Positions 1 through 64,000 of a stretch of DNA of 64,000 nt are shown one piece after another; position 1 is the stretch's first letter; each line of letters begins with the position of its first letter. The notes under the pieces were generated by a model. The model was not told the origin of the DNA, searched no databases, and saw only the letters and a list, made by a program, of their open reading frames with translations. The DNA is taken from the IMG/VR virus record IMGVR_UViG_3300010938_000009, positions 40,284 through 104,283 of that record; one strand, given 5' to 3'. The stretch comes from a virus. Made by a program: the position numbers and the translations under genes.

Positions 1-1
1 T

Positions 2-517
2 TTTTGTTATATTTGATATAATTTCATTAGGGACATTTAAAACTTGTAAAACTTTTTGTTTAGTAGGCTCTTTATAGTCCCTTTTACCTTGAGAAGTATC
101 AGGTTTGATACCTAGTTCACTTCTCCATTGTTGGGGGTAAATTGAAGTAACTTTTACTCCATTTTCTGCCGCCCCTACTTTAATAGCGCCGACCATTTCA
201 CTAACTACCATACAGCCCATAGCTTTTTTAGGATTTACACTATAATGTTCGTAAACTATATGGTCAACTTGTTCTACTACTTCAAAATAAGTCATAATAG
301 CGTTAAACATATAGGAAAACTTCTCTTGGTGGTCCCAATTAGGGTCTAACCATAAAGCTCCTGCAGACTTAATATTAGCTTTCTTATTAATAAAGTCTAC
401 AGCTACTTTACAATAACCTGTACAACTAGAACTAATATCTAGAAATAACACGTTAGCAGCATCTACATTAACTTCGTTATCTGTTAGTAGTTTTTTAATT
501 TCATCTAGATCTTCCAT
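2..517 (-). CDS. RuvC-like Holliday junction resolvase (3'-truncated by window edge)
   Basis: Not in the ORF track; translated by hand from ATG at 517: MEDLDEIKKLL...VLFLDISSSCTGY...IVYEHY...IYPQQWRSELG. This matches the RuvC/RNase H-fold pattern (D in strand 1, E in strand 4, PxxW/K motif). Confidence 0.7.
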   Translation of the reverse strand, partial: MEDLDEIKKLLTDNEVNVDAANVLFLDISSSCTGYCKVAVDFINKKANIKSAGALWLDPNWDHQEKFSYMFNAIMTYFEVVEQVDHIVYEHYSVNPKKAMGCMVVSEMVGAIKVGAAENGVKVTSIYPQQWRSELGIKPDTSQGKRDYKEPTKQKVLQVLNVPNEIISNITK

Positions 518-1031
518 ATTTACTTTTAAACTCCTGTATTAAGTCGTTAGCTAAATTTACATCTCCAGCTTTATAAGCTATTCTAATACGTTTATTTAAC
601 TCTCGTTTTATTTTATGTTGTTGTAATTCATTAAAATGACTAATTCTAGTATTTACCATTTTAGCTAACTCTATATCATTATTAATGTCTTTACCTTTTT
701 TTACAGCCACTTTGTATAATATATCGGATAGTTCTTGTTTATCTTCAGGAGCTAGAGCAGCTAAACTAAGTAGTTCTTTTAGTTCTGATAATACCCTTTC
801 ATATTCTTCTTTAGTAGCGGTTTTAGTTAAAGTGTTAATTTTAGTTTTAATTTGTTTTATACCTATATCATAATACATTTGATTAGTTTGTTTTATAATC
901 TGTTTAGTAGTAAAGTTAGGTAAGTTTTTACGTCTTTGTCTTCTTTCTATAAAATTATCATACCATAATAGAATATTAAAATAAATATTACCTAAAAAGC
1001 TAGTATAAAATAATTTTTTAATACTTTTCAC
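501..1031 (-). CDS. hypothetical protein
   Basis: 176-aa helical ORF, overlapping its neighbours in an operon-like way. Confidence 0.6.
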   Translation of the reverse strand: MKSIKKLFYTSFLGNIYFNILLWYDNFIERRQRRKNLPNFTTKQIIKQTNQMYYDIGIKQIKTKINTLTKTATKEEYERVLSELKELLSLAALAPEDKQELSDILYKVAVKKGKDINNDIELAKMVNTRISHFNELQQHKIKRELNKRIRIAYKAGDVNLANDLIQEFKSKYGRSR

Positions 1032-1443
1032 CTTTTAATACTCCTTTTACATTAGGGTTGTGTTTTTGAGCTTTAGTTCTATTAGAGCAAGTAGTACATT
1101 TTCTAAAATACCAAGGATTACCTTGTTTAGTATATAATACTATTTCTAAATAACCTGTCCCACATTGTAAACATTTCCATTCATCTTTTAGTTTTTCTAA
1201 AATATCTTCTCTTTCTTCTAATTTATCTTCATAGTAATATTTATCTAATAGTTCTTTAACATTATTATAATCATCTAAGTCAATTCTTGCTAACTGTTTT
1301 CTTAAAGCTCCTATTTGTTTCTTTAACTTATCATTCTCTCTTTTTAATTTCTGTAGTAAGTCATGTTCTTTATCCGTATGAACTCTTCTTTTCATAATAC
1401 CTCTTATAACTTTATTTACCTGTATGACCAAAACCTCCAGCAC
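1018..1443 (-). CDS. coiled-coil protein with C-terminal Zn ribbon
   Basis: CxxC...CxxC (CLQC, CTTC) after a coiled coil; real start probably MKRRVH. Confidence 0.55.
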   Translation of the reverse strand: MLEVLVIQVNKVIRGIMKRRVHTDKEHDLLQKLKRENDKLKKQIGALRKQLARIDLDDYNNVKELLDKYYYEDKLEEREDILEKLKDEWKCLQCGTGYLEIVLYTKQGNPWYFRKCTTCSNRTKAQKHNPNVKGVLKGEKY

Positions 1444-1861
1444 CTCTACTACTAGTACTTAAATCAGTTACTTCTTCATATTCTACTTCAGGGTAAGGCA
1501 TTATTATAAGTTGTCCTATTCTATCTCCATATTGATATTCTAAGTGTTCTTTATTATCTTTGTAACTTAGTCTAAGTTTTATTTCACCTCTATAATCACT
1601 GTCAATTACTCCTATAGAATTAATTAAAGTATGACTAGTTTTGCTTATACTAGATCTAGGAAATACTAGTCCTACATATCCTTCAGGTATTTGTATAGCT
1701 AATCCTGTACCAAACTCTATGTATTCAAAGTCTAAGTTTTTATAACCATCTATACAGTATAAGTCATACCCTGCAGAACTTTCAGTACCTCTAGTTGGCG
1801 TAAAAGCGTTTTCTACTAGTTTTTTAAATTTAATTTTTAGTTTTGAGGAAGATTGCAGCAT
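1412..1861 (-). CDS. dut: trimeric dUTPase
   Basis: Motifs AGYDL, PRSS, GVIDSDYRGEI, RIGQL, RGAGGFGHTG. Confidence 0.95.
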   Translation of the reverse strand: MLQSSSKLKIKFKKLVENAFTPTRGTESSAGYDLYCIDGYKNLDFEYIEFGTGLAIQIPEGYVGLVFPRSSISKTSHTLINSIGVIDSDYRGEIKLRLSYKDNKEHLEYQYGDRIGQLIIMPYPEVEYEEVTDLSTSSRGAGGFGHTGK

Positions 1862-2060
1862 TATCGTCTCTATTTGGTTGTACCATTTCTTTCATAACTA
1901 GAATAGCTTGTTCTAGTTGTTTATATTCACTACCTTTTTTAGTACCTAATTTTATATGTAGGTTAATACCTATTTTTATTAAGTATTCTCCAGTTACAGC
2001 AATTAAATTTCCTATAACTATTGGAATATTAGCTATAAGGTTTTTCATTTTTTCCACCAT
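1830..2060 (-). CDS. hypothetical protein
   Basis: Co-oriented ORF overlapping both neighbours. Confidence 0.5.
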   Translation of the reverse strand: MVEKMKNLIANIPIVIGNLIAVTGEYLIKIGINLHIKLGTKKGSEYKQLEQAILVMKEMVQPNRDDNAAIFLKTKN

Positions 2061-2350
2061 CCCTTTATATCTTTTTTATCTTCTAATTCTTTACGTTCTT
2101 CTTTAAGTTTTTTAATTTCTTCATACATAAAAGCTACAGTTCTTTCGTACAACTTATTAGAGTCTTCTATACCAATAAACTCACTAGTAGCGGCTTTTAT
2201 TTCATCGTTCTTATGTGCCATAGTATTTAAAAGTGCTACTTTAACTTGCATTTCACTCTCCGTCGCTATAATGTTCAATAATTTGTGCGCTACCCCATTT
2301 TTCTCTATTTTCGTTTTTATAATCGTCAATAGCTCCTGGCTCATTGGCAA
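2045..2350 (-). CDS. hypothetical protein
   Basis: Co-oriented ORF; true start may be the internal MQVKV at the recA stop. Confidence 0.45.
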   Translation of the reverse strand: MPMSQELLTIIKTKIEKNGVAHKLLNIIATESEMQVKVALLNTMAHKNDEIKAATSEFIGIEDSNKLYERTVAFMYEEIKKLKEERKELEDKKDIKGWWKK

Positions 2351-3182
2351 ATATTTTATCTGCCACTATAACAAATTCTCCGCTATTTTTAACGCTATTA
2401 ATATGATTCTTTCTTACTACAATTTTACTAATTATTCCAAAAGCTAACTGTTGTCCATCAACTATAGCTTTTAGTTCTTTTACTTTTTTTGTTTCTATTT
2501 GTAATGAGGATACGTATTTTAGTTTTTTACCGCCTCTAGGTTTATTAGTTGCTTGGCCTCCAGGAAATTGAGCTGGTTCTACGTAAATTTGATTTAATAC
2601 TACCATTCCAACATAATGTGGAGCAGTATCATATCTAGTATCATTAATTTTATCAGACAAAATCATCAAATGTTCAGTTATTACTTTTGCATTTTGTTGA
2701 TGTACGTTTTTTAGTTTAGTAGTTCCGTCTTTTTGATCCATTCTAGCTGCTCTACAATTAACGCTACCTAACGAATCAATAAATATTAATGTATCATAAG
2801 GTAGTTTTCCTCTATTTACATCTGCTATAATTTTATCAGCAAACTCAAAAACATCTTCTATTGACTTACAAGAAAAATTCATAATAGCTTGTTTCTCGTC
2901 AAAACCCATTGCTGCGGCTCTTTCTTTTCTATATTTTTTTTCAATAATTATCATTACTGTAAATATTCCCTGTTGTTGAGCTTTTGCAGCAGCTTCTAGC
3001 ATTAATGAGCTTTTTCCTGTATCAGAATCCCCGTAAATTTCAGTTATATCTCCTAACGCAAATCCTGGAAGTCCTAAACAACTTTGTAATTCTTCGTTAA
3101 GAATAACGTATTTTGGTTCTTTTTCTATTAATTCAGTTAATTGCAAACTATTTTTATAAGCTTCTAAATTAAATTTTGCCAT
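2253..3182 (-). CDS. recA: RecA/UvsX-like recombinase
   Basis: ITEIYGDSDTGKS Walker A, IFIDSLG Walker B, VVLNQ, GGKKLKY motifs. Confidence 0.88.
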   Translation of the reverse strand: MAKFNLEAYKNSLQLTELIEKEPKYVILNEELQSCLGLPGFALGDITEIYGDSDTGKSSLMLEAAAKAQQQGIFTVMIIIEKKYRKERAAAMGFDEKQAIMNFSCKSIEDVFEFADKIIADVNRGKLPYDTLIFIDSLGSVNCRAARMDQKDGTTKLKNVHQQNAKVITEHLMILSDKINDTRYDTAPHYVGMVVLNQIYVEPAQFPGGQATNKPRGGKKLKYVSSLQIETKKVKELKAIVDGQQLAFGIISKIVVRKNHINSVKNSGEFVIVADKIFANEPGAIDDYKNENREKWGSAQIIEHYSDGE

Positions 3183-3549
3183 TTCTATCCTTTATAAAAC
3201 CTTCACAGATTTTAATATAACCGTCTTCTAATTCGTCATTTATACTTGGCCCATAACATAAGTGGTGCCAACCAAAAGTCTTATCTACACGATCTTTAGA
3301 ACTATAAGGTTCTATATATTTAATCCATTTTTTTACTAATTTAGTTAGTTCTTTATCTAGTTTAGAGTTTATTTGTACTTTACGAACGTCTATTTCTTTA
3401 TTCGGCGGCAAATAGAAATTATCTTTACTATATAAAGCCTTATTCATTGGATAAGCTTTATGTAATAACCACCAATATAACCTAGTATAAGGACAATTCT
3501 CTCTAGACTTTGCCTCAAACTTCTTAAGAGTTCCTATCTTGAATAACAT
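3169..3549 (-). CDS. hypothetical protein
   Basis: 126-aa ORF in operon. Confidence 0.55.
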   Translation of the reverse strand: MLFKIGTLKKFEAKSRENCPYTRLYWWLLHKAYPMNKALYSKDNFYLPPNKEIDVRKVQINSKLDKELTKLVKKWIKYIEPYSSKDRVDKTFGWHHLCYGPSINDELEDGYIKICEGFIKDRNGKI

Positions 3550-3874
3550 TAATTACTCCTGCTAAAGTACGTTTAAGTCTAGGAGTAGCATTTTCTAAGT
3601 TCCTGATTAACTCATTAATATCTACTGCATCAGTTCTACCTGTACTACGTCTAATCCTATTACTAGCTCTTAAAGCTCCGTAAACGGACTGTAATCTATA
3701 ACCTAGTCTTCTATAGTACTTATTATCAGATTCTACAAGGAACCTGACTAGTTGGTTCACAGTTACTGTTCTATGATTATTAGTTGAATCACCTATATAA
3801 CCTTTAATACTATTATTACCTACAGTACTTACTACTGTACTTACGTTATTTACAAATGTATTTACTACTGACAT
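3524..3874 (-). CDS. hypothetical basic protein
   Basis: 116-aa Arg/Asn/Val-rich ORF with GGAG SD. Confidence 0.6.
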   Translation of the reverse strand: MSVVNTFVNNVSTVVSTVGNNSIKGYIGDSTNNHRTVTVNQLVRFLVESDNKYYRRLGYRLQSVYGALRASNRIRRSTGRTDAVDINELIRNLENATPRLKRTLAGVINVIQDRNS

Positions 3875-3883
3875 ACTTACTCC

Positions 3884-4468
3884 TTATAATTTATCTGCGT
3901 ACATATCAAACAATGACCTTCTAAGCCTATGTTGTGGTGTAATACCTATAGCAGCTAGAGTCTTTTCACCTTCTTTTAGCACGTCTTTAACGGTTATACC
4001 TAGTTCAGTTACTTTCTCTTTATTAACTTCTACTTCTATAAATCTACCTACTTCTTTCATATTCTTATCATAAACAGTATAATATACATAATTCAAATTA
4101 TCAAGAAAATAAATGAAACAAGACTTAAATATTCTAAAGTTTTCTTTCATACCTTCAAAGTCTAGAAAGTCCTTTATAGCCTTTTCAGTTATCTTTTTAG
4201 GGTCTAGTGGTAGATCAGCTTCTACTCGTTCCCATACAGATTCTTTTAGTCGTCTTTTTTTAGTTAGTTCTGGAGTTTCGTCGCTTTTTCTATACCTAGC
4301 AAAGAAATCTCTACGTTCATTTAGTGTGTAATACACATCCCATGAACTACGTTCTAAGCGTTTAATAGTACTTAGTTTAGCCATTAGAGCTTCAAAATCT
4401 TGAAGTTTAATGTCTGTGGCATCATATTTAAATTCTAACTCTAATGGTTCGTTATTAACATTTTCCAT
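3884..4468 (-). CDS. CYTH-domain (triphosphate tunnel) protein
   Basis: N-terminal ELEFKY (ExExK), DVYY, RYR, ELTKK, FIEVEV. Confidence 0.75.
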   Translation of the reverse strand: MENVNNEPLELEFKYDATDIKLQDFEALMAKLSTIKRLERSSWDVYYTLNERRDFFARYRKSDETPELTKKRRLKESVWERVEADLPLDPKKITEKAIKDFLDFEGMKENFRIFKSCFIYFLDNLNYVYYTVYDKNMKEVGRFIEVEVNKEKVTELGITVKDVLKEGEKTLAAIGITPQHRLRRSLFDMYADKL

Positions 4469-4498
4469 AATATTTTTAGTTTATACCTCATTATCATA

Positions 4499-4527
4499 AG
4501 TATAAACTGTTATTTTATTATTGTCAA
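4499..4527 (-). promoter_or_regulatory. sigma70-type promoter
   Basis: Minus strand TTGACA-17 nt-TATACT upstream of the CYTH gene. Confidence 0.75.
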
Positions 4528-4541
4528 GTATTATTTTCATT

Positions 4542-7500
4542 TTATTTACTTTCTGCCCAATTATCTGAAATTACGGGTTCAGCTTTTAAGGGTACGCTGA
4601 TTTTAATAGTATTTTCCATAGTTTCTTTCATAATTTTACTGGCTATTTCGGATTGGTCTTCCCTTACTATACAAGTAACTTCATCGTGAACCATAAGTAA
4701 AATATCTGCGTCGATATTATTAGCTTTAAAAGCTTTTGTTAAAGCTATCATAGATCTATTTATTATAGTTGCAGCTAAGCCTTGAATTTTAAAATTTTTA
4801 GCATTATTTAGAAGATTTTTATACTCTCTTCTTACCTTTTCTAGACCTTTTTTAGCTGCCCATTTATAATCTAAAATCTCACTATCATTATACATTGCTG
4901 CAGTTAATCTAGCTTGTTTTAAATGTCTTACTCTACCAAATTCCGTTTTTACAAAACCATATTTTTTAGCTTCATAATTACATTGATTCATATATTTTTT
5001 TAAATTAGGGTAAGCTTCTAAATAATCATTAATAATTCTATGAGCTTCTTGCCAAGATACGTTCAGTATATCCTTCACTCTTGAAGCTTCAGCACCATAA
5101 ACTACTGCTAAGCAAAAAGCCTTACTTTTTTGTCTAGCTTCTTTTTCATGTAAACCTAGATAATTAGGATCTTTTTTATTAGCGCTATAATCACTTAAAT
5201 TAAAAACATCAATAGCAATACGACTATATAGGTCTTCTCCATTTCTAAACACATTTCTGAGAGACTCATCGCCTGAAACATGAGCAAAACATATCGGTTC
5301 CAGACTATTATAATCGGCATTAAGTATTTTATAACCTTCTGGAGCTATAAAACCTTTTCTAATTTGATTAGAATATTTTAAAACTATTTCAGATATGCCA
5401 GAATCTTCGTCTTTTATTCGAGGTAAATTTTGACAGTTACCTGTTATGAAGGTATCTGAACCTCTACGAGCTATAAACATAGAACTAGGAACAGAAACAC
5501 ACCAAACCTTTTCACTAGAGATCTCTGAATTTATTTCAGCATTTGCTGTTAAAGAGAAATTTCTTTTAGTTATTTGTAACTCATAATTATTATTATTAGC
5601 TATTGTTTTATAAATTCTTTTGTGTGCTCGCCAACCTTCCATAACACACAAGGCTTGTATTAAATCGACATTTAATTCTTCATTAGAACTATAGTTACAT
5701 TTTCTAGTACTAAGATCATCCCATTCAAATATCTCTTTTAATACTGTCTTTCTTTCTTCTGAACCTAAAGTTACCCAATTATTAGGAAATATTTTTTCAT
5801 AACCAATAATATTAATGATAGCGTCTTTACAACCACTAACTAAAATTTCATACATACCATTTTTAGATTTATCTTCTACTAAGAATTTAAAATTATTTAA
5901 AATCTCAAGTAACCTATTATATTTTCTTTTTTTATAAAATCTAAATCTTATTTTAGAAGAATCTTTTCTTATTTCTGAATCCGCTTGACACGCTACTACA
6001 AACCTTAACCAATTTAAATCATAACCTTGAGGAATTGTTAAAGTGTGTATTCCATGATAAATTCTAGCATCTTTTGGAAAATTTTTTGCAGGTTTTTCGC
6101 ACATTTTATTGTTATTATGTCTATCAAAGTAGATAATTCTATGATTATCTGTCAGTCTCATATTAAGGTGTTGATTTTTAATAGTAATAATAGTTTTATT
6201 ATTATTTTCTGATAAATAAATATTATCTGGTGTTTCAAAAATTATTTTATCACCATCAAAACTAGCTATTTCGGTATATTTATTTATTTCGTTATATTTT
6301 TTAAAACCTTTATTCGTAAGAATTTCTGTATCCAAACTCAAACAATTTGGATTCCTACTACTATATCTACCTGAAGTAGTACCAAATTGTAGCATACTCG
6401 CATAAATATAACCATCTATTTGTCTTTCTAAAATACCTTCTACATAAGTTGATAATAGTTTATTAAGTTTCTTATAATCTAATAATTTCTTTATAGCACT
6501 TTTACGTTTAGCTACTAATTCTAGGAAATCATCGTCAATTTTAGGTTTACCTGTTTCAGTTTTCTCTTGAGGATTTAACTTCCATACCTTACATATCAAG
6601 TATGCTAAGTGATCATTACTAGACAAATTAAACACGTACTTTCTATTCTGATCAGCTAACAGCATATTTCGTTGTACAGCCTGTAATATAGAATCTGCTA
6701 GTTTATAAGGACTATTACTTATTATACTATCGTAAAAGTCTGAGTGAATAGGAGTTAGTTCTTTTTGTTTCTCTATAGCTTTCTTAGCTAGAGTTACTTT
6801 ACCTGTCTTAACACTTACTGGTAAAGGTATATTAAGATGTTCTGCTAGTTTTACTGGAAATAAACCACTAGTTTTGATAGGATAGTCCTTATCTAGTAAC
6901 TCTTGTTCAAAATTAGCTACTAGAGGTTTAATTTCTTGCATTATTTCAGTTTCCAGTTTAAGTATTTCTTGAGTAATTTCAGTTTTTAGGTTATTAAAGT
7001 GATCTAAGTCTATTTTAAAACCTTTACGTTTCATATTAATAGTAACGTGCTTATATAAAGGCATTACCTCATCCACGTAAAATAGGTTTACTAGGTCTTC
7101 TTCTATAAGTCTTGACTCATATATATTAAATAACATTATGGTTAAAATAACGTCATGACAACAATATTCTGATAGGATTTCTGTGTCGGCCAAATGTATG
7201 TCTTTTTGAGTCTTGACGAATTTTCCGCCGTTAGCTAATACGTTTTCTTTTAGTTTATCTTGAGCTTTATCGGCCCAATCTCCTAGCTCTTTAGTAGCTA
7301 TTTCTTTTAGAGCAAAGGGAGGTTCTTCTTCTAAAGTATGTTTTTGTAGGATAGTATCTGAATAAATATAGTCTGTTAAGTTTATACCTAAATTATTCTC
7401 TATAACTAGAATATCATATATAATGTTGTGACCAATAAGTCTAAATTTAGAACAGGTATCTTCAAGCCATTGACTTATAGTTATTTGTTGTTCTTTAGTC

Positions 7501-7721
7501 CAAGTTTCTGAACCATCTTTATTGCGCCACACAATATAGAAAGCCTTCTTTTCATTAAAGCATAAACCTATACCGTATAATAAGGCTATCTTCTCTATTT
7601 CAGAATTAGATTCTACATCTAATACTATATTTTGAGAATTTACTTGATTAGTGTATCTTACTAATTTATTAAAGTCTTCTATATTTGAAATGGTGTAAGT
7701 ACTAAATTCTGGTTTAATCAT
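4542..7721 (-). CDS. polA: family A DNA polymerase (3'-5' exo + polymerase) with intein
   Basis: Exo motifs DVES, GHNIIYD, YCCHD; TTSGRYSSRNPN; motif A ADYNSLE; motif B RQKSKAFCLAVVYG; motif C VHDE. Confidence 0.95.
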   Translation of the reverse strand: MIKPEFSTYTISNIEDFNKLVRYTNQVNSQNIVLDVESNSEIEKIALLYGIGLCFNEKKAFYIVWRNKDGSETWTKEQQITISQWLEDTCSKFRLIGHNIIYDILVIENNLGINLTDYIYSDTILQKHTLEEEPPFALKEIATKELGDWADKAQDKLKENVLANGGKFVKTQKDIHLADTEILSEYCCHDVILTIMLFNIYESRLIEEDLVNLFYVDEVMPLYKHVTINMKRKGFKIDLDHFNNLKTEITQEILKLETEIMQEIKPLVANFEQELLDKDYPIKTSGLFPVKLAEHLNIPLPVSVKTGKVTLAKKAIEKQKELTPIHSDFYDSIISNSPYKLADSILQAVQRNMLLADQNRKYVFNLSSNDHLAYLICKVWKLNPQEKTETGKPKIDDDFLELVAKRKSAIKKLLDYKKLNKLLSTYVEGILERQIDGYIYASMLQFGTTSGRYSSRNPNCLSLDTEILTNKGFKKYNEINKYTEIASFDGDKIIFETPDNIYLSENNNKTIITIKNQHLNMRLTDNHRIIYFDRHNNNKMCEKPAKNFPKDARIYHGIHTLTIPQGYDLNWLRFVVACQADSEIRKDSSKIRFRFYKKRKYNRLLEILNNFKFLVEDKSKNGMYEILVSGCKDAIINIIGYEKIFPNNWVTLGSEERKTVLKEIFEWDDLSTRKCNYSSNEELNVDLIQALCVMEGWRAHKRIYKTIANNNNYELQITKRNFSLTANAEINSEISSEKVWCVSVPSSMFIARRGSDTFITGNCQNLPRIKDEDSGISEIVLKYSNQIRKGFIAPEGYKILNADYNSLEPICFAHVSGDESLRNVFRNGEDLYSRIAIDVFNLSDYSANKKDPNYLGLHEKEARQKSKAFCLAVVYGAEASRVKDILNVSWQEAHRIINDYLEAYPNLKKYMNQCNYEAKKYGFVKTEFGRVRHLKQARLTAAMYNDSEILDYKWAAKKGLEKVRREYKNLLNNAKNFKIQGLAATIINRSMIALTKAFKANNIDADILLMVHDEVTCIVREDQSEIASKIMKETMENTIKISVPLKAEPVISDNWAESK
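5436..6344 (-). mobile_element. intein (303 aa) in DNA polymerase, with LAGLIDADG-like remnant
   Basis: NPN|CLSLDTEILT...TDNHR...VWCVSVPS...FITGN|CQNLP; removal restores NPNCQNLP. Confidence 0.9.
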
Positions 7722-7728
7722 ACTTATA

Positions 7729-8775
7729 TTATACTATACTTTTATTTAGTTTGTCAATAGCTTCTGCAAATATTTCTGTATCTAATCCTAATGAAATTCT
7801 AGCTCTAGTTTTATCTCCAAAATAAACTCCGTCTATAATATTAACTTTAGCTTTTTCAGTAGCTTTAATAAAATTTTTACCTTTCTTTAAAAAGGCGAAC
7901 ATACCATTAGGTTTAATATCATTAGGGTCTAATATCGACTTATCAATTTGTTTTAACTTATTAATATTGACTCCTAGTTTATTTTTACATTGATTATGAA
8001 AGTAGGTTTCAGCGTTAGGATTATTATAGAAGAATACTTCTATATCGTATAATATCTTTTGAGAGAAATCACTTGTACCCATTGTAGTAATTTCTAAGTA
8101 TTCCGACATCTTAGTAGCTAGTTCCTCTGACTCACAAATTGCATAACCTATTCTTAAGCCTGATAATCCGAACTTTTTACTACAGGATACTAAATGTATA
8201 TTACCTTTAACTTCTAGTTTATGATTAGGTAGATATTGTTGACAATAGTAAGCCCCATCAAATATGATAGGTTTATCTGAAGTATAACTTATATAATCTA
8301 TATTACTATCAGGGTTATTAGGAGCTGTAATTAAGCTAAAGTCTGCGGTAGCTTCTTTATGTACCATCTTACAACCTTCTTTATTAATAAGTACAGGAAA
8401 TGATAGCCAATAAGGTTTAGGTACGTATATGTTAGCCTTCTTATCGTCTCTTAAAGCATATATAGCGGCTGATAAGCCTTGTTTAGCCCCGTTAGTAATA
8501 ACTACAGGCTTCTGGTATTTAAAGCTTAGAAATTGCTTTAATTCATCTGTACCTGCTGCTGGAGGGTATTTAGAGTTCCTAGGGTCAAATCTATAGTTTA
8601 GAGTTTCTCCAAATGTAGTTAAAGTCTTCTCTAAGGCTCTCTTAATTATATCAGGTTCGCCTATAGTTAAATTTATAGTACCTTCTGGTAAGGGATTTCT
8701 AGCTAATACTAGATCATTTTTTAGATATTTTACCATTACTGTATGCCGAGTTGTTTTTGCCGGATTTAATTTCAT
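7729..8775 (-). CDS. PLP-dependent class I/II aminotransferase
   Basis: INLTIGEP, TNGAKQGL, PNNP, FDGAY, SCSKKFGLSGLRIGY; likely start MVKYLK. Confidence 0.88.
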   Translation of the reverse strand: MKLNPAKTTRHTVMVKYLKNDLVLARNPLPEGTINLTIGEPDIIKRALEKTLTTFGETLNYRFDPRNSKYPPAAGTDELKQFLSFKYQKPVVITNGAKQGLSAAIYALRDDKKANIYVPKPYWLSFPVLINKEGCKMVHKEATADFSLITAPNNPDSNIDYISYTSDKPIIFDGAYYCQQYLPNHKLEVKGNIHLVSCSKKFGLSGLRIGYAICESEELATKMSEYLEITTMGTSDFSQKILYDIEVFFYNNPNAETYFHNQCKNKLGVNINKLKQIDKSILDPNDIKPNGMFAFLKKGKNFIKATEKAKVNIIDGVYFGDKTRARISLGLDTEIFAEAIDKLNKSIV

Positions 8776-9088
8776 CTAAACTCTTTTTAATCTTAGTACT
8801 AGAAGAATTAGATATTTTAGCTTCTAGCATAAATAACTCTAAATGTCTATGTAATCTTTTAATTTCTTCTTCTCCTAAAATAGTACAATCAAAATGGTTA
8901 TTGTTTGGTTCTAATTTAAATAGGTATTTTATAGCATTTTTCAATCTATCAAAAAATCCTAAGTGTTGATTTAAATATGATTCAATAATTATTTCTTTGT
9001 ATTCTTTGTCTGAAGAAATTCTTAAAATATGCGACATATCGCAATCAATACATTCAAAGTATTCTGGTTTATTATTCTTTGGACTCAT
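8714..9088 (-). CDS. hypothetical protein (CxxC...H)
   Basis: ECIDCDMSH motif; operon position. Confidence 0.5.
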   Translation of the reverse strand: MSPKNNKPEYFECIDCDMSHILRISSDKEYKEIIIESYLNQHLGFFDRLKNAIKYLFKLEPNNNHFDCTILGEEEIKRLHRHLELFMLEAKISNSSSTKIKKSLDEIKSGKNNSAYSNGKISKK

Positions 9089-9881
9089 TTTTTACCTCTA
9101 TTAATTTCTGTAGTTCTACTGGAGTATCGTCTACTATTAAGTTTTCGTCTACCTCTTCTTGTTTATATTCATTTATAACTATATTTGCTAATTTATTTTG
9201 ACCTATTCTAGCTAATAACTTATTAGTTAGGTTGGTCATTGTTTTTTTATCTACGGGTTTACTTAAATGTGTATCTCTAACTTTTCTAAAGTTACCTCGT
9301 TTTTTAGGTTCTATAATTTTATCTGCTAAACCTAAAGTTATACATTCTTTAGCTGTCAAATATAAATCTCTTTGACAAACTTCTTTCCAAAATTCTTTTG
9401 GCATATGGCTATTTTCTGAATAGATTTTGTATAATACTTCCATTAATCTCTTTGACTCATCTGCTTGAATATGCACATCTGTATAATTGCCTTCTATTCC
9501 TTCCCAACCATTATGAACCATAACTGTTGAATGAGGGTACAAATACCTTTCATCGCAAGCCGCCATAACCCAAGTAGCTGCACTCATAATAGCTCCACCG
9601 CCAAAAAACTTAATTTGACAGGTAGAAGCTAGTATAAAATCATGTAGGTATAACATAGCATAAGGATCTCCACCATAAGAATTCATGTGTATTTCTATAG
9701 GTTTCTTAGGGTGATCTGCTATCATCTTACCCATAGCTCTTATAACGTGACTTACAGAATCTATAGTAAAATCTGAATGAGAACTATGACTAGAGTCAAT
9801 AGGTACTCCAAAATAGATTTTTCTATTCTTCTCATCTACGCCATAAACTACAAAGCTTTCTAATTCTATTCTAGTTGACAT
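9072..9881 (-). CDS. clpP: ClpP-like serine protease
   Basis: HMNSYGGD, IMSAA (Ser), MVHN (His), RDLYLTAKECITLGLADKI. Confidence 0.88.
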   Translation of the reverse strand: MSTRIELESFVVYGVDEKNRKIYFGVPIDSSHSSHSDFTIDSVSHVIRAMGKMIADHPKKPIEIHMNSYGGDPYAMLYLHDFILASTCQIKFFGGGAIMSAATWVMAACDERYLYPHSTVMVHNGWEGIEGNYTDVHIQADESKRLMEVLYKIYSENSHMPKEFWKEVCQRDLYLTAKECITLGLADKIIEPKKRGNFRKVRDTHLSKPVDKKTMTNLTNKLLARIGQNKLANIVINEYKQEEVDENLIVDDTPVELQKLIEVKNESKE

Positions 9882-9893
9882 TAATTATCCTAA

Positions 9894-10451
9894 CTATTTT
9901 AGTAAAGAACTCATAGCATAAAATACTTTAGCAGTAAGTTCTGTATCAAATTTAGCTCCATGTAAATCATCTTTATTAAAAGGTATTTTTAAAACTTCAG
10001 CTAGTCTACTCAAACTAACTTTATCTGTTTTGATAATACCTACAGATTGTAGGAATAATCCTATTGTAGCTGTATCAAGTACTTTATAAGAGAATAAATT
10101 ATTAAAACCATCAATACTATTGATATCAAATCTAGTCTTTATAAAGTTTATATCAAAATTAACATTATGACCACATATAACAGTATCTCTAGGTAAATCT
10201 AGAGCATAATCTACAAACTCACATAACATTTGTTGTTCTTGTTTATCTTTACCTGCTAGTAATAGAGTTTTAATTTTTTGTTTATTAACTACTAAAGCTC
10301 CTAAATTAACTTTAGTATTAGGACTAAAACCTTTAGAATGAAACTCTGATTGTATAGCTCCATTACTATAAAACTTACCTGAAATTTCTATAATAGAATT
10401 TATACTAGGATCTAGTCCTACAGTTTCTATATCTAAGAATAATATGTTCAT
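9894..10451 (-). CDS. DEDDh 3'-5' exonuclease (DnaQ-like)
   Basis: FLDIETVG, GHNVNFD, HGAKFD. Confidence 0.9.
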   Translation of the reverse strand: MNILFLDIETVGLDPSINSIIEISGKFYSNGAIQSEFHSKGFSPNTKVNLGALVVNKQKIKTLLLAGKDKQEQQMLCEFVDYALDLPRDTVICGHNVNFDINFIKTRFDINSIDGFNNLFSYKVLDTATIGLFLQSVGIIKTDKVSLSRLAEVLKIPFNKDDLHGAKFDTELTAKVFYAMSSLLK

Positions 10452-10759
10452 TTTTTACTCCGTCTGTCCATACATTTTGAATAAGAATTTAAAGCTCTAT
10501 CTTTAGCTAATTCTTTACCAATTTTATAATTAAAATTATCATCTGGTGAACAAAGAGCCGTACCTGAAAACATCTCTCCATCTCGAAGTATTACACAAAT
10601 AGTATGACCAGTTTTACTACCATCTATATTTCTTGGATAAATGTAAAATTCTTTACTTCTGTCCACTATCTTCTCCTTTTTTGAGAAATTGCATAAGATA
10701 TCTGTAAATTTTGAAAGTATTCCTCGCATCATATTTAGCATCGTGTTTTCTCCCTTCAA
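10448..10759 (-). CDS. hypothetical phage protein
   Basis: GTALCSPDDNFNYKIGKELA pattern typical of small phage proteins. Confidence 0.55.
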   Translation of the reverse strand: MKGENTMLNMMRGILSKFTDILCNFSKKEKIVDRSKEFYIYPRNIDGSKTGHTICVILRDGEMFSGTALCSPDDNFNYKIGKELAKDRALNSYSKCMDRRSKK

Positions 10760-11285
10760 AAGTTAATCCTAACCTATTCATAGATTTGGATAATCCTGAC
10801 TGTAATTTTAATTCGTTTACTAAACAATAAGTTTGAAATAACTTTTTAGCATCAAAAAAACTTCTACCAAATACGTAATCTTTTTTGTCTATACCAAGTT
10901 GTTTTAATAAAGTTTCTGTATCCCCACAACCCCAAGTTATAGGATTATGAAAACAATTATGTCTTTTCTTAAAATCTAATAAAACTTTATGGGCATTTTC
11001 TAGCTCTATTCCATTATCAACTTGATCTTGAGTTATACCCGTTAGGTTTATTATATATTCTGATAATTGTTCTTTAGGGTTTATATACATAGAGAGTTCT
11101 TCCTTGATCTCTCCTGTATATAAATCTGCCGCAATGATTCCTACTTGAATAATGCGGTTTGATGGTTGATTCATCTCTAAATCTAAAGTCATTATATTTC
11201 TATATTTTATCACTTGTATCTTTCTATTGAGATTCAAAAATCCTAAAGTCTGGATGTTTTTCTTCTTTTCTATCTTTATTTTCAA
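10653..11285 (-). CDS. DEDDh 3'-5' exonuclease (ERI-1/KapD-like)
   Basis: LDLEMNQ, LTGIT, TWGCGD, FEGRKHDAKYDARNT; start probably internal. Confidence 0.85.
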   Translation of the reverse strand: MKIKIEKKKNIQTLGFLNLNRKIQVIKYRNIMTLDLEMNQPSNRIIQVGIIAADLYTGEIKEELSMYINPKEQLSEYIINLTGITQDQVDNGIELENAHKVLLDFKKRHNCFHNPITWGCGDTETLLKQLGIDKKDYVFGRSFFDAKKLFQTYCLVNELKLQSGLSKSMNRLGLTFEGRKHDAKYDARNTFKIYRYLMQFLKKGEDSGQK

Positions 11286-11574
11286 AAGCTACTAATTTTA
11301 CTTTATCACCTTCTGTAGAAGCTTCAATTAAATTAATTAGTTTTTCTCTGTCAATACTAATAGATAAAAATCTATTACCATTCTTAGAAGACCTATCCCA
11401 CACAGCTCCAATATTCTGCTTCAATCCGCCCGAACCTCCACCATTTCCGCCTCTATTATAATTTCTGCCTTCTGCTCCGCCACCTACAGTTCCTCTGCCA
11501 ACTACTCCGCCTCCAGTTGAACTACCTTTATCAAAACCTGATCCAAAAGTGGATCTCTTAAAATTATCTGACAT
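11224..11574 (-). CDS. DUF736-like protein with Gly-rich N-terminus
   Basis: IGAVWDRSSKNGNRFLSISID...HPDFRIF. Confidence 0.6.
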   Translation of the reverse strand: MSDNFKRSTFGSGFDKGSSTGGGVVGRGTVGGGAEGRNYNRGGNGGGSGGLKQNIGAVWDRSSKNGNRFLSISIDREKLINLIEASTEGDKVKLVAFENKDRKEEKHPDFRIFESQ

Positions 11575-11576
11575 AT

Positions 11577-12041
11577 TTACTCCTTTTGTAACATTTTTAC
11601 AGATTTCTTAATATTATTAAACAAAACTTTTGCTTTGTCAACTTGAATAAATCTTTCTCCAAACCTAACATATTTATTAGGTACTATATTTATAGGGCTA
11701 TTAGCTAAATCATCACTAGTTACACACAGATAGCTAGTTTGATCACTATTAAACATAATATACAAAGTAGGTTTATCTAGTTCAGTATATTTTAGTTTTC
11801 TTTCTGGAAAATTTACCGATTGATACGGAAAATCTGGACCAGACCAAACCTTTTTAATTTCTACTTCTGCGTAAAATTGATGTTTTCCATTTTTAAACAC
11901 TAATAAATCTACTTTTCTCTTTTTCTCATTTTCTACAACTTCATAACATTTGCCTAGTGTAGCTAATAAGTTAGCTACCATTTCTTTTGCTATTCTGTCA
12001 TTTTCTGCATAAAGCTTTGGATCAAAGGGTTTTTTTATCAT
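11577..12041 (-). CDS. putative PD-(D/E)XK nuclease
   Basis: VDLL...AEVEIKK catalytic-like motif. Confidence 0.5.
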   Translation of the reverse strand: MIKKPFDPKLYAENDRIAKEMVANLLATLGKCYEVVENEKKRKVDLLVFKNGKHQFYAEVEIKKVWSGPDFPYQSVNFPERKLKYTELDKPTLYIMFNSDQTSYLCVTSDDLANSPINIVPNKYVRFGERFIQVDKAKVLFNNIKKSVKMLQKE

Positions 12042-12279
12042 TTTTCCTCTTCTCTATTTCTTGTCTAAGTAAACTACAAATTACTGCCTCTTTACTAATT
12101 TTAAGTGTTTCACTAATATTACTTACTAACTTAAAAGTTTTATCTGTAGAGTTTAAGTCTACTTTTTTTAGCTTACTTTTAGATAATAGTTTATTAAGTA
12201 AATGTTCTTCTATTATCATGTTTTTAACTTGCTCTATACTAATATTTAGTTTTTTTGATAGTTTTTCTAGATCTTTCAT
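12022..12279 (-). CDS. hypothetical protein
   Basis: ATGA-coupled to the ligase. Confidence 0.5.
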   Translation of the reverse strand: MKDLEKLSKKLNISIEQVKNMIIEEHLLNKLLSKSKLKKVDLNSTDKTFKLVSNISETLKISKEAVICSLLRQEIEKRKNDKKTL

Positions 12280-13532
12280 TTATCCATTCTCCATCTAATG
12301 AATACAGGATGTCTTAACGAACCTGCTTCCGTTTGTTCCATATATTTGATTTCAGCCACTTTACCCACAAACTTAGAGGGTGATGCGGCCATTTCTTTTC
12401 TATGGTCAATAGTAAACCCACTGCCACAACGAACGGTATGATTATTAAAATCAAACTCAATACCACCAGCCAAACCGACAAAATTACCTTCTGCTTCATA
12501 GAGCGACTTGACCGTAACATCTATAGTCTCCATAGGCTTTAATTTTAACATTTCACCTGATCTTAAAGTTACTCTCTTCCAGTGATATAAACCGTCAATA
12601 CTTCTTATTATACTACCTTCAAAACCACTTTGCAAGTGTTTTTTATAAATATCTACTAAATCTTTAGCATTATCTACTTTTGTAGTCTCAATGTCAACTA
12701 CTTTTTTATAATCAGCTACTTGATCATTTAAAGTCTCTCTAAGTAATTTTAATCTTTGTTCATATCTTAGTTTACAACTCTTATTATTCCAGTCCTTTAA
12801 AGGTATGCAGTCAAATACTGTAAATTTAAGGTCTTTAGGTATTTCAGCGTCTTCTGTAGTCAATACAGATACTAATTTCTCAAAGCTTAATTCATGACTA
12901 TATAGTTCTCCATCTAATACTACGTCTTTCACGTTTTGTAAAGCCTTAAAATGGCTTATAAGCTGTTTATTGCCGAATATCTTGCCCGACCTACTCCAAA
13001 GGGTTATTTGGCCGCCTAAAGGCAAACATACGCACCTAAAACCGTCTAATTTAGGAGTAATATAAGTAGGATAAGATATATTTGTAACATTAGCTAATTT
13101 ACTAGGAGCTAACATTACGTCAAAAGTAGGTATTAAGTTAGGCCACACTTTATTAACTGTACTTACTCCTACTCCTATAGCAGCTTTAAATAGTACGTCT
13201 TTGAATACCTGTTCTAGTTCTTCATTATCTACTGAGGCTAATACTCCTACAGTACGTTCTATAGCTTCGTTACCTGTATATACTCTATTTTCTAAATCTG
13301 CTAGTAATTGAATAAAGTGTTTCCAACTACTCAAGTCATTTAAAGGTCTGGCTTTGTTGTATTCAGGTATTTTCTTAATATAGAATAACTTATAAGGGTT
13401 AAGGTTAGCTTCTAACAAAGTTTGTAAATGGTAGTTATCTACTTCAGTTAATAGTATAGCTTCTTTATCTTTTATAGAATTAGTAGTTTTAAGCTTCGCT
13501 AAAGTCGCTAATGCTCTGTTCAGAGGATTCAT
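12276..13532 (-). CDS. ATP-dependent DNA ligase
   Basis: PKLDGFR (KxDGxR), VLDGELY, VFD, EGSII, LKLKP, C-terminal OB fold (LRHPVF). Confidence 0.93.
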   Translation of the reverse strand: MNPLNRALATLAKLKTTNSIKDKEAILLTEVDNYHLQTLLEANLNPYKLFYIKKIPEYNKARPLNDLSSWKHFIQLLADLENRVYTGNEAIERTVGVLASVDNEELEQVFKDVLFKAAIGVGVSTVNKVWPNLIPTFDVMLAPSKLANVTNISYPTYITPKLDGFRCVCLPLGGQITLWSRSGKIFGNKQLISHFKALQNVKDVVLDGELYSHELSFEKLVSVLTTEDAEIPKDLKFTVFDCIPLKDWNNKSCKLRYEQRLKLLRETLNDQVADYKKVVDIETTKVDNAKDLVDIYKKHLQSGFEGSIIRSIDGLYHWKRVTLRSGEMLKLKPMETIDVTVKSLYEAEGNFVGLAGGIEFDFNNHTVRCGSGFTIDHRKEMAASPSKFVGKVAEIKYMEQTEAGSLRHPVFIRWRMDK

Positions 13533-13719
13533 TTATATATTCCTTAATTTGGTTAAGTTTTTTAATTACTATTTTAGTTTTACCTTCTAAGTCAGTTACT
13601 TTTAGTTTAGCTCGTTTGGGTAAGTATTCAATAAACTCGCCTACAATTCCTGTAGTAAATTTTACTTTGTCGCCTACTTGTAATATCATTTCGTCTGGTT
13701 TAAATATTTTTGTTTTCAT
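13489..13719 (-). CDS. small SH3/KOW-like protein
   Basis: LQVGDKVKF motif. Confidence 0.45.
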   Translation of the reverse strand: MKTKIFKPDEMILQVGDKVKFTTGIVGEFIEYLPKRAKLKVTDLEGKTKIVIKKLNQIKEYINESSEQSISDFSEA

Positions 13720-13830
13720 TTAGTTTATCCTTTCTCCTAGTCAGTATCTTAATTTATGGAATGGTCAAATTTTTTCTATTTTCTTTTTATGATATAATAT
13801 TTTTCATTCTTTCTATGTTCCTTTTCTAAT

Positions 13831-13857
13831 AAAACGGGCTAGTATTTCTACTAGCCC
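13831..13857 (-). terminator. putative intrinsic terminator
   Basis: GGGCTAGTA/TACTAGCCC stem followed by a T-run on the minus strand, after the primase-helicase. Confidence 0.55.
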
Positions 13858-13906
13858 TACGTATTGAACTAATCATCGGTGAGTGGAGAGACTCACTTAA
13901 TTAAGT

Positions 13907-15922
13907 TCAAAATGAAGTATTTCCATTTCTTTTATTTTTTAAATATTCTCTTTCTTCAGGTTCTACTTGAGCTTGGTATTCTGCGTACTCATGTTCACTT
14001 AAATCTCTTACTGTACACTTAGCTCCATCCCAATATAAAGGTCTTTCTACTTCTGAACCCATTCTATTTTTAGCTAAGAACATTCTTATAACGTAGTCTT
14101 TATTTTCTACGCCCATAAATGGCCGCCAAACAGTTATTACATTACTAGCAGTTTCTTCCCAATCTCCTGATTCTTTGGCTACTCTTTTTGACCTTAAAGG
14201 AGTAGAACCGTCCCCTGCTGCTCTAGCTATTTGAGCTATAAATATCCAATGAGCATCTGTTTGGTCTGCAGCTTGAGTTGATAACAAAGCGTTGTGTCTA
14301 GCTGTAGCATAAGAATCACTATAAGGCCCTGAAATTCTACTAGCATAATCTACTACTACTAGTTTAATTTTATTACCTGTACGTTCTTGAACTTGAATTA
14401 CTTTATCTCTCATTTGTTCTAAAGTCATTGTAGAACTAAAGTCAAAATAAGTTTTACTGTAAGTTTTTCTAATTATATCTCTAATTTCATTAATTTTTTT
14501 AGTATTTTTAGTGGCATAAAAAGCCATAATTTCATCTTGAGTATATTGTGTTAGTTTTTGAGCTAACTTTAAATATACTAAATTACGATGCATATCTAAA
14601 CTTGCAAAGTAAGTATGTTGTCCTAATTTGTTAGCATTTTCCATAATATTTAAAGCTATCGTAGTTTTACCTGATCCTGATGCCCCAACTAGTAAACTAG
14701 TAGTTCCTACTGTTAATTTCATATAATCGTCAATTAAATTAATTCCAGTTCTTACTATATTACTTTCAAAGTTTTCTGCAAAGTTTGAGAACATATCAGA
14801 AACTTCGTCAATTTGAACTACAGTTTTATCTTGTCCATGACCATGATGTAAAGTACATTTACAATCACTTTTAATAGCATCGCAATATCTCTTTAAAGGT
14901 TCGTAGTCTGCTGCTGTACCTATTGCTCCTGGTATTAATTTAAAATCTTCTTTAAAAGCGCTATTTACAGCGTTCCAAAGCCTTTTTTTGTCGTGAACTT
15001 CAGCTTCAGGGTATAACTGGTTATTTAACCTAGCTATTCCTTTTAATATATTATAAACTACTTCTTTATGTGCGCCTTGATTTCTGTAAAAAGTAGCTAA
15101 CCTTAAAAATAAATTATCCCTTTCTCCTCTACCTGGCACCATTATACCTTTAGATAAAGCGTAAATACATCTTGGAGTATTTTTAGGGCATTGTCTAAAA
15201 TCTATAGTTTCTAAACCTCTAATTCCATCTATTACTTCTGCATCAGCTATTACAGCTACTTTATTTTCTACTTTAGAATACTTATCTAGTAGTTCTTTAG
15301 ATGAATGAGGTTCTATAGTTATATTAATTATTCTAGAGTTCTGAGACATAATTTTAATTTGTCCCATACTTAAAGATTTTAATCTTGAAGGTCTAATATA
15401 GGTTTTATATAGCCCTGATTTTTGATTTTTTGTAAAAGGTATTCTAAATATTCTATTAGTATTATAAATACTTGTATCAAAAGTTTTTATATTACCTGCA
15501 AAGTTATTACAGAATTGTTTTAATTGTTTAGGAGTTATTTCTAAGTCTGTAGTTAGCTCTATATGAAAACCTTTATTACCTGAAAAGTAAACTGCTACAG
15601 ATTTATCAATATCTACACCTTCTTGTTGTAGTTTTTCTAGTAAGTTACAAGCGTCGATTCTAGCTGTGTCAGGGTTTACTTCGCAATCTAAGTCAAAAGT
15701 AATCTTATTAGTAAAGACTTCCCCTTTATAACCAGCTATACTACCATTATTATTATTAAAATGGTCTAAAGCTTCCTTACTGTAAGTAAATAAGGATGCG
15801 TACCAATCTTTTTTAGTATCTAATTTTTGAATTAGATTACTTAATTGGTTAACTGCAACTATTTCTCCAGTATCATTTAAACCGTCTTTTAATTGAACGT
15901 ATCTCTCCATTTGTAACTCCAT
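13907..15922 (-). CDS. AEP primase-SF4 helicase fusion
   Basis: FDLD, FSGNKGFH, RIFRIP (AEP); GASGSGKTT, VVVDY, AQ, AKNR (DnaB-like). Confidence 0.88.
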   Translation of the reverse strand: MELQMERYVQLKDGLNDTGEIVAVNQLSNLIQKLDTKKDWYASLFTYSKEALDHFNNNNGSIAGYKGEVFTNKITFDLDCEVNPDTARIDACNLLEKLQQEGVDIDKSVAVYFSGNKGFHIELTTDLEITPKQLKQFCNNFAGNIKTFDTSIYNTNRIFRIPFTKNQKSGLYKTYIRPSRLKSLSMGQIKIMSQNSRIINITIEPHSSKELLDKYSKVENKVAVIADAEVIDGIRGLETIDFRQCPKNTPRCIYALSKGIMVPGRGERDNLFLRLATFYRNQGAHKEVVYNILKGIARLNNQLYPEAEVHDKKRLWNAVNSAFKEDFKLIPGAIGTAADYEPLKRYCDAIKSDCKCTLHHGHGQDKTVVQIDEVSDMFSNFAENFESNIVRTGINLIDDYMKLTVGTTSLLVGASGSGKTTIALNIMENANKLGQHTYFASLDMHRNLVYLKLAQKLTQYTQDEIMAFYATKNTKKINEIRDIIRKTYSKTYFDFSSTMTLEQMRDKVIQVQERTGNKIKLVVVDYASRISGPYSDSYATARHNALLSTQAADQTDAHWIFIAQIARAAGDGSTPLRSKRVAKESGDWEETASNVITVWRPFMGVENKDYVIRMFLAKNRMGSEVERPLYWDGAKCTVRDLSEHEYAEYQAQVEPEEREYLKNKRNGNTSF

Positions 15923-15949
15923 TTTATTCTCCTGTAAAAGGAATATACT

Positions 15950-16180
15950 TTATTCTTCTTCTTCAGTTGTAAATACAAACCTTACGTCTGGTGCTTTAGG
16001 ATGATTTTTTTTATCGTTTGAATACATTGCAAAATTTGTAATAGGCACAGCTTCACCATTAGGTAATAGAGCAAAAAGCTTTAAAGTTTTCTCTTCAGCT
16101 TTAGCACTAACATACTGTGTTCCATCTCTAGGGTTTTCTTTAAACCAACCTGCTCCAATTATGTTATATTTTTTAGCCAT
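15950..16180 (-). CDS. DUF736-like small protein
   Basis: IGAGWFK...YVS...KAPDVRF; resembles 11224..11574. Confidence 0.5.
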   Translation of the reverse strand: MAKKYNIIGAGWFKENPRDGTQYVSAKAEEKTLKLFALLPNGEAVPITNFAMYSNDKKNHPKAPDVRFVFTTEEEE

Positions 16181-16604
16181 TTTCTAACTCCTTGTTAACT
16201 TGTTCTACTTCTTTATTGAGTTCTTCTTCATTCATTTTAAGTCTTCTATCATGTTCTTGTTTTATATGATACTGCATTAATACAAATCTGTCACTAATTA
16301 ATCTTTGTCCTATTGCAAAAGCTAATTTTTCTTCTTCTTCTTTTAAGAAAACGGGTATTCCAGACGTAGGTAAGTCCATTATGGCAGCCATAACTCTATC
16401 TTTACCTCTTTTACTTAAACCTTTAAATAATTGAGCTAACCTAACTTTATTAGTAATGAAAGAATTACTAGCTCGTTTAGCCATTTCTTCAAAACTAGGT
16501 AGTTCTATTTTTTGTCCTGTTCTATCTTCTTCTTGAGCTATACTAGTAACTTCTGTAAGTACAGGTTCTTGTTTAGATTCTTCTACTTTATTTTCTTTAC
16601 TCAT
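16173..16604 (-). CDS. hypothetical protein
   Basis: 143-aa ORF with SD. Confidence 0.6.
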   Translation of the reverse strand: MSKENKVEESKQEPVLTEVTSIAQEEDRTGQKIELPSFEEMAKRASNSFITNKVRLAQLFKGLSKRGKDRVMAAIMDLPTSGIPVFLKEEEEKLAFAIGQRLISDRFVLMQYHIKQEHDRRLKMNEEELNKEVEQVNKELENG

Positions 16605-16614
16605 ATTTTATTCC

Positions 16615-17421
16615 TTATTCAAAATCTGGATCGTCTAGCAATCCTGGTTTACCTAAACTTTGAAATGTAGTATTAGTACTCTTAGCTGCTGCTGCTGCCA
16701 TTCTAGCTAATAACCCTGTAGCGTTACCATTAGCTTTAGGTTTAGGTTGTTCTACTTTATTAGGTTTAAGTCCTTCAGCTTGAATAACTGGAATATCTTT
16801 TAATATAGATTCTGTACCTACATTTATAGACTCTTTAACTGGAGGTTCAAACTTAGTTAGCTTAGTTTTTATAGCGTTATCTTTAAGCCCCTTTGGCGCT
16901 GATTCAAAATCTGGAGTAAAAGCAGCTTTTTTAGCTCCTAACTTAGCCATAATATTACCTGTAGCTTTAGCAGATTCAGTTATTACAGCTCCGTCGTTTT
17001 CAATATCAGCTCCCTCATCAGAAATCATAAAGTTCTTAACTAACGCAAACTTAACGCTGGCTGTTATAGCTTTAGATGCAGATTTATCGCCACTATCTAT
17101 TCCACTTCCGACTGAAGTAATAGTAAGCTGTTCACCCGACTCAGAATCAATAAAAGTGTGTTCTGTTTGTACAGTTACTAAAAATTCTGTAACATTATTA
17201 CCATTTTTATCCATTCTATCTTTTTTCTCAGTTTCTACGTGTTTAGCGGAAGTTAACATAAACATTTTTTTATCTATCAATTCACGTTTTAAAGCTTCCA
17301 TTACGTCTACTTCTCTCATATAGTAGTAGTTTTGACCTTTATTATAACCTTTTTTCGGCACAGAAGCTAAATTTTCTAGTATTTTTACTAGTTTAGCTGT
17401 AATTTTTGCTCTATTCTCCAT
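16615..17421 (-). CDS. ERF-family ssDNA annealing protein
   Basis: KKGYNKGQNYYY, GSGIDSGDKSASKAITASVKFAL, followed by a low-complexity tail ending acidic (DDPDFE). Confidence 0.85.
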   Translation of the reverse strand: MENRAKITAKLVKILENLASVPKKGYNKGQNYYYMREVDVMEALKRELIDKKMFMLTSAKHVETEKKDRMDKNGNNVTEFLVTVQTEHTFIDSESGEQLTITSVGSGIDSGDKSASKAITASVKFALVKNFMISDEGADIENDGAVITESAKATGNIMAKLGAKKAAFTPDFESAPKGLKDNAIKTKLTKFEPPVKESINVGTESILKDIPVIQAEGLKPNKVEQPKPKANGNATGLLARMAAAAAKSTNTTFQSLGKPGLLDDPDFE

Positions 17422-17422
17422 A

Positions 17423-17662
17423 TTAACTCTCCTTTCGTTTCTTTATATCTTGAATCTGTTTTATCACTTCATCAGGATTATTTACTATATTAGCAGCAAA
17501 ACTATTAATAGTAAAGTGTAATCTAATAGTTTGTAACAAAAAATATATAACTGCTATAGACTCTAAAGGTATTTTAACCTCAAAAAACTTAAATATCAAT
17601 ATAGAAATTCCTAAAACAAACCCATGAAATATTATATTGAATAAAGTACCAAAAAATGCCAT
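17423..17662 (-). CDS. small membrane protein
   Basis: Two hydrophobic segments. Confidence 0.55.
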   Translation of the reverse strand: MAFFGTLFNIIFHGFVLGISILIFKFFEVKIPLESIAVIYFLLQTIRLHFTINSFAANIVNNPDEVIKQIQDIKKRKES

Positions 17663-17671
17663 TATAACCTC

Positions 17672-18790
17672 TTATTTCTTTATTAGCCCTGAAGGATCAT
17701 TTTTATGACACAAATTTTTGTAAACACAAATACTCCCGTACCAATTATCACACCTAGACGTATTCTTATAAACTATCTTATTCTTCATAGCTAGTATAAT
17801 ATTACTAATATCCTGAAATAGTGACTGTATCTGTTCAGGTGACTTCTCTTCTACTAATACCTGTACTATAGGCTTAGGTACTTTAGTTTCTATCCAGTCT
17901 CCATGACACCTATTTCCGGTACTATCTAGTGCATCACAGGTCTTATGCCTACCATTTCTATTACCATTACACTTATTGCAGTAAGCTACTATATCTTTAG
18001 GTATATTCTTACATAGTACTATATAACCTACTAAGTTAGTATTATAATAACTACCTTTCATACCAGCATATAAGGTTAATTGGTCTGAATAGTCTATATT
18101 ATTCTGATCATAAGGCATACCAGCAGTCTTTAAGTCAAATATAATAGGTTTATCGTAACCGTCTATTTCTAGTACCATATCTATTACTCCTACTACTGAA
18201 TCTCCAGTATTAGGGTCTGTTATATTTGTAAATTGCTGGGTAGCTATTACTTTCTTTATTTTAGGATAAAATTGCGTTTTAAACGCTTCTAATAGGATTC
18301 TACCCTTATGGTTCATTGATAACCATGAAAGTCTATTAAAATACTTAATTTGTTCGTTTGTAGGTCTTTTAAAGCTGTTTTTCTTAAGCTTTACAGTTTC
18401 TTTATATAAATTTACTAGTTTAGAAAAGTCTGCTGTTTCATTAGGTTGTAGTAAATTTAATTCTCTAGCCCAGCTTTCCATAGTTATAGAATCGTTAGTT
18501 TTGTCTAGTATTGCTTCATCAAAGTCATTGTAGCCGAAAATAATATCGTCGGCATCGTATATTTGCTTGGGTTTATTATTACTTATAGCTGTATGCCATC
18601 TATCGTAGAATTTCTCTATATAGTCATTATTACCTTTAAGTAAGTGTTCTACTGCTGTATCTATAGCTGAACCAAAGTATAAAGAAGCCCCTTCTGTAAC
18701 TCCTTTAAGCTTTTTAACATAACTATTAAACCAATACATTGGACACATTATATAAGTACTGTTTTGACTGTAACTTGTTTTTGTACTCAT
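17672..18790 (-). CDS. PD-(D/E)XK exonuclease (Cas4/AddB-like)
   Basis: SYSQ..CP, FGSAID, GVIDMV..IFDLKT, QLTLY, C-terminal Cys cluster; adjacent to ERF. Confidence 0.82.
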   Translation of the reverse strand: MSTKTSYSQNSTYIMCPMYWFNSYVKKLKGVTEGASLYFGSAIDTAVEHLLKGNNDYIEKFYDRWHTAISNNKPKQIYDADDIIFGYNDFDEAILDKTNDSITMESWARELNLLQPNETADFSKLVNLYKETVKLKKNSFKRPTNEQIKYFNRLSWLSMNHKGRILLEAFKTQFYPKIKKVIATQQFTNITDPNTGDSVVGVIDMVLEIDGYDKPIIFDLKTAGMPYDQNNIDYSDQLTLYAGMKGSYYNTNLVGYIVLCKNIPKDIVAYCNKCNGNRNGRHKTCDALDSTGNRCHGDWIETKVPKPIVQVLVEEKSPEQIQSLFQDISNIILAMKNKIVYKNTSRCDNWYGSICVYKNLCHKNDPSGLIKK

Positions 18791-19050
18791 AATCCCTTTT
18801 CTTTAAAGAAGCGTAAATATAGAAACTTATAAGATAACTTAATAGCTTCTGTGTGCCCTTTTTTCATTAAATATTTTGATAGATTAGCTAACTTCATTGC
18901 ATCGTTTATAGTTAAACTATTATCTCCGTTAAGTAATCTAACTCTTAAGGCTTCAGCTTCTTCTAATAATTTTATATAGCTAGTTTTATCTAGCTTTTTG
19001 TGAATGTGTTCTTCTAAAGAAGCCACTTTATCATCTTTATCGTCTTTCAT
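18787..19050 (-). CDS. hypothetical protein
   Basis: Coupled ORF. Confidence 0.5.
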   Translation of the reverse strand: MKDDKDDKVASLEEHIHKKLDKTSYIKLLEEAEALRVRLLNGDNSLTINDAMKLANLSKYLMKKGHTEAIKLSYKFLYLRFFKEKGL

Positions 19051-19294
19051 TATTAATTTCCTCTAATAAATCAGTTAAAGTAGCTATTGCAGATTTATGG
19101 AATACTACCTTATCTTTTAGAGACATTAATTCGTGAGCTGTTTTAATCTTTTCTTCTGTAGATATTGTACTGTTATTTTTTAGGTTGTCAAGTTTTTTCT
19201 GAATTTTAAGTAAAGAGCTATTACTACCGTTAATTTCTACCTTATGTTCAGATATTTTAGTATTTATAAGTTGTTGTAATTTATTAATCTCCAT
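19037..19294 (-). CDS. hypothetical coiled-coil protein
   Basis: Coupled ORF. Confidence 0.5.
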   Translation of the reverse strand: MEINKLQQLINTKISEHKVEINGSNSSLLKIQKKLDNLKNNSTISTEEKIKTAHELMSLKDKVVFHKSAIATLTDLLEEINNERR

Positions 19295-19544
19295 ATAATT
19301 CCTTAGCTAACCTATTACGTTTAAATACTATAACGTAAGTTGTACTAATAACTGTCATAGGTACTGAATAATGTAAAGGTGTACCATGAGTAGCAACACT
19401 ATAGTTATTATCATAGTCTGTACTTACATTAGGTAGTATTTGTACTACTTCCCAACCTCTTTCTAAACTCTCACTTATACGGTAGTCTATACTAGAAGCT
19501 TTTATATCAGTTAGCGTATAATATTCATACTCTAGTTCTTTCAT
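19284..19544 (-). CDS. DUF4177-like small protein with C-terminal LY tag
   Basis: EYEY...GWEVV...IVFKR; ends RLAKELYGD. Confidence 0.55.
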   Translation of the reverse strand: MKELEYEYYTLTDIKASSIDYRISESLERGWEVVQILPNVSTDYDNNYSVATHGTPLHYSVPMTVISTTYVIVFKRNRLAKELYGD

Positions 19545-20098
19545 AAATATAAACTTTCTAACATTTCGTTATTAAAACCTAAATTGTATTCTTTATTCAA
19601 TAAAAATAATAGTTTATAATATAATTCTGTATATTTAGTTTCTTTTTTGAAGGCATTGGTGGAGCAGGAGGCGGCATGGGCGACATCAGCAGCAGTAAAG
19701 GCGGTATTGGCGATGGCGGCATAAGCGGCATAGGAGGTAGCATAGGCGGCATAGGCGGCGGCATAGGCGGAGTCCATGGTGGTTTCGGTGGTGGTGGCGG
19801 AGGTATAGGCAGTATAAGCGGCGGCATTGGCGGTATTGGCAGCGTTTTTTAAATCTTTTATTTTATCTTTAGTTGGATTTAAAATGTAATTTGCTAATAA
19901 TTCCAAACAAATTTGCCTAGTTTTATAAACTTCAGGATATTTTTCTTTGTTGTAATATTGTTCTAAATTTAAAGCACATTGGTAAGCAAACTTTACTTTT
20001 AATAAATGCGGCAAACCTTTTATATTTAGAAGATTGGTAAGTTTAGTTTTATAGGTTAATTCTTTATTTTGAATAATTAAATTAATTTCAGTTTTCAT
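19541..20098 (-). CDS. protein with GC-rich Ala/Tyr/Thr repeat and C-terminal LY tag
   Basis: AAYAAAYAA-type low-complexity segment; ends EMLESLYL. Confidence 0.65.
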   Translation of the reverse strand: MKTEINLIIQNKELTYKTKLTNLLNIKGLPHLLKVKFAYQCALNLEQYYNKEKYPEVYKTRQICLELLANYILNPTKDKIKDLKNAANTANAAAYTAYTSATTTETTMDSAYAAAYAAYATSYAAYAAIANTAFTAADVAHAASCSTNAFKKETKYTELYYKLLFLLNKEYNLGFNNEMLESLYL

Positions 20099-20100
20099 TC

Positions 20101-20640
20101 TTATCCCTTGAATATAAAAGGTACATTATAGTTTACTTTACCTTTATTACGTTTCACAAATACTTGCCACTTTATATTATAATCTTGTACTAATTTACTT
20201 TTAACTTTATAAATAGCTTGTCGGCTAACTCCTAAGTCTTTACCTACTTGAGTTAAAGTTTTATTATCAAAGTATATTTTTTCTAATACATCAATTTGAT
20301 GAAAAGTTAATCTATTTCTATTTTCTTCTAAAAACTTACGCATTATTGCGTATTCACTTAATTTATTCAAACTGCTATAAAAATAATATTTTACTGTAGC
20401 AGCATTACTTAAGTTCATAACTTCTGATATATATTTAAAGCTTTTATTTTCGTACATATACATTTTTACTATTTTTTCTTTTTTATTTGTTAAGACGTCC
20501 CAAGGTATTGAAATATCTGGTTCTGGTTCTGTAAATAACTCTTCTTCTAATGACTTAGGATCAGGTATATTACTTAAGTCCTTTCTATATACTAATGTTG
20601 GTTCTTTCTTCATTCGTCTTTCATCATTACTCATTTTCAT
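20101..20640 (-). CDS. sigma70 region 4-like double HTH DNA-binding protein
   Basis: SFKYISEVMNLS and TLTQVGKDLGVSRQAIYK HTH motifs. Confidence 0.65.
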   Translation of the reverse strand: MKMSNDERRMKKEPTLVYRKDLSNIPDPKSLEEELFTEPEPDISIPWDVLTNKKEKIVKMYMYENKSFKYISEVMNLSNAATVKYYFYSSLNKLSEYAIMRKFLEENRNRLTFHQIDVLEKIYFDNKTLTQVGKDLGVSRQAIYKVKSKLVQDYNIKWQVFVKRNKGKVNYNVPFIFKG

Positions 20641-20686
20641 TTCTTCCTTAAAATCTATAAGCTTCTCATAAGCTCTAATGTATTTA

Positions 20687-20715
20687 AGTATAAAGCAGTT
20701 TTAATATTAAGTCAA
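20687..20715 (-). promoter_or_regulatory. sigma70-type promoter
   Basis: Minus strand TTGACT-17 nt-TATACT. Confidence 0.7.
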
Positions 20716-20718
20716 GCT

Positions 20719-21057
20719 TTATTTAAGATAAAGTAATTTATCCATTTCATTTATCTCAAATTCTATCCCATCTTGGTTTTTAAGTACTTTATCATTTGCG
20801 TCTATAATGAATAAACTGACATGAGCTATAGTATTAAACCCATATGGTTCACTACTTAAGGGACTTATTACATCTAATATATCTTCTTTTCTAATAAGAA
20901 AATAGTGTTCTATAGTTTCAGGCCAATGGTCATCTAGTTTACTCGTAGAAAAGTATTTTCTTTCTACTATCAACTCTTTACCATATTTACTTTGATAATA
21001 TAACCAAGCCTTCTTAAGTCTTAGATAAGCTGTCTTATTTTCCTTGGTTAGTTTCAT
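20719..21057 (-). CDS. hypothetical protein with C-terminal LY tag
   Basis: Ends NEMDKLLYLK. Confidence 0.55.
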   Translation of the reverse strand: MKLTKENKTAYLRLKKAWLYYQSKYGKELIVERKYFSTSKLDDHWPETIEHYFLIRKEDILDVISPLSSEPYGFNTIAHVSLFIIDANDKVLKNQDGIEFEINEMDKLLYLK

Positions 21058-21100
21058 ATTAAAATTCCTATAAAGTGTAAAAGATTAAAAGTATAAAGGA

Positions 21101-21678
21101 TCAAATTTTTGTTCTCACCAGGCGGAACCCCACACTACGGCTGTGGAGAATGGGGTAGTCCCTATTGCAAAAAGCAGAACGCAAGCCCTGAGGGTCGCTG
21201 CACCAACCGCCCCCATGGAAAACACGAAGGGAACCACTATAAATACTAGAGGTCCATTCCCAAACGTTTCCGTGCATATCGTATAATCCCCATTTATTAG
21301 GTTTTTTAAGCCTACAGCTTGAGTTTTATGATTCGAGTTCTCATAAAACCAAACATAGTTAAATAATTCTTCTACGTCGTTGCCGAAGCAATACTCCGTC
21401 GTAGAACCAGCTCTGCAACAATACTCCCACTCTTCTTCTGAAGGTAAACGGTAAATGTAATCTTTTTGTTTTAGATTTAATTGCTGAATTAAATCTAAGC
21501 AAGCGTTATAACTAACTTGTTCTATTGGATTACTTGTGCCTTTAAAATAACTGGGATTGTTTTGCATAAAAAACTCCCAAAGCTTTTGCGTAAATTGAGT
21601 AGTTTGAATTTCAAAAGCTTTGTTAGGGATTTTAACAAAATCAAACTCATATAACTGTTTTAATAATTCTTCATTCAT
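21101..21678 (-). CDS. FGE-sulfatase (CLec-fold) protein, frameshifted; DGR-target-like
   Basis: PIEQVSY, YRLPSEEEWEYCCRAG in frame 0. After a -1 shift at 21301-21307 it reads KPNKWGLYDMHGNVWEW...GGGW...VGFRLVRTKI* (stop 21101-21103). Confidence 0.8.
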
Positions 21679-22108
21679 ATATTTTTAATGCTTTCTTTAC
21701 CTTATTTAGATAATTAAAATTAATAATTAAACCTTTTTTATTATACCTTATACTACCTGCATTATAAGCTAGTATAGCTAAGTCTATGTCTTTATACCTA
21801 GTTAACTGGTACTTTAAATATTTGGCGGCATAGTAAGCATTAGTATAAGGCTCTAATAATCCTAGTTTAGTGCCTTTATAGCCCATATCTTTAGCTGTAG
21901 GGTATTGTACCTGACATAAACCCATACTATTATGTCCATTTCCATCGTTGTAGTTAATAGCTTTAGGATTATGACTACTTTCTACCCAACATATAGCTTT
22001 AAGTACTTTACTGTCAACTCCTACTGTATTAGCAGCTTTAATTATAACGTCTGTTACAGCTAAAGCTTTAATAGATAGTAATGATAATAATATTATAGTT
22101 TTTGTCAT
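21671..22108 (-). CDS. lytic transglycosylase (SLT domain) with signal peptide
   Basis: AICWVESS, SMGLCQV, AYNAG. Confidence 0.88.
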   Translation of the reverse strand: MTKTIILLSLLSIKALAVTDVIIKAANTVGVDSKVLKAICWVESSHNPKAINYNDGNGHNSMGLCQVQYPTAKDMGYKGTKLGLLEPYTNAYYAAKYLKYQLTRYKDIDLAILAYNAGSIRYNKKGLIINFNYLNKVKKALKIYE

Positions 22109-22201
22109 AGGAAGTCAATCGTTAGTTTTACCTATAATACCTATAAGTAATGTTATTACTATTAAAGTTAACATAGTTTTCTCTCCCAATGGTTTTCTAT
22201 T

Positions 22202-22609
22202 TTATCTATTATAAGAGTTTCTAATAGTTAGAATACTAGAAAATATTATTTTGTTGCGACATTTTTGAGTAGCTTTTTTTCTTATAATATTTATCATATT
22301 CTTTTTGTATTTTTTTCCAGGTTTATTACAATTTTTATAAGTTTGTAAGTTACAATATTTTAATTGAATTGACTTTTCTCCTAAAAATACATATAAACCT
22401 AATACGTTAGTAAAAGATTTTAAACCATAAGTATTAAATTCATTTGTTAAACTTTTATCTTTTTTTTCTATCTCTATATCTCTCTGTACTTTATATCTAG
22501 GATTTTTAATAGCTATATAAGTTACTAGAGTTTTAGCCACTTTTTCTTCAACAGTAACAGGAAGCTCATATAGCTCTTTAAATAAATCTAGGTTAATTTT
22601 AGAGAACAT
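22202..22609 (-). CDS. hypothetical protein
   Basis: 135-aa ORF after the VWA gene. Confidence 0.45.
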   Translation of the reverse strand: MFSKINLDLFKELYELPVTVEEKVAKTLVTYIAIKNPRYKVQRDIEIEKKDKSLTNEFNTYGLKSFTNVLGLYVFLGEKSIQLKYCNLQTYKNCNKPGKKYKKNMINIIRKKATQKCRNKIIFSSILTIRNSYNR

Positions 22610-22610
22610 T

Positions 22611-25007
22611 TTACTTCCTTTTCTGCACTTCTACTTTAGTTTTAGCTCCCCAATCATACTGCACTTTACAGTTAGGTAATAAAGCCCATAATACAGGGTA
22701 TTTAGGTTTTTTTAGCTCATTACCTTCAAAGTTCATACCATCAGTAAAGTAAATTAAACCGTCTATTTCTAAGTCTTTACACTTATCAAATACAGGTTTA
22801 AATGCAGTACCACCTCTACCTTTAAACTCAAACTTATGTTTAGGATCAAATTCTCCTATCCATTGAATTTTAGCATCACAAGCTATTAAAGTAATTTTAA
22901 CGTCATCTCTATGTATTCTATCTACTTCCGCCATAAATTGATTTAAACACTCTGTATCAACTGAACCTGATTCGTCAATAGCTACTGCTAAGTGTAGTTT
23001 AGGATAAACTTTAGTTCCTGGAAAAATAATACCATAACGTCTATTTCTAGCTTTTCTTGAGGACTCAATAACTATTTCTGCTGTTTTAGCTACAAACCTT
23101 TGTAAGTCTTGTTTCCAGTTTTTAGGTTTATAATTAAGCCTATTAATAGCTTCAAGTATATCTCCAGGTAAATTACCTATACCGCCACTTTGTTCTACAG
23201 ATTTATTAATTATAGACTTTACCTTTTCAGTAACATATTCTTCATCGGGATTACCTTCAGCCCATAAACTATGATCATCAATTATTATAACTCCTTGTCC
23301 ACCGCTTTGATTACCATCTTTACTTTCTTCTTGCTTAAGAAATTCATAGTAATATTCCATATTTTGCCTATGTTCTATTCTAGGTATTTCTTTCTTTAAG
23401 TCTTCTACTAAACAAGGTCTACCTTCCATTGGTTTACCTGCATCTAGACTAGGATTAGGTATTTTATTACCATCTTTATCCATTATTTCAGTAGGATGAC
23501 GCATTACATTACCTTCTTTATCAAACATTTGTAGTTTTTTAGGTAAATTAGGTAAATATTCATTAATAGCATAATCTGCGGCTCTGTTTAATCTATTAGC
23601 ATCAAACATACTTTTAATTTTATCAATTAAAGGTTTATCTTTTTCTAACATATTAGGTTCAAGGAAATTAAACCTGTGAAAGTGATTCATCATTACATGA
23701 TAACAATTGTGTACAAGAGTTTTATTTGCAAAAAAATTATGATTATCAGCTACAGTAATATCATACAATTGTGATCTTACAAACTTTTTATTTTTTACAG
23801 AAATTATCTTTTTTGCTGAAAATTCTAAAAAGTTTGTATTAAGTTTTTTAGAATTTAATTTATTATAATATTTTTCAGAAATTTTATATTTCATGCTATT
23901 ATGAATATAAGGTGCTATTAAAGCAAATAATTTATTTGTAGCTTCTTTTTTTAATTTAATATTAAATAAATGTGGTTTTCCAGATCTTTGTTTAATTTCT
24001 GATCTTAAACCAAATTTATTTTTTAAAGTTTTTACAATAAGTTTTTGTTCTTCCAAAGAAAAACCTTCCGTATGAAAAAAAGAAGAACCATAATTATTCC
24101 AACTTCCATCATCCATAAACCAAAAAGCTAAAGCTACAGTATCTAAATTTTTCATTAAAAACTTAATATTTTTTTTGTTTTTAATATAAACTAATTCTCT
24201 TAGTTTTTTTGTTTGCTCATTAGTGCCATGATTGATCCTTAAATTAGAGTATTCATTTTTATAATCGCTCCAACTATTTACAATTTTTCCACCTAATATA
24301 GAATGTTTATATTCTATATAATCTTTATGAATTTTGCTTCCAGTAGAAGAAAATTGACCTGTAGAATTAATACAAGAATCTCCCAATAAACAACCGATAA
24401 TTACACTTAATTGATCTTTATTGAATAAAGGTCTTTCTTTGTTTCTTTGTCTATCTATATCTATTTTTCTAATACTATATAAATTTTTAGCTTTTTCCGC
24501 TTCAATATACTCTATTTTTGGATTAAATATATCTCTAGTTACAGCTATTTTATGATCATTCGTACAAACTACTGAAGAGTATAAATAAGGACTTTTAGCA
24601 TATTTCAAACTTACCCATCGTTTATTAGGATAATCTTTAATAGGTTTTTTAGAATAACCTATTACTGGTTTATATTCTAATTTTCCTTTTTTAGATAAAG
24701 ATAGAACATTTACTTTAAGTTTATTTTCTACTATTTCTCCAATAGTAATATCTCCTTTATCTGTTTTTACTAATACGTTTTTAGCTACACATTCATGCTT
24801 TAAAACGTCTACTTGCTCTGTTAATGACATACTTTTCCAAAAGAAAGGGTTAACATACAGATTTACATTATCTGTAACATTAACTCCCAAAGTTGGTACA
24901 TCAGTAGTATAAGTTCTAGTCATATTTAATATTAAATTAGCAAAAAAGGGTTCTTTTTTAATTAACTCTGTTATCGCTACTTCTATTAAATTTGCATGGT
25001 TACTCAT
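22611..25007 (-). CDS. DUF2201-type metallopeptidase/VWA protein with intein
   Basis: HE|CYH (HExxH after splicing), NRAADYAINE, VWA AIDESGSV, GRGGTAF, YFTDG. Confidence 0.85.
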   Translation of the reverse strand: MSNHANLIEVAITELIKKEPFFANLILNMTRTYTTDVPTLGVNVTDNVNLYVNPFFWKSMSLTEQVDVLKHECVAKNVLVKTDKGDITIGEIVENKLKVNVLSLSKKGKLEYKPVIGYSKKPIKDYPNKRWVSLKYAKSPYLYSSVVCTNDHKIAVTRDIFNPKIEYIEAEKAKNLYSIRKIDIDRQRNKERPLFNKDQLSVIIGCLLGDSCINSTGQFSSTGSKIHKDYIEYKHSILGGKIVNSWSDYKNEYSNLRINHGTNEQTKKLRELVYIKNKKNIKFLMKNLDTVALAFWFMDDGSWNNYGSSFFHTEGFSLEEQKLIVKTLKNKFGLRSEIKQRSGKPHLFNIKLKKEATNKLFALIAPYIHNSMKYKISEKYYNKLNSKKLNTNFLEFSAKKIISVKNKKFVRSQLYDITVADNHNFFANKTLVHNCYHVMMNHFHRFNFLEPNMLEKDKPLIDKIKSMFDANRLNRAADYAINEYLPNLPKKLQMFDKEGNVMRHPTEIMDKDGNKIPNPSLDAGKPMEGRPCLVEDLKKEIPRIEHRQNMEYYYEFLKQEESKDGNQSGGQGVIIIDDHSLWAEGNPDEEYVTEKVKSIINKSVEQSGGIGNLPGDILEAINRLNYKPKNWKQDLQRFVAKTAEIVIESSRKARNRRYGIIFPGTKVYPKLHLAVAIDESGSVDTECLNQFMAEVDRIHRDDVKITLIACDAKIQWIGEFDPKHKFEFKGRGGTAFKPVFDKCKDLEIDGLIYFTDGMNFEGNELKKPKYPVLWALLPNCKVQYDWGAKTKVEVQKRK
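23706..24791 (-). mobile_element. intein (362 aa) with LAGLIDADG homing endonuclease
   Basis: KHE|CVAKNVLV...CTNDHKI...IIGCLLGDS...LAFWFMDDG...LYDITVADNHNFFANKTLVHN|CYH. Confidence 0.92.
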
Positions 25008-25010
25008 AAA

Positions 25011-26105
25011 TTAAGTCTTTCCTCTAGCCTTTTTAATAATTTCTATAATTTCTTTATCAGCTTGGAACATTTCTCTACAATTTTCTAAGATGTATAACTC
25101 ATGAAGTATGTTAAAACATAACTCTCTTGGAATAGTTTTAACAAAACCGATAATATTTTCTTCTTCTTTTTTAGTTAATTTCTTGTTACTTTTTCTTGAC
25201 TTAAGGTTATCCATTAAGTCATCACAAGTATATTTAAGTAAATCAATTCTACCACCTGTTTCAGAATTAGAATACTTTTCAAGTCTTTCTTTAAAGTCTG
25301 GAAAGTTTTTGATAATATCATTAGCTGAAATAGGTTTATCTTTATTTTTAAGTGAAGACATAAAAGCCACTGTAGCTTCATGTCCTATTAGACCATAACA
25401 TAGTTCTTGTAATAAAGGTAGTGGAGTTTTAGCGGCGATTAGTCTGTTAACGCTGTCCCAACTACGTCTACTAGGTTTAACTTCTTCTAATGTAAATTCT
25501 TCTAGTTTACTTTGAAGTAATTCAGGTTGATCTACAATAAAGTTAATTACTTCTTTAGAAAAGTTAGTGTTTTTAGCATACTCTATCCACTCTTGTACTG
25601 ATGGGGATAGTTTAATATGACAAAACCTATCCATTAAAGCTTTATCTGACACATCTGTTACTATATAATCTTCTGTATTTGGATTTTGGGCGGCGATAAC
25701 ATATACATTTTCAGGTAATGTAATAGTATGCATTTTTCTATCCAACACTAGTTGAAATACCGCTTGCAATACGTCTCTTCTAGCTCTGTTAAATTCATCT
25801 AGAAAAATAATACCATATTTCTTAGGGTTTTTATTAGCCCAATCAATTAGCTCTGTTAGCCATTTTGGAGTCATAAAAACTGTAGTTGTTTTATTGCCTG
25901 ACTTATCTGTACCAAAATCAGGTAGACCTAATAAATCTCCTACATCTTGTGTACCTAGTCTTAGGTCAACAAATTTATGTCCACCTTCCTCTGCAAACTG
26001 CTTTACAGCTTGTGATTTACCTATTCCATGATGTCCAATTACCAATGGCGCAATATTTGACTGAAACAAATAAGGTAATGCCTCTTTGAATGTACTAATA
26101 AACAT
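25011..26105 (-). CDS. MoxR-like AAA+ ATPase
   Basis: GHHGIGKS, FLDEFNRA, AAQNP, ALMDRF, PSRRSW; adjacent to the VWA gene. Confidence 0.88.
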   Translation of the reverse strand: MFISTFKEALPYLFQSNIAPLVIGHHGIGKSQAVKQFAEEGGHKFVDLRLGTQDVGDLLGLPDFGTDKSGNKTTTVFMTPKWLTELIDWANKNPKKYGIIFLDEFNRARRDVLQAVFQLVLDRKMHTITLPENVYVIAAQNPNTEDYIVTDVSDKALMDRFCHIKLSPSVQEWIEYAKNTNFSKEVINFIVDQPELLQSKLEEFTLEEVKPSRRSWDSVNRLIAAKTPLPLLQELCYGLIGHEATVAFMSSLKNKDKPISANDIIKNFPDFKERLEKYSNSETGGRIDLLKYTCDDLMDNLKSRKSNKKLTKKEEENIIGFVKTIPRELCFNILHELYILENCREMFQADKEIIEIIKKARGKT

Positions 26106-26173
26106 AATTTTCTCTCCTTTATTTAGTCTTATTTAAAAATTTAAATCTAAGTTAAGTAGTCTAGTTCGATTAT

Positions 26174-27526
26174 CTATTTTCCTATTAATTTAATTAAAGT
26201 TTTACTTAATTTTTTAATTGTTGATTTTTTAAAAACTATTTTATTTTCAAAATTAAAGTGATTTAAACCTACATATTCTTGGTCATTAAAAATATAATGT
26301 TCTACCGATAGTTTATCATTGATTTTATATTTTTTCAAAACTTTTATTTGTTCTTGCTCCATTTTAGCCTTTCTTAAAAAATTATTATTTGTTCATAATT
26401 TATAGGTAATACTATAAAACCTTCTATAATCTGATTATTATAGATTATTCCATAAGTTTCATTTATATAATATTTTCTACATTTAGTTTTACCTATAACA
26501 AATAAAGGTTTAATTTCTGCAATAGGAGGTATTTCTGAATCTTTTAAAAACCTTCTTTTACTTAGATCTGTGTTATTAATATATTCTTCAAATTTAACTT
26601 TTTTCTTTTTTATGAAAAATTCTTTTATCGTTTTTAGCATTTTTAATCTCTTCATTTTTATTCCTTGATTTAAAATAATCTTCTTTTTCTTTACGTTTCA
26701 TTTCCTGATAATACTTCATAACTTTTTCATCAGCTTTACCTCTTTTAAGAGTTTCTTCCACCTCTTTTATAGCCAGTGCCGCCATTTGTTTGCTAGGATA
26801 TAATCCACAAATAGTACCTTTATTATCTACTAAAACGTACCATTTTCCTGTAGCTTTTAAATTATACTCCGGATATTCTGTACTCCACTCACCTCTTTCT
26901 TGAATAACTAATTCTAATTTACTCATATAACTCCTTTTATAAGTATAGATTTTTTACTAAATCTTTATTATCTACTCTAACGCATAACTGTTCTATTTTA
27001 GTTTCATAATATCTTGCTAACTCTTTTGTTTTTACTTTAACTAGATCATAAAGATAACCTTCTTGTTTACCTCTAATTGGTAATGTTACATCTATTACTT
27101 GTAAGTAACAATTTTTATCTGATCTATAAAACATATCTCCAACTTTATATTTAGGTTTTCTTTTTTTAATATTCATATTTCTAATCCTTCCTGTTCTAAA
27201 GTTAACATTAGATTATCTAATTGATCTTTTAATTTTATATATTCATCATGTTCAGCTTCAATCATTTGATATTCTATTTCTTCAAGTATATTAAATAATT
27301 CTATTTCTTTCATATATACCTTTCAATGTATTAACTGACTTTTAATATATTGTTCATATATCATTTTTAATTGTTCATCATCCATATTTAATAAGTCTTC
27401 TAAAGCTTTATTTTGTGCGTATTCTAATAAATCTTCTTTATCCCAAAATTCCATATTTTCTATCAATGTTTCAATCATATCATTTTTTTGTTTGTCTGTT
27501 AGTTTCATTGTTTGCCTTTGGTGCAA
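26174..27526 (-). CDS. cluster of small hypothetical ORFs (26174-26362, 26374-26655, 26594-26926, 26937-27176, 27323-27526)
   Basis: Co-oriented short ORFs; 26937-27176 has YKVGD and ends DLVKNLYL. Confidence 0.5.
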
Positions 27527-28196
27527 GTTTTATATTAAATATTGTTTTAGCTAATTTTCCTGTATATATAGCCGTAGCCTGACTAGTACCTTCCCAACAT
27601 ACATTATAAAAACAAGATTTACCTATTTCATAGGTATGAACAATTATACCGTAATTACTTTTTTCATGTAAGGTATTATTATTTTTTAAATTACCTACTA
27701 CAATAAGATTTTTAATATTAGTGTAACAAGCAGGATATACGTCACAAGTTTTTGTTGTAAGGTTTTTACTATCATTTCCAGCACTTACTACAACTTTTAT
27801 ACCTAAATCACTAGCTTTTGATATAACAAAATATTCTTTAGTTATAAATTTCTTTCCAGATAATGATATATTAAGTAAATCTACTTTATTTATAATAGCT
27901 TTATCTACTGCTTTGTAAACTGTGCTAACGTCTTTTATATTATATTTATATATAACCAAACAATAATCTATTGTACCAAGATTTTCTACAATTGTCAAAG
28001 CTATATTTGTGCCATGTCCGTTAAAATCTCTACCAATCCCTTTTTTATTAGTTTCAAAGTCATAATGCCCTTTAGAGCAAAGTTTTATATTGCCTAATTT
28101 AGTTAAATCTAATCCAGTGTCAATTATCCCAATTTTTACTTGGGCGGCATAAACCAAATTTATGTTCAATATAAGTAATATTAATAATTTTAACAT
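27480..28196 (-). CDS. S8 subtilisin-like peptidase with signal peptide
   Basis: Catalytic triad motifs IIDTG, GHGT, GTSQAT; oxyanion SAGND. Confidence 0.88.
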   Translation of the reverse strand: MLKLLILLILNINLVYAAQVKIGIIDTGLDLTKLGNIKLCSKGHYDFETNKKGIGRDFNGHGTNIALTIVENLGTIDYCLVIYKYNIKDVSTVYKAVDKAIINKVDLLNISLSGKKFITKEYFVISKASDLGIKVVVSAGNDSKNLTTKTCDVYPACYTNIKNLIVVGNLKNNNTLHEKSNYGIIVHTYEIGKSCFYNVCWEGTSQATAIYTGKLAKTIFNIKLAPKANNETNRQTKK

Positions 28197-28420
28197 TATT
28201 TATCCTTTCTAACGTCTTTATCATCTTTATATAATAAAGTAGCTGTTTCTAAGTCAACTTTAGAACAAAACCTATTAACAAAACTAGCTGTTAAGTGTAA
28301 ACATTCGTCATTTTCTTCTTTTCTAACAAATACTACGTCATTTAAGGTATTTATAACAAAATATATCTCTTTAGTTCCTACGTCTATTATATAGTCGTTC
28401 TTTTTAAATTTACACGCCAT
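28196..28420 (-). CDS. small SH3-like protein with LY tag
   Basis: FKKND; ETATLLYKD near C-terminus. Confidence 0.5.
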   Translation of the reverse strand: MACKFKKNDYIIDVGTKEIYFVINTLNDVVFVRKEENDECLHLTASFVNRFCSKVDLETATLLYKDDKDVRKDK

Positions 28421-29030
28421 AAATTAATTCCAACTCTTCGTTTTTATAAGAATCTATAACTTTTTGAATTTCATTATTTAAAGTATCTTTTTCTTTTATT
28501 AAACTGTTTAATTCTTCTTGGTAAGAGTTAACTTTAGTTTTTAATTCATTTGTTTGATTATTATAAGCAACTATTTTAGCTTTAAAAAGATCACAAGCTT
28601 GTTGATGACTCGCAATCGCATCATCAATAGCTTTGAAATGATTTGTTCTAATACCTTCTTTTTTAAGGTTTTTTAATAATATTATATTACTGCTTTTATT
28701 ATAATATTTCTCAGGGTTAAAATAAGTAATTTTAACTAATTTTTCAGGATTAAATATAATTTCAACAGTAGGACTAACAGAAATATAAAATTTAGATAGT
28801 TTTTCAACTTTAACTTTATCATTTGTTCTACTTTTTATAGAATTTAATTCCAAATTAGCAGTTTCTAAACTATTATAAACTTTAACTTTATAAAGATTAG
28901 ATTTCTGTGGAGTCATAAACATTACTTTAGTACCATAACCTTTGTATAATAAAGTTTTGCCTTGACTCTTTTTAGTTATAACATAATAGTTATTAAAATC
29001 ATAATAGTTCACTTCAAATTTAAAACTCAT
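28410..29030 (-). CDS. hypothetical coiled-coil protein with terminal IY tag
   Basis: Ends NEELELIYGV. Confidence 0.55.
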   Translation of the reverse strand: MSFKFEVNYYDFNNYYVITKKSQGKTLLYKGYGTKVMFMTPQKSNLYKVKVYNSLETANLELNSIKSRTNDKVKVEKLSKFYISVSPTVEIIFNPEKLVKITYFNPEKYYNKSSNIILLKNLKKEGIRTNHFKAIDDAIASHQQACDLFKAKIVAYNNQTNELKTKVNSYQEELNSLIKEKDTLNNEIQKVIDSYKNEELELIYGV

Positions 29031-29191
29031 TGTATAGTCCTTTCTTCATACAGATAATCTAATTTTTCTGGATGTATTTCTAATTCTTTTTTAGCTTTAA
29101 ACTTTTCTCGGTCAATATCTTGATAAAACTTATAAGTTTCAATGTAGCCTGTATTTTTATCTCTAATGTATAATACAAACTTTTTAGTCAT
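29027..29191 (-). CDS. 54-aa hypothetical protein (not in ORF track)
   Basis: Hand translation MTKKFVLYIRDK...PEKLDYLYEERTIQ*, ATGA-coupled to the next gene. Confidence 0.5.
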   Translation of the reverse strand: MTKKFVLYIRDKNTGYIETYKFYQDIDREKFKAKKELEIHPEKLDYLYEERTIQ

Positions 29192-29193
29192 GT

Positions 29194-29463
29194 TTAATCA
29201 CATGAGTTACTACACCACCATTGTGTAATATAATCCTTTCCTATTTTCTTATAACTACTATATCCATAAAATCCGTATCCTGATGGATGTCTGTTACATT
29301 GTAATTGGATTAGCCTAGCTTTTTCTACATCAATAGGCATATCAGATACCACAGTAAAAATCCATTCTCCGTAACCTTTTGTTGGTTTAAATGTCATATC
29401 TAAATGTGATATACCGTAAAGATTCACAATATTTGGATCTAATTTTTCTAATTGGTTTACCAT
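29194..29463 (-). CDS. hypothetical protein
   Basis: Start moved to MVNQLEK (AGGAAGG SD), downstream of the promoter at 29481-29509. Confidence 0.55.
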   Translation of the reverse strand: MVNQLEKLDPNIVNLYGISHLDMTFKPTKGYGEWIFTVVSDMPIDVEKARLIQLQCNRHPSGYGFYGYSSYKKIGKDYITQWWCSNSCD

Positions 29464-29480
29464 AACCTTCCTTTTAAAGG

Positions 29481-29509
29481 AGTTTATCACAACTAAAAAC
29501 TATTGTCAA
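29481..29509 (-). promoter_or_regulatory. sigma70-type promoter
   Basis: Minus strand TTGACA-17 nt-TAAACT. Confidence 0.65.
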
Positions 29510-29655
29510 CCACAAACTTTCTTTTTATTTTTAATTTTTCTTTTATTATTCAATAAACTAATTATCATATAAGTATTATTATAATATAAGTATATTATAG
29601 TATACTAATTAATATAATTATTTATTATAATTATATTAATTTATTATAATACTAT

Positions 29656-30057
29656 CTAGTTACTACCTAAGTCTTTGTTAATTGATAGTTTAATATAATC
29701 TTTATCTAAATCAGTTAGGTTATATAACTTTTGTACTATTTCTAGTGTTATATCTGTTAACATATCTACGTCTATAACATTAATGTAATAACTAGAATTA
29801 ACTAATTCTATTATAGCTTTTTTGTATTTCTCTATATCATTAACAGTCATAACCTTAGTTATAATGATATCCTCTTTTTTTATCTTTAAAACATCTAATA
29901 ACTTATTAAGATATACTTCACTAACTTGATTAGGACTATTCAACATTCTACTTAAACTACTTTGGGCGACTCCCATTAGTTGAGCTACTTTTGACACATT
30001 ACTGTGTTTATCAATTAGCCGTCTTAGTTCTTTTTTAAACTCTTTAACATTATCCAT
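29656..30057 (-). CDS. XRE-family HTH regulator
   Basis: VSKVAQLMGVAQSSLSRML. Confidence 0.7.
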   Translation of the reverse strand: MDNVKEFKKELRRLIDKHSNVSKVAQLMGVAQSSLSRMLNSPNQVSEVYLNKLLDVLKIKKEDIIITKVMTVNDIEKYKKAIIELVNSSYYINVIDVDMLTDITLEIVQKLYNLTDLDKDYIKLSINKDLGSN

Positions 30058-30069
30058 ATTATTTCCTTT

Positions 30070-30983
30070 CTATATTCCCCAGAAACTATCATCATCATTA
30101 TCATAGATACTAATAAAGGCATTATCCTCAACGTCTAAGTCTGTTAAGGTATCGTTATCCAACTCTTTATCGTCAATCATAATACCTTCTAATTCATCTA
30201 ATGCCTTGCTTAAATGATAATACAAATGATCATACTTAGTAGTATTATCAGATTCACTTTTAGTCTTAATAATACTAGAAATTTCATATAGTTTACTTCT
30301 AATTTCTCTATTATTCATATTATTCTCCTTTTAAAGCTTTCAAATTCATAGTTAAACACCAAATATTAAAAGCGGCTAATATTACACTTGCTAAACTAAG
30401 ATTTGTATTTCCTAAACTAAACATAACCATGGCAGTAAAGCTACAAAAGCCTATTGCTATACAATTACATACTATTAAAAACTTTAACATAAAAATGTCC
30501 TTTCTATTTATCACATTTATTTTCACAGCCTGAACAATTAGAACAAGATTTACTAGCTAGTTCTAGCTCTATATCATCCAATGCCCGTCTTAATTGTTCA
30601 AAAGGCGACTCTTCTATAGTACCGTCATGATAATTATCAAGAGCCTTTTGAAATCCCATATTAGCCACATATTCTAATGTTTGTTCATTTTCATCTACTT
30701 CTTTAGTTTCCTTTTTTGTTTTTTTCTTAACCATATATTATCCTCTCTATTTTAGAACTCTGAAACCTTTTCTATAGGTTATACTATTATTATTTTTATT
30801 TAACCACTCATTTAAGTAATTAGTTATTTTATTAGTTAAGTCTATCATTTCAGGAGTTAATGCTTTGTTTTGTAAAGTTTTTAACATTTCTAAACTATCT
30901 ATAACCTTTTTATGATATAATGATTTATTTTTTATGTTTTGATGCAATTCTAGTAATTCAATTAATAATTCTGATCTATTCAT
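30070..30983 (-). CDS. four small hypothetical ORFs (30070-30318, 30320-30526 membrane, 30504-30734, 30747-30983)
   Basis: Tightly packed co-oriented ORFs with SDs. Confidence 0.5.
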
Positions 30984-30997
30984 ATAATTTCCTTTCC

Positions 30998-31501
30998 TTA
31001 TAATTCTGTTACACTATTAAGATATACAGTAACATAACTACCTGAAATTAGTTGCTGTATTTCTAACTCTACTACTAACTTATTAGAACTATTAAAACTA
31101 AATTTAAACTTATGCCTATAAGTACCTGTATTTACTAATTGTACTCCATTACTAGCTTGACCACTAATATTACCTACGAATACACTAGCATTACTCCCTG
31201 TTAATACAGCTAATGGAGTAATTACAACATTATCAAGTATATCTAAATCAACTAATGCGCCAATAGTTATAGTAGCTAAACTATTATTACTATTAGGATA
31301 AACTAATGAATTACTAATAGTAGCTATTTGATTATTGTAGTCGTTATATAATTCAACTATACCTCCATTAGGCATATAGTATCTACCTTCAAAGTCTTCA
31401 CTAGATAATACTTCAATAGTCCTTTCAGTATCTTTTCCTTTGGTTTCGACTATATTGTCTTTACAACCTATTAATATGAATAATACTAATAATTTAAACA
31501 T
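30998..31501 (-). CDS. putative lipoprotein
   Basis: MFKLLVLFILIGC lipobox-like signal, then a beta-rich domain. Confidence 0.55.
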   Translation of the reverse strand: MFKLLVLFILIGCKDNIVETKGKDTERTIEVLSSEDFEGRYYMPNGGIVELYNDYNNQIATISNSLVYPNSNNSLATITIGALVDLDILDNVVITPLAVLTGSNASVFVGNISGQASNGVQLVNTGTYRHKFKFSFNSSNKLVVELEIQQLISGSYVTVYLNSVTEL

Positions 31502-31728
31502 AATTACTTCCTTTCTTTATCATTAATTAAAAATATACCTAATGCTTGATAAAATAGTATTCCACTCATTACACTAATTAATACAACTATAACAAATATG
31601 CTAATAATTTTATCCCATTCCCATTCTAACATTGGCTACTCCTTTCTTTTATTTCATTTTTAATTGTGTTTTAGTTTCACAACTATATGTAATATTTTCA
31701 ATTTTTATTAATTTTTTTAAATAATTAT

Positions 31729-32373
31729 TCATTCTACTTCATTCCAAGTAGTATTATCATAATTCTTTGTTCCATGGTAAACTAATCCTACTTTATGATT
31801 ATCAGTCAAAGCTAGGTTATCGTCTTTACTAGCGTCAATATAACCTTGCTCTATTAGTTGCTCTAAACTCTCAAATACTCTGCTATGGCGCTCATTTTCT
31901 GCCTTAATTAAATTGTCTTGTTTACCGCCATAACTGTATATGTAGTTAAAATTTACGGGCATAAGTCCCCTATTTTCAAAGTCTTTAAAAACCTTAACCA
32001 TTTTAGTATAAGCATAAAATTGAGTACTAGGATTAAGTCTCATTATTTCTAACCATTTACTTAAATATACAGGACTATAGAAATCACCACTATCATGTAT
32101 TCTAACCCTTAAAACTTTACGTCTTTTAATCTCACTATCAATTACTTGTACAAATGAGTCACTTAGAGTCAATTGTAACCTTTCCTCAAATGCCCTAGCT
32201 ACATTACTAAATCTATATGTACCCATTGTAGCATAACAACCTTTCACGCATTTATCAGCCATAGGACAGGTAACTAGTCCAGTATTAGACTTATATGCTG
32301 GAATACCAAAGTTATAAGTTTTAATACCACTCATAGACTTAATCTTACTATTTTGAGTTAAGTAATTTTTCAT
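31729..32373 (-). CDS. GP88-like (radical-SAM-related) phage protein
   Basis: CPMADKCVKGCYA Cys triad, RIHDSGDFY, YAYTK. Confidence 0.75.
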   Translation of the reverse strand: MKNYLTQNSKIKSMSGIKTYNFGIPAYKSNTGLVTCPMADKCVKGCYATMGTYRFSNVARAFEERLQLTLSDSFVQVIDSEIKRRKVLRVRIHDSGDFYSPVYLSKWLEIMRLNPSTQFYAYTKMVKVFKDFENRGLMPVNFNYIYSYGGKQDNLIKAENERHSRVFESLEQLIEQGYIDASKDDNLALTDNHKVGLVYHGTKNYDNTTWNEVE

Positions 32374-32431
32374 TTTAAACTCCTTTACAATCTAATTATG
32401 ACTATAACCTAATTTATCACAATAGGTATTA

Positions 32432-35127
32432 TTACCTATCCTGCAATAAATCCCAATAATATTCTGCTTGACAGGCTTGATTTTCATACCATTTTTCATA
32501 TAATTCTTGCTGATAATTCTCATAGATATATTCTAAATCTTCATCACTTATATCTTTATTTGTATCTACATAATAGGCGCAACCGATTTGTATATCGTTC
32601 TCATATTTACCGTAAATACTTTCAATTTCTATTTCTTGTCCTAATTTATTTTTAACTAGCATAAAACCTACCTTTCATTATTTAACTTTACTTATTTTGC
32701 CGTCGCCTAATTCTATTACTTCTAATTCCTTAGTTTGATCACATTCTATAGTAATACTTCCTACTCCCTCAACTTTAACTATTCCAGTAACTTCATCATA
32801 ACCCAAGTATTTAAATACTGTATTTTTAGTTACAATAACTTTATCGCCTACTTTAAACTTAGTCATTGTGATAACCCTAATTTCTTTTTAGTTCTATTTA
32901 ATTGAGCTAATTCTAAATTAGGATAACATTCTATATTAACTACAATATAGCCTAATCTTTTAAGTTTGTTTACTATAATGTTTAGTTCACAGTTTAAATA
33001 TATGTTATATTCTTCTAGTCCTTTGTCATCTATTATAGTTACTAAGTTAAACATAATTAAGTCCTTTCATGTTATACTATAACCTATCTATAACCTTATT
33101 ATAGCTTAATTTTTGATTATTGCAATAGTTATTTTAACCTATATAACTCTATTAGTTCATTAGCTCTAATCCTAGTTTTATCTATATCTAGGTTATTAGC
33201 TAATAGTTCTAGTTCAATAGACTTGCTAATTTGAGGTAAATCAGTCATTTTAAATTGTTTGTAATTACCTACCTCTTTAAATAGGTCATTTACTAGTTTA
33301 TCTATTTTCTTTTTAGAAATTTTAACCATAAAATTACCTTTCTAGGTTATTTAAACCCATTAATAATTTCGATTACTTAGGCTAAGAGCTTGTAATTACT
33401 TGGGCGGCACAGTAATTTCAATAGCTTAACCCTCAATTTTCCCTGTTTTTAAACATTTACTTAACCAAGCTATGAAAATATTAGCGTCAACTTTACCACC
33501 TACATTATAAGTATTGACTCCACTAGCTCTAAACTCGGCTACACTAGGATAATTACTATCATATAGATTAGTACATTTCCAGTCATATACTGTAAAGGTG
33601 TTGCCTAAAGAGTCACTAAAAACCCATTCTCCACTAACTTTGTAGTCATCTCCATCAATTGGCTGGCCAAACAATTCAGCCATTTTATTGAAATCTAAAT
33701 CAATATGTCCTCTCAAGTTAGTTCCATTTACATCAGCGTTATTATTTAACTTAAACATAAAACAATCCTTTCCAAAAAGCTAATATTAAATTTGCCTTTC
33801 CTAATGTAACTGTCAATTATAATCTACGTCAATAATGACTTATGTCAAAACGCTACCTATTTTAACAAAATTAATAACTTAAACTTGGGCGGCATAAATT
33901 AAGTCTTTACCATATACTTACTTTACAAATACTGTAATAACCTTATTAGTATCATTTAATTGCATACAAACTCCTATTTAGTTTAATAGTACCTATTGTA
34001 TGTATTAAACCTATTCAAATAAGTACCTATTCTATACTATTCAAGTAACTGTTTATGATTACTAGAATTACTAGCAGTAATTGTAATAAGTGTAATGATT
34101 ACTTGTAGTTGTAGTGGTATTTGTAGTAATAACAAGTACTTAGCTCATCCACATTTTTCATGCCTACCCTCCATTACCACTAATAATACCTGTAATTACA
34201 ACAACTTACACCAATTACACTACAATTACTTGCGATATAACTTAGTATAACCCTTATAACTATTATTAGTTGTACTATAACGTGTACTAGTTATACTTAT
34301 AGATAGGCTATAGCTAGTTATACTATAACCTACCCTAGGAGTACAATTATTTGTTAGTCCTTTTACACCAACGCAAGTAAACTCCTAAAGTCTCTGTTTT
34401 AAATAATTGACCTGTAAATTGCTGACAAGCTACAATAAACCTAGCTGTATCAATTACTCCATTAATTTTTATGTAATTAGAATTTGATACTTTATCTTCT
34501 TTCACTAGTTTGTAGAAATCTAATACCTGATCTTTAATAGTTCTATTACTCACTTTACTCATATACGTTCTCCTTAGTTATTAGTGGCGCATTTTTACGC
34601 CACTAGGTTTAATTTAAGTTTAGTTTAAGTCTAAAGTTATACCTTCCATATACTCTAATTCATTACTATTTGAGTGATTAATTACATATACTACGTTCTT
34701 ACGCTTAATAACCCTATAGCCGAAAGGTTGTAAGGCTAAGTTAAAACACTTCCTAGTATGGGATGAAGACTCCCACCCATTAGCTAAGAGCGTGATTTTC
34801 TTAGTACTGTAGTCTACCGTTACTATATTAGTATAATACAGTCTATGTACAACCTTGTCTTTGTATGGCGTGATACTGTAACCTTTTGGCATAAATACCT
34901 CCTTATTTTTTAAGTTTAACCTTACTATCTAACTTGTCAACTAGTCCAGTAACTTGATTTAATTGTGATTCTATTAGTTTAGTTTGTTCTAATACTTGTA
35001 GAGTCTTTAAATCACTTATAAGTCTTATTAAATCACTTATAGCCTTATTAGTAATATTAGTTTTGCCTAGTCTTGCATCTACCACTAGTTGCGCTATTAT
35101 TTGAGCTATTTTAAATTCTATAGTCAT
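32432..35127 (-). CDS. cluster of small early hypothetical ORFs (32432-32662, 32678-32866, 32863-33054, 33129-33329, 33426-33758, 34347-34562, 34620-34892, 34903-35127)
   Basis: Short ORFs with strong AGGA/GGAG SDs nearest the divergent promoter region. Confidence 0.55.
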
Positions 35128-35273
35128 ATATACCTCTATTCCTTGGCTTATAATTACTTAGTTCTATATAATACTGTATAACCTAAATCTAATAACTTCT
35201 CTACTGACTTCATATTCACTTTACCTACTAGTATAATTACTTTACTTGTCATACTCACCTTCCTTCTAATATA

Positions 35274-35302
35274 ACTATAACCTACTAGTGTTATAGAGTC
35301 AA
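35274..35302 (-). promoter_or_regulatory. leftward early promoter
   Basis: Minus strand TTGACT-17 nt-TATAGT. Confidence 0.65.
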
Positions 35303-35911
35303 CTATAATCGTAATAGTCAATAGTTACACAGTACCTAGTATAAGTACTTGTAATTACAGTACTTCCTTAATATAACTTAATTCTAGCTCATTTATAATA
35401 TAACCTAGTCTATAACATAGGCTAGTTATATAATCAGTATGAATATAACTTGACTCAATGTTACTCATTCTAATTAAATCAATTATTGTATAACACTTAA
35501 TATAGTCTATCATATAATCCCCTTGTTAGTAGTAACTATCTTATAATGATCTTATAACCAGCATTATAGAAGCTATCATAAGCTTGACTAGTAATGCTAC
35601 TTACTATTACTACCTTAGTTACTTTGTTTATTTTAATTATGTTTGTCATACTTAGACTATAGCAAGTGATGTACCAAGTATAAGTATTTGTAATTACTGG
35701 AGTGGTAGTAGTAGTAATTGTATAACTTGTAGTCGTTATAGTATAACCTATTGATACTATTCAATGTTATATTATAGTCAGTGTATAGAAGTTCTATAGT
35801 AATAATAACATAGGTTATAAGTGACACTTGTAGTTATAGTATTACAAGAAGGGGTATACGGTGTAAAAAATGACACACCCCACACCCAGGGGTACTCAAG
35901 GTCTCTTTTTT

Positions 35912-35967
35912 AAATTTTAAAAAAATTAAAAACGGGGCTTGACGATAGTCAAGAAATAGATTACACT
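35912..35967 (+). promoter_or_regulatory. rightward early promoter 1 with UP element
   Basis: AAATTTTAAAAAAATTAAAAA, then TTGACG(35939)-17 nt-TACACT(35962). Confidence 0.7.
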
Positions 35968-35974
35968 CTTCAAC

Positions 35975-36088
35975 ATGACTCAATATAATCCTGGTGATAT
36001 CCTAGAACTAACACTACAACAACATACAGGACTACCTACTCTAGTACCAGAAGCTAATAAAGTACTAATAAAACAGCTATACTTCTAA
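35975..36088 (+). CDS. 37-aa leaderless ORF with LY tag (not in ORF track)
   Basis: MTQYNPGDILELTLQQHTGLPTLVPEANKVLIKQLYF*; ATG 8 nt after the -10 box. Confidence 0.55.
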   Translation: MTQYNPGDILELTLQQHTGLPTLVPEANKVLIKQLYF

Positions 36089-36330
36089 TAGCTTATTAGA
36101 GCCTCTACAATCAATTATAATACCCTTTCTACTACTAACTCTAGTCCTACTACTTACAATCGATCTAATAGCCTTCTAGGCTCTTTAAACTTACATTATA
36201 AGTACGGGGGATTAGCCGCCCCTTCTAAACTGCTAATAACTAGCATTTTCGGAAGTTAAATTGCTGTAAGTTATTGTAATTACGTAAGGGGTAGCCCTAA
36301 TAACTAGCGTTTTTAGCTAGTTACTGGTTA

Positions 36331-36386
36331 AAATTTTAAAAAAATTAAAAAAATAGCTTTACAAGTCCTATAAAGTAAGCTACAAT
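36331..36386 (+). promoter_or_regulatory. rightward early promoter 2 with the same UP element
   Basis: Same 21-nt AT tract, then TTTACA(36358)-17 nt-TACAAT(36381). Confidence 0.7.
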
Positions 36387-36509
36387 AAGCCCTATAGCTA
36401 ATATTAAAACAATTATAGGGAGTTTGAAGTAGGGCCTTGCTACCGGACTTAGCTAATGCCTTAAAAAACGGATTAATAGTACCTTATAATTAAATAACTA
36501 AGGAGATTT

Positions 36510-39500
36510 ATGAAAAATAAGAAAGAGCCTATATTTGATAATTTTAAAATAGAACTTGGGCCTGAAATTGATAGAAGTAGTTGGAATATTACATTAAATA
36601 GCGATTCAGATTTAGGTGTATTACCTTTTAAAGAAAGAATACAACAACAAATCAAACATCATAAAGATAGCCTAGAAAAAGCTGAAGAATGCTTAAAACA
36701 ACTAGAAGCTGCTAAATATAAGGAAGGGGACGTACTTTTACATAAAACTAAAGGTAAGGTATTTGTAATTGAGGTTTATATAGATGAATATATTAAACCT
36801 GGAATTTTATATAAAGTTAGCTGTCCAGGGTTTGACAGGTTTCTAACTTACCAAGAAGAAGAATTATTACCTTTAAATGAACTTACACAAGGGTTATATG
36901 ACTCTAATTAGAACTGTTAAGGACTTAAGGGGCCTCGGCACCGAAGTCCTTAAAAAGGAATTAGAGGCTTATATAGGAATTGAACTTTATAGTAAAACTG
37001 AAAGAAAAAGCTTTATTATTGACCAAATTATTTTTAATTTAGATTTAGCTCCAAATCAATCCTATTCTGATTACAGAGCTATTGGAACTATATTTGTTTC
37101 TCCTGTCTACTTAGATAGGTTTTATATAGAAAGAGTTACTACAGTTTCAGCTAATGTACTACATTTAGAGACTTTTGATACGTTTATAGAACAAAACCTT
37201 AAACCCATGCTAGATAACTTAGTACTTGACTTTAAAACTGAGTATGTTAAACTAGATACTGAAATGGCTAAAATACTATACAAAAAGGACTAATAATGGC
37301 TATTAATAAATACAAATACTTAGAAGAAGCTGTAGAACAACTTAAACCTATTATAGCTCCTTATGTAGGTAAAACAATGTTTTGTAGAAAATATAGAGTA
37401 TTATTACAAATAGTAGAACCTAAATTAACGATATATTATAATAACCCTTATATACTTTATGCAGTTGATAATATTGATAATCTTGAAAATATTTTTGCAA
37501 TAAGTAAGTTTTACAAAGATTTTGAAGGCTATTATAAGCCTAACATAGATTTTAAGTATATTCAACATACTGTTATAACTAATATATTAAATATAGACTT
37601 TAACGACCCATTAGCTAAAGCCTTATATTCAAGGATTTAATAATGAAAAATGAAGTATTCCAAATTATTCAGACTTGTATTCAACCTTATAGTAAACAAC
37701 TAGTTTATAGTTTATACCACCGTAAGTTTGTTTCTTGCACTTTTACTACTGGTTATAACATACGTCCGCCAGCTACCGAAGAATCAGATTACAGCTATTT
37801 ACTAACTATTACAGCTAGTTGTACTGATAATAACGCTATTTTAATACCTATACATCTAGATCTTATACTTAATAGTTTAACTCCTTTAGCAGAGGTACAA
37901 GCTAAGGTACAAACTGCCCTAGACCAACAATTTGCTATTATACCTGCAACAGAACTTAGTGAGACTCTATATGGCTTCGATAACGAATAATTACGTAATT
38001 TTATATAATAAAAGGACTAAGGAGTTTTTTGAGCAAGATTGTGATAGTCCTATTATTAAAGCTATTAAAAATATTGATAATTTAAGAGATTTTCTACACG
38101 GTTTAACTTTAGCTGAATTTAATAACTATAATATAGATAGCGTAACAGGGGATGCTTTTTATCAAATTTGGCACGATAAAGGAATTACAAGTATAAGTGT
38201 AGAAGACGTTAGAAATAATAACTGGGTAGTTTTACCTAACACAGAATTAACTAAGAGTTTATATGGCCTCTAACCTAAAATTTAAGGTCGGCGACATCAT
38301 TTGTAATAAAAAATATCCAGGACTACTACTAGAAATAATAAATATTAACTGTTACCTAGACGGTTGTTATTATACAGTAAGGTTATTAAAAGAACTTTTT
38401 GAAGTACCTTTTAGACAAGAACAAGCAGAAACAGAGTATGAATTAGTTGCTAATGAAGAAGCTATAACCCTAAAGTTATTATATGATAAGTAATTATAAA
38501 GTAGGTAGTTACTTATTAGATAATAAGAAGGAACTATTTGTTATAACTAGTATTAATATTATAAACGATACTATTAGTACTGTAGGTATTACTAGGATTA
38601 AAGTGCCTACTTATAATACTACAGTTGTTAGTATAGAGGGTAGTATTGTAAGTTTAACTAGTAGAAACTATTTTCAAGTAGTACCAGAACAGGATGTAGA
38701 GTTAACGGAATTATTGTATAAATGAGGTCTTAATGGACTTTTCATGTTTACCACCATTAAGCCCAGGATGGGATCACCTCTGTTTTGAGCAGAAGGTTTA
38801 CATTATACATATTTCAGCCCATAATAGGAGTTTATGAATAGAGTATCAAAATATATTAATACTACAAATAAAACGATTATAGAGCTAAATAACTATGTTT
38901 TACAAAGCTTTAGAGAAAAAGTTCAAGCTTTAAGTTTGAATTCTGACCCTTACCTTTTAAAAAACTACTTATCTCAACAAATTAAGGTTTTTAAACCTCA
39001 ATCTAATTGTAAGGAATATTATTCTATTGAACAATTATTGAATGATTTCAAAGAGTTAACTCCAGAAGAGGAAGCTATAGCAACTTTATTATATGAATAA
39101 ACCTCAATATTATACCTATGAAGGTACTTTATTTAAATTAATACATTTTAACAGTTTAAATTCTTGTTGCCTTATGTTAGGCTTAAATAAAAATAGCCTT
39201 AAAACCTACCCTATAGAGTATATAGAAACTTATTTTGAGCCTTTAACTAATTACGATGAAAGTATGATAGACTTACTTTATGGTAAAAAGGACGCTGCGG
39301 AAGCCGTGCATGATCTATGTCATCAAATTCTAACAAAACACTTAAAAATCTAGAAGGAAAGTGGTTCAAACCTATTTTTGGACAGTTAATATATAAGGGC
39401 GAAAATACTAAAATTTACATTTCTGACCCTTTTCTTATCAAACGCCTTATAAGAACTAATCCTTACCGAGGTGACGAGTTCTTAGTAAAAACGCTAAATC

Positions 39501-40901
39501 CCAATTACCCCGAAGTTATAATAGTATTAGATATGATGCTATTAGAACCTTATGAACCTACCGAATTAGAAAAACTACTCTATTCTTAATCTTATGCTAA
39601 CTTTCCTTAAAATATTTTATAATACAGGTCTAGGTATATTTTACGCTGTAAATAAACTTATTTCTATTAAAAATTACTTTAAATTTCAAATACTTAGGTT
39701 ATTTTATTATATATTAATAAAAACTAAGGGTAAAGCTTTTCCTGAATTTAAAACTGGAGAATATTGTTTTTATTTAGATAGAGATAAAAAAGAACTTATT
39801 CCTGTTGAAATATTAGATTTACGTTGGGAATATAATGAAAACTATGAAATCTACGTTAAAGGTAATTATAAAAATCTTATAGGTTACTATATAAAAGATT
39901 TAAAAATAACTAATAATAGTCAATTATGGGGTAAATTAGCCTACCCTTACGACTTATTAAAAATAAACGACGAAGAACTAATAGATATACTAAAAACTCT
40001 GTATAAAAGGGATTAATGTTTAAAAAAGGCGATTTCATTCACCCTATAGAAGAACAGGTAGAAGCTTTAATAACTACGGGCAAAAGTCAGTATATTCTAC
40101 TTTTCGGGCCTAAAAATATATTTATAGTTCACAGTTTTAATAAATGGCACTTGATATTTCAGTATTTAGATGATAAAACGACTTATATTGAAGGTTTATA
40201 TACTAAGTTCAAACTAGTAGAAGACCCAACTCAATTAGAACTACTACAGGCGTTATATGGACAAGATTACTAAAAGATACGGAGAATACCAAGGCACTAT
40301 TTACGAAATCGTAGGTTACGGTTATTGTAGATTTTGTACTCCTGGTAATGAAAGTCTTTACGAAGGAAATGTTCTGTGTTTTCAACTAAAACCTCTTATT
40401 AGAACTAACCCTAAATCTATTACTACAACTACTACTTATCATGTAAGTGGTGATGCTGTTAGTCATACTGCTACTTATTATCCTAATAGTTCTTTCTACG
40501 TAGAAGAGACTTCAGTTACTGAAATAGAAGACCCTTCTACTATAGAGGCTCTTAACGTATTATATAACCTATAATAACTCTAATAACAAGTATAACCTTT
40601 TATGCATATACAACTAATGTATGAAATGATGGAAGCTGTGTACGATACCTACAAAGATGTAGAAAATACTAGCTTACTAAAGTTTCCTATAAATACTACT
40701 AATACTATAAAAGATTTTAATATAGACGATCATGCTATATGTTGTTATAGTATAGGTAATTACGTTATAGTAGGTTATAATGTAAATAAGTTAGTAGTTC
40801 GTAATATAGAGAAAGGTTATCTTGTTTGCATTTCTCCACGTTTTTTAAAAGTGGTTGAGGACAAAACAGAGCTTTTTAAAGCTATTTACGGTAAAAAGTA
40901 A
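36510..40901 (+). CDS. array of 14 small ORFs, each with a C-terminal xLY motif (36510, 36898, 37296, 37643, 37971, 38263, 38483, 38834, 39093, 39317, 39594, 40016, 40257, 40602)
   Basis: Translationally coupled 76-140 aa ORFs; several have a (F/Y)KxGD SH3/KOW-like start; all carry E/D-L-x-x-x-L-Y near the C-terminus. Confidence 0.75.
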
Positions 40902-41547
40902 CTATTTTTAAAAATATTTGGGTTTACTTTGTATATACTTTTGAGGGTATAGTGAGAAGTCTTTTTTGATTATGCGTGGATATTAATTAATGTTAGTTTC
41001 TTTAAACAATTAATTATACCGTTAAATTAAAAAACAAGTGATTTTAGTTAGTTATATTAAACAAATCACTTAATAAACTAATTTAACTAAAGCTCTACAA
41101 AAGAGCTTTAGTAGTACAGTTACTAACTAGTTACTAATATTATAAAGTTACTAGTTAATAAAACAGTCATAATAATATGACTCAAAAAAATTACTTATAA
41201 GTACAATTACTTAATAGTAAATACTACAGTAATATAACATAAAGATTGAATTTAAGTTATAATTGTAATAATAAGTAAAAGCTTAGTTTTTGATTTTACA
41301 TAAGTAGAGAATACAGCCTCTCACCCTTATATAGAGGGCTTTGAATTTCCGAACTGATAAGATTAATTATTAAGTTCCTATTACCTGAATTTTTTAATAT
41401 GAACGGATATTAAAGGTTTTGACGGTAATACGGCCTCCGTTACTAGAGAATTCCCCGATTCTCTTTATAAGGTTAAGTTTTTCCTAATAAAAAACTATAT
41501 ATATATCGGGGGCTTTATTAGCCCCCTTATTATACCGAGGAGTAAAT

Positions 41548-41790
41548 ATGGTAAATAAGAAGGTAAAATATACCTGTAAAAATTGCAATTGGCAAACTTC
41601 TATAAGAGTTGAATGGGCTGATTTACGCCCAAAAAGATGTATGAACCGTAAATGCAATATTAGTTTTCTAAAAAACCCAGACTCCTTATTAATTGAGTTA
41701 CCAGAAGAAATAAAGATAGCTCCTGAAAAGAAGACTAAAAAGTCTAAAAAACAAGAAGAGCTACAAAAAGAAGGTGAACCTAATGAGTAG
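41548..41790 (+). CDS. Zn-ribbon protein
   Basis: CKNC...CMNRKC; GAGGAG SD. Confidence 0.6.
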   Translation: MVNKKVKYTCKNCNWQTSIRVEWADLRPKRCMNRKCNISFLKNPDSLLIELPEEIKIAPEKKTKKSKKQEELQKEGEPNE

Positions 41791-41897
41791 TGGAGTTATT
41801 AATAAAGAAGAAGCTGCTAAGTTAGTGAATAATAAAATAACTAATAAATTAGTTGAAACAATTAAAACTATAGTAAATTTAGGGAATAGAAAGAAGA

Positions 41898-42494
41898 ATG
41901 CAAGACGACGAAAAAAAGCCAGAAGATAAGACTGATAGACAAATTTCTATGAAAGAGAAGGCTAAAAGAGGCGGCCAAGTTTCTGTTATTAAAATGGAAG
42001 CTAAAAGAGCTTTAAAAGAATACAGCAACCCTGATTCTAAATGGGACCTTATACAAGAGTTATACCAAGAAATACAAGCTCTTTATATTAGTGTAAATCC
42101 AGACCAACCTATGCCGACTGTCCCAAAATTGAGACAACATTTAATAGATGAAATAAAATTAAGATATGAAGATGAACCAGAATTAAGAGATTTATTACTA
42201 CAATGCCTTCCTAGCACTGACCGATATATTAGAGCTTGGTATAAAAAAGAAGGTTGGATGGATGCAGTTTGGGATAAAGTTAGAGTTAAAGGTTTATTTA
42301 CAGAAAGTAAAAGATCTCAAGTTATAGAAGCTTTAAGAAAAAGAGCTATAGAAAAAGATACTGCAGCAGCTAAAATATGGTTACAACTTTCTGGAGATTT
42401 AGTAGAAAATAACCCTATAGCAGCTTCAGATAAAGCTCAAGATTTTTATAGAGAAATTAATAAAATTTTACATAGTAAAAAAGGTAACGAATAA
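41898..42494 (+). CDS. putative terminase small subunit
   Basis: Directly upstream of TerL; helical, ALRKRAIEKDTAAAKIWLQ motif. Confidence 0.55.
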   Translation: MQDDEKKPEDKTDRQISMKEKAKRGGQVSVIKMEAKRALKEYSNPDSKWDLIQELYQEIQALYISVNPDQPMPTVPKLRQHLIDEIKLRYEDEPELRDLLLQCLPSTDRYIRAWYKKEGWMDAVWDKVRVKGLFTESKRSQVIEALRKRAIEKDTAAAKIWLQLSGDLVENNPIAASDKAQDFYREINKILHSKKGNE

Positions 42495-42497
42495 TTA

Positions 42498-44099
42498 ATG
42501 CAAGTTCAATATAATACAGAAGGTAAACCTTTAAGAATAAATGAACTCGACATAGAAGGTTTAGCTAAATGGTTATATGAAAATAAAGTTAGAACGACTC
42601 AAGGTAAATTATATCAACCATTACATAAGGGACATTTAGAAGTTTTAAAAGATCCAGCTAGATTCAAAGTTTTAGCTTGCGGTAGAAGATGGGGGAAAAC
42701 TTTATTAACTTCTTTAATGGCTTTAGCTGTTCTGTTTCAAATGAACAGAAGAGTTTGGATTATTGGCCCAGATTATTCTTTGTGTGAAAAGGTTTTTAGA
42801 GAACTTTATAGCATTTTAGTATTACAATTGAAGATTATAGTTCCTGGAAAAAAAGGACGTGCTCGGAACCAAAAAGGGGATTATTACTTAGAAACTCCTT
42901 GGGGAAGCATATTAGAAGCTAAATCAATGGAGAATCCTGACAGTTTAGCAGGAGAAGCGAACGACCTAATTATTATAGATGAAGCAGCTCTTACAACTAA
43001 TTTAGAAAATATATGGGTGCAAATGCTAAATCCGACGTTAATGGATAAAGAAGGTTCAGCAATTTTTATTTCTACACCACGAGGTAAAAATAATTTTTAT
43101 AAACTATTTTTATTTGGTGAAAAAGGTAAACGACAAAGAGAGGGTAAACTTAAAATAACCATAGATCCAGAAACAGGCATTAATAACGATATGACTGAAT
43201 GGAGTAGTTTTCAGAGAACTAGTTACGATAACCCTTTGTTAGCAGCTACGCCAGAAAAATCTAAAAGTGAAATTGATGCTGCTTATAGACGCTCTATAAT
43301 GTCTGGTAAAATAGTCATGTTTAAACAAGAATACTTAGCAGATTTTGAATCAGTTTCTGACAGTTGTTTTCCAGGTTTTAACGTAGAAGCTACTGAAAAA
43401 ATACAATATCCTAATGTAATAGATTATAATTGGCACCCTGATGAAGGCCCAATTTACTCAGCTTGCGATCATAACTTTGCTAAACCAGCAAGTACTATAT
43501 TCGCTCAAGTAAATCAATTTGGAGACGTAGTAATATTTGATGAATATTTTACACCACATACAACCTCCTACATGCAAGCCCAACAAATAGTAGACAAAGA
43601 AAGAGAACTTACAAGAAGAGCTATAAAAATTTGGGACGACGAAGCACAATTATTAAAAAATAGAAGACATATAAAATTTGAAGAAATAATAGCAGATATT
43701 TCAGGAGATCAAGTACAACTACATGGTAGAGCAGCTTGGGATGATTTTGAAGCAGTTTTAGGTAGAAGACCAAAAGGTTTAGCTCAAAATAGAGAAACAG
43801 GTTGTAATATGATAAGACTTTGGTTACAATTTCCAAAGTTTGATCAAAAAGGACAGCCAGTATTCGACAAAAACAACGAACAAGAAACTTACCCTAAATT
43901 ATTTGTTTCTAGTAATTGTACTAATTTAATTTACGCTTTAAGTACTGCTAAGTTCAAAAAAGGAAACGGCGGCAACTTAAAAGAAGATTATGAAGAAACT
44001 CCAGAAGGTTACGAAGGTTTAATTGATGCTTTACGTTATTTAATAGTATACTTATTTCACAATAAGGGTAATTACGTAGAAGTTTACAAAGGATTTTAA
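42498..44099 (+). CDS. terL: terminase large subunit
   Basis: ACGRRWGKT Walker A, IIIDEAA Walker B, ISTPRG, QEYLADF, nuclease DHNF...DALRY. Confidence 0.93.
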   Translation: MQVQYNTEGKPLRINELDIEGLAKWLYENKVRTTQGKLYQPLHKGHLEVLKDPARFKVLACGRRWGKTLLTSLMALAVLFQMNRRVWIIGPDYSLCEKVFRELYSILVLQLKIIVPGKKGRARNQKGDYYLETPWGSILEAKSMENPDSLAGEANDLIIIDEAALTTNLENIWVQMLNPTLMDKEGSAIFISTPRGKNNFYKLFLFGEKGKRQREGKLKITIDPETGINNDMTEWSSFQRTSYDNPLLAATPEKSKSEIDAAYRRSIMSGKIVMFKQEYLADFESVSDSCFPGFNVEATEKIQYPNVIDYNWHPDEGPIYSACDHNFAKPASTIFAQVNQFGDVVIFDEYFTPHTTSYMQAQQIVDKERELTRRAIKIWDDEAQLLKNRRHIKFEEIIADISGDQVQLHGRAAWDDFEAVLGRRPKGLAQNRETGCNMIRLWLQFPKFDQKGQPVFDKNNEQETYPKLFVSSNCTNLIYALSTAKFKKGNGGNLKEDYEETPEGYEGLIDALRYLIVYLFHNKGNYVEVYKGF

Positions 44100-44100
44100 C

Positions 44101-45183
44101 ATGAGTATAGTAAAAAAAGAAAGTAAGAAACTAAGACAAGCTACAGCTACTGGCGACGCTATATCTACTAGTTTATTAGACGCAGTGAATACTTCAGAGA
44201 TTATAACATTATCTACTGTAGCTAGTAAGATAACTTTTCAGAGTTCAGGTACACTAGCATTTGATTATACTGTATCAGCTAACGGTATTAACTTTGTTGC
44301 TGGAGCATCTGTAGCTGCAAATACACTAGCATCGTATAACACACATAACGTAATAGCAGTAACTATTACAAGAACTGCAGGAGCTGGACGAGTATCAATA
44401 TTAGCAGTATCGTAAATGAAACAAGTTATTATAAGAAAAAATAGAAGATTTATTATAAACGAGGAACAACTAAAGCCTCAAGCTAACAAACCTGACATTT
44501 GTAATGCTCTTTATGCGGCTATTTATAGAGAATTTTTAGGAGCGAGTGAAAACCCTAAATACAAAGATTTAACGCCCATAGATAGATTAAACAAATTAAA
44601 TGAGTTTGCCTTAGATTGGCTTAAAAAAAGAGGGTTAGAATAATGTCAAATCACAAATTAGAGATTAAATACAAAACTTCTAATAAAAAGCAAGGACAAA
44701 ATGCTGACGGAAAGCATAAAGCTTCCGATGGTAAAAAACGAGCACCTAGACAAGAAGATAATGGTATCGGATCAGCTTATGCAATTGCTGTAGGAGAAGC
44801 TTTAAATTTAGAAAAAGGTAGCAAACAAGGTTTTCTTGGAAAAGAAAAGAAAACTATTGACCCAAAACAGTTCGCAGGTAGTACATTAAAAAAGGAGAAC
44901 AAATAAAATGGCAAAAGTAAAAGCAGAACACCAATTAAAACATAAAGGCATGAAAGCTCCAAAGCCTGATAGCGCACAATTAGGAGATGTTAAAGCAGCT
45001 CCAAAACATAAACCAAAAATGAATTACAAAGAACCAGCATTTAAACTTCAATCTGACGCTCAATCAATGGCTCCAGATCATAAGAAAAAATCTATGCCGC
45101 ACGATTGTGCTCCAGAAGGAGTTTCTAGTGTTAATGGTGGAAATTCCTATCCAATGGAAAAGGATCATTCTTTAAAAAAATAA
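44101..45183 (+). CDS. four small hypothetical ORFs (44101-44415 beta-rich, 44416-44643, 44643-44906, 44908-45183)
   Basis: Contiguous ORFs between terL and portal. Confidence 0.55.
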
Positions 45184-45251
45184 CCTCATAATAAGATACA
45201 CGATGGACAGTAGAGCTGTTCGACCTGTTCCTTGAGAGGAAAGGAGGAAAA

Positions 45252-48200
45252 TTGAGTTTTAACCTAGGCGTGTCTAATCATCCAACGAGTAGATTAGGCG
45301 GATTAAGTTCTGTAGGGATTTATCTTTACGAAGATATTTACTATAGACAGTGGATCAGTGAGATCGCCTTGGCCTTTTATGAAGGTGAATATATCGGCCT
45401 TCGCTTTAAGTAATTAAAGAGTTATGATGCGACAAGACGAATTAAGATAAGTTCGTCGGTAACGAAAGTTACAAAAATAATATAAATAACCACAAAATGT
45501 TATCTGGTTAGACTTAGAGTAAGACAGTTTCGTAATCCTGAGAAAATTTAAAAACTGTTTACTGAGTCTCTAAAATGGGGTGAATTGCTGGAAACTCCTA
45601 AAACTCACATAGCTACAAAGTAAATCGAAAGATTAAGCTTGACATGCTAGAGAATATGTGAGATACTCCTTAAAAGGTGTAATGGATAATCAGCAGCTAA
45701 GCGTAGTAGGGTTTAAGTTACTGCGAAAGTTCAACGACTAGAAGGTGAGTCCCAACAATAAGTCCTTCCTGAGAGTGCCCGATCCTGACCGAGTAAAGTC
45801 GAAGGATAAGATATAGTCTACTCCTATTTGAAAAAAGAGGTATATGATTAACGTAAAAAAATTAAAAAGTTCCGAATTAGATTCCGCCATATATGGTATG
45901 ATTCTAGGTGATGGATGTATACAAATGGCTAGTTCTGGAAAAGGAAATAGCAATTTAAAAATAGGACATTCAATAAAACAAGAAGAGTATTTAAAATGGA
46001 AACAAGAGATTGTAAATCAAATTGGAACGGTAAAAACTAGATTTTGGTATTATCAAAAACAAAACGCTTGTTATATAGAAACCAACACTAGAAACTACTT
46101 TACTAAATTAGAAAAAATATTTTATATTAACAGAAAAAAAACTATTAATAAAAAAATATTGAATAAATTAACAGATTTATCTTTAGCTATATGGTTTTTA
46201 GATAATGGTTATATGAGTTATAATAAATCTGGTTCTGTTTACGGAGAACTCTGTACAGATCAATTTAGTTTAGAAAAAGTACAATTAATAAAAGATTGGT
46301 TTAAAATTAAATTTAATATGGAAGTTGGTATTAGAACTTTACGATATTTAAGCGGCAAACAAAAAGATACTATAGCTTATAGAATAAAGTTTAACAAAGA
46401 AAACTGTATTAAATTAACAGAAATAATTAAACCTTATGTTAATCAAGTGAGTTGTATGCACTATAAATTATACGAGAATAAAATTGCTTCTCAGGCAGTA
46501 GAGAAATCTTCTGTGCAAAAATCTGTTATTGAAGCAACAGATACTACCACTTAATCTTACTAAAGAGATTATAGATGAAACCTCTATACTATATAGAGAA
46601 GATCCTATATATCAAGTAGTAGATGATAAGGGTAAGATATTAAAAAAAGATCAAGAATTATGGGAGCAAATCCAAAAGGATTCTCGCTACTTGACCTTTA
46701 TGGACAAACTTGATAGATGGGTACGACTACTAGGTACCGTACTAGTTAAAGTTTCTTTTGTAGATCCGCAGACTGGACTACTAGTAGATAAAAATAAAGA
46801 AGGTACTGTACAACTGGATATGCTACATGGCGGCGTATACGATATAAGACATGGAGCTTCTCCCTACTATATTACAGAATTACTTATAGGTTTTGGCACT
46901 AAATTTGGAGGATTCAGAGAAAGATCTGGAACTCAAATTATAGGCGGATCACTTACAGGTAAATTACCTGATCCTAGTAGTATGGGGCAAGCCGACATAA
47001 AAACACGACAACGAATTGATTCTCCAGGACAATTAGGTTCAGTTAATAGAATTTATTGGAGTGCTCACTCACATTACGTTGAGGACGAAGATAGTAAGTA
47101 TTACGAAACTAAAAATCCTTATGGAATAATTCCTGCTGTGCCGTTTTTTAATCAAGACCCAGCTCACTATTACTTTTTACCAATTAATGAACCTCTTATT
47201 TACGCTAATCATGCGACTAATATGAGGATTACAGATTTGAATCATATTGCTAAGTTTCAATCGTTTGGAGTACCTGTAGTAAGTGGTATCGAAAGACCTA
47301 CTTCACTAAGACAAGGTAGACCTGTAGACGATTTTAACGTATTAAAAGGTGGTACAGCTCAATCTAGATTTGGTGGAATTAGTGGTTTTGGAGCTAACGG
47401 ACAATTTAGAACCTTTGACCAAGGTTTAGGAGTAACAAGAGATGGAAACGCTGATGCTAATGCATTAGGTTTTTCTATTGGACCTGATACTGCTATAGCT
47501 GTTGGAGAAAAAGGGGATTTTAGATTTGAACACCCTTCTGCAGATATTACAGGCTTAATTAAGGTTATACATAGTATAACTGATATGGTTAGAATTAACC
47601 ACGGATTAAGACCTAAATATGAAAATACATTACCTTCATCAGGTTTTGCATTATTAATGGAGAAGATTGGTGTTATAGAAAATAATATTAGAAGAGGTAA
47701 ACTCTTTAAAGAAAGAGAAGAACAACTTTTCAATGTTATTAAGAATTTGTGGAATGTACATCATAATAAATCAGGAAGTAAAAGGTTTTCTGAAAAAGCT
47801 AAGTTAATTATAACTTACGTTAATCCTAAATTTCCAGTTGACCCTAAAACTGAAAAAGAAGATATTATGATGGAAAGTAAAATAGTAGAAACTGGAGACA
47901 GAGCTGCTATTAAAAGAATGTATCCACACATAAAAGAACCAGAAATAGATAAATTAATTATACAAGCAAGAAAAGATAAAGAAGAAAGATCCTTATTTGA
48001 AGCTGAACTTCAAGCCAAGGTTACTGAGATTATAGGACCTAAAGAAGATCCTAAAAATCCTGGAGCTAAACATAAATATTTAAGAAAATCTAAAGAAGCA
48101 GAAAGCGACAAAGAAACTTATATTTATGAAGACGAAGACGGAAAAGAAAAAGAAGTCAAAAGATTAGATAAGAGTAAGGAAAAACTAGGTAAGCCTAAGA

Positions 48201-48280
48201 TCGATAATAAAGCAAAACACGCTGAAGAAAGTTCTAAGCAACCTGGTAAAAATGGTGATCCAAGAAGAAAAGAGGAGTAA
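45252..48280 (+). CDS. portal protein, spliced from 5 exons (45252-45386, 45430-45442, 45500-45515, 45518-45542, 46532-48280; ~645 aa)
   Basis: AGGAGG SD + TTG start. The joined exons read ...ALAFYEG-RQDEFIWLDLVRQFRNPE-KQQILPLNLTKEIIDETSILY. Exon 5 has SPP1-like portal motifs (NPYGIIPAVPF, SGFALL). Position after terL. Confidence 0.8.
45387..45429 (+). ncRNA. core-less group I-like mini-intron A (43 nt)
   Basis: P1 GAAGGU/GCCUUC with U.G at the 5' site, P10 CGA/UCG, CUUUAA-GUAA-UUAAAG hairpin, terminal G. Confidence 0.7.
45443..45499 (+). ncRNA. core-less group I-like mini-intron B (57 nt)
   Basis: P1 GACGAAU/GUUCGUC with U.G, P10 UUAUCU/AGAUAA, GUAAC-GAAA-GUUAC hairpin, terminal G. Confidence 0.75.
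45543..46531 (+). mobile_element. group I intron (IA-like) carrying a LAGLIDADG ORF
   Basis: P GAAUUGCUGGAAA (45582), Q AAUCAGCAG (45688), R GUUCAACGACUA (45729), S AAGAUAUAGUC (45808), P7.1 GAAGG/CCUUC. Exact ends could shift 3 nt (45546-46534) with the same protein product. Confidence 0.88.
45844..46554 (+). CDS. intron-encoded LAGLIDADG homing endonuclease/maturase
   Basis: IYGMILGDGCI and LAIWFLDNGY motifs. Confidence 0.88.
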   Translation: MINVKKLKSSELDSAIYGMILGDGCIQMASSGKGNSNLKIGHSIKQEEYLKWKQEIVNQIGTVKTRFWYYQKQNACYIETNTRNYFTKLEKIFYINRKKTINKKILNKLTDLSLAIWFLDNGYMSYNKSGSVYGELCTDQFSLEKVQLIKDWFKIKFNMEVGIRTLRYLSGKQKDTIAYRIKFNKENCIKLTEIIKPYVNQVSCMHYKLYENKIASQAVEKSSVQKSVIEATDTTT

Positions 48281-48282
48281 AT

Positions 48283-48630
48283 ATGGTAAAACCAGAATCT
48301 CAAAAAATATATGAATTAACCTTATTCAGAAGAGATGGTGGTCATATTAACGTAACTCAAAGTAACAACTTTGAGGAAGTAAGTTCTTTATGGACAGAAT
48401 TAACAGAAAGGTGGGCTATTGCAATAAAAGAGCAAAAGCCGTTTATTCTAAATAAACCTGTAGTCACAAGTTTTGACCCAGGTTTAATTTATGAAATAAC
48501 GGTTAGACCCCTTGTAGAGACAAGCAGGGCTAATCTTAACAATCCCTATTATCAAGATATGTTAGATAAAGGTTTAGGTAACACTTTACAAAAAACTAAC
48601 GGTCTTATAGATGGTGGATATAAGTACTAG
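48283..48630 (+). CDS. hypothetical protein
   Basis: SD GAGGAG; between portal and scaffold. Confidence 0.6.
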   Translation: MVKPESQKIYELTLFRRDGGHINVTQSNNFEEVSSLWTELTERWAIAIKEQKPFILNKPVVTSFDPGLIYEITVRPLVETSRANLNNPYYQDMLDKGLGNTLQKTNGLIDGGYKY

Positions 48631-48673
48631 ATTAAACCCTTTATAACTAGTAGAGCTAGTTGGAGGAAATTTT

Positions 48674-49600
48674 ATGGGATTAAGAAATTCCAATAGTAAT
48701 GATTTGATAGGTAAACTTGGAGCTATGAAAGCTTCAAACAGTAACGGAGTTTCAACAGAAGCTTCTGTTAATACAGACGCAAGCCAGACTGATAAAGCTG
48801 GTAATAAGTCAACTTCTGCTGCCACAGGAGAGACAAATAGTGTTGAGACTAAAGGAACAGTTTCTAGTGAGAAAGAGTCTTCAGAAAATAGTTCCGTAGT
48901 TAAAGATCCTGATAGCTGGTCGAAAGAAAGTGCTCTTCTTGAAGTTAAAAAACTTCGAGAAGAAAACAAAGCTACTAGGCTCAAATACGAGGAATCTTTA
49001 GAACAACTCAAAGCTGATATGGAAGCCCGTATCAAAGCTAGAGAAGAAAAAGAGCGTGAATTAGTTGAGTATAAAAAGCAATTAGAGGAAATCAAAACTA
49101 AAGAAGAGGACAAGAAGCGAGATTTAACTGAAAAGTTATCGCATCGGGAAGCTCTTTTAGCTGAGATGAAAATCAAACAAGAAGCTTTAGAGAAAGCTTT
49201 TCAAAGCCAATTGCAAGAGAAAGAAATGATTCTTAAAAAGTACGAAGCTGAAATTTCTGCTCAAACTGAAGTATATAAACAAAGACTAGATTCAGAATTA
49301 AACGGGATACCCGAAAAATACAAAGAAATAGCTAGTCTTATTGTTAAAGGCGCTGGAGATCCAAGAGATGCTCTAGTAGCTCTAAGCGAAGCAAAAATCA
49401 AAGGCGTTTTTGAGGACAAAACAGTGGTTGTAAATCACTCTGTTCCAGGAGCTAATGATGGCGCTAGAGTTACACAAGATAAATTAAATGCTGTCGAAAG
49501 AGAACGAAGAGAAAAAATGAACTCAAGTAGTCTTATCGGAGAAGCATTGAAAAGCATTAGAAGTGGTAATCCAAACTCAGCCTTTAGATCAAACAAATAA
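48674..49600 (+). CDS. capsid scaffolding protein
   Basis: Low-complexity N-terminus, long coiled coil (KKLREENKATRLK), directly upstream of the MCP. Confidence 0.7.
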   Translation: MGLRNSNSNDLIGKLGAMKASNSNGVSTEASVNTDASQTDKAGNKSTSAATGETNSVETKGTVSSEKESSENSSVVKDPDSWSKESALLEVKKLREENKATRLKYEESLEQLKADMEARIKAREEKERELVEYKKQLEEIKTKEEDKKRDLTEKLSHREALLAEMKIKQEALEKAFQSQLQEKEMILKKYEAEISAQTEVYKQRLDSELNGIPEKYKEIASLIVKGAGDPRDALVALSEAKIKGVFEDKTVVVNHSVPGANDGARVTQDKLNAVERERREKMNSSSLIGEALKSIRSGNPNSAFRSNK

Positions 49601-49616
49601 AAGGAGTTAACATACA

Positions 49617-50939
49617 ATGGCTCAAGTAATTTCATTATCCGATGCAGCGAAACTTTCTAACAACATGCTTGTTGAAGGTATTATCGCAGACATCATTTCA
49701 ATAGATGATTGGTTCAAATACCTTCCTTTCGTAGTTTTCGAGGGGTTGGCTTACACGTTCACTAGAGAGGCTACTCTTGCTGCGGCAGATTTCGCTTCCC
49801 CAGGAACTAACTTAAATCAATCAAAATACCAAGCTGGAGCTTCTTTCCAGAATGTAAACGTAAATTTATCTGCTATCATTGCAGATATTATCATCGACGG
49901 TCAAATTGAAGATCAATTCAGCGAGACTAACGATCAATTACAAGTTCAAATTAGCTCAAAAGCTAAACAACTTGCACGTATTTACATGAATGCTATCATC
50001 AATGCTAAAAGATCTGCTTCTCTTACTCAGAGTAACAATGGTCCTATAGGTATTGCTGACAGATTTCACGGAATGGCTTCTATTTTAGATGCTGAATCAG
50101 GAAATGTTGATGATGTAAATCATCCATTTTACAATGCTGGTAATCCTACTCAAACAGAAGTACTAGTTGAAGACGACCCTTCTTCTCCTCGAAACGGGAA
50201 GAATGGTAGAGTTTTTACTCTAGAAGATCTGGATGCTCTAATCGATAGAGTAACTGTAGGTCGTCCTGATTTTATCATGATGCATTCACGAGATATCCGA
50301 ACACTAAGAGTTTTGATGAGAAACACTGGTGGCGGTACAGATGCATACATGCTACAACAACAAGGTCTTGGTAACATGAAGCCTATGCTTTATTATCAAG
50401 ATATTCCAGTTTTCAGAAATGATTTCATTTCTAAATCTGATCCAGTAAACAGTACTGTACATACTATCTCTTCTGTTACAGATGCTAATACTATCGTACT
50501 AAGTTCTGCTACTGCTGCTGATGCAGAACACCTTCTTCTTAGAGGGTCTGATGGCGTTAATTATAGATATGCTATTGCTTCAGGTGCCGGAACTGCTACT
50601 ATTGACGTAGCTTCTGTTTCTGGTTCTTTCTTTGATCCGGAGCAAAATAAACAAGTAGCTCGACAAGCTCTTAACACTGCAGGATTATTTCTTGCTGGCG
50701 CTCAAGCTATCTCTGCTGAAAGAATTGATGGATCTTCCATCTATTGTGGATGTTGGGGAGAGTTTAAAGGGGTTGTAGGTTTTACTTCTGCTAACAACGC
50801 AGGATTGAAACTTGAGTACGTAGGTCCTCGTGAGAACGAAAACGCTTACCAATATCGTATGAAATGGTATTGTGGATTTGACTTATACAATCGTTTAGCT
50901 TTAGCGAGAATTAAAGAAGCATTACCACTTGGTGCGTAA
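49617..50939 (+). CDS. major capsid protein (HK97 fold) with beta-rich insertion
   Basis: LPFVVFEG..YTFTRE, LEDLDALID, DFIMM, YQDIPVFRNDFI, YRMKWYCG..LARI; codon usage consistent with high expression. Confidence 0.85.
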   Translation: MAQVISLSDAAKLSNNMLVEGIIADIISIDDWFKYLPFVVFEGLAYTFTREATLAAADFASPGTNLNQSKYQAGASFQNVNVNLSAIIADIIIDGQIEDQFSETNDQLQVQISSKAKQLARIYMNAIINAKRSASLTQSNNGPIGIADRFHGMASILDAESGNVDDVNHPFYNAGNPTQTEVLVEDDPSSPRNGKNGRVFTLEDLDALIDRVTVGRPDFIMMHSRDIRTLRVLMRNTGGGTDAYMLQQQGLGNMKPMLYYQDIPVFRNDFISKSDPVNSTVHTISSVTDANTIVLSSATAADAEHLLLRGSDGVNYRYAIASGAGTATIDVASVSGSFFDPEQNKQVARQALNTAGLFLAGAQAISAERIDGSSIYCGCWGEFKGVVGFTSANNAGLKLEYVGPRENENAYQYRMKWYCGFDLYNRLALARIKEALPLGA

Positions 50940-50949
50940 TAAATAAATA

Positions 50950-50977
50950 AAAAGGAGGCATTAATTTGCCTCCTTTT
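50950..50977 (+). terminator. intrinsic terminator after MCP
   Basis: AAAAGGAGGCA/TGCCTCCTTTT stem. Confidence 0.85.
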
Positions 50978-51010
50978 AACCCTTCAATAGAGCTAGAGTA
51001 GAGGAGTATT

Positions 51011-54000
51011 ATGTCAGTTTGGACAACTAAATCTTTTGATAGAAATCGAGAGTATATAGTATTAAGACATACTTTAAGAGGCGTTAATTATATTATTAAC
51101 GGTATAAAGTTTAGAGATGGTTTTGCAGTAGTAGCTAAAAATAGTAAAGATTATTATAATTTAAAAAAGATACCAGTATTAAAAGGAGCACAAGAATTTC
51201 CATTAATTCATCTAAGGAAACTACCTTTTATCACTAGAACTTTAGATATTAAAACTATTTATGGTAGAGATGTTTATAGATACTATTTACAAGAACTAGA
51301 TAAAGAACTTAAAGTAGAGAAAGTAGAACGTATTAAACAAGAAATTGTAGAACATATACAAGAAAATAAGTTATGTTCTAGAAAAATAATTAAAGACGGA
51401 GAAGAGTATCTTTGTAGTTTGGAAGCTGAAGAAGTTAGTCCTAGCGGTTATTGTAAACGACATATACTATTAGACCCTAAATTACCAGAACTAGGTATAC
51501 AAGTACCTTTAGTTATTCCTAAACACGAAAGAAAAAAGTTTGCCGACAAAGTATTAAATAAATTAAAAGACCTAAAAAACGAAACGCAGGAATAAATTGA
51601 ATGGGTACTAAGTCTAATAGATCATCAGGAACTCAGTTTAATCCTAAAGGTATGACTCAAGGTAACACTTTAGTTGACCCTTTTACAGGGTTACCTATAC
51701 ACGTTATAACTGATAATGCTGGTATTAGACGTTTAGCTGTAGATGCTAATATTACTGCTCAAAATATTACAGTAGATGTTAATTTAGATTCTGATAACGA
51801 TCAAGTAGCTGTAGAAGACCCAGATACAGGCGCACATATTAAAGTAGAACTTGATGGTTCTATTAATACTAATGTAAATATTAATGCTGCTAGTGGGGAT
51901 AATATTGCCATAAAAGACACTGATGGCGATGAATTAGATATAAACCCTGACGGTAGTTTAAATGTAAAGCTCTTAAGAGCTAATACAGAAGCTATTACCG
52001 TTTTAAACTTACCGACTGCTGCTACCGAGGTAGCTTTTACATTTCCTAATAAAACTAAATTTTACAGAATTAGAGTTAGAAATGACGCTGACGAAGTTAG
52101 GTTAGGTTTAAATACAGGAGACATAGCAAGCGGAACGTATTGGACAATAAATCGAGGAACATACATAACTTCTGAAAAAGAAATAGATTTTGTAGACAAC
52201 TACACAATTTATTTTGAAAGTAAGAATAAGAATAATGTTGATTTAGAAATTCAATATTGGTACGTAAACTAATATTGAATAAAACGGAGGAAAACTAAAT
52301 GAAAATGAAATTAGTTTTTGATGTTACGGACGCTAATACAATCGCAGATAGTGATAGCGTTGGAGCATATTTACGATCAAGTGACGGCACTCTAATTGAC
52401 CATGCTAGTATTAATAGCGTTGATAGATTAGCAGTAGACGCAACTCTAAAAGACGGAGCTGGTACAGCTCTAACTAGCACTTTAATAGGTGGAGCGCAAG
52501 CTCTTGATGTTAATATCGTTGAAGGTATTAATGTAGAAGTAGATCTTAGCCATCTAGACGATTCAGTAAGATTAGGGGATGGTACAAATTTCTTTACCTC
52601 TACTACAATTGGAGCTGATATCGGTTTAGACGTTAATATTATTAACAGCCTAACTGTTAATGATGCAGCTCTAGCTAACACAGCTATTGCTAATGCAGCT
52701 AACACCTTAGATGTAGCTAATACTGCAGAAAATGTTGTAGCTTCTCCCTTAGCTAATAGAAAGTACCTATTTATTTATAATAATGGTAATAAAACTGCTT
52801 ATATCGGAGCTTCAGGAGTAAGCGCTGCTAACGGATTTCCTATGCCCCCTGGTTCTATGATAGAACTTAGAGCTGGTGACGCTTTGGATATTGAGTGGGT
52901 ATCTAATAACACTAGTCAAAATATTAGAACTTTAGAATTAAGTTAATTAAATTAGGGGAGCTTTATGCTCCCCTTTTTATTTCCGAGGAAGTATGAAACC
53001 TAATAGTTTTACCGATAAAGACAAAGAAAAGATAATTTCTTTTTTAAATATGATAGCAGAAAAAGGTGAGTTTAAATTTAAAGTAGAAGATAGTATAAAA
53101 TTCTACGGATTACTTTCTTATTTTCAAACTGAATTATTAAAAAAAGTAGACTCTCATATATTAGAAGTAAAAAATTATATAGAACCTAAACTTGAAGTTA
53201 AACCTATAACTAAGAAGAAATAAACTATGGCTTTTCTACCTTTAGATGGACCTTCTTTACAATCTGCTGTAAATGTTACAGATTCTGTAGTATTTAGAGT
53301 TAAAGTTGGTAGTTCAGAATTTGAAGAAAGAGACGTAGTTTCTATTCACCCTATAAATGGTAAAATATGGGTATTTTTCGGAGATAATATAACAGTACCT
53401 AGTGCTGCTGATGTTAAAAATAAAGGATTTCCTCAACCTAAAAATTCATTCAGAACTTATGAAGCTTCAGGTAGTCAAGAAATATATATAGTAGCTGATA
53501 CAGGTACAGTTAATGTAAGATTTGCGGAGAGAGGCTAATGAGTAGAAGAGATCTTCATAATCCTGTAGCAGAAGAAATTCCTTACGATGATCAAAATATC
53601 CCTACAAATTTAGGAGATAATACTCAAAAAGCTATTGATAATTTATATAATAAAGTAGCTACTTCTGCCAGTCCAGGATTTACTTGGGGAAGATCAGGGA
53701 CCGCCCCACCTAATACTTGGTTATTAAACGATTCAGTACCATCTAATACTTCAGGTAGAACGGTATTTTTAAATAATGCTGAAATACAAAATGTATTCGT
53801 AGCTAATCAAGATGCAACTTCAGGTATAATTTTAGGTGTTTATTCTCATGAAGGGAATGAAGTTAATTTAACTTTATTAGGAACGGTTACTACAATAGCT
53901 ACTAGGAGTAATACTTTTACTGTAGCTTTTCCAATAGCTGTAAATAAACAAATAGGTATAAAAATTATGCCAGGTTCAGCTTCTTCTAAAAATATAGTAG

Positions 54001-54412
54001 TAGGTATTTTAATTAGAGGAAGTAACTAATGCCTAAAATATTAAAAAATATAACAATTTCTGATATATCTATAAAAGATACAGGAATAACTATAGCAGCA
54101 GGGAGTCAATATATAATTCAACCTCAAGATTTTTGGTTATGGTCTTCTTCTGAAGACGTTGTAACAGAAATTATAGCTGGTAATATTATAGTTAATGACG
54201 GCGAAGATGATTTTACTAATAAAAGAGCTGCAATAGCATTAATTCAAGAAAATAAAGTAGTACTCAACGAACATTATACGTTAGTTCAGGATGATGACGT
54301 ATTGATAGGTAATGGGCAAATATTATTTTTAAATGATGAATTTGATACAACTGATAATGTTCCCGACTACTTAGACGAACAAATCGAAGATGACAATCCG
54401 ACGGAGAGCTAA
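51011..54412 (+). CDS. virion accessory/decoration-like ORFs (51011-51595, 51601-52272, 52299-52946, 52993-53223, 53227-53538, 53538-54029, 54029-54412)
   Basis: Beta-rich ORFs downstream of the MCP; 51601 and 52299 share RLAVDA and LDVN-type repeats. Confidence 0.55.
52954..52978 (+). terminator. intrinsic terminator
   Basis: AGGGGAGC/GCTCCCCT stem + T-tract. Confidence 0.85.
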
Positions 54413-54414
54413 AT

Positions 54415-55914
54415 ATGGCTAAACATATATTTAAAGGTTCAGGTGCTCCAACATTTGCACCAAGACAAGTAGGACATCATTACGTTGATTTAGTTAGTGG
54501 TGATCAATATTTATCAAAAGGTACTGCTACACCAACAGACTGGGTACTATTGACTCCTAGCATCGACGATAAAGTTAAGATTAGCGCAGCAGATACTACT
54601 TCAGGTTACTTAAATAGTGAACTTACTGTAGATAATGGAATAAATTCTACTAATCCTTTAGAAAAAAGTATTGTTAATCCTGGAGCAGATGAAAAATTAA
54701 ATATTAGACTAGATCAAACTAAATTAGCTATATTAGCTTCACAAGTTACAGATTTTAACGAAGCTGCTCAAGACGCTGTTGGTGGAATTTTAACTGATTC
54801 ATCCTCTGTTGATTTCACTTATAATGATAGTACAAATACTATAACTGCTTCTGTTCTTTATGGAACCCCTACAACTTTAATTCCCGATGGTGGAAACATT
54901 GCAGGAACAGCTAATACTGCAGCAAGAAGTGATCACACGCACGATGTGCCAACCGCAGTAGCTTCTACAAATAACGTAGATCAAGCTAACGCTGAAGGTA
55001 GTTCTGCTAGTTTTGCTAGAGCGGATCATATTCATAATATTCCTACAGCCACTCCTACAGATATAGGCTCAGATAACTATGCAGGCTCGGCTACCACTAC
55101 TGTTAAATCAGATCACGTACACAAAGGCGTACATTCCTTAGCTAAAACAACAGGAGATACTACTCAGCTTTTCGGAGACATAACCTTAGAAGAAGGTAGT
55201 GGAATAACTATTACTAGAAATAGTAATAAACTTACTTTCTCTACTCAAGCCTCAAGTGCAAAATCACAAGTAGCTTATGAAGATTTTCTATTTGATGCCT
55301 ACGCAGGTGGTGGTAGTAATGATAATCCATATTCATTTCAAACTACTTCTAACGCAGGATCTTCTGATATAGAAACTACCGCTACTGGTAATGATTACAT
55401 GGGAATGCACGTATTAAGTACTCTGGCTTCTGCTAGTTCTAGACCACTCTTAGAATCCTTCGGAGGATTTAATAAACTTATATTAGGCGGCTTAGATTTC
55501 AGTTATGAAATTCGAGTAAGAATGCCCACATTATCTGATGGAACCAATACTTATACTGTCAGATTTGGTTTGATGGATGGTATTGCTGCAGGTCAACCAG
55601 CTAATGGAGTTATTTTCTCTTATACTAACGGAACTAACTCTGGAAGATGGAGAGGAAGCACCATAGCTTCATCTACCGCTACTAATGTAGATAGTACTAT
55701 AACTGTAACAGCTAATACCTGGTACAGAGTTAAAATAATTGTTAATGCCGCAGGTTCCAATGTAGATTTCTACATTGATGATGTACTTATCGGATCAGCG
55801 ACTACAAATATTCCAACAGCAGCTTTAAGACTTGTAGCTAAAATAGAAAAGTCCGCAGGAACTACCGCAAGAACAGCGAATATTGATTATTTTGCTTGGA
55901 GTAGATCTAGATAA
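54415..55914 (+). CDS. fibre/spike-like virion protein with C-terminal lectin-like domain
   Basis: Three (A/V)(R/K)xDHxH repeats, Thr/Ser-rich; C-terminal ConA-like beta sandwich (NTWYRVKI..VDFYIDD). Confidence 0.65.
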   Translation: MAKHIFKGSGAPTFAPRQVGHHYVDLVSGDQYLSKGTATPTDWVLLTPSIDDKVKISAADTTSGYLNSELTVDNGINSTNPLEKSIVNPGADEKLNIRLDQTKLAILASQVTDFNEAAQDAVGGILTDSSSVDFTYNDSTNTITASVLYGTPTTLIPDGGNIAGTANTAARSDHTHDVPTAVASTNNVDQANAEGSSASFARADHIHNIPTATPTDIGSDNYAGSATTTVKSDHVHKGVHSLAKTTGDTTQLFGDITLEEGSGITITRNSNKLTFSTQASSAKSQVAYEDFLFDAYAGGGSNDNPYSFQTTSNAGSSDIETTATGNDYMGMHVLSTLASASSRPLLESFGGFNKLILGGLDFSYEIRVRMPTLSDGTNTYTVRFGLMDGIAAGQPANGVIFSYTNGTNSGRWRGSTIASSTATNVDSTITVTANTWYRVKIIVNAAGSNVDFYIDDVLIGSATTNIPTAALRLVAKIEKSAGTTARTANIDYFAWSRSR

Positions 55915-56447
55915 TGAACTTAGCAGTCAAATTCTTTAAAAATCTATCAGAAAAGCCTGAGGGCATTCCTGACAGTTGGCCAGCAGAGACAGTTGAATTA
56001 GGTGATTCGGAAGTATTGCCAGATGATTCAGGTGATTGGATTCTAATGACTTCAGAAGAATTAGAAGATTATAAAAACACTATTCAGGAAGAGTATAATA
56101 CATGGATAGTTTCTTATACAACTACTCAGCAACAATTGAAAACTCAAATGTATTTAGAATCAGTTATAGAAAAAGCTACTCTATTTGGCAACAAACTTAT
56201 TGAAGAAGCTTCTAATCGAAATATACAACTAGGAATCACACAAGCAGGAAAAACTGAAGCAGTTATGAATTTTTGTCACAAATTAATTCATTGTTTATTA
56301 GTAGGGTCTTTATATGCCGCTTTATCAGAATTAGACGCTCTTATCGCAGATACTAGCCAAACAAAAACAGATTTAGCACCTTTTATAACAAACGACATTC
56401 TAAATGACTTTAAAAACAAGATACTAAAGTATTTAGGACTAATATAA
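55914..56447 (+). CDS. putative fibre-associated/chaperone protein
   Basis: Coupled directly after the fibre gene. Confidence 0.45.
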   Translation: MNLAVKFFKNLSEKPEGIPDSWPAETVELGDSEVLPDDSGDWILMTSEELEDYKNTIQEEYNTWIVSYTTTQQQLKTQMYLESVIEKATLFGNKLIEEASNRNIQLGITQAGKTEAVMNFCHKLIHCLLVGSLYAALSELDALIADTSQTKTDLAPFITNDILNDFKNKILKYLGLI

Positions 56448-56926
56448 TGTATATAGGTTTTAGTTATAAAAAAAATAACCTTTTTTCTAGTATTATAGCA
56501 AAAACTACTAAATCTAACTATAGTCATTGTTTTATAATACTTAAACCTATAGGTACTGACTATCTTATAATAGAATCTAGTTTTGTAGGAGGAGTTAAGT
56601 TTAACTTACTTTCTAGCTATAAAGATACTAATAAATACGACTTAGCAATATATAGGCTACCTATTGAGGATGACAATGTAGATATTCTACTTCCTTATAT
56701 AGGGAAGAATTATGGTTATACTCAGATTTTAGGGTTTTTACTAGCTAAGTTATTAAAATTAAAAGAAAATCCTTTTACTAAAAATATAATATGTTCTGAA
56801 ATAGTACTATTAGCTTTACTAAATAGTAATTTATCAGTACTTTTTGAACAATTAGATCTTAATTATACATCACCTCAAGATATATTCGTTATAGCAGACA
56901 ATAATTTTGAAAAGGTTAACATTTAA
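56447..56926 (+). CDS. permuted papain-like (YiiX/YaeF-type NlpC/P60) protein
   Basis: YSHCFI (His) precedes YIGKNY and ICSEIV (Cys). Confidence 0.75.
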   Translation: MYIGFSYKKNNLFSSIIAKTTKSNYSHCFIILKPIGTDYLIIESSFVGGVKFNLLSSYKDTNKYDLAIYRLPIEDDNVDILLPYIGKNYGYTQILGFLLAKLLKLKENPFTKNIICSEIVLLALLNSNLSVLFEQLDLNYTSPQDIFVIADNNFEKVNI

Positions 56927-57260
56927 TATGGCTAAATATAACCCAAATCCTAATAACAAAGTGGTCCCTTTCAAACTCATAAAAGGACAAGGCCCCCACA
57001 AATATGAACGGCTAATATGGTTAAATATACTGTTAGTAATAGGTTTATACATTATAGTATTGACTAAATAGGAATAATTATGGAAAAACCACAAAATAAA
57101 CTTAAAAAGAAGAAAAAGTGTTGTTCTAAAGAATTAAACGAAAAGATAGAGCAAGCAGCAAAACTATTAGAAGAACTTAATAAAGATGCTCTACTTATAT
57201 TGAATGATACAAAAAATTTAGAATTAACCAAAACCGACAATTAAACCTATAGACATTTTT

Positions 57261-57503
57261 ATGGAAGATAAAGATTACTTACAAAGATTAGCTTCATTAG
57301 AAGCAAAAATGGAACTCATTAGAGAATTATTAAAAGAAATAAGAGATGACATAAAAAATCAACCAACTAGAGAAGAACTAAATGAAGTAGAAGATAGAGT
57401 AGATAGACTTGAAAAATCTCAAATAAGTCTAGTAATTAAAGTAGGAGTAACTTCAGGAATACTAGGAGCCTTAGCAGGTTACCTAGTCAAACTATTAGCC
57501 TAA
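57261..57503 (+). CDS. coiled coil + C-terminal TM protein (holin/XhlA-like)
   Basis: RLASLE coiled coil followed by a hydrophobic C-terminus. Confidence 0.5.
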   Translation: MEDKDYLQRLASLEAKMELIRELLKEIRDDIKNQPTREELNEVEDRVDRLEKSQISLVIKVGVTSGILGALAGYLVKLLA

Positions 57504-57512
57504 AGGAGAATT

Positions 57513-58268
57513 ATGGCAGTTATAAGTCCTATTGCAGGTACTAGAACAGAACCTGTAGACGGTTATACCTTTATTAAAGGTACTACTGCAGTATTTAAAG
57601 TTATTTTTACTAGTAATGGAGTACCTACAAAAGTAGATACTGGTACAGACCCTTTTATTAAAATATTTAAACCTGTATTTCTTAACCAAACTGGAATACC
57701 TAGTCCAGAAGTTATACATACAGCTATAGGTACATTAGTACCTGGACAAGAATTTGAATATCAATTTGAGTGGAGTATTCCAGCTAATACTACACCTTTA
57801 GACGATTATATCGTTAGTTATAATGGTATATTAGGCGGCGTTAGTTTAAACTTCGGAGACGAATATTTCGCCGTTTCTGAAGGACCTGGAATGATAGGTT
57901 TAAAAAGACCTGCATACGCTACTGTAAATGATATTAGGCAGATGAAATTTAATATAGACGATTACTTACCTCCTAGTACTAGAAACGATGTGACAGCTAG
58001 AAATAACTTAATTGAATACCACTTACAAAACGCTACAACCAAACTTAGAGAAGAATTGAATTTACATAAATCTAGAGGTATGAGTGAGAATTATAAATTA
58101 TTCTGTGTTTACTACACTATTTGGAGTATACTTTTAAGTTCTAAAGGAGAAGATGGAAGTTCTGTAAGCGAATCTAATCTTCTAACCTATAAAAATGAAT
58201 GGAATAATATTTTAGCACAATTAAAAAGGCAATCAGTTATGCAAGGAATTAATTTAGGGCGTTCATAA
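57513..58268 (+). CDS. putative head-tail adaptor with N-terminal Ig-like domain
   Basis: Beta-rich N-terminus, then YATVNDIR (gp6/gp15-like start). Confidence 0.55.
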   Translation: MAVISPIAGTRTEPVDGYTFIKGTTAVFKVIFTSNGVPTKVDTGTDPFIKIFKPVFLNQTGIPSPEVIHTAIGTLVPGQEFEYQFEWSIPANTTPLDDYIVSYNGILGGVSLNFGDEYFAVSEGPGMIGLKRPAYATVNDIRQMKFNIDDYLPPSTRNDVTARNNLIEYHLQNATTKLREELNLHKSRGMSENYKLFCVYYTIWSILLSSKGEDGSSVSESNLLTYKNEWNNILAQLKRQSVMQGINLGRS

Positions 58269-58292
58269 GTTCTTGAAATCATTGAGGATTTT

Positions 58293-59201
58293 ATGAAATT
58301 AGTTTGGACAGAAGATAAAATAAATTATTTGCAGAATAATTATAGTAATTTACCTGCAGAAGAATTAGCAGCGAATTTAAATACTACTGTTAATTCTGTT
58401 TATCAGAAAGCTTACAAATTAGGGCTAAAAGGTAGAGAAAACGGAAGTTGGAATAAAGATAAAATTAAGTGTTTGAATGAACAAGAAATAAATTTTATTA
58501 AAGAAAACTATACCAATTATGGAGCTAAGTACTGTGCTAATAAACTAAATAAAGTAACCTCTAGTATACAAAAAATAGCTAATAAATTAGGACTTAAAGT
58601 TAATATTTCTATTTCTACTAGAAATAATTTAGAATTTATGGAAAAACTTAGAAATAATACTTCTAAAATTTTACAAAAATATAACGAACAAAATAAAAAA
58701 ATTAAAACAGAAGAAGATAAACAAACAGTTTTAGAATTATATCAACAAGGAAAATCTGTAAAACAAATTGCTGAAATTTTTAAATGTTCAACAGGACCAA
58801 TTAGTAAAATCTTAAAAAATACGCCAAAAAGAAAACCTGGAGAGTATGAAAATCATTTCTCTAAAAAACAAGGTTTCGGAGAAACTCATCACACTTGGAA
58901 AGGCGGTTATAAATCTATTTATGAAAGAGTAAGAGACTTAAATAGATACTGGGAATGGCGTGATGCGGTTCTAAATAGAGATAACAACTGTTGTATAAAT
59001 TGTAAGTCTACAGATAAATTACACGCTCATCATATAGTTACTCTTAAAAACCTAATAGATACTTATTGTATTACTAACAATAAACTAGTTAAAGATTTGA
59101 ATAAAGAAGATCTAACTAATGACTATTTTTATGATATAAACAATGGCTCTACTCTATGTGAACCTTGCCATAAAGATTATCATAAAAAATTTGGTAGATA
59201 A
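58293..59201 (+). CDS. free-standing HNH homing endonuclease
   Basis: N-terminal HTH repeats, WKGG, WRDAVLNRD..CINC..LHAHHI...NGSTLCEPCHKDYH. Confidence 0.85.
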   Translation: MKLVWTEDKINYLQNNYSNLPAEELAANLNTTVNSVYQKAYKLGLKGRENGSWNKDKIKCLNEQEINFIKENYTNYGAKYCANKLNKVTSSIQKIANKLGLKVNISISTRNNLEFMEKLRNNTSKILQKYNEQNKKIKTEEDKQTVLELYQQGKSVKQIAEIFKCSTGPISKILKNTPKRKPGEYENHFSKKQGFGETHHTWKGGYKSIYERVRDLNRYWEWRDAVLNRDNNCCINCKSTDKLHAHHIVTLKNLIDTYCITNNKLVKDLNKEDLTNDYFYDINNGSTLCEPCHKDYHKKFGR

Positions 59202-60262
59202 TGTTTAAAATAGATATAAAAGAAGATATTAACGCTTTTTCCGATAGGCTTACTAAAGCTATAAAAAAAGATATTAAAGTTGATGTTATACAAAATGGTA
59301 TGGATAAACAACTTGATAAGTCTTTAAGTCAATTAAAAACTCAGTTACTAGATTATATAAATAAAGAAGTTAAAGAACAAAGTCAAATAGAAAATAAAGG
59401 TGTTACAAAAGATGAAATAGATGTGCCTAAGTCTGATGAAGATTTAATGAAACATTTATTTGGTATAGATATCTCTAAAATTAATAAACAAAAAGATTAT
59501 ACTACTTCAGTACAATCTAACGTATTTATGATTAAAGATGGTAGAATTAGGTTAAGACTTCCAGAAGGACCTGACGGAAATATGGAACAGTCTTACCAAA
59601 GAGCTTTAAGTCATTTTAGGAATGCTGTGTTTGTAGACACAACTTCTCCTCAACCTAAATACTTTTTAAATACTCAATTTGATCCTACTCCTTTTGTAAA
59701 GATAGTATGTTCTAGAGATGCCGGAGTAACTGATAAAGGTAAAAAAACTTACGATTCTTATCTTAACTCTAACAAAAGAACTAGACATAATGATAGCGAG
59801 TTAGGTAGGTTTTCTGAATGGACGATGTTTAAAGATGGAGTTGATAAATTAATAAGAGAATCTACTAATATTACTGATATACTAGAGAGCGTAAAAAACG
59901 GCGAATACGAAAGAGCTATAGAGAATTTTAAAAGATTAAATAGAACAGGATCTTCTCTTCAAGTTGAACAAAAACTAGAAGATTTAAAAGATAATAAAAA
60001 TTTAGCGCCTAATATAGAAGCTCATAGAAATTTAGTAACTTTAATTAAAAATTTAAAAATATCTAAAAGAATAGAAAAAGAACAAACAGTTTATAGCGTA
60101 GTTTCCTCTTTTAGCGAAGAAGGGGACGGCTTCGATAAGTTTTATGATGAGATTAAACAACGAATAAGTTTATGGGTTATAACTAATGACTCAGTTTGGT
60201 TTAAACATCTTATAAATGTTATCAAAGCTACTATAGAAAAAACACTTAAAGGTCTAAAATAA
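59201..60262 (+). CDS. hypothetical (neck region) protein
   Basis: 353-aa ORF in the head-tail joining position. Confidence 0.5.
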   Translation: MFKIDIKEDINAFSDRLTKAIKKDIKVDVIQNGMDKQLDKSLSQLKTQLLDYINKEVKEQSQIENKGVTKDEIDVPKSDEDLMKHLFGIDISKINKQKDYTTSVQSNVFMIKDGRIRLRLPEGPDGNMEQSYQRALSHFRNAVFVDTTSPQPKYFLNTQFDPTPFVKIVCSRDAGVTDKGKKTYDSYLNSNKRTRHNDSELGRFSEWTMFKDGVDKLIRESTNITDILESVKNGEYERAIENFKRLNRTGSSLQVEQKLEDLKDNKNLAPNIEAHRNLVTLIKNLKISKRIEKEQTVYSVVSSFSEEGDGFDKFYDEIKQRISLWVITNDSVWFKHLINVIKATIEKTLKGLK

Positions 60263-61713
60263 TGAGTAGACGTATATTTAGAGACGTAGAAGAAGCTCTA
60301 TCAAGAGAAGTAAGACGTATTACTTTTCATGAAAATAGAACTACAGATCATAAGGTATTAAAAGATACTTTTGATCCTTTTACAGGAGAAATAGTATCTC
60401 TACCTATAGAACCTAAGTTTTATGATAGTTCTGCTGACGCACATAATATACAATACCCACATTTCTTTATAAGATTACTTAAATCTAGAGAAGATAGAGA
60501 GTCTGGTAGAGTAGTACCTCAGTACGGCAAATGGATAGAAACTCCAGTTAAAACTTCTCCTAGAGCTTATGAAATAGTATTAGGAGGTTCTGACGGACTT
60601 ATTAATGCTATAGGTAATAAGTTTGAAACTAGTAATTTTCAAATTAGAAAAGCTGTGGCAGGACATTATCTAAGAATTTTAAGTGGTAATAATAAAGGTA
60701 CTTATATAATAGATTCAGTAGTTCCTAGTAGTGTAGGACCTCATTCTATTTTTGTAAGTAACACTTTAGTAGAAAATTTACCTACAAGTAGTTTTAATAC
60801 TACTACAAGAGATTTACAGTTTACTCAAGCTGTAGACTTGAATACAATAGTAATAGGCGATAATTTTATCGACGCTAGTAACGCTAGTTTTCCTATTACT
60901 GCAATTAATATAAACACAAACACAATTACTTTGGGCGGTATGGGATCGCCCGATTTAAGTGCTGGAGGAGAGCTGAACCGACCTGGTGATGTTTTCCCAA
61001 ACACAGATTTGAGCGTAGTTAGATATATTATTATGGACCCAAGTAAGCCTATAACGGCATTAACTGCTTGCGGCCCACAAGATGCATTTAGTTCTACCTC
61101 AAACGTAAGTCCACAAGTCCCATTAGATATATATTATCTTATTAGAATTGATTCTAAAGAGAGAGATACTCATATCGACATATTAAACAGAGTATGGGAA
61201 GAATTCAATCCTCCTCGTACTGGATTACCCATAATTAGAAGATCGGCGTTGAGCGCCGAAGAACTTCTAACTTCTGATGTATCATTGGGTGGCAGCTCAA
61301 CGATAAACGTAGGTAGTAATGCTAACTACGAAGTAGGAGATTCTGTTTTTATATTTGACGATTTAATGCCTAGCAAAAGTGCTGATGGCAAGTTTCAAAG
61401 ACCTTTTAAATCAAAGATAATAGATAAAATTTCTAATAATCAATTGGTATTAGACGACACAGTTCCCGATACATTTAAAATCGAGAACCGAGCTAAAATA
61501 GTAAGTAATGCAGACTTTGTATTATGGATGTTTCATTTTGTTGACCATGTAACTAAAGATATAGAAGGTGCTCAGTATTGGGTACATGAATTTACTTTTT
61601 GGGTACAAATATGGGTAGACAGATTAGAAGTACCATCAGTTTACGGAGTTATTACAGATATTGCTACTCCAATTGAAGATTTAGAAGGAAATGTAATTAT
61701 AGAGGACTGTTAA
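60262..61713 (+). CDS. putative tail completion/terminator protein with inserted beta domains
   Basis: YPHFFI..., YYLIRIDS..., HEFTFWVQIW; immediately before the sheath. Confidence 0.5.
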   Translation: MSRRIFRDVEEALSREVRRITFHENRTTDHKVLKDTFDPFTGEIVSLPIEPKFYDSSADAHNIQYPHFFIRLLKSREDRESGRVVPQYGKWIETPVKTSPRAYEIVLGGSDGLINAIGNKFETSNFQIRKAVAGHYLRILSGNNKGTYIIDSVVPSSVGPHSIFVSNTLVENLPTSSFNTTTRDLQFTQAVDLNTIVIGDNFIDASNASFPITAININTNTITLGGMGSPDLSAGGELNRPGDVFPNTDLSVVRYIIMDPSKPITALTACGPQDAFSSTSNVSPQVPLDIYYLIRIDSKERDTHIDILNRVWEEFNPPRTGLPIIRRSALSAEELLTSDVSLGGSSTINVGSNANYEVGDSVFIFDDLMPSKSADGKFQRPFKSKIIDKISNNQLVLDDTVPDTFKIENRAKIVSNADFVLWMFHFVDHVTKDIEGAQYWVHEFTFWVQIWVDRLEVPSVYGVITDIATPIEDLEGNVIIEDC

Positions 61714-61730
61714 AAAACGGAGAATAATAA

Positions 61731-63176
61731 ATGGCACTATTAAACACAAATAGCGGTCCAGAAAGGGTTCAAGTATTTGATGTACCTATTGGTACAGTTC
61801 AAGTTCCTGGAGTTCCTACTTCTGTGACCGCATTCATAATTAGCACATCACAAACTGGTGCACCAGAGAATCTTCCTGTTAAAGTTACAGATTTAACAGC
61901 TTTTGAAGATTTATTTGGAGGCCCAGATGAAGTTGCTTACGAAGCGTATTACGCTATACAAGGTTTCTTTGATAACGGAGGAACTGGAAATACGGCTATA
62001 ATCGTTAACGTAGGTGATAACGCTACTGCTTCAGACTTTATTGGTAATGCTTCTGCTGGAACAGGATTAAGAGCATTAGATGCTGAAGATATCCTAGGAT
62101 TAGTTACTATTCCTGGATTACCTTTATCTATGGCTTACTTAGTTCACCCTGCATTAGTAGATTACACTGAAACAGTTAGAGCTGAATTTGGAGCAACACT
62201 TTCAACCTCTTACTCTTTACTAGCTATTCCAAGAGAAATTAAAAAAGCTAATAAAGACGTACTACAATTAGGACCTTTAACTATTAATAGTATATCATCT
62301 TTAGTTTTAACTTTAGATGGAACCCCGAATTTATCGGCTATTACACCTGGAATGATAGTTAGAGATAGTAGTAATGCTTTTATAGGCACTATTACAAATG
62401 TTAATGATGGAGCAGATCAAATTACTTTGACTTCTGTTGGAGCATTAGCACCTTTAGACCAAATTAATATTTATATGCCTTCTGCAGTTAACTATAAGGA
62501 TTTGGTTATTAATCAACCTTCTAGAGTAGCTGCTTGGTATTTTAATAACCCTTTAGTACTTGATAGAAGTACTGGAGCAAATCCTGGAGATCTTATCGCA
62601 GTTGATTCTACAGGACACGTAGCTGGAGTTATGGCTAGAATTGACGCTAATATTTCTATTGGCGGCCCTTCTCATGCTCCTGCTGGAATTCAGTTTGCTG
62701 GTTTAGCTGGAATTAACGGTTTAGAATTGTCAATTTCTGAAAGAATTGATGCTGAATCTTTAAGATTAGCTTTTATTAATCGTATTACTTCGTTCCCTGG
62801 ATCAGGTAATATTATTTTTGGAGGTTATTCTGCTGGTGGTAACTCTGTAACTGCAGACGAACAGTTAATTCAAGTAATGAGAGCATTACAATTCATTAAA
62901 GGTTCTTTAGAAAGAGGTTTACGAAGTTTCTTATGGGAGAATTTCTCTCCAGAAACTCAAGCTCAAGTACAAAGAGCTATTGAAGCTTTTTTGCGAAACA
63001 ATATTCATTTATTTCCTGCTGGATTACCTGAAAATCAACAATTCAGAGTTATAAGTGTAGAACCTACCCAAAATGATTTGGACCAAGGTTTATTAAAAGT
63101 TAGAATTCAAGTTAAACCAAATAAAGCTGTTCGCTTTATTGAAGTAGCTCTTGAGTTCCCATTACCTACTGCGTAA
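61731..63176 (+). CDS. contractile tail sheath protein
   Basis: TSVTAFI, FEDLFG, FFDNGG, HAPAG, FLWENFS, KPNKAVRFIEV. Confidence 0.9.
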   Translation: MALLNTNSGPERVQVFDVPIGTVQVPGVPTSVTAFIISTSQTGAPENLPVKVTDLTAFEDLFGGPDEVAYEAYYAIQGFFDNGGTGNTAIIVNVGDNATASDFIGNASAGTGLRALDAEDILGLVTIPGLPLSMAYLVHPALVDYTETVRAEFGATLSTSYSLLAIPREIKKANKDVLQLGPLTINSISSLVLTLDGTPNLSAITPGMIVRDSSNAFIGTITNVNDGADQITLTSVGALAPLDQINIYMPSAVNYKDLVINQPSRVAAWYFNNPLVLDRSTGANPGDLIAVDSTGHVAGVMARIDANISIGGPSHAPAGIQFAGLAGINGLELSISERIDAESLRLAFINRITSFPGSGNIIFGGYSAGGNSVTADEQLIQVMRALQFIKGSLERGLRSFLWENFSPETQAQVQRAIEAFLRNNIHLFPAGLPENQQFRVISVEPTQNDLDQGLLKVRIQVKPNKAVRFIEVALEFPLPTA

Positions 63177-63190
63177 AGGAGTAATATAAT

Positions 63191-63766
63191 ATGGCAAGAA
63201 GTTCAGTTGTAGATCCTTTAGAGAAATTTCGATTCGCAGTATCTTGGACAAGTAACGGAGACTCTGAAAGTACTTCTTTAGTACGTTTAGGTTTCCATGA
63301 TATTCAGATGCCTAAAAGATCAACTACAAAAATCAATTACAGGGAAGGTATCGATCCAGATATTAGTCAATTATCTCCTGGTTTAAGTACTATGGAAGAT
63401 GTTGTAATGAGTCGAGGTCTAATTATAGAAGACGCTAATAATGAATTCTATAAATGGATGAGCGCAGTACACAACCCTACTACAGGGCATATTTCTAGAG
63501 CTGCTTTAAGCGCTAGAAATCCTGACGCTGCTGCTGCAAATTACAGAAAAGATGTAACCATACAAATGTTGGATCGAGAGGGTAATACTGTTCGTCAATG
63601 GACACTTTATCAAGCTTGGCCCATGAATTTTACACCTGGTTCAGATTTGAATGCTGGAGAAGATGGAGAGAAATCTCTTGAACAACTTACTCTAGCTTAC
63701 GAAGATTTTCGAGAAGAGAATCCTAGTTCTAGTCAACCAAAAGATTCTAGTTCATCTTATTTATAA
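63191..63766 (+). CDS. tail tube protein (T4 gp19-like)
   Basis: DPLEKFRF, YREG, PGL, RG, RKDVTI, WTLYQAWP, EQLTLAYE. Confidence 0.9.
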   Translation: MARSSVVDPLEKFRFAVSWTSNGDSESTSLVRLGFHDIQMPKRSTTKINYREGIDPDISQLSPGLSTMEDVVMSRGLIIEDANNEFYKWMSAVHNPTTGHISRAALSARNPDAAAANYRKDVTIQMLDREGNTVRQWTLYQAWPMNFTPGSDLNAGEDGEKSLEQLTLAYEDFREENPSSSQPKDSSSSYL

Positions 63767-63772
63767 TAATTT

Positions 63773-63795
63773 AAGGGGAGCGTAAGCTCCCCTTT
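63773..63795 (+). terminator. intrinsic terminator
   Basis: AAGGGGAGC-GTAA-GCTCCCCTT. Confidence 0.8.
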
Positions 63796-63812
63796 AATAA
63801 GGAAATTAATAA

Positions 63813-64000
63813 ATGTCATCAAGAAGTTCACATAGCGATCCAATAGAAAAATTTAGATTTAGCGTAATTATAGTTACTTTAGATTTAAGTGCTACTGGTG
63901 CATTAGAAACTATTTCTGGATTATCAGGGCAAAATACTTTTGCAAAAAAGAATTTAGCAATAATGTCTAGAGCTGGTTTCAGTGAGGTAGTTTTACCTTC
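63813..64000 (+). CDS. second tail-tube-like protein (partial)
   Basis: MSSRSSHSDPIEKFRF...AGFSEVVLP parallels the tube N-terminus. Confidence 0.7.
   Translation, partial: MSSRSSHSDPIEKFRFSVIIVTLDLSATGALETISGLSGQNTFAKKNLAIMSRAGFSEVVLP

Follow-up and report, generated by a model that had tools for sequence, protein, structure and literature searches.

A recurrent C-terminal Leu-Tyr ending on small proteins of an uncultured phage and its relatives

Why should a run of otherwise unlike small phage proteins end in the same few residues? The question is raised by a window of 64,000 nucleotides (the whole stretch of DNA analysed here) from the genome of an uncultured 104-kb phage, where 15 successive plus-strand ORFs at 35975-40901 share a C-terminal [T/D]-E-[L/M]-x-K-x-[L/I]-Y (Table 1). 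The endings quoted for these ORFs in the initial annotation are all present in the sequence.

The shared ending and the genes that carry it

The consensus of this tag, T-E-L-x-K-x-L-Y-G, describes a two-turn helix with an N-cap T/S/D followed by E, L/M at -5, a hydrophobic residue at -2 and L/I at -1 relative to the Tyr. The aromatic residue is an invariant Y, rarely replaced by F or W, and Gly is often the C-cap; neither the initial T/S-E nor the final G is unusual as a helix-capping signal. A strand and then a Pro/Asp turn usually lead into the helix, after which 0-23 residues form a free tail. In the array, 1-5 residues follow the Tyr in 14 of the 15 ORFs and 23 in one (ORF 10), and tails of up to ~20 aa occur in relatives.

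The ending is clearly enriched over background. [LI]Y lies within the last six residues of 14/15 array ORFs, compared with 15/152 among the remaining ORFs of this genome (Fisher p=1.2e-11), several of these 15 being true tags on the other arm; when each array protein was shuffled in 2000 trials, the average count was 1.7 and the highest 8. With a scoring matrix trained solely on 75 tags of related phages, the tags of the window rank top in the whole genome, and the last 12 residues contain matches at 16 times the density found elsewhere. A chance origin of the shared ending is excluded. At E(-6), L(-5), L(-1) and Y(0), codon choice departs little from genome usage, with all six Leu and both Tyr codons occurring at near genome frequencies; selection thus acts on the peptide, as had been proposed from the variation of codons.

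The initial annotation described the tag on consecutive ORFs of the array; it is not restricted to them: at least seven minus-strand genes of the window are also tagged, and the genome contains about 23 carriers in total, found on both arms and among replication genes. In the 206-aa ORFan of the minus strand, the tag directly continues a long stretch that reads as coiled coil. Within the array, ORF 1, whose ATG lies 7 nt downstream of the -10 box of a promoter-like element, is a minimal or possibly remnant carrier. ORF 3 probably starts not at 36877 but at 36898, at an ATG arising where G follows the Tyr codon of ORF 2, and the ATG of ORF 6 (37971) falls within the Tyr-Gly codons of ORF 5. The body of ORF 9 looks mostly helical from its sequence. 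The untagged 34-aa ORF that separates ORFs 8 and 9 (38733-38837) is only a possible gene.

Table 1 Tagged genes and neighbouring features of the window (hyphen within an ending: after the tag Tyr)
Feature	Coordinates	Strand	Length (aa)	Ending or tag	Remarks
Tagged gene	19284..19544	-	86	RLAKELY-GD	
Tagged helical protein	19541..20098	-	185	NEMLESLY-L	low-complexity stretch
Tagged protein	20719..21057	-	112	NEMDKLLY-LK	
Tagged barrel-like protein	26937..27176	-	79	KDLVKNLY-L	KYKVGD...
Tagged barrel-like protein	28196..28420	-	74	ETATLLY	10-residue charged tail
Tagged ORFan	28410..29030	-	206	NEELELIY-GV	
Helical protein	33129..33329	-	66	ANELIELY-RLK	weaker tag match
Promoter-like element, copy 1	35909..35967	+			before ORF 1; A-rich upstream stretch, TTGACG, 17 nt, TACACT (repeat D2)
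ORF 1	35975..36088	+	37	KVLIKQLY-F	
Promoter-like element, copy 2	36328..36386	+			before ORF 2; identical A-rich stretch, TTTACA, 17 nt, TACAAT
ORF 2	36510..36911	+	133	NELTQGLY-DSN	C-terminal half barrel-like (YKEGD...)
ORF 3	36877..37293	+		TEMAKILY-KKD	
ORF 4	37296..37640	+	114	DPLAKALY-SRI	
ORF 5	37643..37990	+	115	TELSETLY-GFDNE	body not barrel-like
ORF 6	37971..38273	+	100	TELTKSLY-GL	
ORF 7	38263..38493	+	76	AITLKLLY-DK	SH3-like barrel
ORF 8	38483..38725	+	80	VELTELLY-K	SH3-like barrel
ORF 9	38834..39100	+	88	EAIATLLY-E	
ORF 10	39093..39353	+	86	ESMIDLLY (LLYGKK)	23 residues after tag
ORF 11	39317..39589	+	90	TELEKLLY-S	
ORF 12	39594..40016	+	140	IDILKTLY-KRD	hydrophobic N-terminus, barrel-like part (FKTGE...)
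ORF 13	40016..40273	+	85	LELLQALY-GQDY	SH3-like barrel
ORF 14	40257..40574	+	105	IEALNVLY-NL	
ORF 15	40602..40901	+	99	TELFKAIY-GKK	
Conserved protein at terS position	41898..42494	+	198	...REINKILHSKKGNE	just upstream of TerL; tail tag-like, His for Tyr

Spread and turnover in related phages

A tagged array is found at the same place in every relative with TerL identity of at least 65%, always directly upstream of the packaging and head genes. The clade consists of environmental phages of roughly 100-120 kb from groundwater, sediment and saline-lake metagenomes. Between a fifth and two fifths of small genes in this phage and its relatives encode tagged proteins, with ~45 carriers in the relative G003. 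In relatives with TerL 65-77% identical, any homologue at all exists for just 3 of the 15 array proteins; ORF 2 has a homologue in L005, and ORF 15 is the sole member with clear orthologues (orthogroup L004, L005, L006, L084, L089, L107). As a group, the carriers are numerous small accessory proteins that turn over rapidly within this phage clade.

The variable positions of the tag are more similar within than between genomes (z=9.6, against 0.2-3.8 for control segments), pairs with similar bodies having been left out. In the orthogroup of ORF 15, E-L at -6/-5 occurs only in the member from this genome and equals its genome consensus, cross-genome orthology being demonstrable for only a few members. 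This genome-specific flavour could have arisen by lineage-specific paralogue expansion or gene conversion rather than by co-evolution with a reader. Many small ORFs of two distant relatives have recurrent endings of their own: those of G004 end in x-[Y/H]-M-K/R-K/R-x-K-K, those of G005 in V-L-W-[I/L]-stop. The motif, its position, peptide-level selection, modularity, clade-wide spread and genome-specific flavour are established.

A docking helix and its alternatives

We infer that the shared ending is a portable docking helix with a single shared reader, and give this reading an even chance. The hydrophobic face of the helix and the Tyr would dock into one groove of one shared partner, coupling many small proteins, and the targets of their variable bodies, to one machine; in the unbound state, the helix of barrel carriers would probably rest on their own barrel. 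Against docking, some 25-45 different proteins competing for one site would need an abundant partner.

The initial annotation regarded the bodies as otherwise dissimilar, and no mutual similarity is detectable among those of the array, body-only profile comparisons being blank for most carriers; none of the 15 proteins has a direct Pfam match or a PHROG family. Roughly half of all carriers are SH3-like barrels of the Mind-bomb SH3-repeat type, and about half of the 15 in the array show barrel-like features. The (F/Y)KxGD start ascribed to about half of them is found, as a start or internally, in about six or seven. The same tag ends unlike bodies, among them barrels, the 185-aa helical protein, the 206-aa coiled-coil ORFan, small helical proteins and, in one relative, a protein containing a DUF6011 domain. 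Conversely, untagged barrels are common. A profile of the barrel-plus-tag family (A5) found 323 proteins among 1.84 billion; small viral matches cover positions 1-71, tag included, whereas the tag-less ones among 150 listed matches (seven small homologues and many multi-repeat proteins) extend only to about position 63, and a Pfam scan of ten matches identified SH3_15 in seven. Of the 15 array proteins, only ORFs 8 (P0196 in the profile search) and 13 could be aligned with this family. Together with the genome-specific variable positions, these observations bear out the modular character initially ascribed to the tag.

The strongest competitor, which we hold to be possible though rather unlikely, is a purely structural helix: all or nearly all carriers would stem by tandem duplication from one small barrel-plus-helix protein, whose descendants have diverged strongly and in which the helix is the best-preserved element of the core, with no reader, and tagged non-barrel proteins would be fusions or rearranged paralogues. 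It is favoured by the barrel-like features of half the array, by the tandem, often overlapping gene junctions and by ~25 clear paralogues in G003, which are 22-49% identical to an aligned reference member and share the pattern KFKVGD...WL-P-x-G-E-L-x-E-A-I-Y. An AF2 model of one of these (pLDDT 82; tag helix 84-90) places the helix confidently beside the barrel, which makes a structural role possible for the barrel subset. This model matches the Mib repeat 4xi6 (Z 7.5, rmsd 2.2 over 60 residues), L24 (Z 7.0-7.1, helix included) and MRG15 (Z 5.7), all middling values; L24/KOW and MRG15 chromo-barrel folds have a C-terminal helix at this place, and the tag could merely cap the barrel. In the window, the structural matches of the ORF 7 Atlas model are SH3-like families and cover residues 3-67 only, with the tag outside, and the model of ORF 8, which has a low-confidence helix at 75-79, is poor (pLDDT 60, tag region 35-40) and weighs on neither side.

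Several observations argue against a mere cap. Helix-less barrel homologues are frequent, so the barrel does not need the helix; helical and coiled-coil ORFans end in it too, and body-only comparisons fail to unite most carriers. Moreover, a cap should preserve a hydrophobic pattern, not an invariant L-Y over hundreds of proteins amid such turnover. A single fold with the helix in its core had initially been named as the outcome that would speak against an address; this outcome is borne out in part, as about half of the carriers have one SH3-like fold in common and the one good model sets the helix next to the barrel.

It is improbable that the carriers bind each other, by helix bundling or by insertion of a helix into the barrel groove of another carrier, forming mixed oligomers. 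SH3_15-type domains bind peptides, the model with its helix set against the barrel suggests that a groove exists, and a genome-wide flavour would be expected if the carriers were themselves the readers. However, the own helix of each barrel carrier would fill its groove, and mutual association has no evident benefit and no direct support.

Loading of the carriers into the head by means of the tag, for ejection into the next host, seems very unlikely. Encapsulin cargo peptides are C-terminal and offer a parallel, and the array borders the packaging and head genes. The precedent is that of the T4 internal proteins, diverse defence-countering proteins with only a capsid targeting sequence (CTS) in common (PMC3012670). 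Yet the carriers are too numerous (~23 here and ~45 in G003) and are spread over both arms and among replication genes, and no recognisable protease site for tag removal is present. The array also has its own promoters: two copies of a promoter-like element, the only ones in the genome, lie 5' of it, both sigma-70-like with an A-rich element upstream, and between the array and terS lies a gap of 650 nt that contains hairpins. This arrangement fits early expression of the array, which is probable.

At 6/14 array junctions, and in 40 of the 127 tagged genes from four genomes, the next ORF takes its ATG from the Tyr codon TAT and the G that follows, an overlap that may partly explain the preference for G/D/E after the Tyr, and TAT is mildly enriched at this position in G003. 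That gene 3' ends are kept for nucleotide reasons, as initiation region or start codon of the next gene or as recombination junction, is nevertheless the least credible explanation, and the codon data already refute most of it: roughly two in three tags lack such an ATG (TAC, TTT, TTC, TGG, or TAT without G), all six Leu codons are used at near genome frequencies, F and W substitute for Y, and the tag is also present on isolated genes and on the gene that closes the array.

For a docking helix, four candidate readers can be put forward in rough order, all of them guesses: first, the proteolytic/AAA+ machinery of the phage, whose genome encodes two ClpP paralogues and a MoxR-VWA-peptidase pair (MoxR plus VWA/metallopeptidase); second, the barrels of other carriers; third, TerL, through mimicry of the TerS tail; and fourth, a host hub. 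A more specific version, which we consider improbable, is that the clade carries a phage-encoded library of binders with a constant handle delivering their catch to one phage machine. Variable SH3-like barrels and other bodies would seize, for example, host defence or housekeeping proteins, and the favoured machine would be ClpP1/ClpP2 with a host unfoldase or the MoxR-VWA-metallopeptidase pair. This would amount to natural targeted degradation through interchangeable adaptors.

Should the helix prove to be an address read by one partner, a single docking code would structure between one fifth and two fifths of the clade's small genes, a common pathway could be assigned to dozens of ORFans in each genome, and the tag would offer both a pull-down handle for the hub and a transplantable tethering peptide for that system. 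Should it be no more than a structural cap, what emerges is still a very large and fast-evolving family of SH3_15-like phage proteins that is absent from current domain libraries. The case also documents both tagged and untagged forms of one fold.

Comparison with known systems

Three known types of C-terminal motif were compared with the tag. The tag is a predicted C-terminal amphipathic helix, hydrophobic at -5, -2, -1 and 0 as in MinD/FtsA-type membrane-targeting helices, but it does not share their net basic character, 11/15 tags being neutral or acidic when the tail is counted, to a minimum of -4. An HbYX motif (hydrophobic-Tyr-X-COOH) does not fit, as a one-residue tail is found in only 4/15 proteins, the tails being of 1-5 and 23 residues and of up to ~20 in relatives. 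Clamp-binding/PIP-box peptides (QL[SD]LF or Qxx[LIM]xx[FY][FY]), like the acidic tails of T7 gp2.5 and gp4, are short C-terminal motifs by which unrelated proteins reach one hub; the phage tag has no Gln and has K or E at -3, where a hydrophobic residue is needed, and its carriers are not recognisable DNA enzymes. No phage-encoded clamp was found among the ~40 larger proteins scanned with Pfam; a clamp of the host would be another possibility.

The tail of the protein at the terS position, E-I-N-K-I-L-H-S-K-K, fits the tag pattern by eye (E, hydrophobic, x, K, hydrophobic, L, aromatic-like, G/S, K, K), with His for the Tyr and Asn where the 75 matrix tags never have Asn; its score against the matrix is not significant, and Pfam and PHROG give no confirmation of the protein as TerS. 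The resemblance recalls P22 and lambda, in which the TerS C-terminus is the moiety that binds the N-terminus of TerL (PMC9611059).

Adaptors of AAA+ proteases are similar in combining a small binding domain, a linker and a short C-terminal tethering peptide, and the phage has two ClpP; in contrast to such systems, it has no unfoldase gene except MoxR. The C-terminal peptide by which SspB binds ClpX is LRVVK-like and differs in sequence from the phage tag. Tethering by SspB is described in bioRxiv 10.1101/2022.11.06.515074.

The fold of barrel carriers resembles the Mib SH3 repeat (SH3_15), L24/KOW and the MRG15 chromo barrel, but the helix is missing from SH3_15 repeats and from several small homologues, whereas that of the phage has an invariant L-Y and occurs on other folds too. 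The T4 CTS is N-terminal, binds the scaffolding core and is cleaved off by the prohead protease, whereas the phage tag is C-terminal in all carriers, with a free tail; it also occurs on far more genes, spread over both arms, and its expression is probably early. T4-type internal proteins nevertheless provide a likeness, as diverse, fast-changing and otherwise unrelated small phage proteins with one short terminal peptide in common and a single partner (PMC3012670).

The C-terminal tag within and beyond the array

The fifteen successive plus-strand ORFs of the array (ORF 1 to ORF 15) are present with the endings quoted in the initial annotation. Aligned on Tyr (position 0), these endings give the consensus [T/D/N]-E-[L/M]-x-K-x-[L/I]-Y, often with G next, and 1-5 residues follow, except in ORF 10, which continues for 23 residues after the tag. 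The DNA encoding those 23 residues, which runs into the start of ORF 11, has a visibly higher G+C content than the sequence around it. The pattern was found in 14 of the 15 array ORFs against 15 of the 152 other ORFs (Fisher 1e-11); residue shuffles average 1.7. When all 30,784 protein positions of the genome were scanned with a matrix trained on tags of related phages only (the tag matrix), the tags of this window ranked at the top, and matches were 16 times as dense in the last 12 residues of the proteins as elsewhere. The pattern is far beyond chance. Leu is encoded by all six of its codons and Tyr by both, near genome usage, and therefore selection acts on the peptide, in line with the conservation at peptide level proposed initially.

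Within the window but outside the array, at least seven genes on the minus strand carry the tag (see table), as do further ones elsewhere in the genome. An internal match in ClpP, ESKRLMEVLYK, was rejected, being located inside the ClpP fold and probably due to chance. Beyond the window, two mini frames encode A-[K/R]-T-T-E-L-G-K-[I/L]-L-Y; they differ synonymously, and a stop or change of frame beside an A-run lies between each of them and a start codon, with frameshift, sequencing error or gene decay as possible causes. No paper describing this tag was found in the literature.

Positions of the features discussed (window coordinates unless a stretch is named; L003, same genome outside the window; L169, L180 and L181, relatives)
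Feature	Position	Strand
Array, ORF 1-15	35975-40901	+
Promoter-like element before ORF 1	35909-35967	
Promoter-like element before ORF 2	36328-36386	
27-nt repeat	35332-35358	
27-nt repeat	35671-35697	
27-nt repeat	36267-36303	
TAT+G start codon	36898	+
TAT+G start codon	37971	+
TAT+G start codon	38263	+
TAT+G start codon	38483	+
TAT+G start codon	39093	+
TAT+G start codon	40257	+
DNA for post-tag residues of ORF 10	39282-39353	
Non-coding gap	40902-41547	
Terminator-like hairpin	41508-41526	
terS-position gene	41898-42494	
TerL N-terminus	42498-42600	
Tagged gene outside array	19284-19544	-
Tagged gene outside array	19541-20098	-
Tagged gene outside array	20719-21057	-
Tagged gene outside array	26937-27176	-
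Tagged gene outside array	28196-28420	-
Tagged gene outside array	28410-29030	-
Tagged gene outside array	33129-33329	-
ClpP paralogue	9072-9881	-
ClpP paralogue	L003:18839-19720	-
DUF2201 protein	22611-25007	-
MoxR-type ATPase	25011-26105	-
Mini frame	L003:8013-8080 (genome 28013-28080)	-
Mini frame	L003:11225-11350 (genome 31225-31350)	-
Small-ORF array of G004, example	L169:11166-13194	
Tiny ORFs of G005, example	L180:2237-5712	
Tiny ORFs of G005, example	L181:17694-18394	

Genome setting, relatives and local flavour of the tag

The IMG/VR record (104,283 bp, ~30% G+C), of which the window covers bases 40284-104283, has terminal repeats, and its genes are transcribed leftward from ~35.9 kb and rightward beyond. 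The leftward arm comprises replication and nucleotide-metabolism genes (RecA, family A polymerase, ligase, DnaB-like helicase, ERF, RNR, ThyX and dUTPase), two ClpP paralogues, a subtilase, a sigma-like protein and a MoxR ATPase adjoining a VWA/metallopeptidase protein (DUF2201), whereas the rightward arm, which runs on across the record ends, carries terminase, portal, head and tail genes.

ORF 1 and ORF 2 are each preceded by a copy of a promoter-like element that occurs only twice in the genome and consists of an A-rich stretch, TTGACG or TTTACA, 17 nt, and TACACT or TACAAT, resembling sigma-70 -35 and -10 boxes. At the other end, ORF 15 is followed by a non-coding, AT-rich gap of 650 nt that contains hairpins, including a terminator-like one; beyond the gap lie the zinc-ribbon gene, terS and terL. 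Judged from consensus matches, this arrangement suggests that the array may be an early unit read by host polymerase. The ATG of ORF 1 lies 7 nt past the first -10 box, and the mRNA might consequently be leaderless. A 27-nt repeat in the divergent control region, GTACC(T/A)AGTATAAGTA(C/T)TTGTAATTAC, has two good copies and one weaker, and may be an operator. In the place of the gap, nearly all relatives have a conserved gene of ~100-140 aa, which is absent from this whole genome; an Rfam search of 34000-42600 gave no match.

The array DNA had no blastn match among 50,697 phage records, and the best of the known TerL relatives is only ~27% identical; metagenomes are rich in TerL homologues of 65-77% identity. 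A TerL scan of IMG/VR with a single protein returned no relatives, and an alignment query was needed to recover them. All relatives for which enough upstream sequence was covered carry small ORFs arrayed in the same place, with endings of the form hydrophobic-x-x-hydrophobic-L-[Y/F/W]-G followed by 0 to ~20 residues. In whole records of relatives, both arms encode tagged proteins (carriers); counted permissively, these make up 27 of 122 small ORFs in the relative G001 and 49 of 116 in another, G003.

The invariant part of the tag is L or I at -1 and the aromatic residue, while the other positions agree within a genome and differ between genomes: T-E-L/M in this genome and in the relatives' stretches L108, L087 and L094, D-I in L098, W at -5 in L008, A-[I/L]-K-[V/I] in L005, L089 and the record G002, and G-E-L-x-E-A-I-Y-E in G003. 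At positions -8 to -2, similarity within genomes exceeds that between genomes (z=9.6; control segments taken from the same proteins gave 0.2-3.8), pairs with any body similarity having been left out. ORF 15, the one array member with clear orthologues, reads E-L at -6/-5 in this genome alone; other orthogroups retain their own features, so that the flavour reflects in part the genome and in part the gene's genealogy.

In two more distant relatives, many small ORFs share other endings. G004 (TerL 40%) has arrays on both arms (L169-L172) ending in x-[Y/H]-M-[K/R]-[K/R]-x-K-K, not L-Y-G, and G005 (TerL 48%) has V-L-W-[I/L] or V-L-F-F exactly at the stop, then GGAG. The latter endings belong to ~19 tiny, aromatic-rich ORFs of 42-108 aa (L180-L182), which may be genes or mark a signal at gene ends. 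A search for parallel tag change found no orthologues between G004 carriers and those of the relatives with an L-Y-G type tag.

Unlike bodies and a common helix

Once the tag is removed, the 15 array proteins lack significant mutual similarity, which bears out the dissimilarity of bodies described in the initial annotation. About half of them are small beta proteins whose first strand is (F/Y)KxGD-like, again as described. Neither Pfam nor PHROGs gave anything significant for these 15 and 10 other carriers. Only 3 of the 15 have homologues in the relatives with TerL of 65-77% identity: bodies turn over, the ending stays.

In G003, ~25 clear paralogues share the layout KFKVGD...WL-P-x-G-E-L-x-E-A-I-Y. 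A good AlphaFold model of one (pLDDT 82, pTM 0.71) consists of an SH3-like barrel and then the tag helix at residues 68-74 (pLDDT 84-90). Its top structural match is the Mind-bomb Mib repeat (Z 7.5), followed by ribosomal L24 and KOW domains (Z ~7, some alignments continuing through the helix) and chromo barrels (Z 5.7). The fold is a common one, for which these scores are middling. Searching 1.84 billion representatives with a profile of the barrel-plus-tag family found 323 proteins; a word-index search with the family profile found only 6. Small viral proteins aligned over the full profile, tag included, whereas in seven small homologues, and in many multi-domain proteins (2-8 barrel repeats) among the 150 listed, the match ends at about position 63, before the tag; seven of ten scanned matches belonged to the Mind-bomb SH3 repeat family of Pfam (SH3_15). 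In the Atlas model of ORF 7, too, only residues 3-67 match SH3-like families. The AF2 model of ORF 8 is too poor to use, its tag being helical at low confidence. Non-barrel carriers include ORF 9, helical proteins of 66 and 185 aa, and a 206-aa ORFan that matched only itself in a protein search and whose tag directly prolongs a long stretch reading as coiled coil.

The motif is real, C-terminal, selected as a peptide and clade-wide. The tag is also modular: one helix is shared by bodies that differ, one type of barrel is found both with the helix and lacking it, and linker and tail vary. In barrel carriers, as free proteins, the helix is probably packed against the barrel. On these three points we favour a portable docking helix, to which we would give an even chance; that the helix serves one family as a cap, with a structural role only, is possible but distinctly less probable.

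Candidate partners and lesser alternatives

The MoxR-VWA pair has carriers around it here and in both G001 and G003; carriers are so frequent near it that adjacency means little. The pair itself, a MoxR-type AAA_5 ATPase and a VWA-like DUF2201 protein that has a putative metallopeptidase domain and is split by an intein bearing a LAGLIDADG endonuclease, is conserved in both relatives. The two ClpP paralogues of the non-structural arm (269 and 294 aa) are longer than usual and recur as a pair in G001; no Clp unfoldase gene was seen, and nothing relevant was found in the literature on phage ClpP roles. The terS-position protein ends across the clade in R-E-I-N-K-I-L-H-S-K-K, the tag pattern with His for Tyr, a likeness to which the tag matrix gives no significance. 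TerS of P22 and lambda binds the N-terminus of TerL with its own C-terminus (PMC9611059). Because the matrix does not score the tail, mimicry of TerS is kept only as a lead. The TerL N-terminus itself contains a tag-like D-I-E-G-L-A-K-W-L-Y-E (residues 18-28). HbYX, clamp-binding and membrane-helix readings of the tag were rejected on sequence grounds.

Three further explanations are minor. Mutual association of carriers through the tag is improbable, and capsid loading via the tag more so. A nucleotide-level signal draws on a real effect: at 6 of 14 array junctions, and in 40 of 127 tagged genes of four genomes, the next start codon consists of the last two bases of the Tyr codon, TAT, plus the G that follows. 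This overlap may bias the residue after Tyr towards G, D or E and account for one relative's mild excess of TAT; as the source of the shared endings, however, such a signal is very unlikely, since two thirds of the tags have no such ATG and the F and W variants are left unexplained. In G003 the junction ...A-I-Y-E-stop / M-S-K-F-K-V-G is repeated many times.

For the docking helix, known parallels are the clamp-binding motifs, among which membership of the tag fails on sequence, and the tethering peptides of SspB-type adaptors. A further parallel is the capsid targeting sequence of T4, the sole peptide common to diverse internal proteins (PMC3012670).

What the first reader, a model, noticed from the sequence alone, without database searches (positions are those of the whole stretch)
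45252..46554. One ribozyme, four splices: portal gene split by four intervening sequences served by a single group I core
Seen: a TTG start with AGGAGG SD at 45252 reads 45 codons to ...FYEG and then stops. The rest of the portal begins about 1.15 kb later. Removing 45387-45429 (43 nt), 45443-45499 (57 nt), 45516-45517 (2 nt) and 45543-46531 (989 nt) gives one continuous frame, FYEG|RQDE(F)IWLD(L)VRQFRNPE|KQQILPLNLTKEIID, of ~645 aa. All four segments end in G. The first three follow a U paired to a guide G, and every junction has a complementary guide spanning both exons. Only one catalytic core (P,Q,R,S at 45582-45818) exists. Established: group I splicing needs a P1 U.G pair, P10 and omega-G docked into a P3-P9 core, and engineered trans-excision-splicing ribozymes can remove short segments. 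Inference: a single core processes several separate substrate modules in the same mRNA, i.e. a natural multi-site splicing/editing system on an essential virion gene. I know of no description of this arrangement.
Basis: partly seen in the sequence, partly recalled or inferred. Interest (0 to 1): 0.96.

Follow-up and report, generated by a model that had tools for sequence, protein, structure and literature searches.

The report
Portal gene with core-less mini-introns
An essential phage portal gene is broken by one complete self-splicing (group I) intron and three tiny inserts of 43, 57 and 2 bases. The tiny inserts keep a group I intron's splice-site guides but have no catalytic part, so they probably borrow the one ribozyme next door, which I found described only for engineered ribozymes.

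Summary
Removing 45387-45429, 45443-45499, 45516-45517 and 45543-46531 gives one 645-codon frame. Its N-terminus (...FYEGRQDEFIWLDLVRQFRNPEKQQILPL...) matches uninterrupted homologues without gaps, 69-72 of 79 residues identical.

The 989-nt insert is a real group I intron (Rfam 57.7 bits) with a LAGLIDADG ORF. It holds the only group I core in the complete 104-kb phage genome.

Each short insert follows a U that pairs with a guide G, ends in G, and has one continuous guide complementary to both flanking exons (0-3 of 5000 shuffles do as well).
- The 43-nt insert sits where relatives carry a full intron and is homologous to that intron's 5' end.
- The guide for the 2-nt AG sits at the ribozyme's own canonical guide position.
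- The big intron's own junction is matched by a second guide 36 nt before its last G.

Three other phages show the same design (34-36-nt and 6-nt inserts, with compensatory changes), always beside this intron type.

Splicing by the neighbouring core is the best reading (about 0.6), but no RNA data could be obtained. The big intron's 5' splice site follows G, not U.

This scan has reported similar core-less mini-introns in at least seven other phage genomes. I found no published natural precedent.

The parts
45241..45246 (+). Shine-Dalgarno AGGAGG for the portal gene
   Evidence: read from the sequence
45252..45386 (+). Portal exon 1 (TTG start, 45 codons, ends ...ALAFYEG)
   Evidence: tblastn to P0002 residues 1-45; homologue N-termini
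45387..45429 (+). Core-less mini-intron A (43 nt). P1: 45381-45386 GAAGGU with 45397-45402 GCCUUC, U.G at the junction. P10 guide: 45394-45396 UCG with CGA at 45430-45432. GUAA-capped hairpin at 45404-45419. Ends AUG.
   Evidence: 5' part homologous to the full introns at this site in L004, L006, L012 and L483
45430..45442 (+). Micro-exon 2 (13 nt; RQDE plus the first base of F)
45443..45499 (+). Core-less mini-intron A' (57 nt). P1: 45436-45442 GACGAAU with 45451-45457 GUUCGUC, U.G at the junction. P10 guide: 45445-45450 AGAUAA with UUAUCU at 45500-45505. GAAA-capped hairpin at 45459-45472. Ends AUG.
   Evidence: 13-nt guide, 0/5000 shuffles; fold z = -3.9
45500..45515 (+). Micro-exon 3 (16 nt; rest of F, IWLD, first two bases of L)
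45516..45517 (+). 2-nt insert AG. It follows U45515 and ends in G. It is bulged between P1 (45510-45515 AGACUU with 45564-45569 GAGUCU) and P10 (45518-45530 with 45552-45563).
   Evidence: parallel 6-nt case in L244
45518..45542 (+). Micro-exon 4 (25 nt; last base of L, VRQFRNPE)
45543..46531 (+). Full group I intron (989 nt) with core and endonuclease ORF; ends in G46531
   Evidence: RF00028 57.7 bits, E 1e-13; exon junction from homologues
45552..45569 (+). Guide 1 (AAACUGUUUACU + GAGUCU). It lies 5 nt upstream of P3, the canonical internal-guide position by comparison with the site-A introns. It pairs with the exons flanking the AG insert.
45575..45840 (+). Catalytic core P3-P9 (AAUUGCUGGAAA, AAUCAGCAGC, GUUCAACGACUA, AGAUAUAGUC)
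45844..46554 (+). LAGLIDADG endonuclease ORF (236 aa). Its second motif reads LDNG. The ORF runs through guide 2 and 23 nt past the 3' splice site.
   Evidence: Pfam PF03161, 8e-34; alignment with five relatives
46484..46495 (+). Guide 2 (UUGCUUCUCAGG): exact complement of the ligated junction CCUGAG|AAGCAA, 36 nt before the terminal G
   Evidence: compensatory versions in L020 and L030
46532..48280 (+). Portal exon 5 (582 codons plus stop)

Best explanation
The portal pre-mRNA carries four group-I-type intervening sequences but only one ribozyme.

The 989-nt element is a complete group I intron with a LAGLIDADG ORF. The 43- and 57-nt inserts are group I introns that have lost the P3-P9 core. 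They keep only the substrate half: a P1 hairpin with U.G at the 5' splice site, a directly adjoining P10 guide, a GNRA-capped hairpin and the terminal G.

I infer that the resident core docks these P1/P10 modules and carries out the two transesterifications on them. This could happen in cis before the intron leaves, or in trans afterwards.

The 2-nt AG would be removed the way engineered trans-excision-splicing works. The ribozyme's own canonical guide pairs with both flanking exons and leaves U|AG| at the active site.

The big intron's own exons are aligned by a second guide near its 3' end.

Shown: the anatomy, the homology, the guides, their covariation, and the single core. Inferred: that splicing occurs and that this core performs it.
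For: (1) The join restores a 645-codon frame that is ungapped against intron-less homologues.

(2) Junction-spanning guides are far beyond chance at each of the four sites.

(3) Mini-intron A lies exactly at the G|R site where L004, L006/7, L012 and L483 carry a full group I intron. It aligns with their first ~35 nt. Exon and guide co-vary: GAAGGU/GCCUUC here against GAGGGU/GCCCUC there.

(4) Independent cases.
- L020 has a 36-nt insert and L244 a 34-nt insert at the I|T site. Both carry the guide UCUGUA|GUCCACU, a U.G pair and a terminal G, although the two portals are only ~59% identical.
- The read-through peptide of P0126 implies a guide UCUGUG with 3' exon CACAGA. That is a compensatory change in P10.

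(5) L244 has a 6-nt insert AAAAUG. Its P1/P10 guide (AUUGACU|GCGAGAU) sits at the canonical guide position of the next intron, like the AG here. In L020, L030, L019 and L011, which lack a tiny insert, the P1 half of that guide has decayed.

(6) Core-less inserts occur in 3 of 6 distinct portals with this intron type and in 0 of ~26 others.

(7) There is only one core in the complete genome.

(8) The chemistry is feasible. Engineered ribozymes excise a single G after a U (PMC2532722). Engineered ribozymes also remove 100-nt introns in trans in E. coli (PMC4094466).
Against: There are no RNA data.

The big intron's 5' splice site follows G45542 paired with C, not U.G. Relatives have G-C, A-U or A.C at that position; only L030 has the canonical U.G.

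I found no helices tethering the mini-introns to the core beyond chance.

The window's phage has no close relative, so the 43- and 57-nt inserts themselves cannot be tested for conservation.

The endonuclease looks degenerate, which would also fit a decaying locus.
Confidence: 0.6

Rival explanations
1. The short inserts are dead relics, and this portal allele is a pseudogene in a defective or minority genome captured by assembly. They would be imprecise deletions of former introns plus a 2-nt indel.
For: Mini-intron A clearly arose by deletion of a core. The endonuclease has lost a conserved Asp and its normal stop. CheckV's completeness estimate is only 56%.
Against: All three micro-exons still encode the consensus residues exactly. 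P1, P10 and the terminal G are intact at every insert. The same design persists in phages ~59% identical, with compensatory changes. The contig closes on itself with a 55-nt terminal repeat, and the neighbouring genes are intact.
Confidence: 0.13
2. The inserts are removed from the RNA, but not by the neighbouring core. A host-encoded ribozyme or protein machinery would do it, as in lichen fungi, where degenerate group I introns in rRNA are removed by an unidentified cellular machinery.
For: Degenerate group I introns lacking catalytic sequences are spliced in vivo in lichen fungi (bioRxiv 10.1101/2021.05.01.442275). No tether to the resident core was found.
Against: Every core-less insert found lies beside a full intron of the same type. 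The guides for the 2-nt and 6-nt inserts are physically part of that ribozyme, at its canonical guide position.
Confidence: 0.12
3. Translational recoding restores the frame without splicing: ribosome hopping over the 43- and 57-nt gaps and a frameshift at the 2-nt insert.
For: The gaps are of the size bypassed in T4 gene 60 (own knowledge). The three inserts sum to 102 nt, a multiple of three.
Against: There are no matched take-off and landing codons. GGU is followed by GAA, and AUG precedes the resumption. There is no slippery site at CUUAGAG. Hopping does not explain U.G, P10, the terminal G, or the covariation.
Confidence: 0.05
4. Assembly or sequencing artefact.
For: It is a single metagenome-derived record. 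No reads could be laid on it.
Against: The inserts are structured, unique and lie at homology-defined sites. Analogous inserts occur in independent assemblies: L020/L199/L337, L244, and L030/L023.
Confidence: 0.03

Closest known systems
Phage group I introns with homing endonucleases, including several in one gene (T4 td/nrdB/nrdD; Staphylococcus phage Twort orf142 with three introns and exon skipping; Bastillevirinae, PMC11878797)
   Same: Same ribozyme class and the same kind of host gene. It has P1, P10, a terminal G and an endonuclease ORF, and several intervening sequences are crowded into a few dozen codons.
   Different: In those cases every intron has its own core. Here three of the four have none, and the micro-exons are 13-25 nt long.
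Engineered trans-excision-splicing ribozymes (Pneumocystis, Tetrahymena, Candida; PMC2532722) and 'spliceozymes' (PMC4094466)
   Same: A group I core binds both flanks through P1- and P10-type guides. It excises a segment that follows U and ends in G, down to a single nucleotide.
   Different: Those are laboratory constructs acting in trans. Here the arrangement is natural, lies in cis on an essential mRNA, and two substrates carry their own guides.
Degenerate group I introns of lichen-fungal nuclear rDNA (bioRxiv 10.1101/2021.05.01.442275)
   Same: Group I-derived inserts that lack the sequences needed for catalysis yet are removed in vivo.
   Different: Those are eukaryotic rRNA introns removed by an unknown cellular machinery. 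There is no neighbouring donor core, no protein-coding frame, and none is as short as 2 nt.
Euglena plastid group III introns and twintrons (own knowledge)
   Same: Streamlined descendants of self-splicing introns that are thought to depend on catalytic parts supplied from elsewhere.
   Different: They descend from group II introns and use different chemistry (a branch point rather than guanosine). They are organellar.
Naturally split, trans-spliced group I introns of organelles (e.g. PMC3873408)
   Same: The parts of a group I intron needed for one splice lie on separate pieces.
   Different: There, one intron is broken into two halves that reassemble. Here, one core would serve several separate substrate modules.

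Membership tests
Group I intron (RF00028): the 989-nt element | Conserved catalytic core P3-P9, including the guanosine-binding P7 | tested here: met
   57.7 bits against a cut-off of 50, model positions 1-253
Group I intron (RF00028): the 989-nt element | Terminal guanosine (omega G) at the 3' splice site | tested here: met
   G46531 precedes AAG CAA CAG
Group I intron (RF00028): the 989-nt element | 5' splice site after a U that forms a U.G pair in P1 | tested here: not met
   Position -1 is G45542, paired with C in guide 2. Relative L030 has the canonical U.G.
Group I intron (RF00028): the 989-nt element | Internal guide next to P3 pairs with the intron's own 5' exon end | tested here: not met
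   The guide at that position (45552-45569) pairs 27 nt upstream, around the AG insert. The intron's own junction is matched by 46484-46495.
Group I intron (RF00028): the 989-nt element | Self-splicing with guanosine and Mg2+ | not testable with these tools
   Needs in vitro transcription
Group I intron: the 43-, 57- and 2-nt inserts | P1 with U.G at the 5' splice site, P10 with the 3' exon, terminal G | tested here: met
Group I intron: the 43-, 57- and 2-nt inserts | Own catalytic core | tested here: not met
   The inserts are too short, there is no Rfam match, and the core motifs occur once in the genome
Group I intron: the 43-, 57- and 2-nt inserts | Descent from a full group I intron | tested here: met
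   Shown for the 43-nt insert only: alignment A1 with the site-A introns, whose core is recognised by Rfam
LAGLIDADG homing endonuclease | Two LAGLIDADG motifs, each with the conserved acidic residue | tested here: inconclusive
   PF03161, 8e-34. Motif 2 reads LDNG where five relatives have MDDG.
Trans-excision-splicing reaction (works like it; not a membership claim) | Excised segment follows U and ends in G; one guide pairs with both flanks | tested here: met
   AGACUU[AG]AGUAA.. pairs with ..UUACU GAGUCU; compare the substrates in PMC2532722
Programmed translational bypass (T4 gene 60 type) | Matching take-off and landing codons, with a stop right after take-off | tested here: not met
   GGU is followed by GAA. 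The codon before resumption is AUG.

The most novel reading that the evidence does not exclude
This would be a natural 'spliceozyme': one group I ribozyme working as a shared splicing enzyme for several core-less introns in the same essential mRNA.

It would include an RNA-guided 2-nt excision that acts like frame-correcting editing. The mini-introns would be satellites that depend on their neighbour for catalysis. They may also depend on it for spread, through co-conversion during endonuclease-driven homing.
Probability: 0.5. Interest if true: 0.93.

Novelty: new variant of a known kind. Interest (0 to 1): 0.87.

Why it matters
If the core really serves four splices, group I ribozymes act in nature as multi-substrate enzymes and not only as single-use self-splicers. 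That would be a living example of the step, long proposed for group II introns and the spliceosome, in which introns shed their catalytic parts and rely on a shared catalyst.

It would also be a natural case of ribozyme-guided removal of as little as 2 nt from an mRNA.

There is a practical consequence too. Gene callers truncate these portal genes: about 16% of the listed homologues start inside the protein. Phage annotation pipelines therefore miss such genes.

Tried and rejected
The contigs of the truncated homologues (P0120, P0072, P0125, P0126 and others) could not be fetched.
- Sequencing runs: none was listed, and no RNA holder was listed.
- The whole-window Rfam scan at gathering threshold found nothing. 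This was an effect of the speed filters: the intron scores above the cut-off when they are relaxed.
- tblastn of the portal against the phage collection found no match.
- A pattern for short inserts at the G|R site gave only an unrelated chance hit, L038.
- The two 14-mer scans saturated with chance matches. The degenerate I|T pattern found only L020's contig plus two chance hits.
- Tether helices between the mini-introns and the big intron were no better than shuffled sequence.
- A genome-wide scan for P1>=6 plus P10>=3 plus terminal G gave hits at chance level. The strongest extra hit (41452-41508) is an intergenic terminator region.
- No guide was found for L030's extra base.
- I looked for a canonical U.G register for the big intron's 5' splice site by shifting the boundaries. 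None keeps both the frame and a terminal G.

Full report
**What is there**

The window is the 3' 64 kb of a 104,283-nt IMG/VR phage record whose ends share an exact 55-nt repeat.

Downstream of the large terminase (42498-44099; PF03237 and phrog_2), a TTG at 45252 preceded by AGGAGG opens a frame. That frame reads MSFNLG...ALAFYEG and then runs 8 codons into foreign sequence, to a TAA.

A 583-codon frame (46529-48280) is the rest of a portal protein (weak phrog_104 hit). It has 304 relatives at E <= 0.001, most of the 120 listed being 600-650 aa long.

Those relatives read ...ALAFYEGRQDEF[IV]WLDLVRQFRNPEKQQILPLNLTKEIIDE... without interruption.

In the window, RQDE(F), IWLD(L) and VRQFRNPE lie in three different frames at 45430-45442, 45500-45515 and 45518-45542. 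Joining the five pieces gives 645 codons with one terminal stop. Residues 2-80 are 69-72/79 identical, ungapped, to intron-less homologues.

**The large insert**

- RF00028 matches 45522-45840 at 57.7 bits (cut-off 50), with a complete P3-P9.
- The whole-window scan at default filters missed it. The relaxed scan finds it again, and nothing else.
- It is the only hit in the whole genome. The conserved core strings each occur only there.
- 45844-46554 encodes a LAGLIDADG_2 protein (8e-34).

**The short inserts have the substrate half of a group I intron**

- 43-nt insert: exon GAAGGU pairs with GCCUUC (U.G at the junction). The adjoining UCG pairs with the next exon's CGA. A GUAA-capped hairpin follows, and the insert ends AUG.
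- 57-nt insert: GACGAAU pairs with GUUCGUC (U.G). The adjoining AGAUAA pairs with UUAUCU. A GAAA-capped hairpin follows, and the insert ends AUG. MFE folds give these helices for both inserts; the z-score for the 57-nt stretch is -3.9.
- 2-nt AG: it follows U45515 and ends in G. AGACUU pairs with GAGUCU (45564-45569), and AGUAA[G]ACAGUUU pairs with the directly preceding AAACUGUUUACU.

Against 5000 dinucleotide shuffles, guides spanning the homology-defined junctions were matched 3, 0 and 0 times.

A loose genome-wide scan for the bare motif gives chance numbers. The argument therefore rests on position, not on the motif alone.

**Origin of the 43-nt insert**

In L004, L006/L007, L012 and L483 the same G|R junction holds an 870-920-nt insert. 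Rfam recognises a P3-P7 core in L012's insert (39.5 bits, E 2e-8 locally).

The window's insert aligns with their first ~35 nt, up to the start of P3/P4, and then jumps to a short tail. It is a core-deleted derivative.

Exon and guide co-vary: GAA GGU with GCCUUC here, GAG GGU with GCCCUC there.

In these canonical relatives the guide lies 5 nt upstream of P3. The window's guide for the AG insert occupies that same position in the big intron.

**The big intron's own junction**

Its 5' exon ends in G, not U. At 46484-46495, 36 nt before the terminal G, UUGCUUCUCAGG is the exact complement of the ligated CCUGAG|AAGCAA (2/5000 shuffles).

The homologous introns carry the equivalent stretch 23-39 nt before their last G:

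| Locus | Guide 2 | Ligated junction it matches |
|---|---|---|
| L020 | UGCUUCUCUGG | CCAGAG\|AAGCA (compensatory) |
| L030 | 16-nt guide | AAUCCU\|GAAAAACAAC, with a canonical U.G at -1 |
| L011, L244, L019 | weaker versions | - |

The big intron is thus built like a mini-intron whose core and ORF sit between the 5' splice site and the guide.

The G-C pair at position -1 here is unexplained (A-U or A.C in three relatives). It is the main structural objection to canonical chemistry at this junction.

**Independent cases**

- L020 has a 36-nt insert after TGG AU|. L244 has a 34-nt insert at the same I|T site. Both have the guide UCUGUA|GUCCACU (13 nt, 0/5000), a U.G pair and a terminal G. Their 3' halves have diverged, and the two portals are only ~59% identical.
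- The gene-called fragment P0126 reads through such an insert (NLWSTYKNCNFAQKLH). Because Trp is UGG and Ala is GCN, the guide must be UCUGUG and the 3' exon CACAGA. That is a compensatory U-A to C-G change in P10.
- L244 also has a 6-nt insert AAAAUG after CUCGU|. Its guide, AUUGACU|GCGAGAU, lies at the canonical guide position of the next intron.
- In L020, L030, L019 and L011, which have no tiny insert there, the P1 half of that guide is not complementary. The P10 half is kept.

Core-less inserts were found in 3 of 6 distinct portals carrying this intron type, and in none of ~26 portals that are uninterrupted or carry only the site-A intron.

N-terminal fragments show at least nine insertion sites within ~40 codons.

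**Mechanism**

The most economical reading has four parts.
- The resident core docks the P1/P10 modules of the two mini-introns.
- It uses its own canonical guide for the AG.
- It uses guide 2 for its own excision.
- All guides pair with unspliced neighbours, so no order of splicing is imposed.

The chemistry has been shown with engineered ribozymes. Single-nucleotide excision after U was shown in PMC2532722. Removal of 100-nt introns in trans in E. coli was shown in PMC4094466.

I found no helices tying the mini-introns to the core.

**Rivals**

The rivals are a relic or pseudogene, another splicing machinery, translational recoding, and an assembly artefact. They are weighed in their own sections. 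None accounts for the covariation together with the exclusive association with a full intron.

**Novelty**

Literature searches found engineered precedents, degenerate rDNA introns in lichen fungi, and multi-intron phage genes. I found no natural shared-core arrangement.

Earlier agents of this scan reported core-less mini-introns beside full group I introns in at least seven other phage genomes. First readers noted the same features on this genome.

This case adds four things: the 2-nt and 6-nt excisions guided from the canonical guide position, the second guide, a demonstrable origin by core deletion, and P10 covariation.

Noticed in passing
window 45844-46554 (motif near 46195-46215): The intron's LAGLIDADG protein reads AIWFLDNG in its second motif, where all five relatives have MDDG. 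It has also lost their stop: the ORF runs ~25 codons further, through guide 2 and 23 nt into the portal exon. It may be an impaired endonuclease, a nickase or a maturase.
   Followed up: partly
L030:3990-4005 (identical in L023:400-420): In exon 2 of a relative's portal, one extra base (CUG A CCC) breaks the frame between EKQQIL and PINLT. It could be a single G after U, as in trans-excision-splicing, but I found no convincing guide.
   Followed up: partly
L030:7134-7299 and 7869-7988: Two further partial group I matches lie ~3 kb downstream of the portal. One covers P3-P7. The other is a 120-nt stretch with P7'/P9. They are probably one more intron with an ORF inside it, in another structural gene.
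   Followed up: no
portal codons ~25-66 across relatives (P0121-P0129, P0120, P0072, L-loci): At least nine different insertion sites are crowded into about 40 codons of the portal N-terminus: D|I, I|T, G|R, F|V, L|V, V|R, R|N, P|E, E|K and within K. About 16% of the listed homologues are gene-called with truncated N-termini as a result.
   Followed up: partly
Viral contigs, loci L039-L118 and onward: The 16-nt core string GGTGAATTGCTGGAAA occurs in more than 116 viral contigs. This intron family is widespread in uncultured phages.
   Followed up: no
all six site-B introns, 5' region (window 45518-45563): A helix between the VRQF codons and the intron's first 10-25 nt is kept by covariation even where no tiny insert is present. 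This places the big intron's 5' splice site in a hairpin loop. A second hairpin (AUCUG/CAGAU) places the 3' splice site in a loop as well.
   Followed up: partly
L481, L482, L483: Portal relatives sit on contigs binned into Ignavibacteriaceae and Saccharibacteria MAGs. These are probably phage contigs swept into bins and give no reliable host call.
   Followed up: no

What the first reader, a model, noticed from the sequence alone, without database searches (positions are those of the whole stretch)
45381..45505. Two core-less satellite mini-introns (43 and 57 nt) with identical architecture
Seen, intron A: exon GAAGGU(45381-86) pairs with GCCUUC(45397-402) with a terminal U.G. UCG(45394-96) pairs with the next exon's CGA. 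A CUUUAA-GUAA-UUAAAG hairpin follows, and it ends ...AUG. Seen, intron B: GACGAAU(45436-42) pairs with GUUCGUC(45451-57). AGAUAA(45445-50) pairs perfectly with the next exon's UUAUCU. A GUAAC-GAAA-GUUAC hairpin follows, and it ends ...AUG. The sequences differ but the layout is the same: P10-P1 guide, GNRA hairpin, omega-G. They are separated by a 13-nt micro-exon. Established: GNRA loops such as L2 dock on receptors such as P8 to position P1. Inference: these are minimal non-autonomous introns that borrow the neighbouring core.
Basis: partly seen in the sequence, partly recalled or inferred. Interest (0 to 1): 0.88.

Follow-up and report, generated by a model that had tools for sequence, protein, structure and literature searches.

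The report
Two core-less mini-introns in portal gene
Two short inserts (43 and 57 bases) that break an uncultivated phage's only portal-like gene keep the splice-site guide helices of self-splicing group I introns but have no catalytic part. They most likely depend on the one complete intron just downstream to cut them out, which I found described for no natural intron.

Summary

Uninterrupted homologues read YEG-RQDEF(I/V)WLDLVRQFRNPEK-QQILP. This shows that 45387-45429 and 45443-45499 are inserts and that the 13-nt piece between them is real coding sequence (RQDE plus the first base of an invariant Phe codon).

Both inserts look like group I introns that lost P3-P9. They kept P1 with a closing U.G, an adjacent P10 guide, a P2-like GNRA hairpin and a terminal G.

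Two related phages carry further mini-introns (35 and 36 nt) with the same guide layout. One is a plain core-deletion of a full intron seen at that site in other phages.

Mini-introns occur only in genes that also carry the full intron at the PEK/QQ site: 3 of 6 carriers against 0 of 68 other genes. This genome holds a single group I core.

That full intron keeps its own guide about 40 nt from its 3' end, roughly 900 nt from its 5' splice site, so its core already works on a distant guide module.

Borrowed-core splicing is the best reading (about 0.6), but no RNA data exist.

Unchecked notes of this scan report similar core-less mini-introns in capsid genes of other phages. I found no published description.

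The parts
45252..45386 (+). Exon 1 of the portal-like gene (TTG start behind AAGGAGG; 45 codons ending ...ALAFYEG). The last 6 nt, GAAGGU, form the 5' strand of P1 of intron A.
   Evidence: ORF list. tblastn of homologue P0002 residues 1-45 at 84% identity. Homologue N-termini.
45387..45429 (+). Mini-intron A, 43 nt. P10 guide UCG 45394-96, P1 guide GCCUUC 45397-402, hairpin 45404-19 with GUAA loop, terminal G 45429. It has no P3-P9.
   Evidence: It lies at the same site (YEG|RQDE) and has the same 5' layout (..AUCG-GCCYUC-UUUAA..) as the full introns of L005, L007 and L013 and the 35-nt mini-intron of L129.
45430..45442 (+). Micro-exon 2, 13 nt (CGA CAA GAC GAA U = RQDE plus the first base of the Phe codon). 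Ten of its 13 nt are engaged in guide pairings: P10 of A and P1 of B.
   Evidence: Homologue consensus YEGRQDEF. The join gives an open frame.
45443..45499 (+). Mini-intron B, 57 nt. P10 guide AGAUAA 45445-50, P1 guide GUUCGUC 45451-57, P2-like hairpin 45459-72 with GAAA loop, A-rich tail, terminal G 45499.
   Evidence: p = 0.0002; z = -3.1. Read by eye, its P1-P2-J2/3 layout resembles the 5' end of the ORF-less canonical intron of L117, which has the same core family as the helper.
45500..45515 (+). Exon 3, 16 nt (UU AUC UGG UUA GAC UU = rest of Phe, then I W L D and two bases of Leu).
45516..45517 (+). Two extra bases, AG, that must go for the frame to continue. They are flanked by AGACUU and AGUAA-G-ACAGUUU, which pair with the guide at 45552-45569 at the 5' end of the full intron.
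   Evidence: pairings; frame. This was another first-reader note; I did not resolve it.
45518..45542 (+). Exon 4, 25 nt (A GUA AGA CAG UUU CGU AAU CCU GAG = end of Leu, then VRQFRNPE).
45543..46531 (+). Full group I intron, 989 nt, the presumed helper. It has a 5' guide at 45552-69 and a core at about 45570-45840. The LAGLIDADG ORF runs 45844-46554. The intron's own splice guide UUGCUUCUCAGG lies at 46484-95, followed by a GAAA hairpin at 46496-46514. The terminal G is 46531.
   Evidence: Rfam RF00028 at 57.7 bits and the only hit in the 104-kb genome. 36 of 64 core pairs show compensatory changes across 7 relatives. PF03161 E = 8e-34. The 12-nt guide is the exact complement of CCUGAG|AAGCAA.
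46532..48280 (+). Exon 5 (KQQILPLNLTKE... to the stop codon).

Best explanation
A and B are group I introns that have lost the whole catalytic core (P3-P9, including the guanosine-binding P7). They keep only the substrate side of the ribozyme. That side is a 5' splice-site helix P1 closed by U.G, an internal guide whose adjoining bases pair with the next exon (P10), a P2-like hairpin and a terminal G.

They cannot catalyse their own removal. The proposed route is this. On the portal pre-mRNA each P1-P10 module docks into the folded core of the complete intron 45-160 nt downstream. That core then carries out the usual two transesterifications on it: guanosine attack after the U of the U.G pair, then attack of the freed 5' exon behind the terminal G.

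What is shown:
- The inserts, their guides and the micro-exon are real.
- Removing them, together with the 2-nt AG and the 989-nt intron, rebuilds a 645-codon frame identical in layout to uninterrupted homologues.
- The genome has one core and one portal-like gene.
- The helper's own guide sits far from its 5' splice site.

What is inferred: that excision happens at the RNA level, that the neighbouring core is the catalyst, and the order of events. A likely origin is deletion of the core from canonical introns that had homed into sites next to an intact intron. Such a remnant may persist because it still blocks the cognate homing endonuclease; that last point is speculation.
For: 1. Homology fixes the exons. 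41 aligned full-length homologues have YEG-RQDEF(I/V)WLDLVRQFRNPEK-QQILP, with R46, Q47, D48, F50, L53, D54, L55, Q58-P62 and K64 invariant. The window encodes exactly these residues in pieces, and the five-piece join is one 645-codon frame.

2. The guides are not chance. Shuffle p values are 0.019, 0.0002, 0.0003 and 0.017 for the four mini-introns. All four follow a U and end in G.

3. Descent from real introns. L005, L007 and L013 carry 870-920-nt introns at exactly site A with the same ..UCG-GCCCUC guide. The L129 mini-intron (35 nt) equals the first 28 nt of such an intron plus 7 nt.

4. Compensatory change between the window and L129:
- P1: GAAGGU/GCCUUC against GAGGGU/GCCCUC.
- P10: CGA/UCG against CGC/GCG.

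5. Co-occurrence. Of 74 distinct genes, 6 carry the full PEK/QQ-site intron and 3 of these carry mini-introns, at three different sites. None of the other 68 does (Fisher p = 0.0003). The carriers are scattered over the protein tree.

6. There is only one group I core in the 104-kb genome and no second portal copy. The core is intact and covaries.

7. In the window, L022, L029 and L129 the helper's own P10+P1 guide lies 32-42 nt before its 3' end, after the endonuclease ORF, and is followed by a GAAA hairpin. The guides span 12, 11, 16 and 16 contiguous pairs, and L029 and L129 covary (GGGAUU against GGGGUU). The layout is the same as in the mini-introns. In L012 and L020 the adjacency score did not exceed shuffles (p about 0.22 and 0.65).

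8. In L129 the exon between the mini-intron and the helper differs from its intron-less sister L120 at about 13 of 51 nt, all synonymous.

9. Feasibility is shown by engineering:
- A Tetrahymena group I 'spliceozyme' removes introns from a separate pre-mRNA (PMC4094466).
- An Azoarcus ribozyme works with its guide supplied in trans (PMC2709566).
- That a core lacking P1 can act on a separate P1 hairpin (Szostak 1986) is cited from my own knowledge.
Against: There is no RNA evidence at all.

Four mini-introns in three genomes is a small sample, and intron-rich lineages would also leave more remnants by chance.

Two of the four lack the GNRA hairpin, so the docking contacts are undefined.

The helper itself is odd. 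Its inferred 5' splice site follows G, paired with C, not the U.G that the first step of group I splicing normally needs. The frame also needs a further 2-nt removal. The full pathway is therefore not understood, and the gene could conceivably be defective.

The synonymous-only divergence of the micro-exons could predate the loss of the cores.
Confidence: 0.6

Rival explanations
1. Dead remnants. A and B are scars of decayed introns and are not removed. The gene is broken in this genome, or the phage makes only the 583-residue product from the internal TTG at 46529, perhaps with the 53-residue exon-1 peptide made separately.
For: - Gene callers predicted only the 583-residue ORF.
- The extra AG at 45516-17 and the non-U 5' splice site of the big intron look like defects.
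- CheckV-type completeness is listed as 56.
Against: - The 18 residues that would be lost are the most conserved stretch of the protein.
- All three small exons still encode them exactly. Every junction has a matching guide, a preceding U and a terminal G.
- The remaining 1.7 kb of the gene is open.
- There is no second copy.
- The record has terminal repeats.
- The same design recurs in two other phages whose spliced frames are intact, at 647 and 639 codons.
Confidence: 0.15
2. One large intron. The P1 of A serves a single 1145-nt intron (45387-46531) and the micro-exons are skipped. This gives an in-frame portal protein 18 residues shorter (...YEG|KQQILP...).
For: 45386 and 46532 are both codon boundaries. 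A has a canonical U.G P1, and G46531 is the terminal G of the large intron. This could occur as a side reaction.
Against: - It would delete the invariant RQDEF.WLDLVRQFRNPE block.
- A's P10 guide UCG matches CGA at 45430, not AAG at 46532.
- It does not explain B's own P1 and 6-bp P10, the 12-nt guide for CCUGAG|AAGCAA, or the exact preservation of the micro-exon codons.
Confidence: 0.07
3. Autonomous minimal ribozymes. A and B splice themselves, as claimed for the 56-81-nt 'degenerate' group I introns of fungal rDNA.
For: Harris and Rogers (PMC3160393) describe 63-75-nt introns with P1, P7, P10 and an intron-to-3'-exon helix, and cite in-vitro splicing of the 67-nt PaSSU intron. The L022 and L129 mini-introns also have an intron-to-3'-exon helix.
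Against: I saw no P7-like guanosine pocket in A or B. Their non-guide sequence is one simple hairpin plus an A/U-rich tail. Mini-introns occur only beside a full intron, which autonomy would not predict.
Confidence: 0.06
4. Translational bypassing. [quoted passage not shown]
For: The size range (43 and 57 nt), the phage setting, a nearby homing endonuclease and a hairpin near each 'take-off' point all resemble gene 60.
Against: - There are no matched take-off and landing codons: GGU against AUG for A, and none for B.
- No stop codon follows the take-off codon of A (GAA follows).
- B lies in codon phase 1. Only joining U45442 to UU45500-01 rebuilds the invariant Phe. Any hop that lands in frame gives RQDE-VIW, one residue short.
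- Hopping does not explain the P10 guides or the terminal G.
Confidence: 0.04

Closest known systems
Canonical phage group I introns with homing endonucleases (T4 td, nrdB and sunY; Staphylococcus phage Twort orf142 with three introns in one gene); Rfam RF00028
   Same: P1 closed by U.G, P10 formed by the bases just 5' of the P1 guide, a terminal G, a location in an essential phage gene and several interruptions close together. The helper core aligns to Twort-like Staphylococcus phage introns at about 80% over 75 nt.
   Different: A and B have no P3-P9 at all and are 43 and 57 nt long, against 250 nt or more. They cannot be self-splicing ribozymes. The neighbouring full intron carries its guide at its 3' end instead of next to the 5' splice site.
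Small 'degenerate' group I introns of fungal nuclear rDNA (PaSSU of Phialophora, Arthonia, Porpidia; 56-81 nt; PMC3160393)
   Same: Tiny size, retained P1 and P10, and origin by reduction of larger group I introns. [quoted passage not shown]
   Different: The fungal introns are reported to keep a P7 guanosine site, to end in U and to splice on their own in vitro. They sit in rRNA genes. The phage mini-introns have no P7, end in G, sit in a protein-coding gene and occur only beside a complete intron.
T4 gene 60 50-nt coding gap
   Same: A short non-coding insert in an essential phage gene, linked to a homing endonuclease and possibly an intron remnant (PMC5009743).
   Different: The gene 60 gap is bypassed by the ribosome using matched GGA codons, a stop codon and a nascent-peptide signal. 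None of these fits here, whereas group I splice-site guides do.
Engineered trans-acting group I systems: 'spliceozyme' (PMC4094466) and Azoarcus ribozyme with guide supplied in trans (PMC2709566)
   Same: A group I core removes an intron that has no catalytic part of its own, or uses a guide that is not covalently next to it.
   Different: Those are laboratory constructs in which the guide belongs to the ribozyme. Here each mini-intron carries its own guide and the system would be natural.
Euglena plastid group III introns and other reduced group II introns (from my own knowledge)
   Same: The same evolutionary logic: self-splicing introns reduced to about 100 nt that keep the splice-site elements and are thought to rely on catalytic parts supplied elsewhere.
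   Different: A different intron class and chemistry (lariat, domains V and VI), in an organelle rather than a phage.

Membership tests
Group I intron (RF00028) | P1 helix between the 5' exon end and an internal guide, closed by a U.G pair at the splice site | tested here: met
   A: GAAGGU/GCCUUC. B: GACGAAU/GUUCGUC. Both end in U.G and both are predicted by RNAfold.
Group I intron (RF00028) | P10 between the 3' exon start and the bases directly 5' of the P1 guide, with a terminal (omega) G | tested here: met
   A: CGA/UCG (3 bp), G45429. B: UUAUCU/AGAUAA (6 bp), G45499.
Group I intron (RF00028) | Catalytic core P3-P9 with the guanosine-binding site in P7 | tested here: not met
   Apart from the guides, the 43 and 57 nt hold only one hairpin and a tail. 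The Rfam match starts at 45522, downstream of both. nhmmer with the family's core profile finds one core in the genome, at 45570-45848.
Group I intron (RF00028) | Excision by two guanosine-initiated transesterifications | not testable with these tools
   No sequencing run could be listed. Needs RT-PCR or an in-vitro GTP-labelling assay.
Fungal rDNA small degenerate group I introns | P1, P10 and a P7 guanosine pocket retained; terminal U; self-splicing | tested here: not met
   P1 and P10 are present, but no second helix with a bulged pocket exists in A or B, and the terminal base is G. Feature list from PMC3160393.
T4 gene 60-type translational bypass element | Identical take-off and landing codons flanking the gap, with a stop codon directly after take-off | tested here: not met
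   A: GGU then GAA at take-off, AUG before the landing site. B lies in codon phase 1 with no matching codon pair.
Helper-dependent (core-less) group I mini-intron, as proposed here and in other notes of this scan | A complete group I intron on the same transcript, close downstream | tested here: met
   The helper 5' splice site lies 113 nt after the end of A and 43 nt after the end of B (45543). The same holds in L022 and L129. Association is 3 of 6 against 0 of 68.

The most novel reading that the evidence does not exclude
One group I core acts as a small multi-substrate splicing enzyme for a whole gene. It would serve its own 3'-terminal guide module and two self-guided mini-introns. It would also serve 'nano-introns' of 2 nt (AG at 45516-17) and, in relatives L029 and L054, 1 nt (a bulged G), whose guides lie inside the large intron. 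That would be a natural ribozyme working in the manner of a spliceosome, and doing editing-like single-base removal.
Probability: 0.35. Interest if true: 0.92.

Novelty: new variant of a known kind. Interest (0 to 1): 0.8.

Why it matters
Group I introns are defined by self-splicing. A natural intron that keeps only the substrate helices and relies on another intron's core would be new. It would be the group I counterpart of the reduced group II and group III introns. It would also be a living example of the step from self-splicing introns to a shared, trans-acting splicing catalyst.

There is a practical side too. Gene callers split such genes: here only a 583-residue fragment was predicted. 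Essential phage genes in metagenomes may therefore be mis-annotated as truncated.

The system is small enough (about 1.3 kb, one core, four splice events) to test directly in vitro.

Tried and rejected
- My first idea was that A and B are merely the P1, P2 and P2.1 stems of one long intron. I rejected it once homologues showed that the 13-, 16- and 25-nt pieces encode invariant residues.
- I considered translational bypass and rejected it on codon matching and phase (see rivals).
- Rfam at gathering thresholds on the whole window found nothing. The core appeared only in a local E-value search, at 57.7 bits.
- tblastn of the gene product against GenBank phages gave no match, so this is not a crAss-like or other catalogued phage.
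- Pfam and PHROGs gave nothing for the window's own protein. One 62%-identical homologue reaches PF05133 SPP1_portal at 28.5 bits, so 'portal' rests on that and on the position after TerL.
- A profile of the family against PDB sequences gave no match.
- The look-up of sequencing runs: no run was listed and no RNA holder was listed.
- A pattern scan of IMG/VR for further site-A mini-introns returned only the L129 contig plus chance GC-rich hits.
- For the extra G of L029, the guide score alone (8 pairs) is at chance level within a 1.3-kb intron. It gains weight only from its conservation in L054.
- Literature searches for phage mini-introns, helper-dependent or degenerate group I introns found only the fungal rDNA cases and engineered systems. 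Yutin et al. [quoted passage not shown]
Full report
**Setting.** The window is bases 40284-104283 of a 104,283-bp virus record with direct terminal repeats. A large terminase gene lies at 42498-44099. Behind three small ORFs, a gene opens at 45252 with a TTG start after AAGGAGG. It runs 45 codons to ...ALAFYEG and hits a stop 27 nt later. A long frame resumes near 46530 and runs to 48280.

Its product has hundreds of metagenomic homologues of about 610-650 residues and no family name. One homologue at 62% identity reaches PF05133 (SPP1-type portal) above threshold. I call it the portal-like gene. It has no second copy in the genome. GenBank phages hold no relative.

**The observation.** RNAfold predicts both P1 helices and both hairpins unaided.

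The decisive independent check is protein homology. Full-length homologues read ...ALAFYEG RQDEF(I/V)WLDLVRQFRNPEK QQILP..., and this block is the most conserved part of the protein. The window encodes it in pieces:
- RQDE plus one base at 45430-42.
- The other two bases of the Phe codon plus IWLD(L) at 45500-15.
- (L)VRQFRNPE at 45518-42.
- KQQILP... from 46532.

Joining 45252-45386, 45430-45442, 45500-45515, 45518-45542 and 46532-48280 gives one 645-codon frame. So the 43-nt and 57-nt stretches are true intervening sequences and the 13-nt micro-exon is real.

With the boundaries set by the protein, I asked how often a shuffled insert gives a P1 guide directly abutted by a P10 guide at least as long as observed. 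The answer was p = 0.019 for A and 0.0002 for B. Each insert also follows a U and ends in G.

**What they are.** Related genomes were fetched from IMG/VR and JGI metagenomes and gave 74 distinct genes. They carry full group I introns with endonuclease ORFs at two nearby sites:
- At YEG|RQDE, exactly the site of A (L005, L007, L013 and others; 870-920 nt).
- At or within a few bases of PEK|QQ (window, L012, L020, L022, L029, L129; about 975-1030 nt).

The site-A introns begin ..UCG-GCCCUC-UUUAAACUUCG.., which is the same P10-P1 guide layout as A.

L129 has a 35-nt insert at this site. It equals the first 28 nt of such an intron plus 7 nt ending in G. Its guides fit its own exons: GAGGGU/GCCCUC and CGC/GCG, where the window has GAAGGU/GCCUUC and CGA/UCG. 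A is therefore a core-deleted derivative of a canonical intron.

By eye, B's P1, GAAA-capped P2 and A-rich joiner resemble the 5' end of the 301-nt ORF-less canonical intron of L117. That intron has the same core family as the window's large intron.

L022 has a third kind, a 36-nt insert at WI|TE. Its P1 is GUGGAU/GUCCAC, its P10 is UACAG/CUGUA, and it ends in G.

After removal of their mini-intron and large intron, L129 and L022 read through for 647 and 639 codons.

**Why a borrowed core is the best reading.** A and B contain nothing that could form P3-P9 or a guanosine pocket. The genome has exactly one group I core, at about 45570-45840. It is intact, and 36 of 64 pairs show compensatory change across seven relatives.

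All three mini-intron carriers also carry the full PEK/QQ-site intron. That is 3 of 6 carriers, against 0 of 68 other distinct genes (p = 0.0003). The carriers are scattered over the protein tree beside intron-less sisters, and the mini-introns sit at three different sites. This is what rescue by a helper predicts: a core deletion survives only where another core is at hand.

The helper is also built for remote work. In the window, L022, L029 and L129 no guide for its own splice sites lies at its 5' end. Instead, a contiguous P10+P1 guide sits 32-42 nt before the 3' splice site, behind the endonuclease ORF. It spans 12, 11, 16 and 16 pairs, and in the window it is the exact complement of CCUGAG|AAGCAA. 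A GAAA hairpin and the terminal G follow it. In L012 and L020 the same score did not exceed shuffles. Where the guide is clear, the large intron's own substrate module has the same design as A and B and lies about 900 nt from its 5' splice site.

Laboratory work shows the chemistry is possible. A group I 'spliceozyme' removes introns from another RNA (PMC4094466). An Azoarcus ribozyme works with its guide supplied in trans (PMC2709566).

L129 and its intron-less sister L120 are about 90% identical in DNA. The 51-nt exon between L129's mini-intron and its helper differs from L120 at about 13 positions, all synonymous. This fits co-conversion during homing and protein-level selection on that exon.

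**What remains open.** No RNA data could be obtained.

The inferred 5' splice site of the large intron follows G45542, paired to C, not a U.G. In L020 and L012 it follows A. Only L029 and L129 have the canonical U.G.

The frame also needs the loss of AG at 45516-17. These two bases are bulged between AGACUU/GAGUCU (ending in U.G) and AGUAA-G-ACAGUUU/AAACUGU-UUACU, formed with the 5' end of the large intron.

I found a parallel. L029 (also L024 and L140, from two samples) and the unrelated L054 both carry one extra G in the 3' exon (AAAUUCU-G-ACCC). Both also carry a conserved UAGGGUAGGA about 84 nt upstream in the intron that pairs with both flanks, followed by a covarying hairpin. L129 lacks both features. 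These may be 1-2-nt 'introns' removed by the same core, but the guide scores alone are weak.

**Rivals.** These are a defective gene, one large intron that skips the micro-exons, autonomous splicing like the fungal 56-81-nt rDNA introns (PMC3160393), and ribosomal bypass as in T4 gene 60 (PMC5009743). Each fails on specific points set out in the rival section. None can be excluded without RNA.

**Comparison and novelty.** A and B work like the substrate half of a group I intron, but they fail the defining test of the family, which is a catalytic core. The nearest natural things are the fungal degenerate introns, which are said to self-splice and keep a P7.

I found no description of helper-dependent group I mini-introns in phages. 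Unchecked notes of this scan report similar core-less mini-introns just upstream of full introns in capsid genes of other phages. This case adds:
- Two in tandem with a 13-nt micro-exon.
- A portal-like gene as host.
- Their origin by core deletion.
- A helper with a 3'-terminal guide.

Noticed in passing
window 45516-45517 with 45510-45530 and 45552-45569: Two extra bases (AG) break the frame between LDL and VRQ. The flanks pair with the 5' end of the large intron as a P1 (AGACUU/GAGUCU, U.G end) and a P10 (AGUAA/UUACU plus ACAGUUU/AAACUGU), leaving AG bulged with G as a possible terminal G. In L029, L022 and L129, which lack the extra bases, the same intron segment pairs with the uninterrupted VRQF codons.
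   Followed up: partly
window 46484-46531; L022, L029 and L129 3' ends of the large intron: The large intron's own P10+P1 guide lies 32-42 nt before its 3' splice site, after the endonuclease ORF, not next to the 5' splice site. A GAAA hairpin and the terminal G follow it. This amounts to a permuted order: P1 5' strand, core, ORF, P1 3' strand, P2. In L012 and L020 the adjacency score does not exceed shuffles.
   Followed up: partly
window 45542|45543; L020, L012 and L022 equivalents: The inferred 5' splice site of the large intron follows G (G-C pair) in the window and L022, and A in L020 and L012. Only L029 and L129, which are inserted 3 nt upstream, have the canonical U.G.
   Followed up: partly
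L029:3478 (also L024, L140) and L054:~987 (also L121): A single extra G in the 3' exon (AAAUUCU-G-ACCC) breaks the frame 18 nt after the splice site. Both lineages carry a conserved UAGGGUAGGA in the intron about 84 nt upstream that pairs with both flanks, followed by a covarying hairpin. Removing the G gives a 628-codon frame in L029.
   Followed up: partly
L022:2338-2373 and L129:3487-3521: Further core-less mini-introns of 36 and 35 nt sit in the same gene of other phages. In both, the middle of the insert pairs with the next exon over about 10 bp and encloses the 3' splice site in the loop, like the 'PM' helix of the fungal small introns.
   Followed up: yes
L117:3573-3873 and L145:~4665-5500: L117 has an ORF-less 301-nt canonical group I intron of the same core family at residue 23/24, with P1 GGAAUUU/GAAUUCC and P2 carrying a GAAA loop. 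L145 has an 836-nt insert at residue 385/386. This gene is a hotspot with at least five insertion sites.
   Followed up: partly
window 45844-46554: The LAGLIDADG ORF (PF03161, E = 8e-34) ends 23 nt beyond the inferred 3' splice site, so its last codons overlap exon 5 and the 3' guide module lies inside its coding sequence.
   Followed up: no
L031:1401-3127: In this relative the gene loses frame after residue 85 and resumes at residue 133, with overlapping matches. This may be a deletion or a frameshift. I did not examine it.
   Followed up: no

What the first reader, a model, noticed from the sequence alone, without database searches (positions are those of the whole stretch)
45510..45569. Guide-directed removal of a 2-nt insert (AG): RNA-editing-like frameshift repair
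Seen: the exon reads GAC TT-AG-A GTA AGA CAG TTT, and the extra AG creates an in-frame TAA. The downstream segment AAACTGTTTACTGAGTCT (45552-45569) pairs with the edited sequence. AGACUU pairs with GAGUCU with U45515.G45564 at the cut, AGUAA pairs with UUACU as P10, and ACAGUUU pairs with AAACUGU. The AG is looped out, preceded by U and ending in G. This guide sits exactly where the large intron's internal guide sequence would be, just before P3/P4. Inference: a 2-nt intron, the natural equivalent of engineered trans-excision-splicing.
Basis: partly seen in the sequence, partly recalled or inferred. Interest (0 to 1): 0.88.

Follow-up and report, generated by a model that had tools for sequence, protein, structure and literature searches.

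The report
Two-base micro-intron beside group I ribozyme
An essential phage portal gene carries two extra bases (AG) that break its reading frame, placed exactly where the neighbouring self-splicing intron's guide sequence could direct their removal from the RNA; if so, this is the smallest natural intron known and a ribozyme version of RNA editing.

Summary
AG (45516-17) shifts the frame of the genome's only portal gene and creates TAA at 45520-22.

- The AG allele occurs in a second data set that differs by two substitutions and one indel, so it is genomic and has persisted.
- The joined exon pieces encode RQDEFIWLDLVRQFRNPE with only synonymous differences from relatives, so the AG must be neutralised during expression.
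- The guide's wobble G lies at the same distance from the ribozyme core as the canonical guide of a related intron.
- The exon-guide helix covaries across seven phages (best of 5040 permutations).
- An unrelated phage (L081) has a 6-base, stop-containing insert one codon downstream. It follows the same rule: it comes after a U paired with G, it ends in G, and the guide pairs with both flanks.
- A 257-base contig from a library labelled RNA-Seq cDNA lacks the AG and both neighbouring mini-introns but keeps the start of the large intron. It could be RNA or a sister strain's DNA.

Hairpin stability alone is not above chance. This scan has noted core-less mini-introns before on other DNA, but no 2-base case.

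The parts
45252..45386 (+). Portal exon 1 (TTG start after AAAGGAGG; ends ..AFYEG, GGT)
   Evidence: tblastn against intron-less homologues; joined frame
45387..45429 (+). Core-less mini-intron A (43 nt). P1 is GAAGGU/GCCUUC with U.G; it ends in G.
   Evidence: It sits at the same site as the full-size introns of L005/L007/L015 and the 35-nt mini of L021, with a compensatory change (GAGGGU/GCCCUC).
45430..45442 (+). Exon 2 (CGACAAGACGAAT; RQDE + first base of F)
   Evidence: The same 13 letters lie between the joints in the X2 contig.
45443..45499 (+). Core-less mini-intron B (57 nt). P1 is GACGAAU/GUUCGUC with U.G, P10 is UUAUCU/AGAUAA, it has a GAAA-capped hairpin, and it ends in G.
45500..45515 (+). 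Exon 3. Its last six bases AGACUU (45510-15) are the 5' strand of the canonical P1, and U45515 is the proposed 5' splice site.
45516..45517 (+). The AG micro-intron. It follows U45515, and G45517 is the proposed terminal (omega) G.
   Evidence: It is retained in the X1 contig and absent from the X2 contig.
45518..45542 (+). Exon 4 (A GTA AGA CAG TTT CGT AAT CCT GAG). 45518-22 and 45524-30 form the P10-like pairing with the guide. The TAA created by the AG is at 45520-22.
45543..46531 (+). Large group I intron (989 nt). It ends in G46531, and its 5' splice site follows G45542, not a U.
   Evidence: Rfam RF00028, 57.7 bits, at 45522-45840; junction fixed by homologues
45552..45569 (+). 5' guide in the canonical internal-guide position. 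45564-69 GAGUCU is the P1 3' strand (G45564 opposite U45515); 45552-63 is the P10 strand.
   Evidence: Pairs checked; spacing to the core equals that of the canonical L005/L015 intron; covariation; complementarity improves when the AG is deleted
45574..45840 (+). Catalytic core (P3-P9) of the large intron, the only group I core in the genome
   Evidence: It is about 80% similar over P3-P5 to introns of Twort-like Staphylococcus phages.
45844..46554 (+). Intron-encoded LAGLIDADG homing endonuclease ORF (its stop lies 23 nt inside exon 5)
   Evidence: Pfam PF03161, E = 8e-34
46484..46495 (+). 3' guide UUGCUUCUCAGG, the exact complement of the ligated exon 4/exon 5 junction CCUGAG|AAGCAA
   Evidence: covaries with the junction in seven phages (sequences)
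46532..48280 (+). Portal exon 5 (KQQILP... to stop)

Best explanation
The AG is a two-nucleotide group I-type intron.

Proposed mechanism (inferred). In the pre-mRNA, the large intron's canonical 5' guide (45552-69) pairs with the end of exon 3 (P1: AGACUU/GAGUCU, with U45515.G45564 at the cut) and with the start of exon 4 (P10: AGUAA/UUACU, extended by ACAGUUU/AAACUGU). The resident catalytic core (45574-45840) cleaves after U45515. It then uses G45517 as the terminal G and joins U45515 to A45518. This restores ..GAC TTA GTA AGA.. and removes the TAA. The two neighbouring core-less mini-introns (43 and 57 nt) are probably removed by the same core. The large intron itself then leaves using a second guide near its 3' end (46484-95).

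Shown:
- the sequence anatomy;
- that the AG is genomic and has persisted;
- that the joined frame is under selection;
- covariation of both guides;
- a second, independent micro-insert obeying the same rule.

Inferred:
- that removal happens on RNA;
- that this core catalyses it;
- the order of the steps;
- the first-step nucleophile (free guanosine, or the intron's own terminal G as in engineered trans-excision-splicing).
For: 1. Need. The genome has one portal gene and one group I core. With the AG, the frame stops at WLDLE*; without it, the frame is 645 aa.

2. Selection. Exons 2-4 joined across the AG encode RQDEFIWLDLVRQFRNPE. Against L081 there are 12 synonymous differences and 0 amino-acid changes; against five other phages there are 9-13 synonymous differences and 1-3 changed codons.

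3. Persistence. The X1 contig covering 45445-45596 keeps the AG and insert B but differs from the window by 45533 T>C and a 1-nt deletion at 45577. A second X1 contig carries 45281 T>C.

4. Geometry. The wobble G plus 5 nt plus 9 nt precedes GGUGAAUUGCUGG. This is the same spacing as the guide of the canonical L005/L015 intron.

5. Covariation. Cognate exon-guide duplexes average -14.6 kcal/mol against -10.7 for non-cognate pairs, and the true pairing is the best of 5040 permutations.

6. Independent replicate. L081 reads CUCGU|AAAAUG|ACGUCAAU, with an in-frame TGA. Its guide is AUUGAC-U-GCGAGAU. The only wobble pair of the helix is the U.G at the cut, and the insert ends in G. Among all possible hexamer deletions, the predicted one gives the best guide match. 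Relatives without an insert show no U.G preceded by a usable P1.

7. Fit to the spliced product. Deleting the AG improves guide pairing from -17.4 to -21.6 kcal/mol.

8. Joined form. One 257-nt contig from a library labelled 'METAGENOMIC RNA-Seq cDNA' (X2) reads exon 1 + exon 2 + exon 3 + exon 4 with inserts A, B and the AG all absent, and then runs 23 nt into the large intron. It shares the two X1 substitutions, and its exons 2-3 are letter-identical to the window.

9. Feasibility. Engineered group I ribozymes excise even a single nucleotide that follows a U and is a G, using P1 and P10 (PMC2532722).
Against: - No RNA from a genome known to carry the AG was examined.
- The tool rates X2 as 'RNA? 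(probably DNA)', so its contig may be DNA of an insert-free sister strain.
- That contig still holds the first 23 nt of the large intron. If it is RNA, it is a partly processed precursor.
- The hairpin is not more stable than chance, and its minimum-energy register pairs the AG instead of looping it out.
- The comparison rests on seven phages and only two micro-inserts. The rule was formulated on one of them, so only L081 is an independent test.
- The same core would have to use two different guides in succession, which has no described natural precedent.
- The large intron's own 5' splice site follows G, not U, so this ribozyme family is unusual and its rules may differ from the textbook ones used here.
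Confidence: 0.62

Rival explanations
1. Translational recoding. The AG stays in the mRNA, and ribosomes shift -1 (or +2) at UUA GAG UAA, helped by the stop codon and the local helix. The result is a portal protein with one extra residue (LDL-R-VRQ or LDL-E-VRQ).
For: A stop codon lies directly behind the shift point, and an RNA helix spans the site. The frame change needed is -1/+2.
Against: - There is no slippery X XXY YYZ heptamer (C UUA GAG).
- The product would carry an insertion in a block that has no length variation in the 13 aligned homologues.
- It cannot explain the 43- and 57-nt stop-rich inserts 17-130 nt upstream, which need RNA removal anyway.
- It cannot explain the in-frame TGA-containing 6-nt insert of L081.
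- It does not explain why the U.G wobble and the terminal G coincide with the insert in both phages.
Confidence: 0.1
2. Defective allele. The AG is a frameshift mutation that is not corrected. Functional phages of this lineage lack it (the X2 form), and the AG-bearing genomes are defective or ride on helpers.
For: A near-identical sequence without the AG, insert A and insert B exists in run X2, which the tool rates as probably DNA. No protein more than 70% identical to this portal is in the 5.8-billion-protein set, so the lineage is poorly sampled.
Against: - The AG allele is found in two data sets that differ from each other by substitutions and an indel, so it has been propagated.
- The record has direct terminal repeats and only one portal gene.
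- The exon pieces show no amino-acid decay.
- A DNA sister strain would need three precise deletions (43, 57 and 2 nt) while exons 2-3 between them stay letter-identical. Gene conversion from the diverged relatives on hand would not give that.
- Similar interrupted portal genes recur in unrelated phages (L021, L027, L081).
Confidence: 0.12
3. The AG is removed on RNA but not through this guide and core. The agent might be a host or phage protein enzyme, or a ribozyme acting from another transcript. In that case the helix only anchors the 5' exon to the large intron.
For: The exon-guide helix exists in relatives that have no insert (L027, L043, L021, L013), so it has a function independent of the AG.
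Against: No other group I core is in the genome. The coincidence of the U.G wobble, the terminal G and the canonical spacing in two phages is unexplained by a mere anchor.
Confidence: 0.08
4. Sequencing or assembly error: the AG is not in the phage DNA.
For: The window is a single metagenome assembly.
Against: An independent Logan contig from another run (X1), which has its own differences from the window, has the same AG.
Confidence: 0.03

Closest known systems
Engineered trans-excision-splicing (TES) ribozymes from Pneumocystis, Tetrahymena and Candida group I introns (PMC2532722)
   Same: A group I core binds both flanks of a short segment through P1 and P10. The segment follows a U and ends in (or is) a G, and segments as short as one nucleotide are excised and the flanks joined.
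   Different: TES is man-made and acts in trans on a separate substrate, using the ribozyme's 3'-terminal G as the first nucleophile. Here the arrangement is natural, the substrate is the ribozyme's own upstream exon on the same transcript, and the nucleophile is unknown.
Group I 'spliceozyme' (engineered Tetrahymena variant that removes an intron from a pre-mRNA in trans; PMC4094466)
   Same: One catalytic core removes a core-less intervening sequence defined only by short recognition helices at its two ends.
   Different: It is engineered, its introns are much longer than 2 nt, and it is a separate RNA.
Canonical phage group I introns with homing endonucleases (Rfam RF00028; IA2-type introns of Twort-like Staphylococcus phages and T4)
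   Same: The resident 989-nt intron matches RF00028 (57.7 bits). Its P3-P5 region is about 80% similar to introns of Twort-like phages, and it carries a LAGLIDADG ORF. The P1 U.G, terminal G and P10 rules apply to the AG.
   Different: The AG has no core of its own. The resident intron's own 5' splice site follows G, and a guide near its 3' end matches the ligated junction.
Core-less mini-introns next to full group I introns in phage capsid and portal genes (earlier notes of this scan; no publication found), and degenerate, non-self-splicing group I introns of lichen rDNA (PMC8527467)
   Same: These are group I-type splice-site helices without a catalytic core that depend on outside catalysis. 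Inserts A and B of this gene belong here.
   Different: Those elements are 35-300 nt and carry their own guide. The AG is 2 nt and uses the neighbour's guide.
Programmed ribosomal frameshifting and T4 gene 60 translational bypassing
   Same: A frame-breaking insert in an essential phage gene is neutralised during expression.
   Different: There is no slippery site and no matched take-off and landing codons. The neighbouring inserts and the L081 case argue for removal at the RNA level.

Membership tests
Group I intron (self-contained member, RF00028) | Own catalytic core (P3-P9) inside the element | tested here: not met
   The element is 2 nt. The only core is in the neighbouring intron at 45574-45840.
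Group I intron (self-contained member, RF00028) | 5' splice site after a U that forms a U.G wobble with the internal guide (P1) | tested here: met
   U45515.G45564 closes a 6-bp helix AGACUU/GAGUCU. The guide is at the canonical distance from the core.
Group I intron (self-contained member, RF00028) | Last intron nucleotide is G | tested here: met
   G45517. This holds only under the 'AG' description of the insert, not the equivalent 'GA'.
Group I intron (self-contained member, RF00028) | P10: the guide pairs with the first bases of the downstream exon | tested here: met
   45518-22 pairs with 45563-59, extended by 45524-30 with 45558-52.
Group I intron (self-contained member, RF00028) | Excision demonstrated on RNA | tested here: inconclusive
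   One contig of a cDNA-labelled library lacks the AG, but the tool rates the run as probably DNA.
Trans-excision-splicing type reaction | Ribozyme guide binds both flanks; the excised bridge follows a U and ends in G | tested here: met
   rule taken from PMC2532722
Trans-excision-splicing type reaction | Ribozyme and substrate are separate molecules; the ribozyme's 3'-terminal G is the first nucleophile | tested here: not met
   Substrate and ribozyme are 30-60 nt apart on one transcript. The nucleophile is not testable here.
Programmed -1 ribosomal frameshift | Slippery heptamer X XXY YYZ at the shift site | tested here: not met
   The site reads C UUA GAG UAA.
Programmed -1 ribosomal frameshift | Product compatible with the conserved protein | tested here: not met
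   A shift would add one residue in a block without any length variation in 13 aligned homologues.
Translational bypassing (T4 gene 60 type) | Matched take-off and landing codons flanking the gap | tested here: not met
   UUA|AG|A GUA has no repeated codon across the gap.
Core-less mini-introns (class noted by this scan) | Insert carries its own guide forming a local P1 hairpin | tested here: not met
   Met for inserts A and B. The AG has no room for a guide and uses the large intron's.

The most novel reading that the evidence does not exclude
The resident ribozyme has two guides. Its own excision uses a guide near its 3' end, which leaves the canonical 5' guide free to hold the upstream exon. 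Any small insertion opposite that guide that follows a U.G pair and ends in G is spliced out. Decaying introns can therefore shrink to 6 or even 2 nt and still be harmless. The AG would be the smallest natural intron and a ribozyme-catalysed, guide-directed form of deletion editing of an mRNA.
Probability: 0.5. Interest if true: 0.9.

Novelty: new variant of a known kind. Interest (0 to 1): 0.8.

Why it matters
If the AG is excised as proposed, three things follow.
1. A reaction known only from ribozyme engineering (trans-excision-splicing) would have a natural counterpart.
2. The lower size limit of an intron would drop to two nucleotides.
3. One catalytic core could serve several splice-site pairs through different guides. 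That is a step from a self-splicing intron toward a shared splicing machine, as is argued for group II introns and the spliceosome.

It also has a practical consequence. Frameshifts and short stop-containing inserts next to group I introns in phage genomes should not be annotated as pseudogenes or sequencing errors.

Tried and rejected
- No RNA holder is listed for this stretch. The three runs hold only small shares. Parts of the stretch without cover in X1-X3 (for example 45837-46650 in X2) are not interpreted.
I therefore could not fetch the contigs of the short N-terminal ORFs P0121, P0122, P0125, P0126 and P0129, which point to more interrupted portal genes. A related-loci scan with P0121 did not recover its contig.
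- The phage GenBank collection has no match to this locus by megablast or tblastn.
- Rfam at gathering thresholds over the whole window missed the intron. It appears only with the laxer filters.
- Folding energy as evidence was rejected: z = -1.15, and 10.7% of windows fold as well.
- An exact-pattern search for the AG or AG-less exon in IMG/VR found nothing.
- Degenerate pattern scans gave only one new informative locus in the metagenome set (L081). The other new hits there and in IMG/VR, and all five genome-contig hits, were chance matches.
- The 1-nt extra base in L043 exon 5 was tested as a possible third micro-intron. No guide better than shuffled controls was found, so it is not counted.
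- Full-text literature searches found no natural mini- or micro-intron of this kind.
- Translational bypass and recoding by an alternative genetic code were considered. The window's case is a frameshift, not a stop. In L081 the 214 portal codons on the contig contain no in-frame stop.
Full report
**Setting**

The window is part of a 104,283-bp phage record with direct terminal repeats and about 30% G+C. The finding lies behind the large terminase gene (42498-44099) and ahead of the major head protein gene (49617-50939), inside the portal gene.

The portal ORF called at 46529-48280 has hundreds of homologues of 600-650 aa. Their first 64 residues (MSFNLG..AFYEG RQDEF I/VWLDL VRQFRNPEK QQILP) are missing from it. 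In the window, this N-terminus is present but in pieces:
- exon 1, 45252-45386;
- a 43-nt insert;
- exon 2, 45430-42;
- a 57-nt insert;
- exon 3, 45500-15;
- AG;
- exon 4, 45518-42;
- a 989-nt group I intron (Rfam RF00028, 57.7 bits) that encodes a LAGLIDADG endonuclease;
- exon 5, from 46532.

Joined, the pieces give one 645-aa frame. With the AG left in, the frame reads WLDLE and stops. This is the only portal gene and the only group I core in the whole genome.

**The observation**

Two cautions apply. Second, the hairpin is not more stable than shuffled sequence (z = -1.15) or than 10.7% of other 73-nt windows. The case therefore cannot rest on folding energy.

**Is the AG genomic, and does it matter?**

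A Logan contig from another run (X1) covers 45445-45596 and keeps the AG and insert B. It differs from the window by 45533 T>C and a 1-nt deletion at 45577. A second X1 contig carries 45281 T>C. The AG is therefore not an assembly error, and the allele has been propagated through some divergence.

The three small exon pieces, joined across the AG, encode RQDEFIWLDLVRQFRNPE. Against six relatives there are 9-13 synonymous differences and 0-3 changed codons. Some of those changes are the I/V alternative or artefacts at the junction. The joined frame is under purifying selection, so the AG has to be neutralised during expression.

**What the relatives show**

I fetched 60 related portal loci from IMG/VR and more by pattern search.
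- Most are uninterrupted.
- Full-size introns occur at AFYEG|RQDEF (L005, L007, L008, L015), which is the site of the window's 43-nt insert.
- Full-size introns also occur at the NP(E)(K) site (L013, L021, L026-28, L027, L043, L081), which is the site of the window's large intron.
- Short inserts recur in L021 (35 nt), L027 (36 nt) and L081 (35 nt), always with the large intron downstream.
- Each short insert follows a U that pairs with a G of a guide inside the insert, and each ends in G.
- L021's insert is the first 28 nt of the L005-type intron fused to a short tail, so it is a deletion derivative. Its P1 (GAGGGU/GCCCUC) differs from the window's (GAAGGU/GCCUUC) by a compensatory pair.

This scan has already noted such core-less mini-introns on other DNA. 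I used those notes only as leads.

**The guide**

In the large-intron family, a segment between the 5' splice site and P3 pairs with the LVRQ codons 12-25 nt upstream of the splice site. The sequence differs in each phage:
- window: AAACUGUUUACUGAGUCU;
- L027: UUGACGAAC;
- L043: UGACGUACGA;
- L021: GUACAAG;
- L081: AUUGACUGCGAGAU.

Cognate exon-guide duplexes average -14.6 kcal/mol against -10.7 for non-cognate pairs, and the true assignment is the best of all 5040 permutations. The helix is therefore selected, and it exists without any insert. This corrects the impression that it exists for the AG.

Its position is that of a canonical internal guide. In the window, GAGUCU is followed by 9 nt and then GGUGAAUUGCUGG. 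In the canonical L005/L015 intron, the guide GCCCUC is followed by 9 nt and then CGUUAAUUGCUGG. U45515.G45564 is thus presented to the core as an ordinary 5' splice site would be.

**An independent replicate**

L081 comes from a different metagenome, and its portal N-terminus has many synonymous differences from the window's. Its exon reads GAU CUC GU|AAAAUG|A CGU CAA. This is a 6-nt insert with an in-frame TGA, one codon downstream of the window's AG site.

Its large intron's guide pairs AUCUCGU with GCGAGAU, and GUCAAU with AUUGAC. The only wobble pair of the helix is the U.G at the proposed cut, and the insert ends in G. Of all possible hexamer deletions, the predicted one gives the best match to the guide. 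In the window, deleting the AG improves guide pairing from -17.4 to -21.6 kcal/mol. Relatives without inserts have no U.G preceded by a usable P1 in this helix.

The rule was formulated on the window, so L081 is the only fair test. By my rough estimate it passes at about the 1-in-100 level: an insert placed at the single wobble of a 13-bp helix, and ending in G under one of two equivalent descriptions.

**The cDNA-labelled contig**

Run X2 has a library described as METAGENOMIC RNA-Seq cDNA, and the tool rates it 'RNA? (probably DNA)'. It holds one 257-nt contig that reads 45209-45386, then CGACAAGACGAAT, then 45500-45515, then 45518-45565. Inserts A, B and the AG are all absent, exons 2-3 are letter-identical to the window, and the first 23 nt of the large intron are still attached. 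It shares 45281 C and 45533 C with the AG-bearing X1 contigs and has one further substitution.

If this is RNA, it is the intermediate the model predicts: small introns out first, large intron last. If it is DNA, it is a sister strain that differs by three precise deletions in an otherwise almost identical sequence. Conversion from any relative on hand would not produce that.

**How it most likely works**

P1 (AGACUU/GAGUCU) docks in the resident core. Guanosine attacks after U45515. G45517 then enters the guanosine site while P10 (AGUAA/UUACU and beyond) holds exon 4. U45515 joins A45518, releasing a trinucleotide.

Engineered ribozymes do this with bridges as short as one G (PMC2532722), so two nucleotides are sterically feasible. 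The steps of catalysis, their order and the nucleophile are inferred.

The large intron's own junction (CCUGAG|AAGCAA) is matched exactly by UUGCUUCUCAGG at 46484-95. Such 3' guides covary with the junction in all seven phages (2 of 5040 permutations). This suggests that the core uses two guides in turn.

**Rivals**

- A -1 ribosomal frameshift lacks a slippery site. It would add a residue to an indel-free block and cannot deal with the neighbouring inserts or with L081.
- A defective allele is contradicted by the persistence of the AG allele, by selection on the exon pieces, and by the recurrence of such genes.
- Removal by some other agent is possible but leaves the U.G, terminal G and spacing coincidences unexplained.
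- Assembly error is excluded by X1.

**Comparison and novelty**

The AG works like a group I intron and like the substrate of trans-excision-splicing, but it belongs to neither. It has no core (defining feature not met), and it is on the same transcript as its ribozyme.

I found no published natural case of a micro-intron of this kind or of a core-less intron served by a neighbour. The nearest natural analogues are the degenerate lichen rDNA group I introns, which cannot self-splice but are removed in vivo (PMC8527467).

I class the AG as a new variant of a known kind, with confidence 0.62 in the ribozyme-excision reading.

Noticed in passing
window 46484-46495 (and L027, L021, L043, L013, L026, L081 at 30-70 nt before their 3' splice sites): A second guide near the 3' end of the large intron is complementary to the ligated exon 4/exon 5 junction (window: 12 of 12) and is followed by a GAAA-capped hairpin. 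It covaries with the junction across seven phages (2 of 5040 permutations). The 5' splice-site base it pairs with is U.G in L021/L043, G-C in window/L027 and A-U in L013/L081. Non-U 5' splice sites seem tolerated in this family, which is unusual for group I introns.
   Followed up: partly
window 45387-45429 and 45443-45499; L021:1939-1973; L027:~1873-1908; L081 (reverse strand) ~8281-8314: These are core-less mini-introns of 35-57 nt, each with its own P1 (U.G), a short P10 and a terminal G, always upstream of a full intron in the same gene. L021's is a deletion derivative of the full-size L005-type intron at the same site. P1 shows a compensatory change between the window and L021.
   Followed up: partly
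L081 (Ga0114931_10012306), reverse-strand coordinates ~8375-8385: A six-base, TGA-containing micro-insert (AAAAUG) lies between the V and R codons of LDLVRQ. It obeys the same U.G / terminal-G / two-flank guide rule as the window's AG.
   Followed up: yes
L043:3000 (same in L069): One extra base in portal exon 5 (ATT CTG a CCC, or CU|G|ACCC) shifts the frame 18 nt after the 3' splice site. No guide better than shuffled controls was found, and the independent ENA contig L082 ends before this point. It may be an assembly error or an unexplained recoding.
   Followed up: partly
window 45577: The X1 contig has a 1-nt deletion in the GGGG run that forms the 5' strand of P3, so the ribozyme of that strain has a 3-G run.
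   Followed up: no
window 45844-46554: The LAGLIDADG ORF runs 23 nt past the 3' splice site (46531) into exon 5, so its last codons and its stop exist only in unspliced RNA. Another first-reader note makes the same point.
   Followed up: no
proteins P0121, P0122, P0125, P0126, P0129: Short N-terminal portal ORFs from other assemblies break off at further positions (after QFR, AFYEG, RQWI, YLYED). P0125 reads through a 36-nt insert in frame. These point to more insertion sites and mini-inserts, but their contigs could not be fetched.
   Followed up: no
L036:2583-2883: A 300-nt, ORF-less group I intron sits at a different portal site (after ..SIGI). It has a canonical 5' guide (GGAAUU/GAAUUCC) and a GAAA-capped P2 that resembles the hairpin inside the window's mini-intron B.
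   Followed up: no
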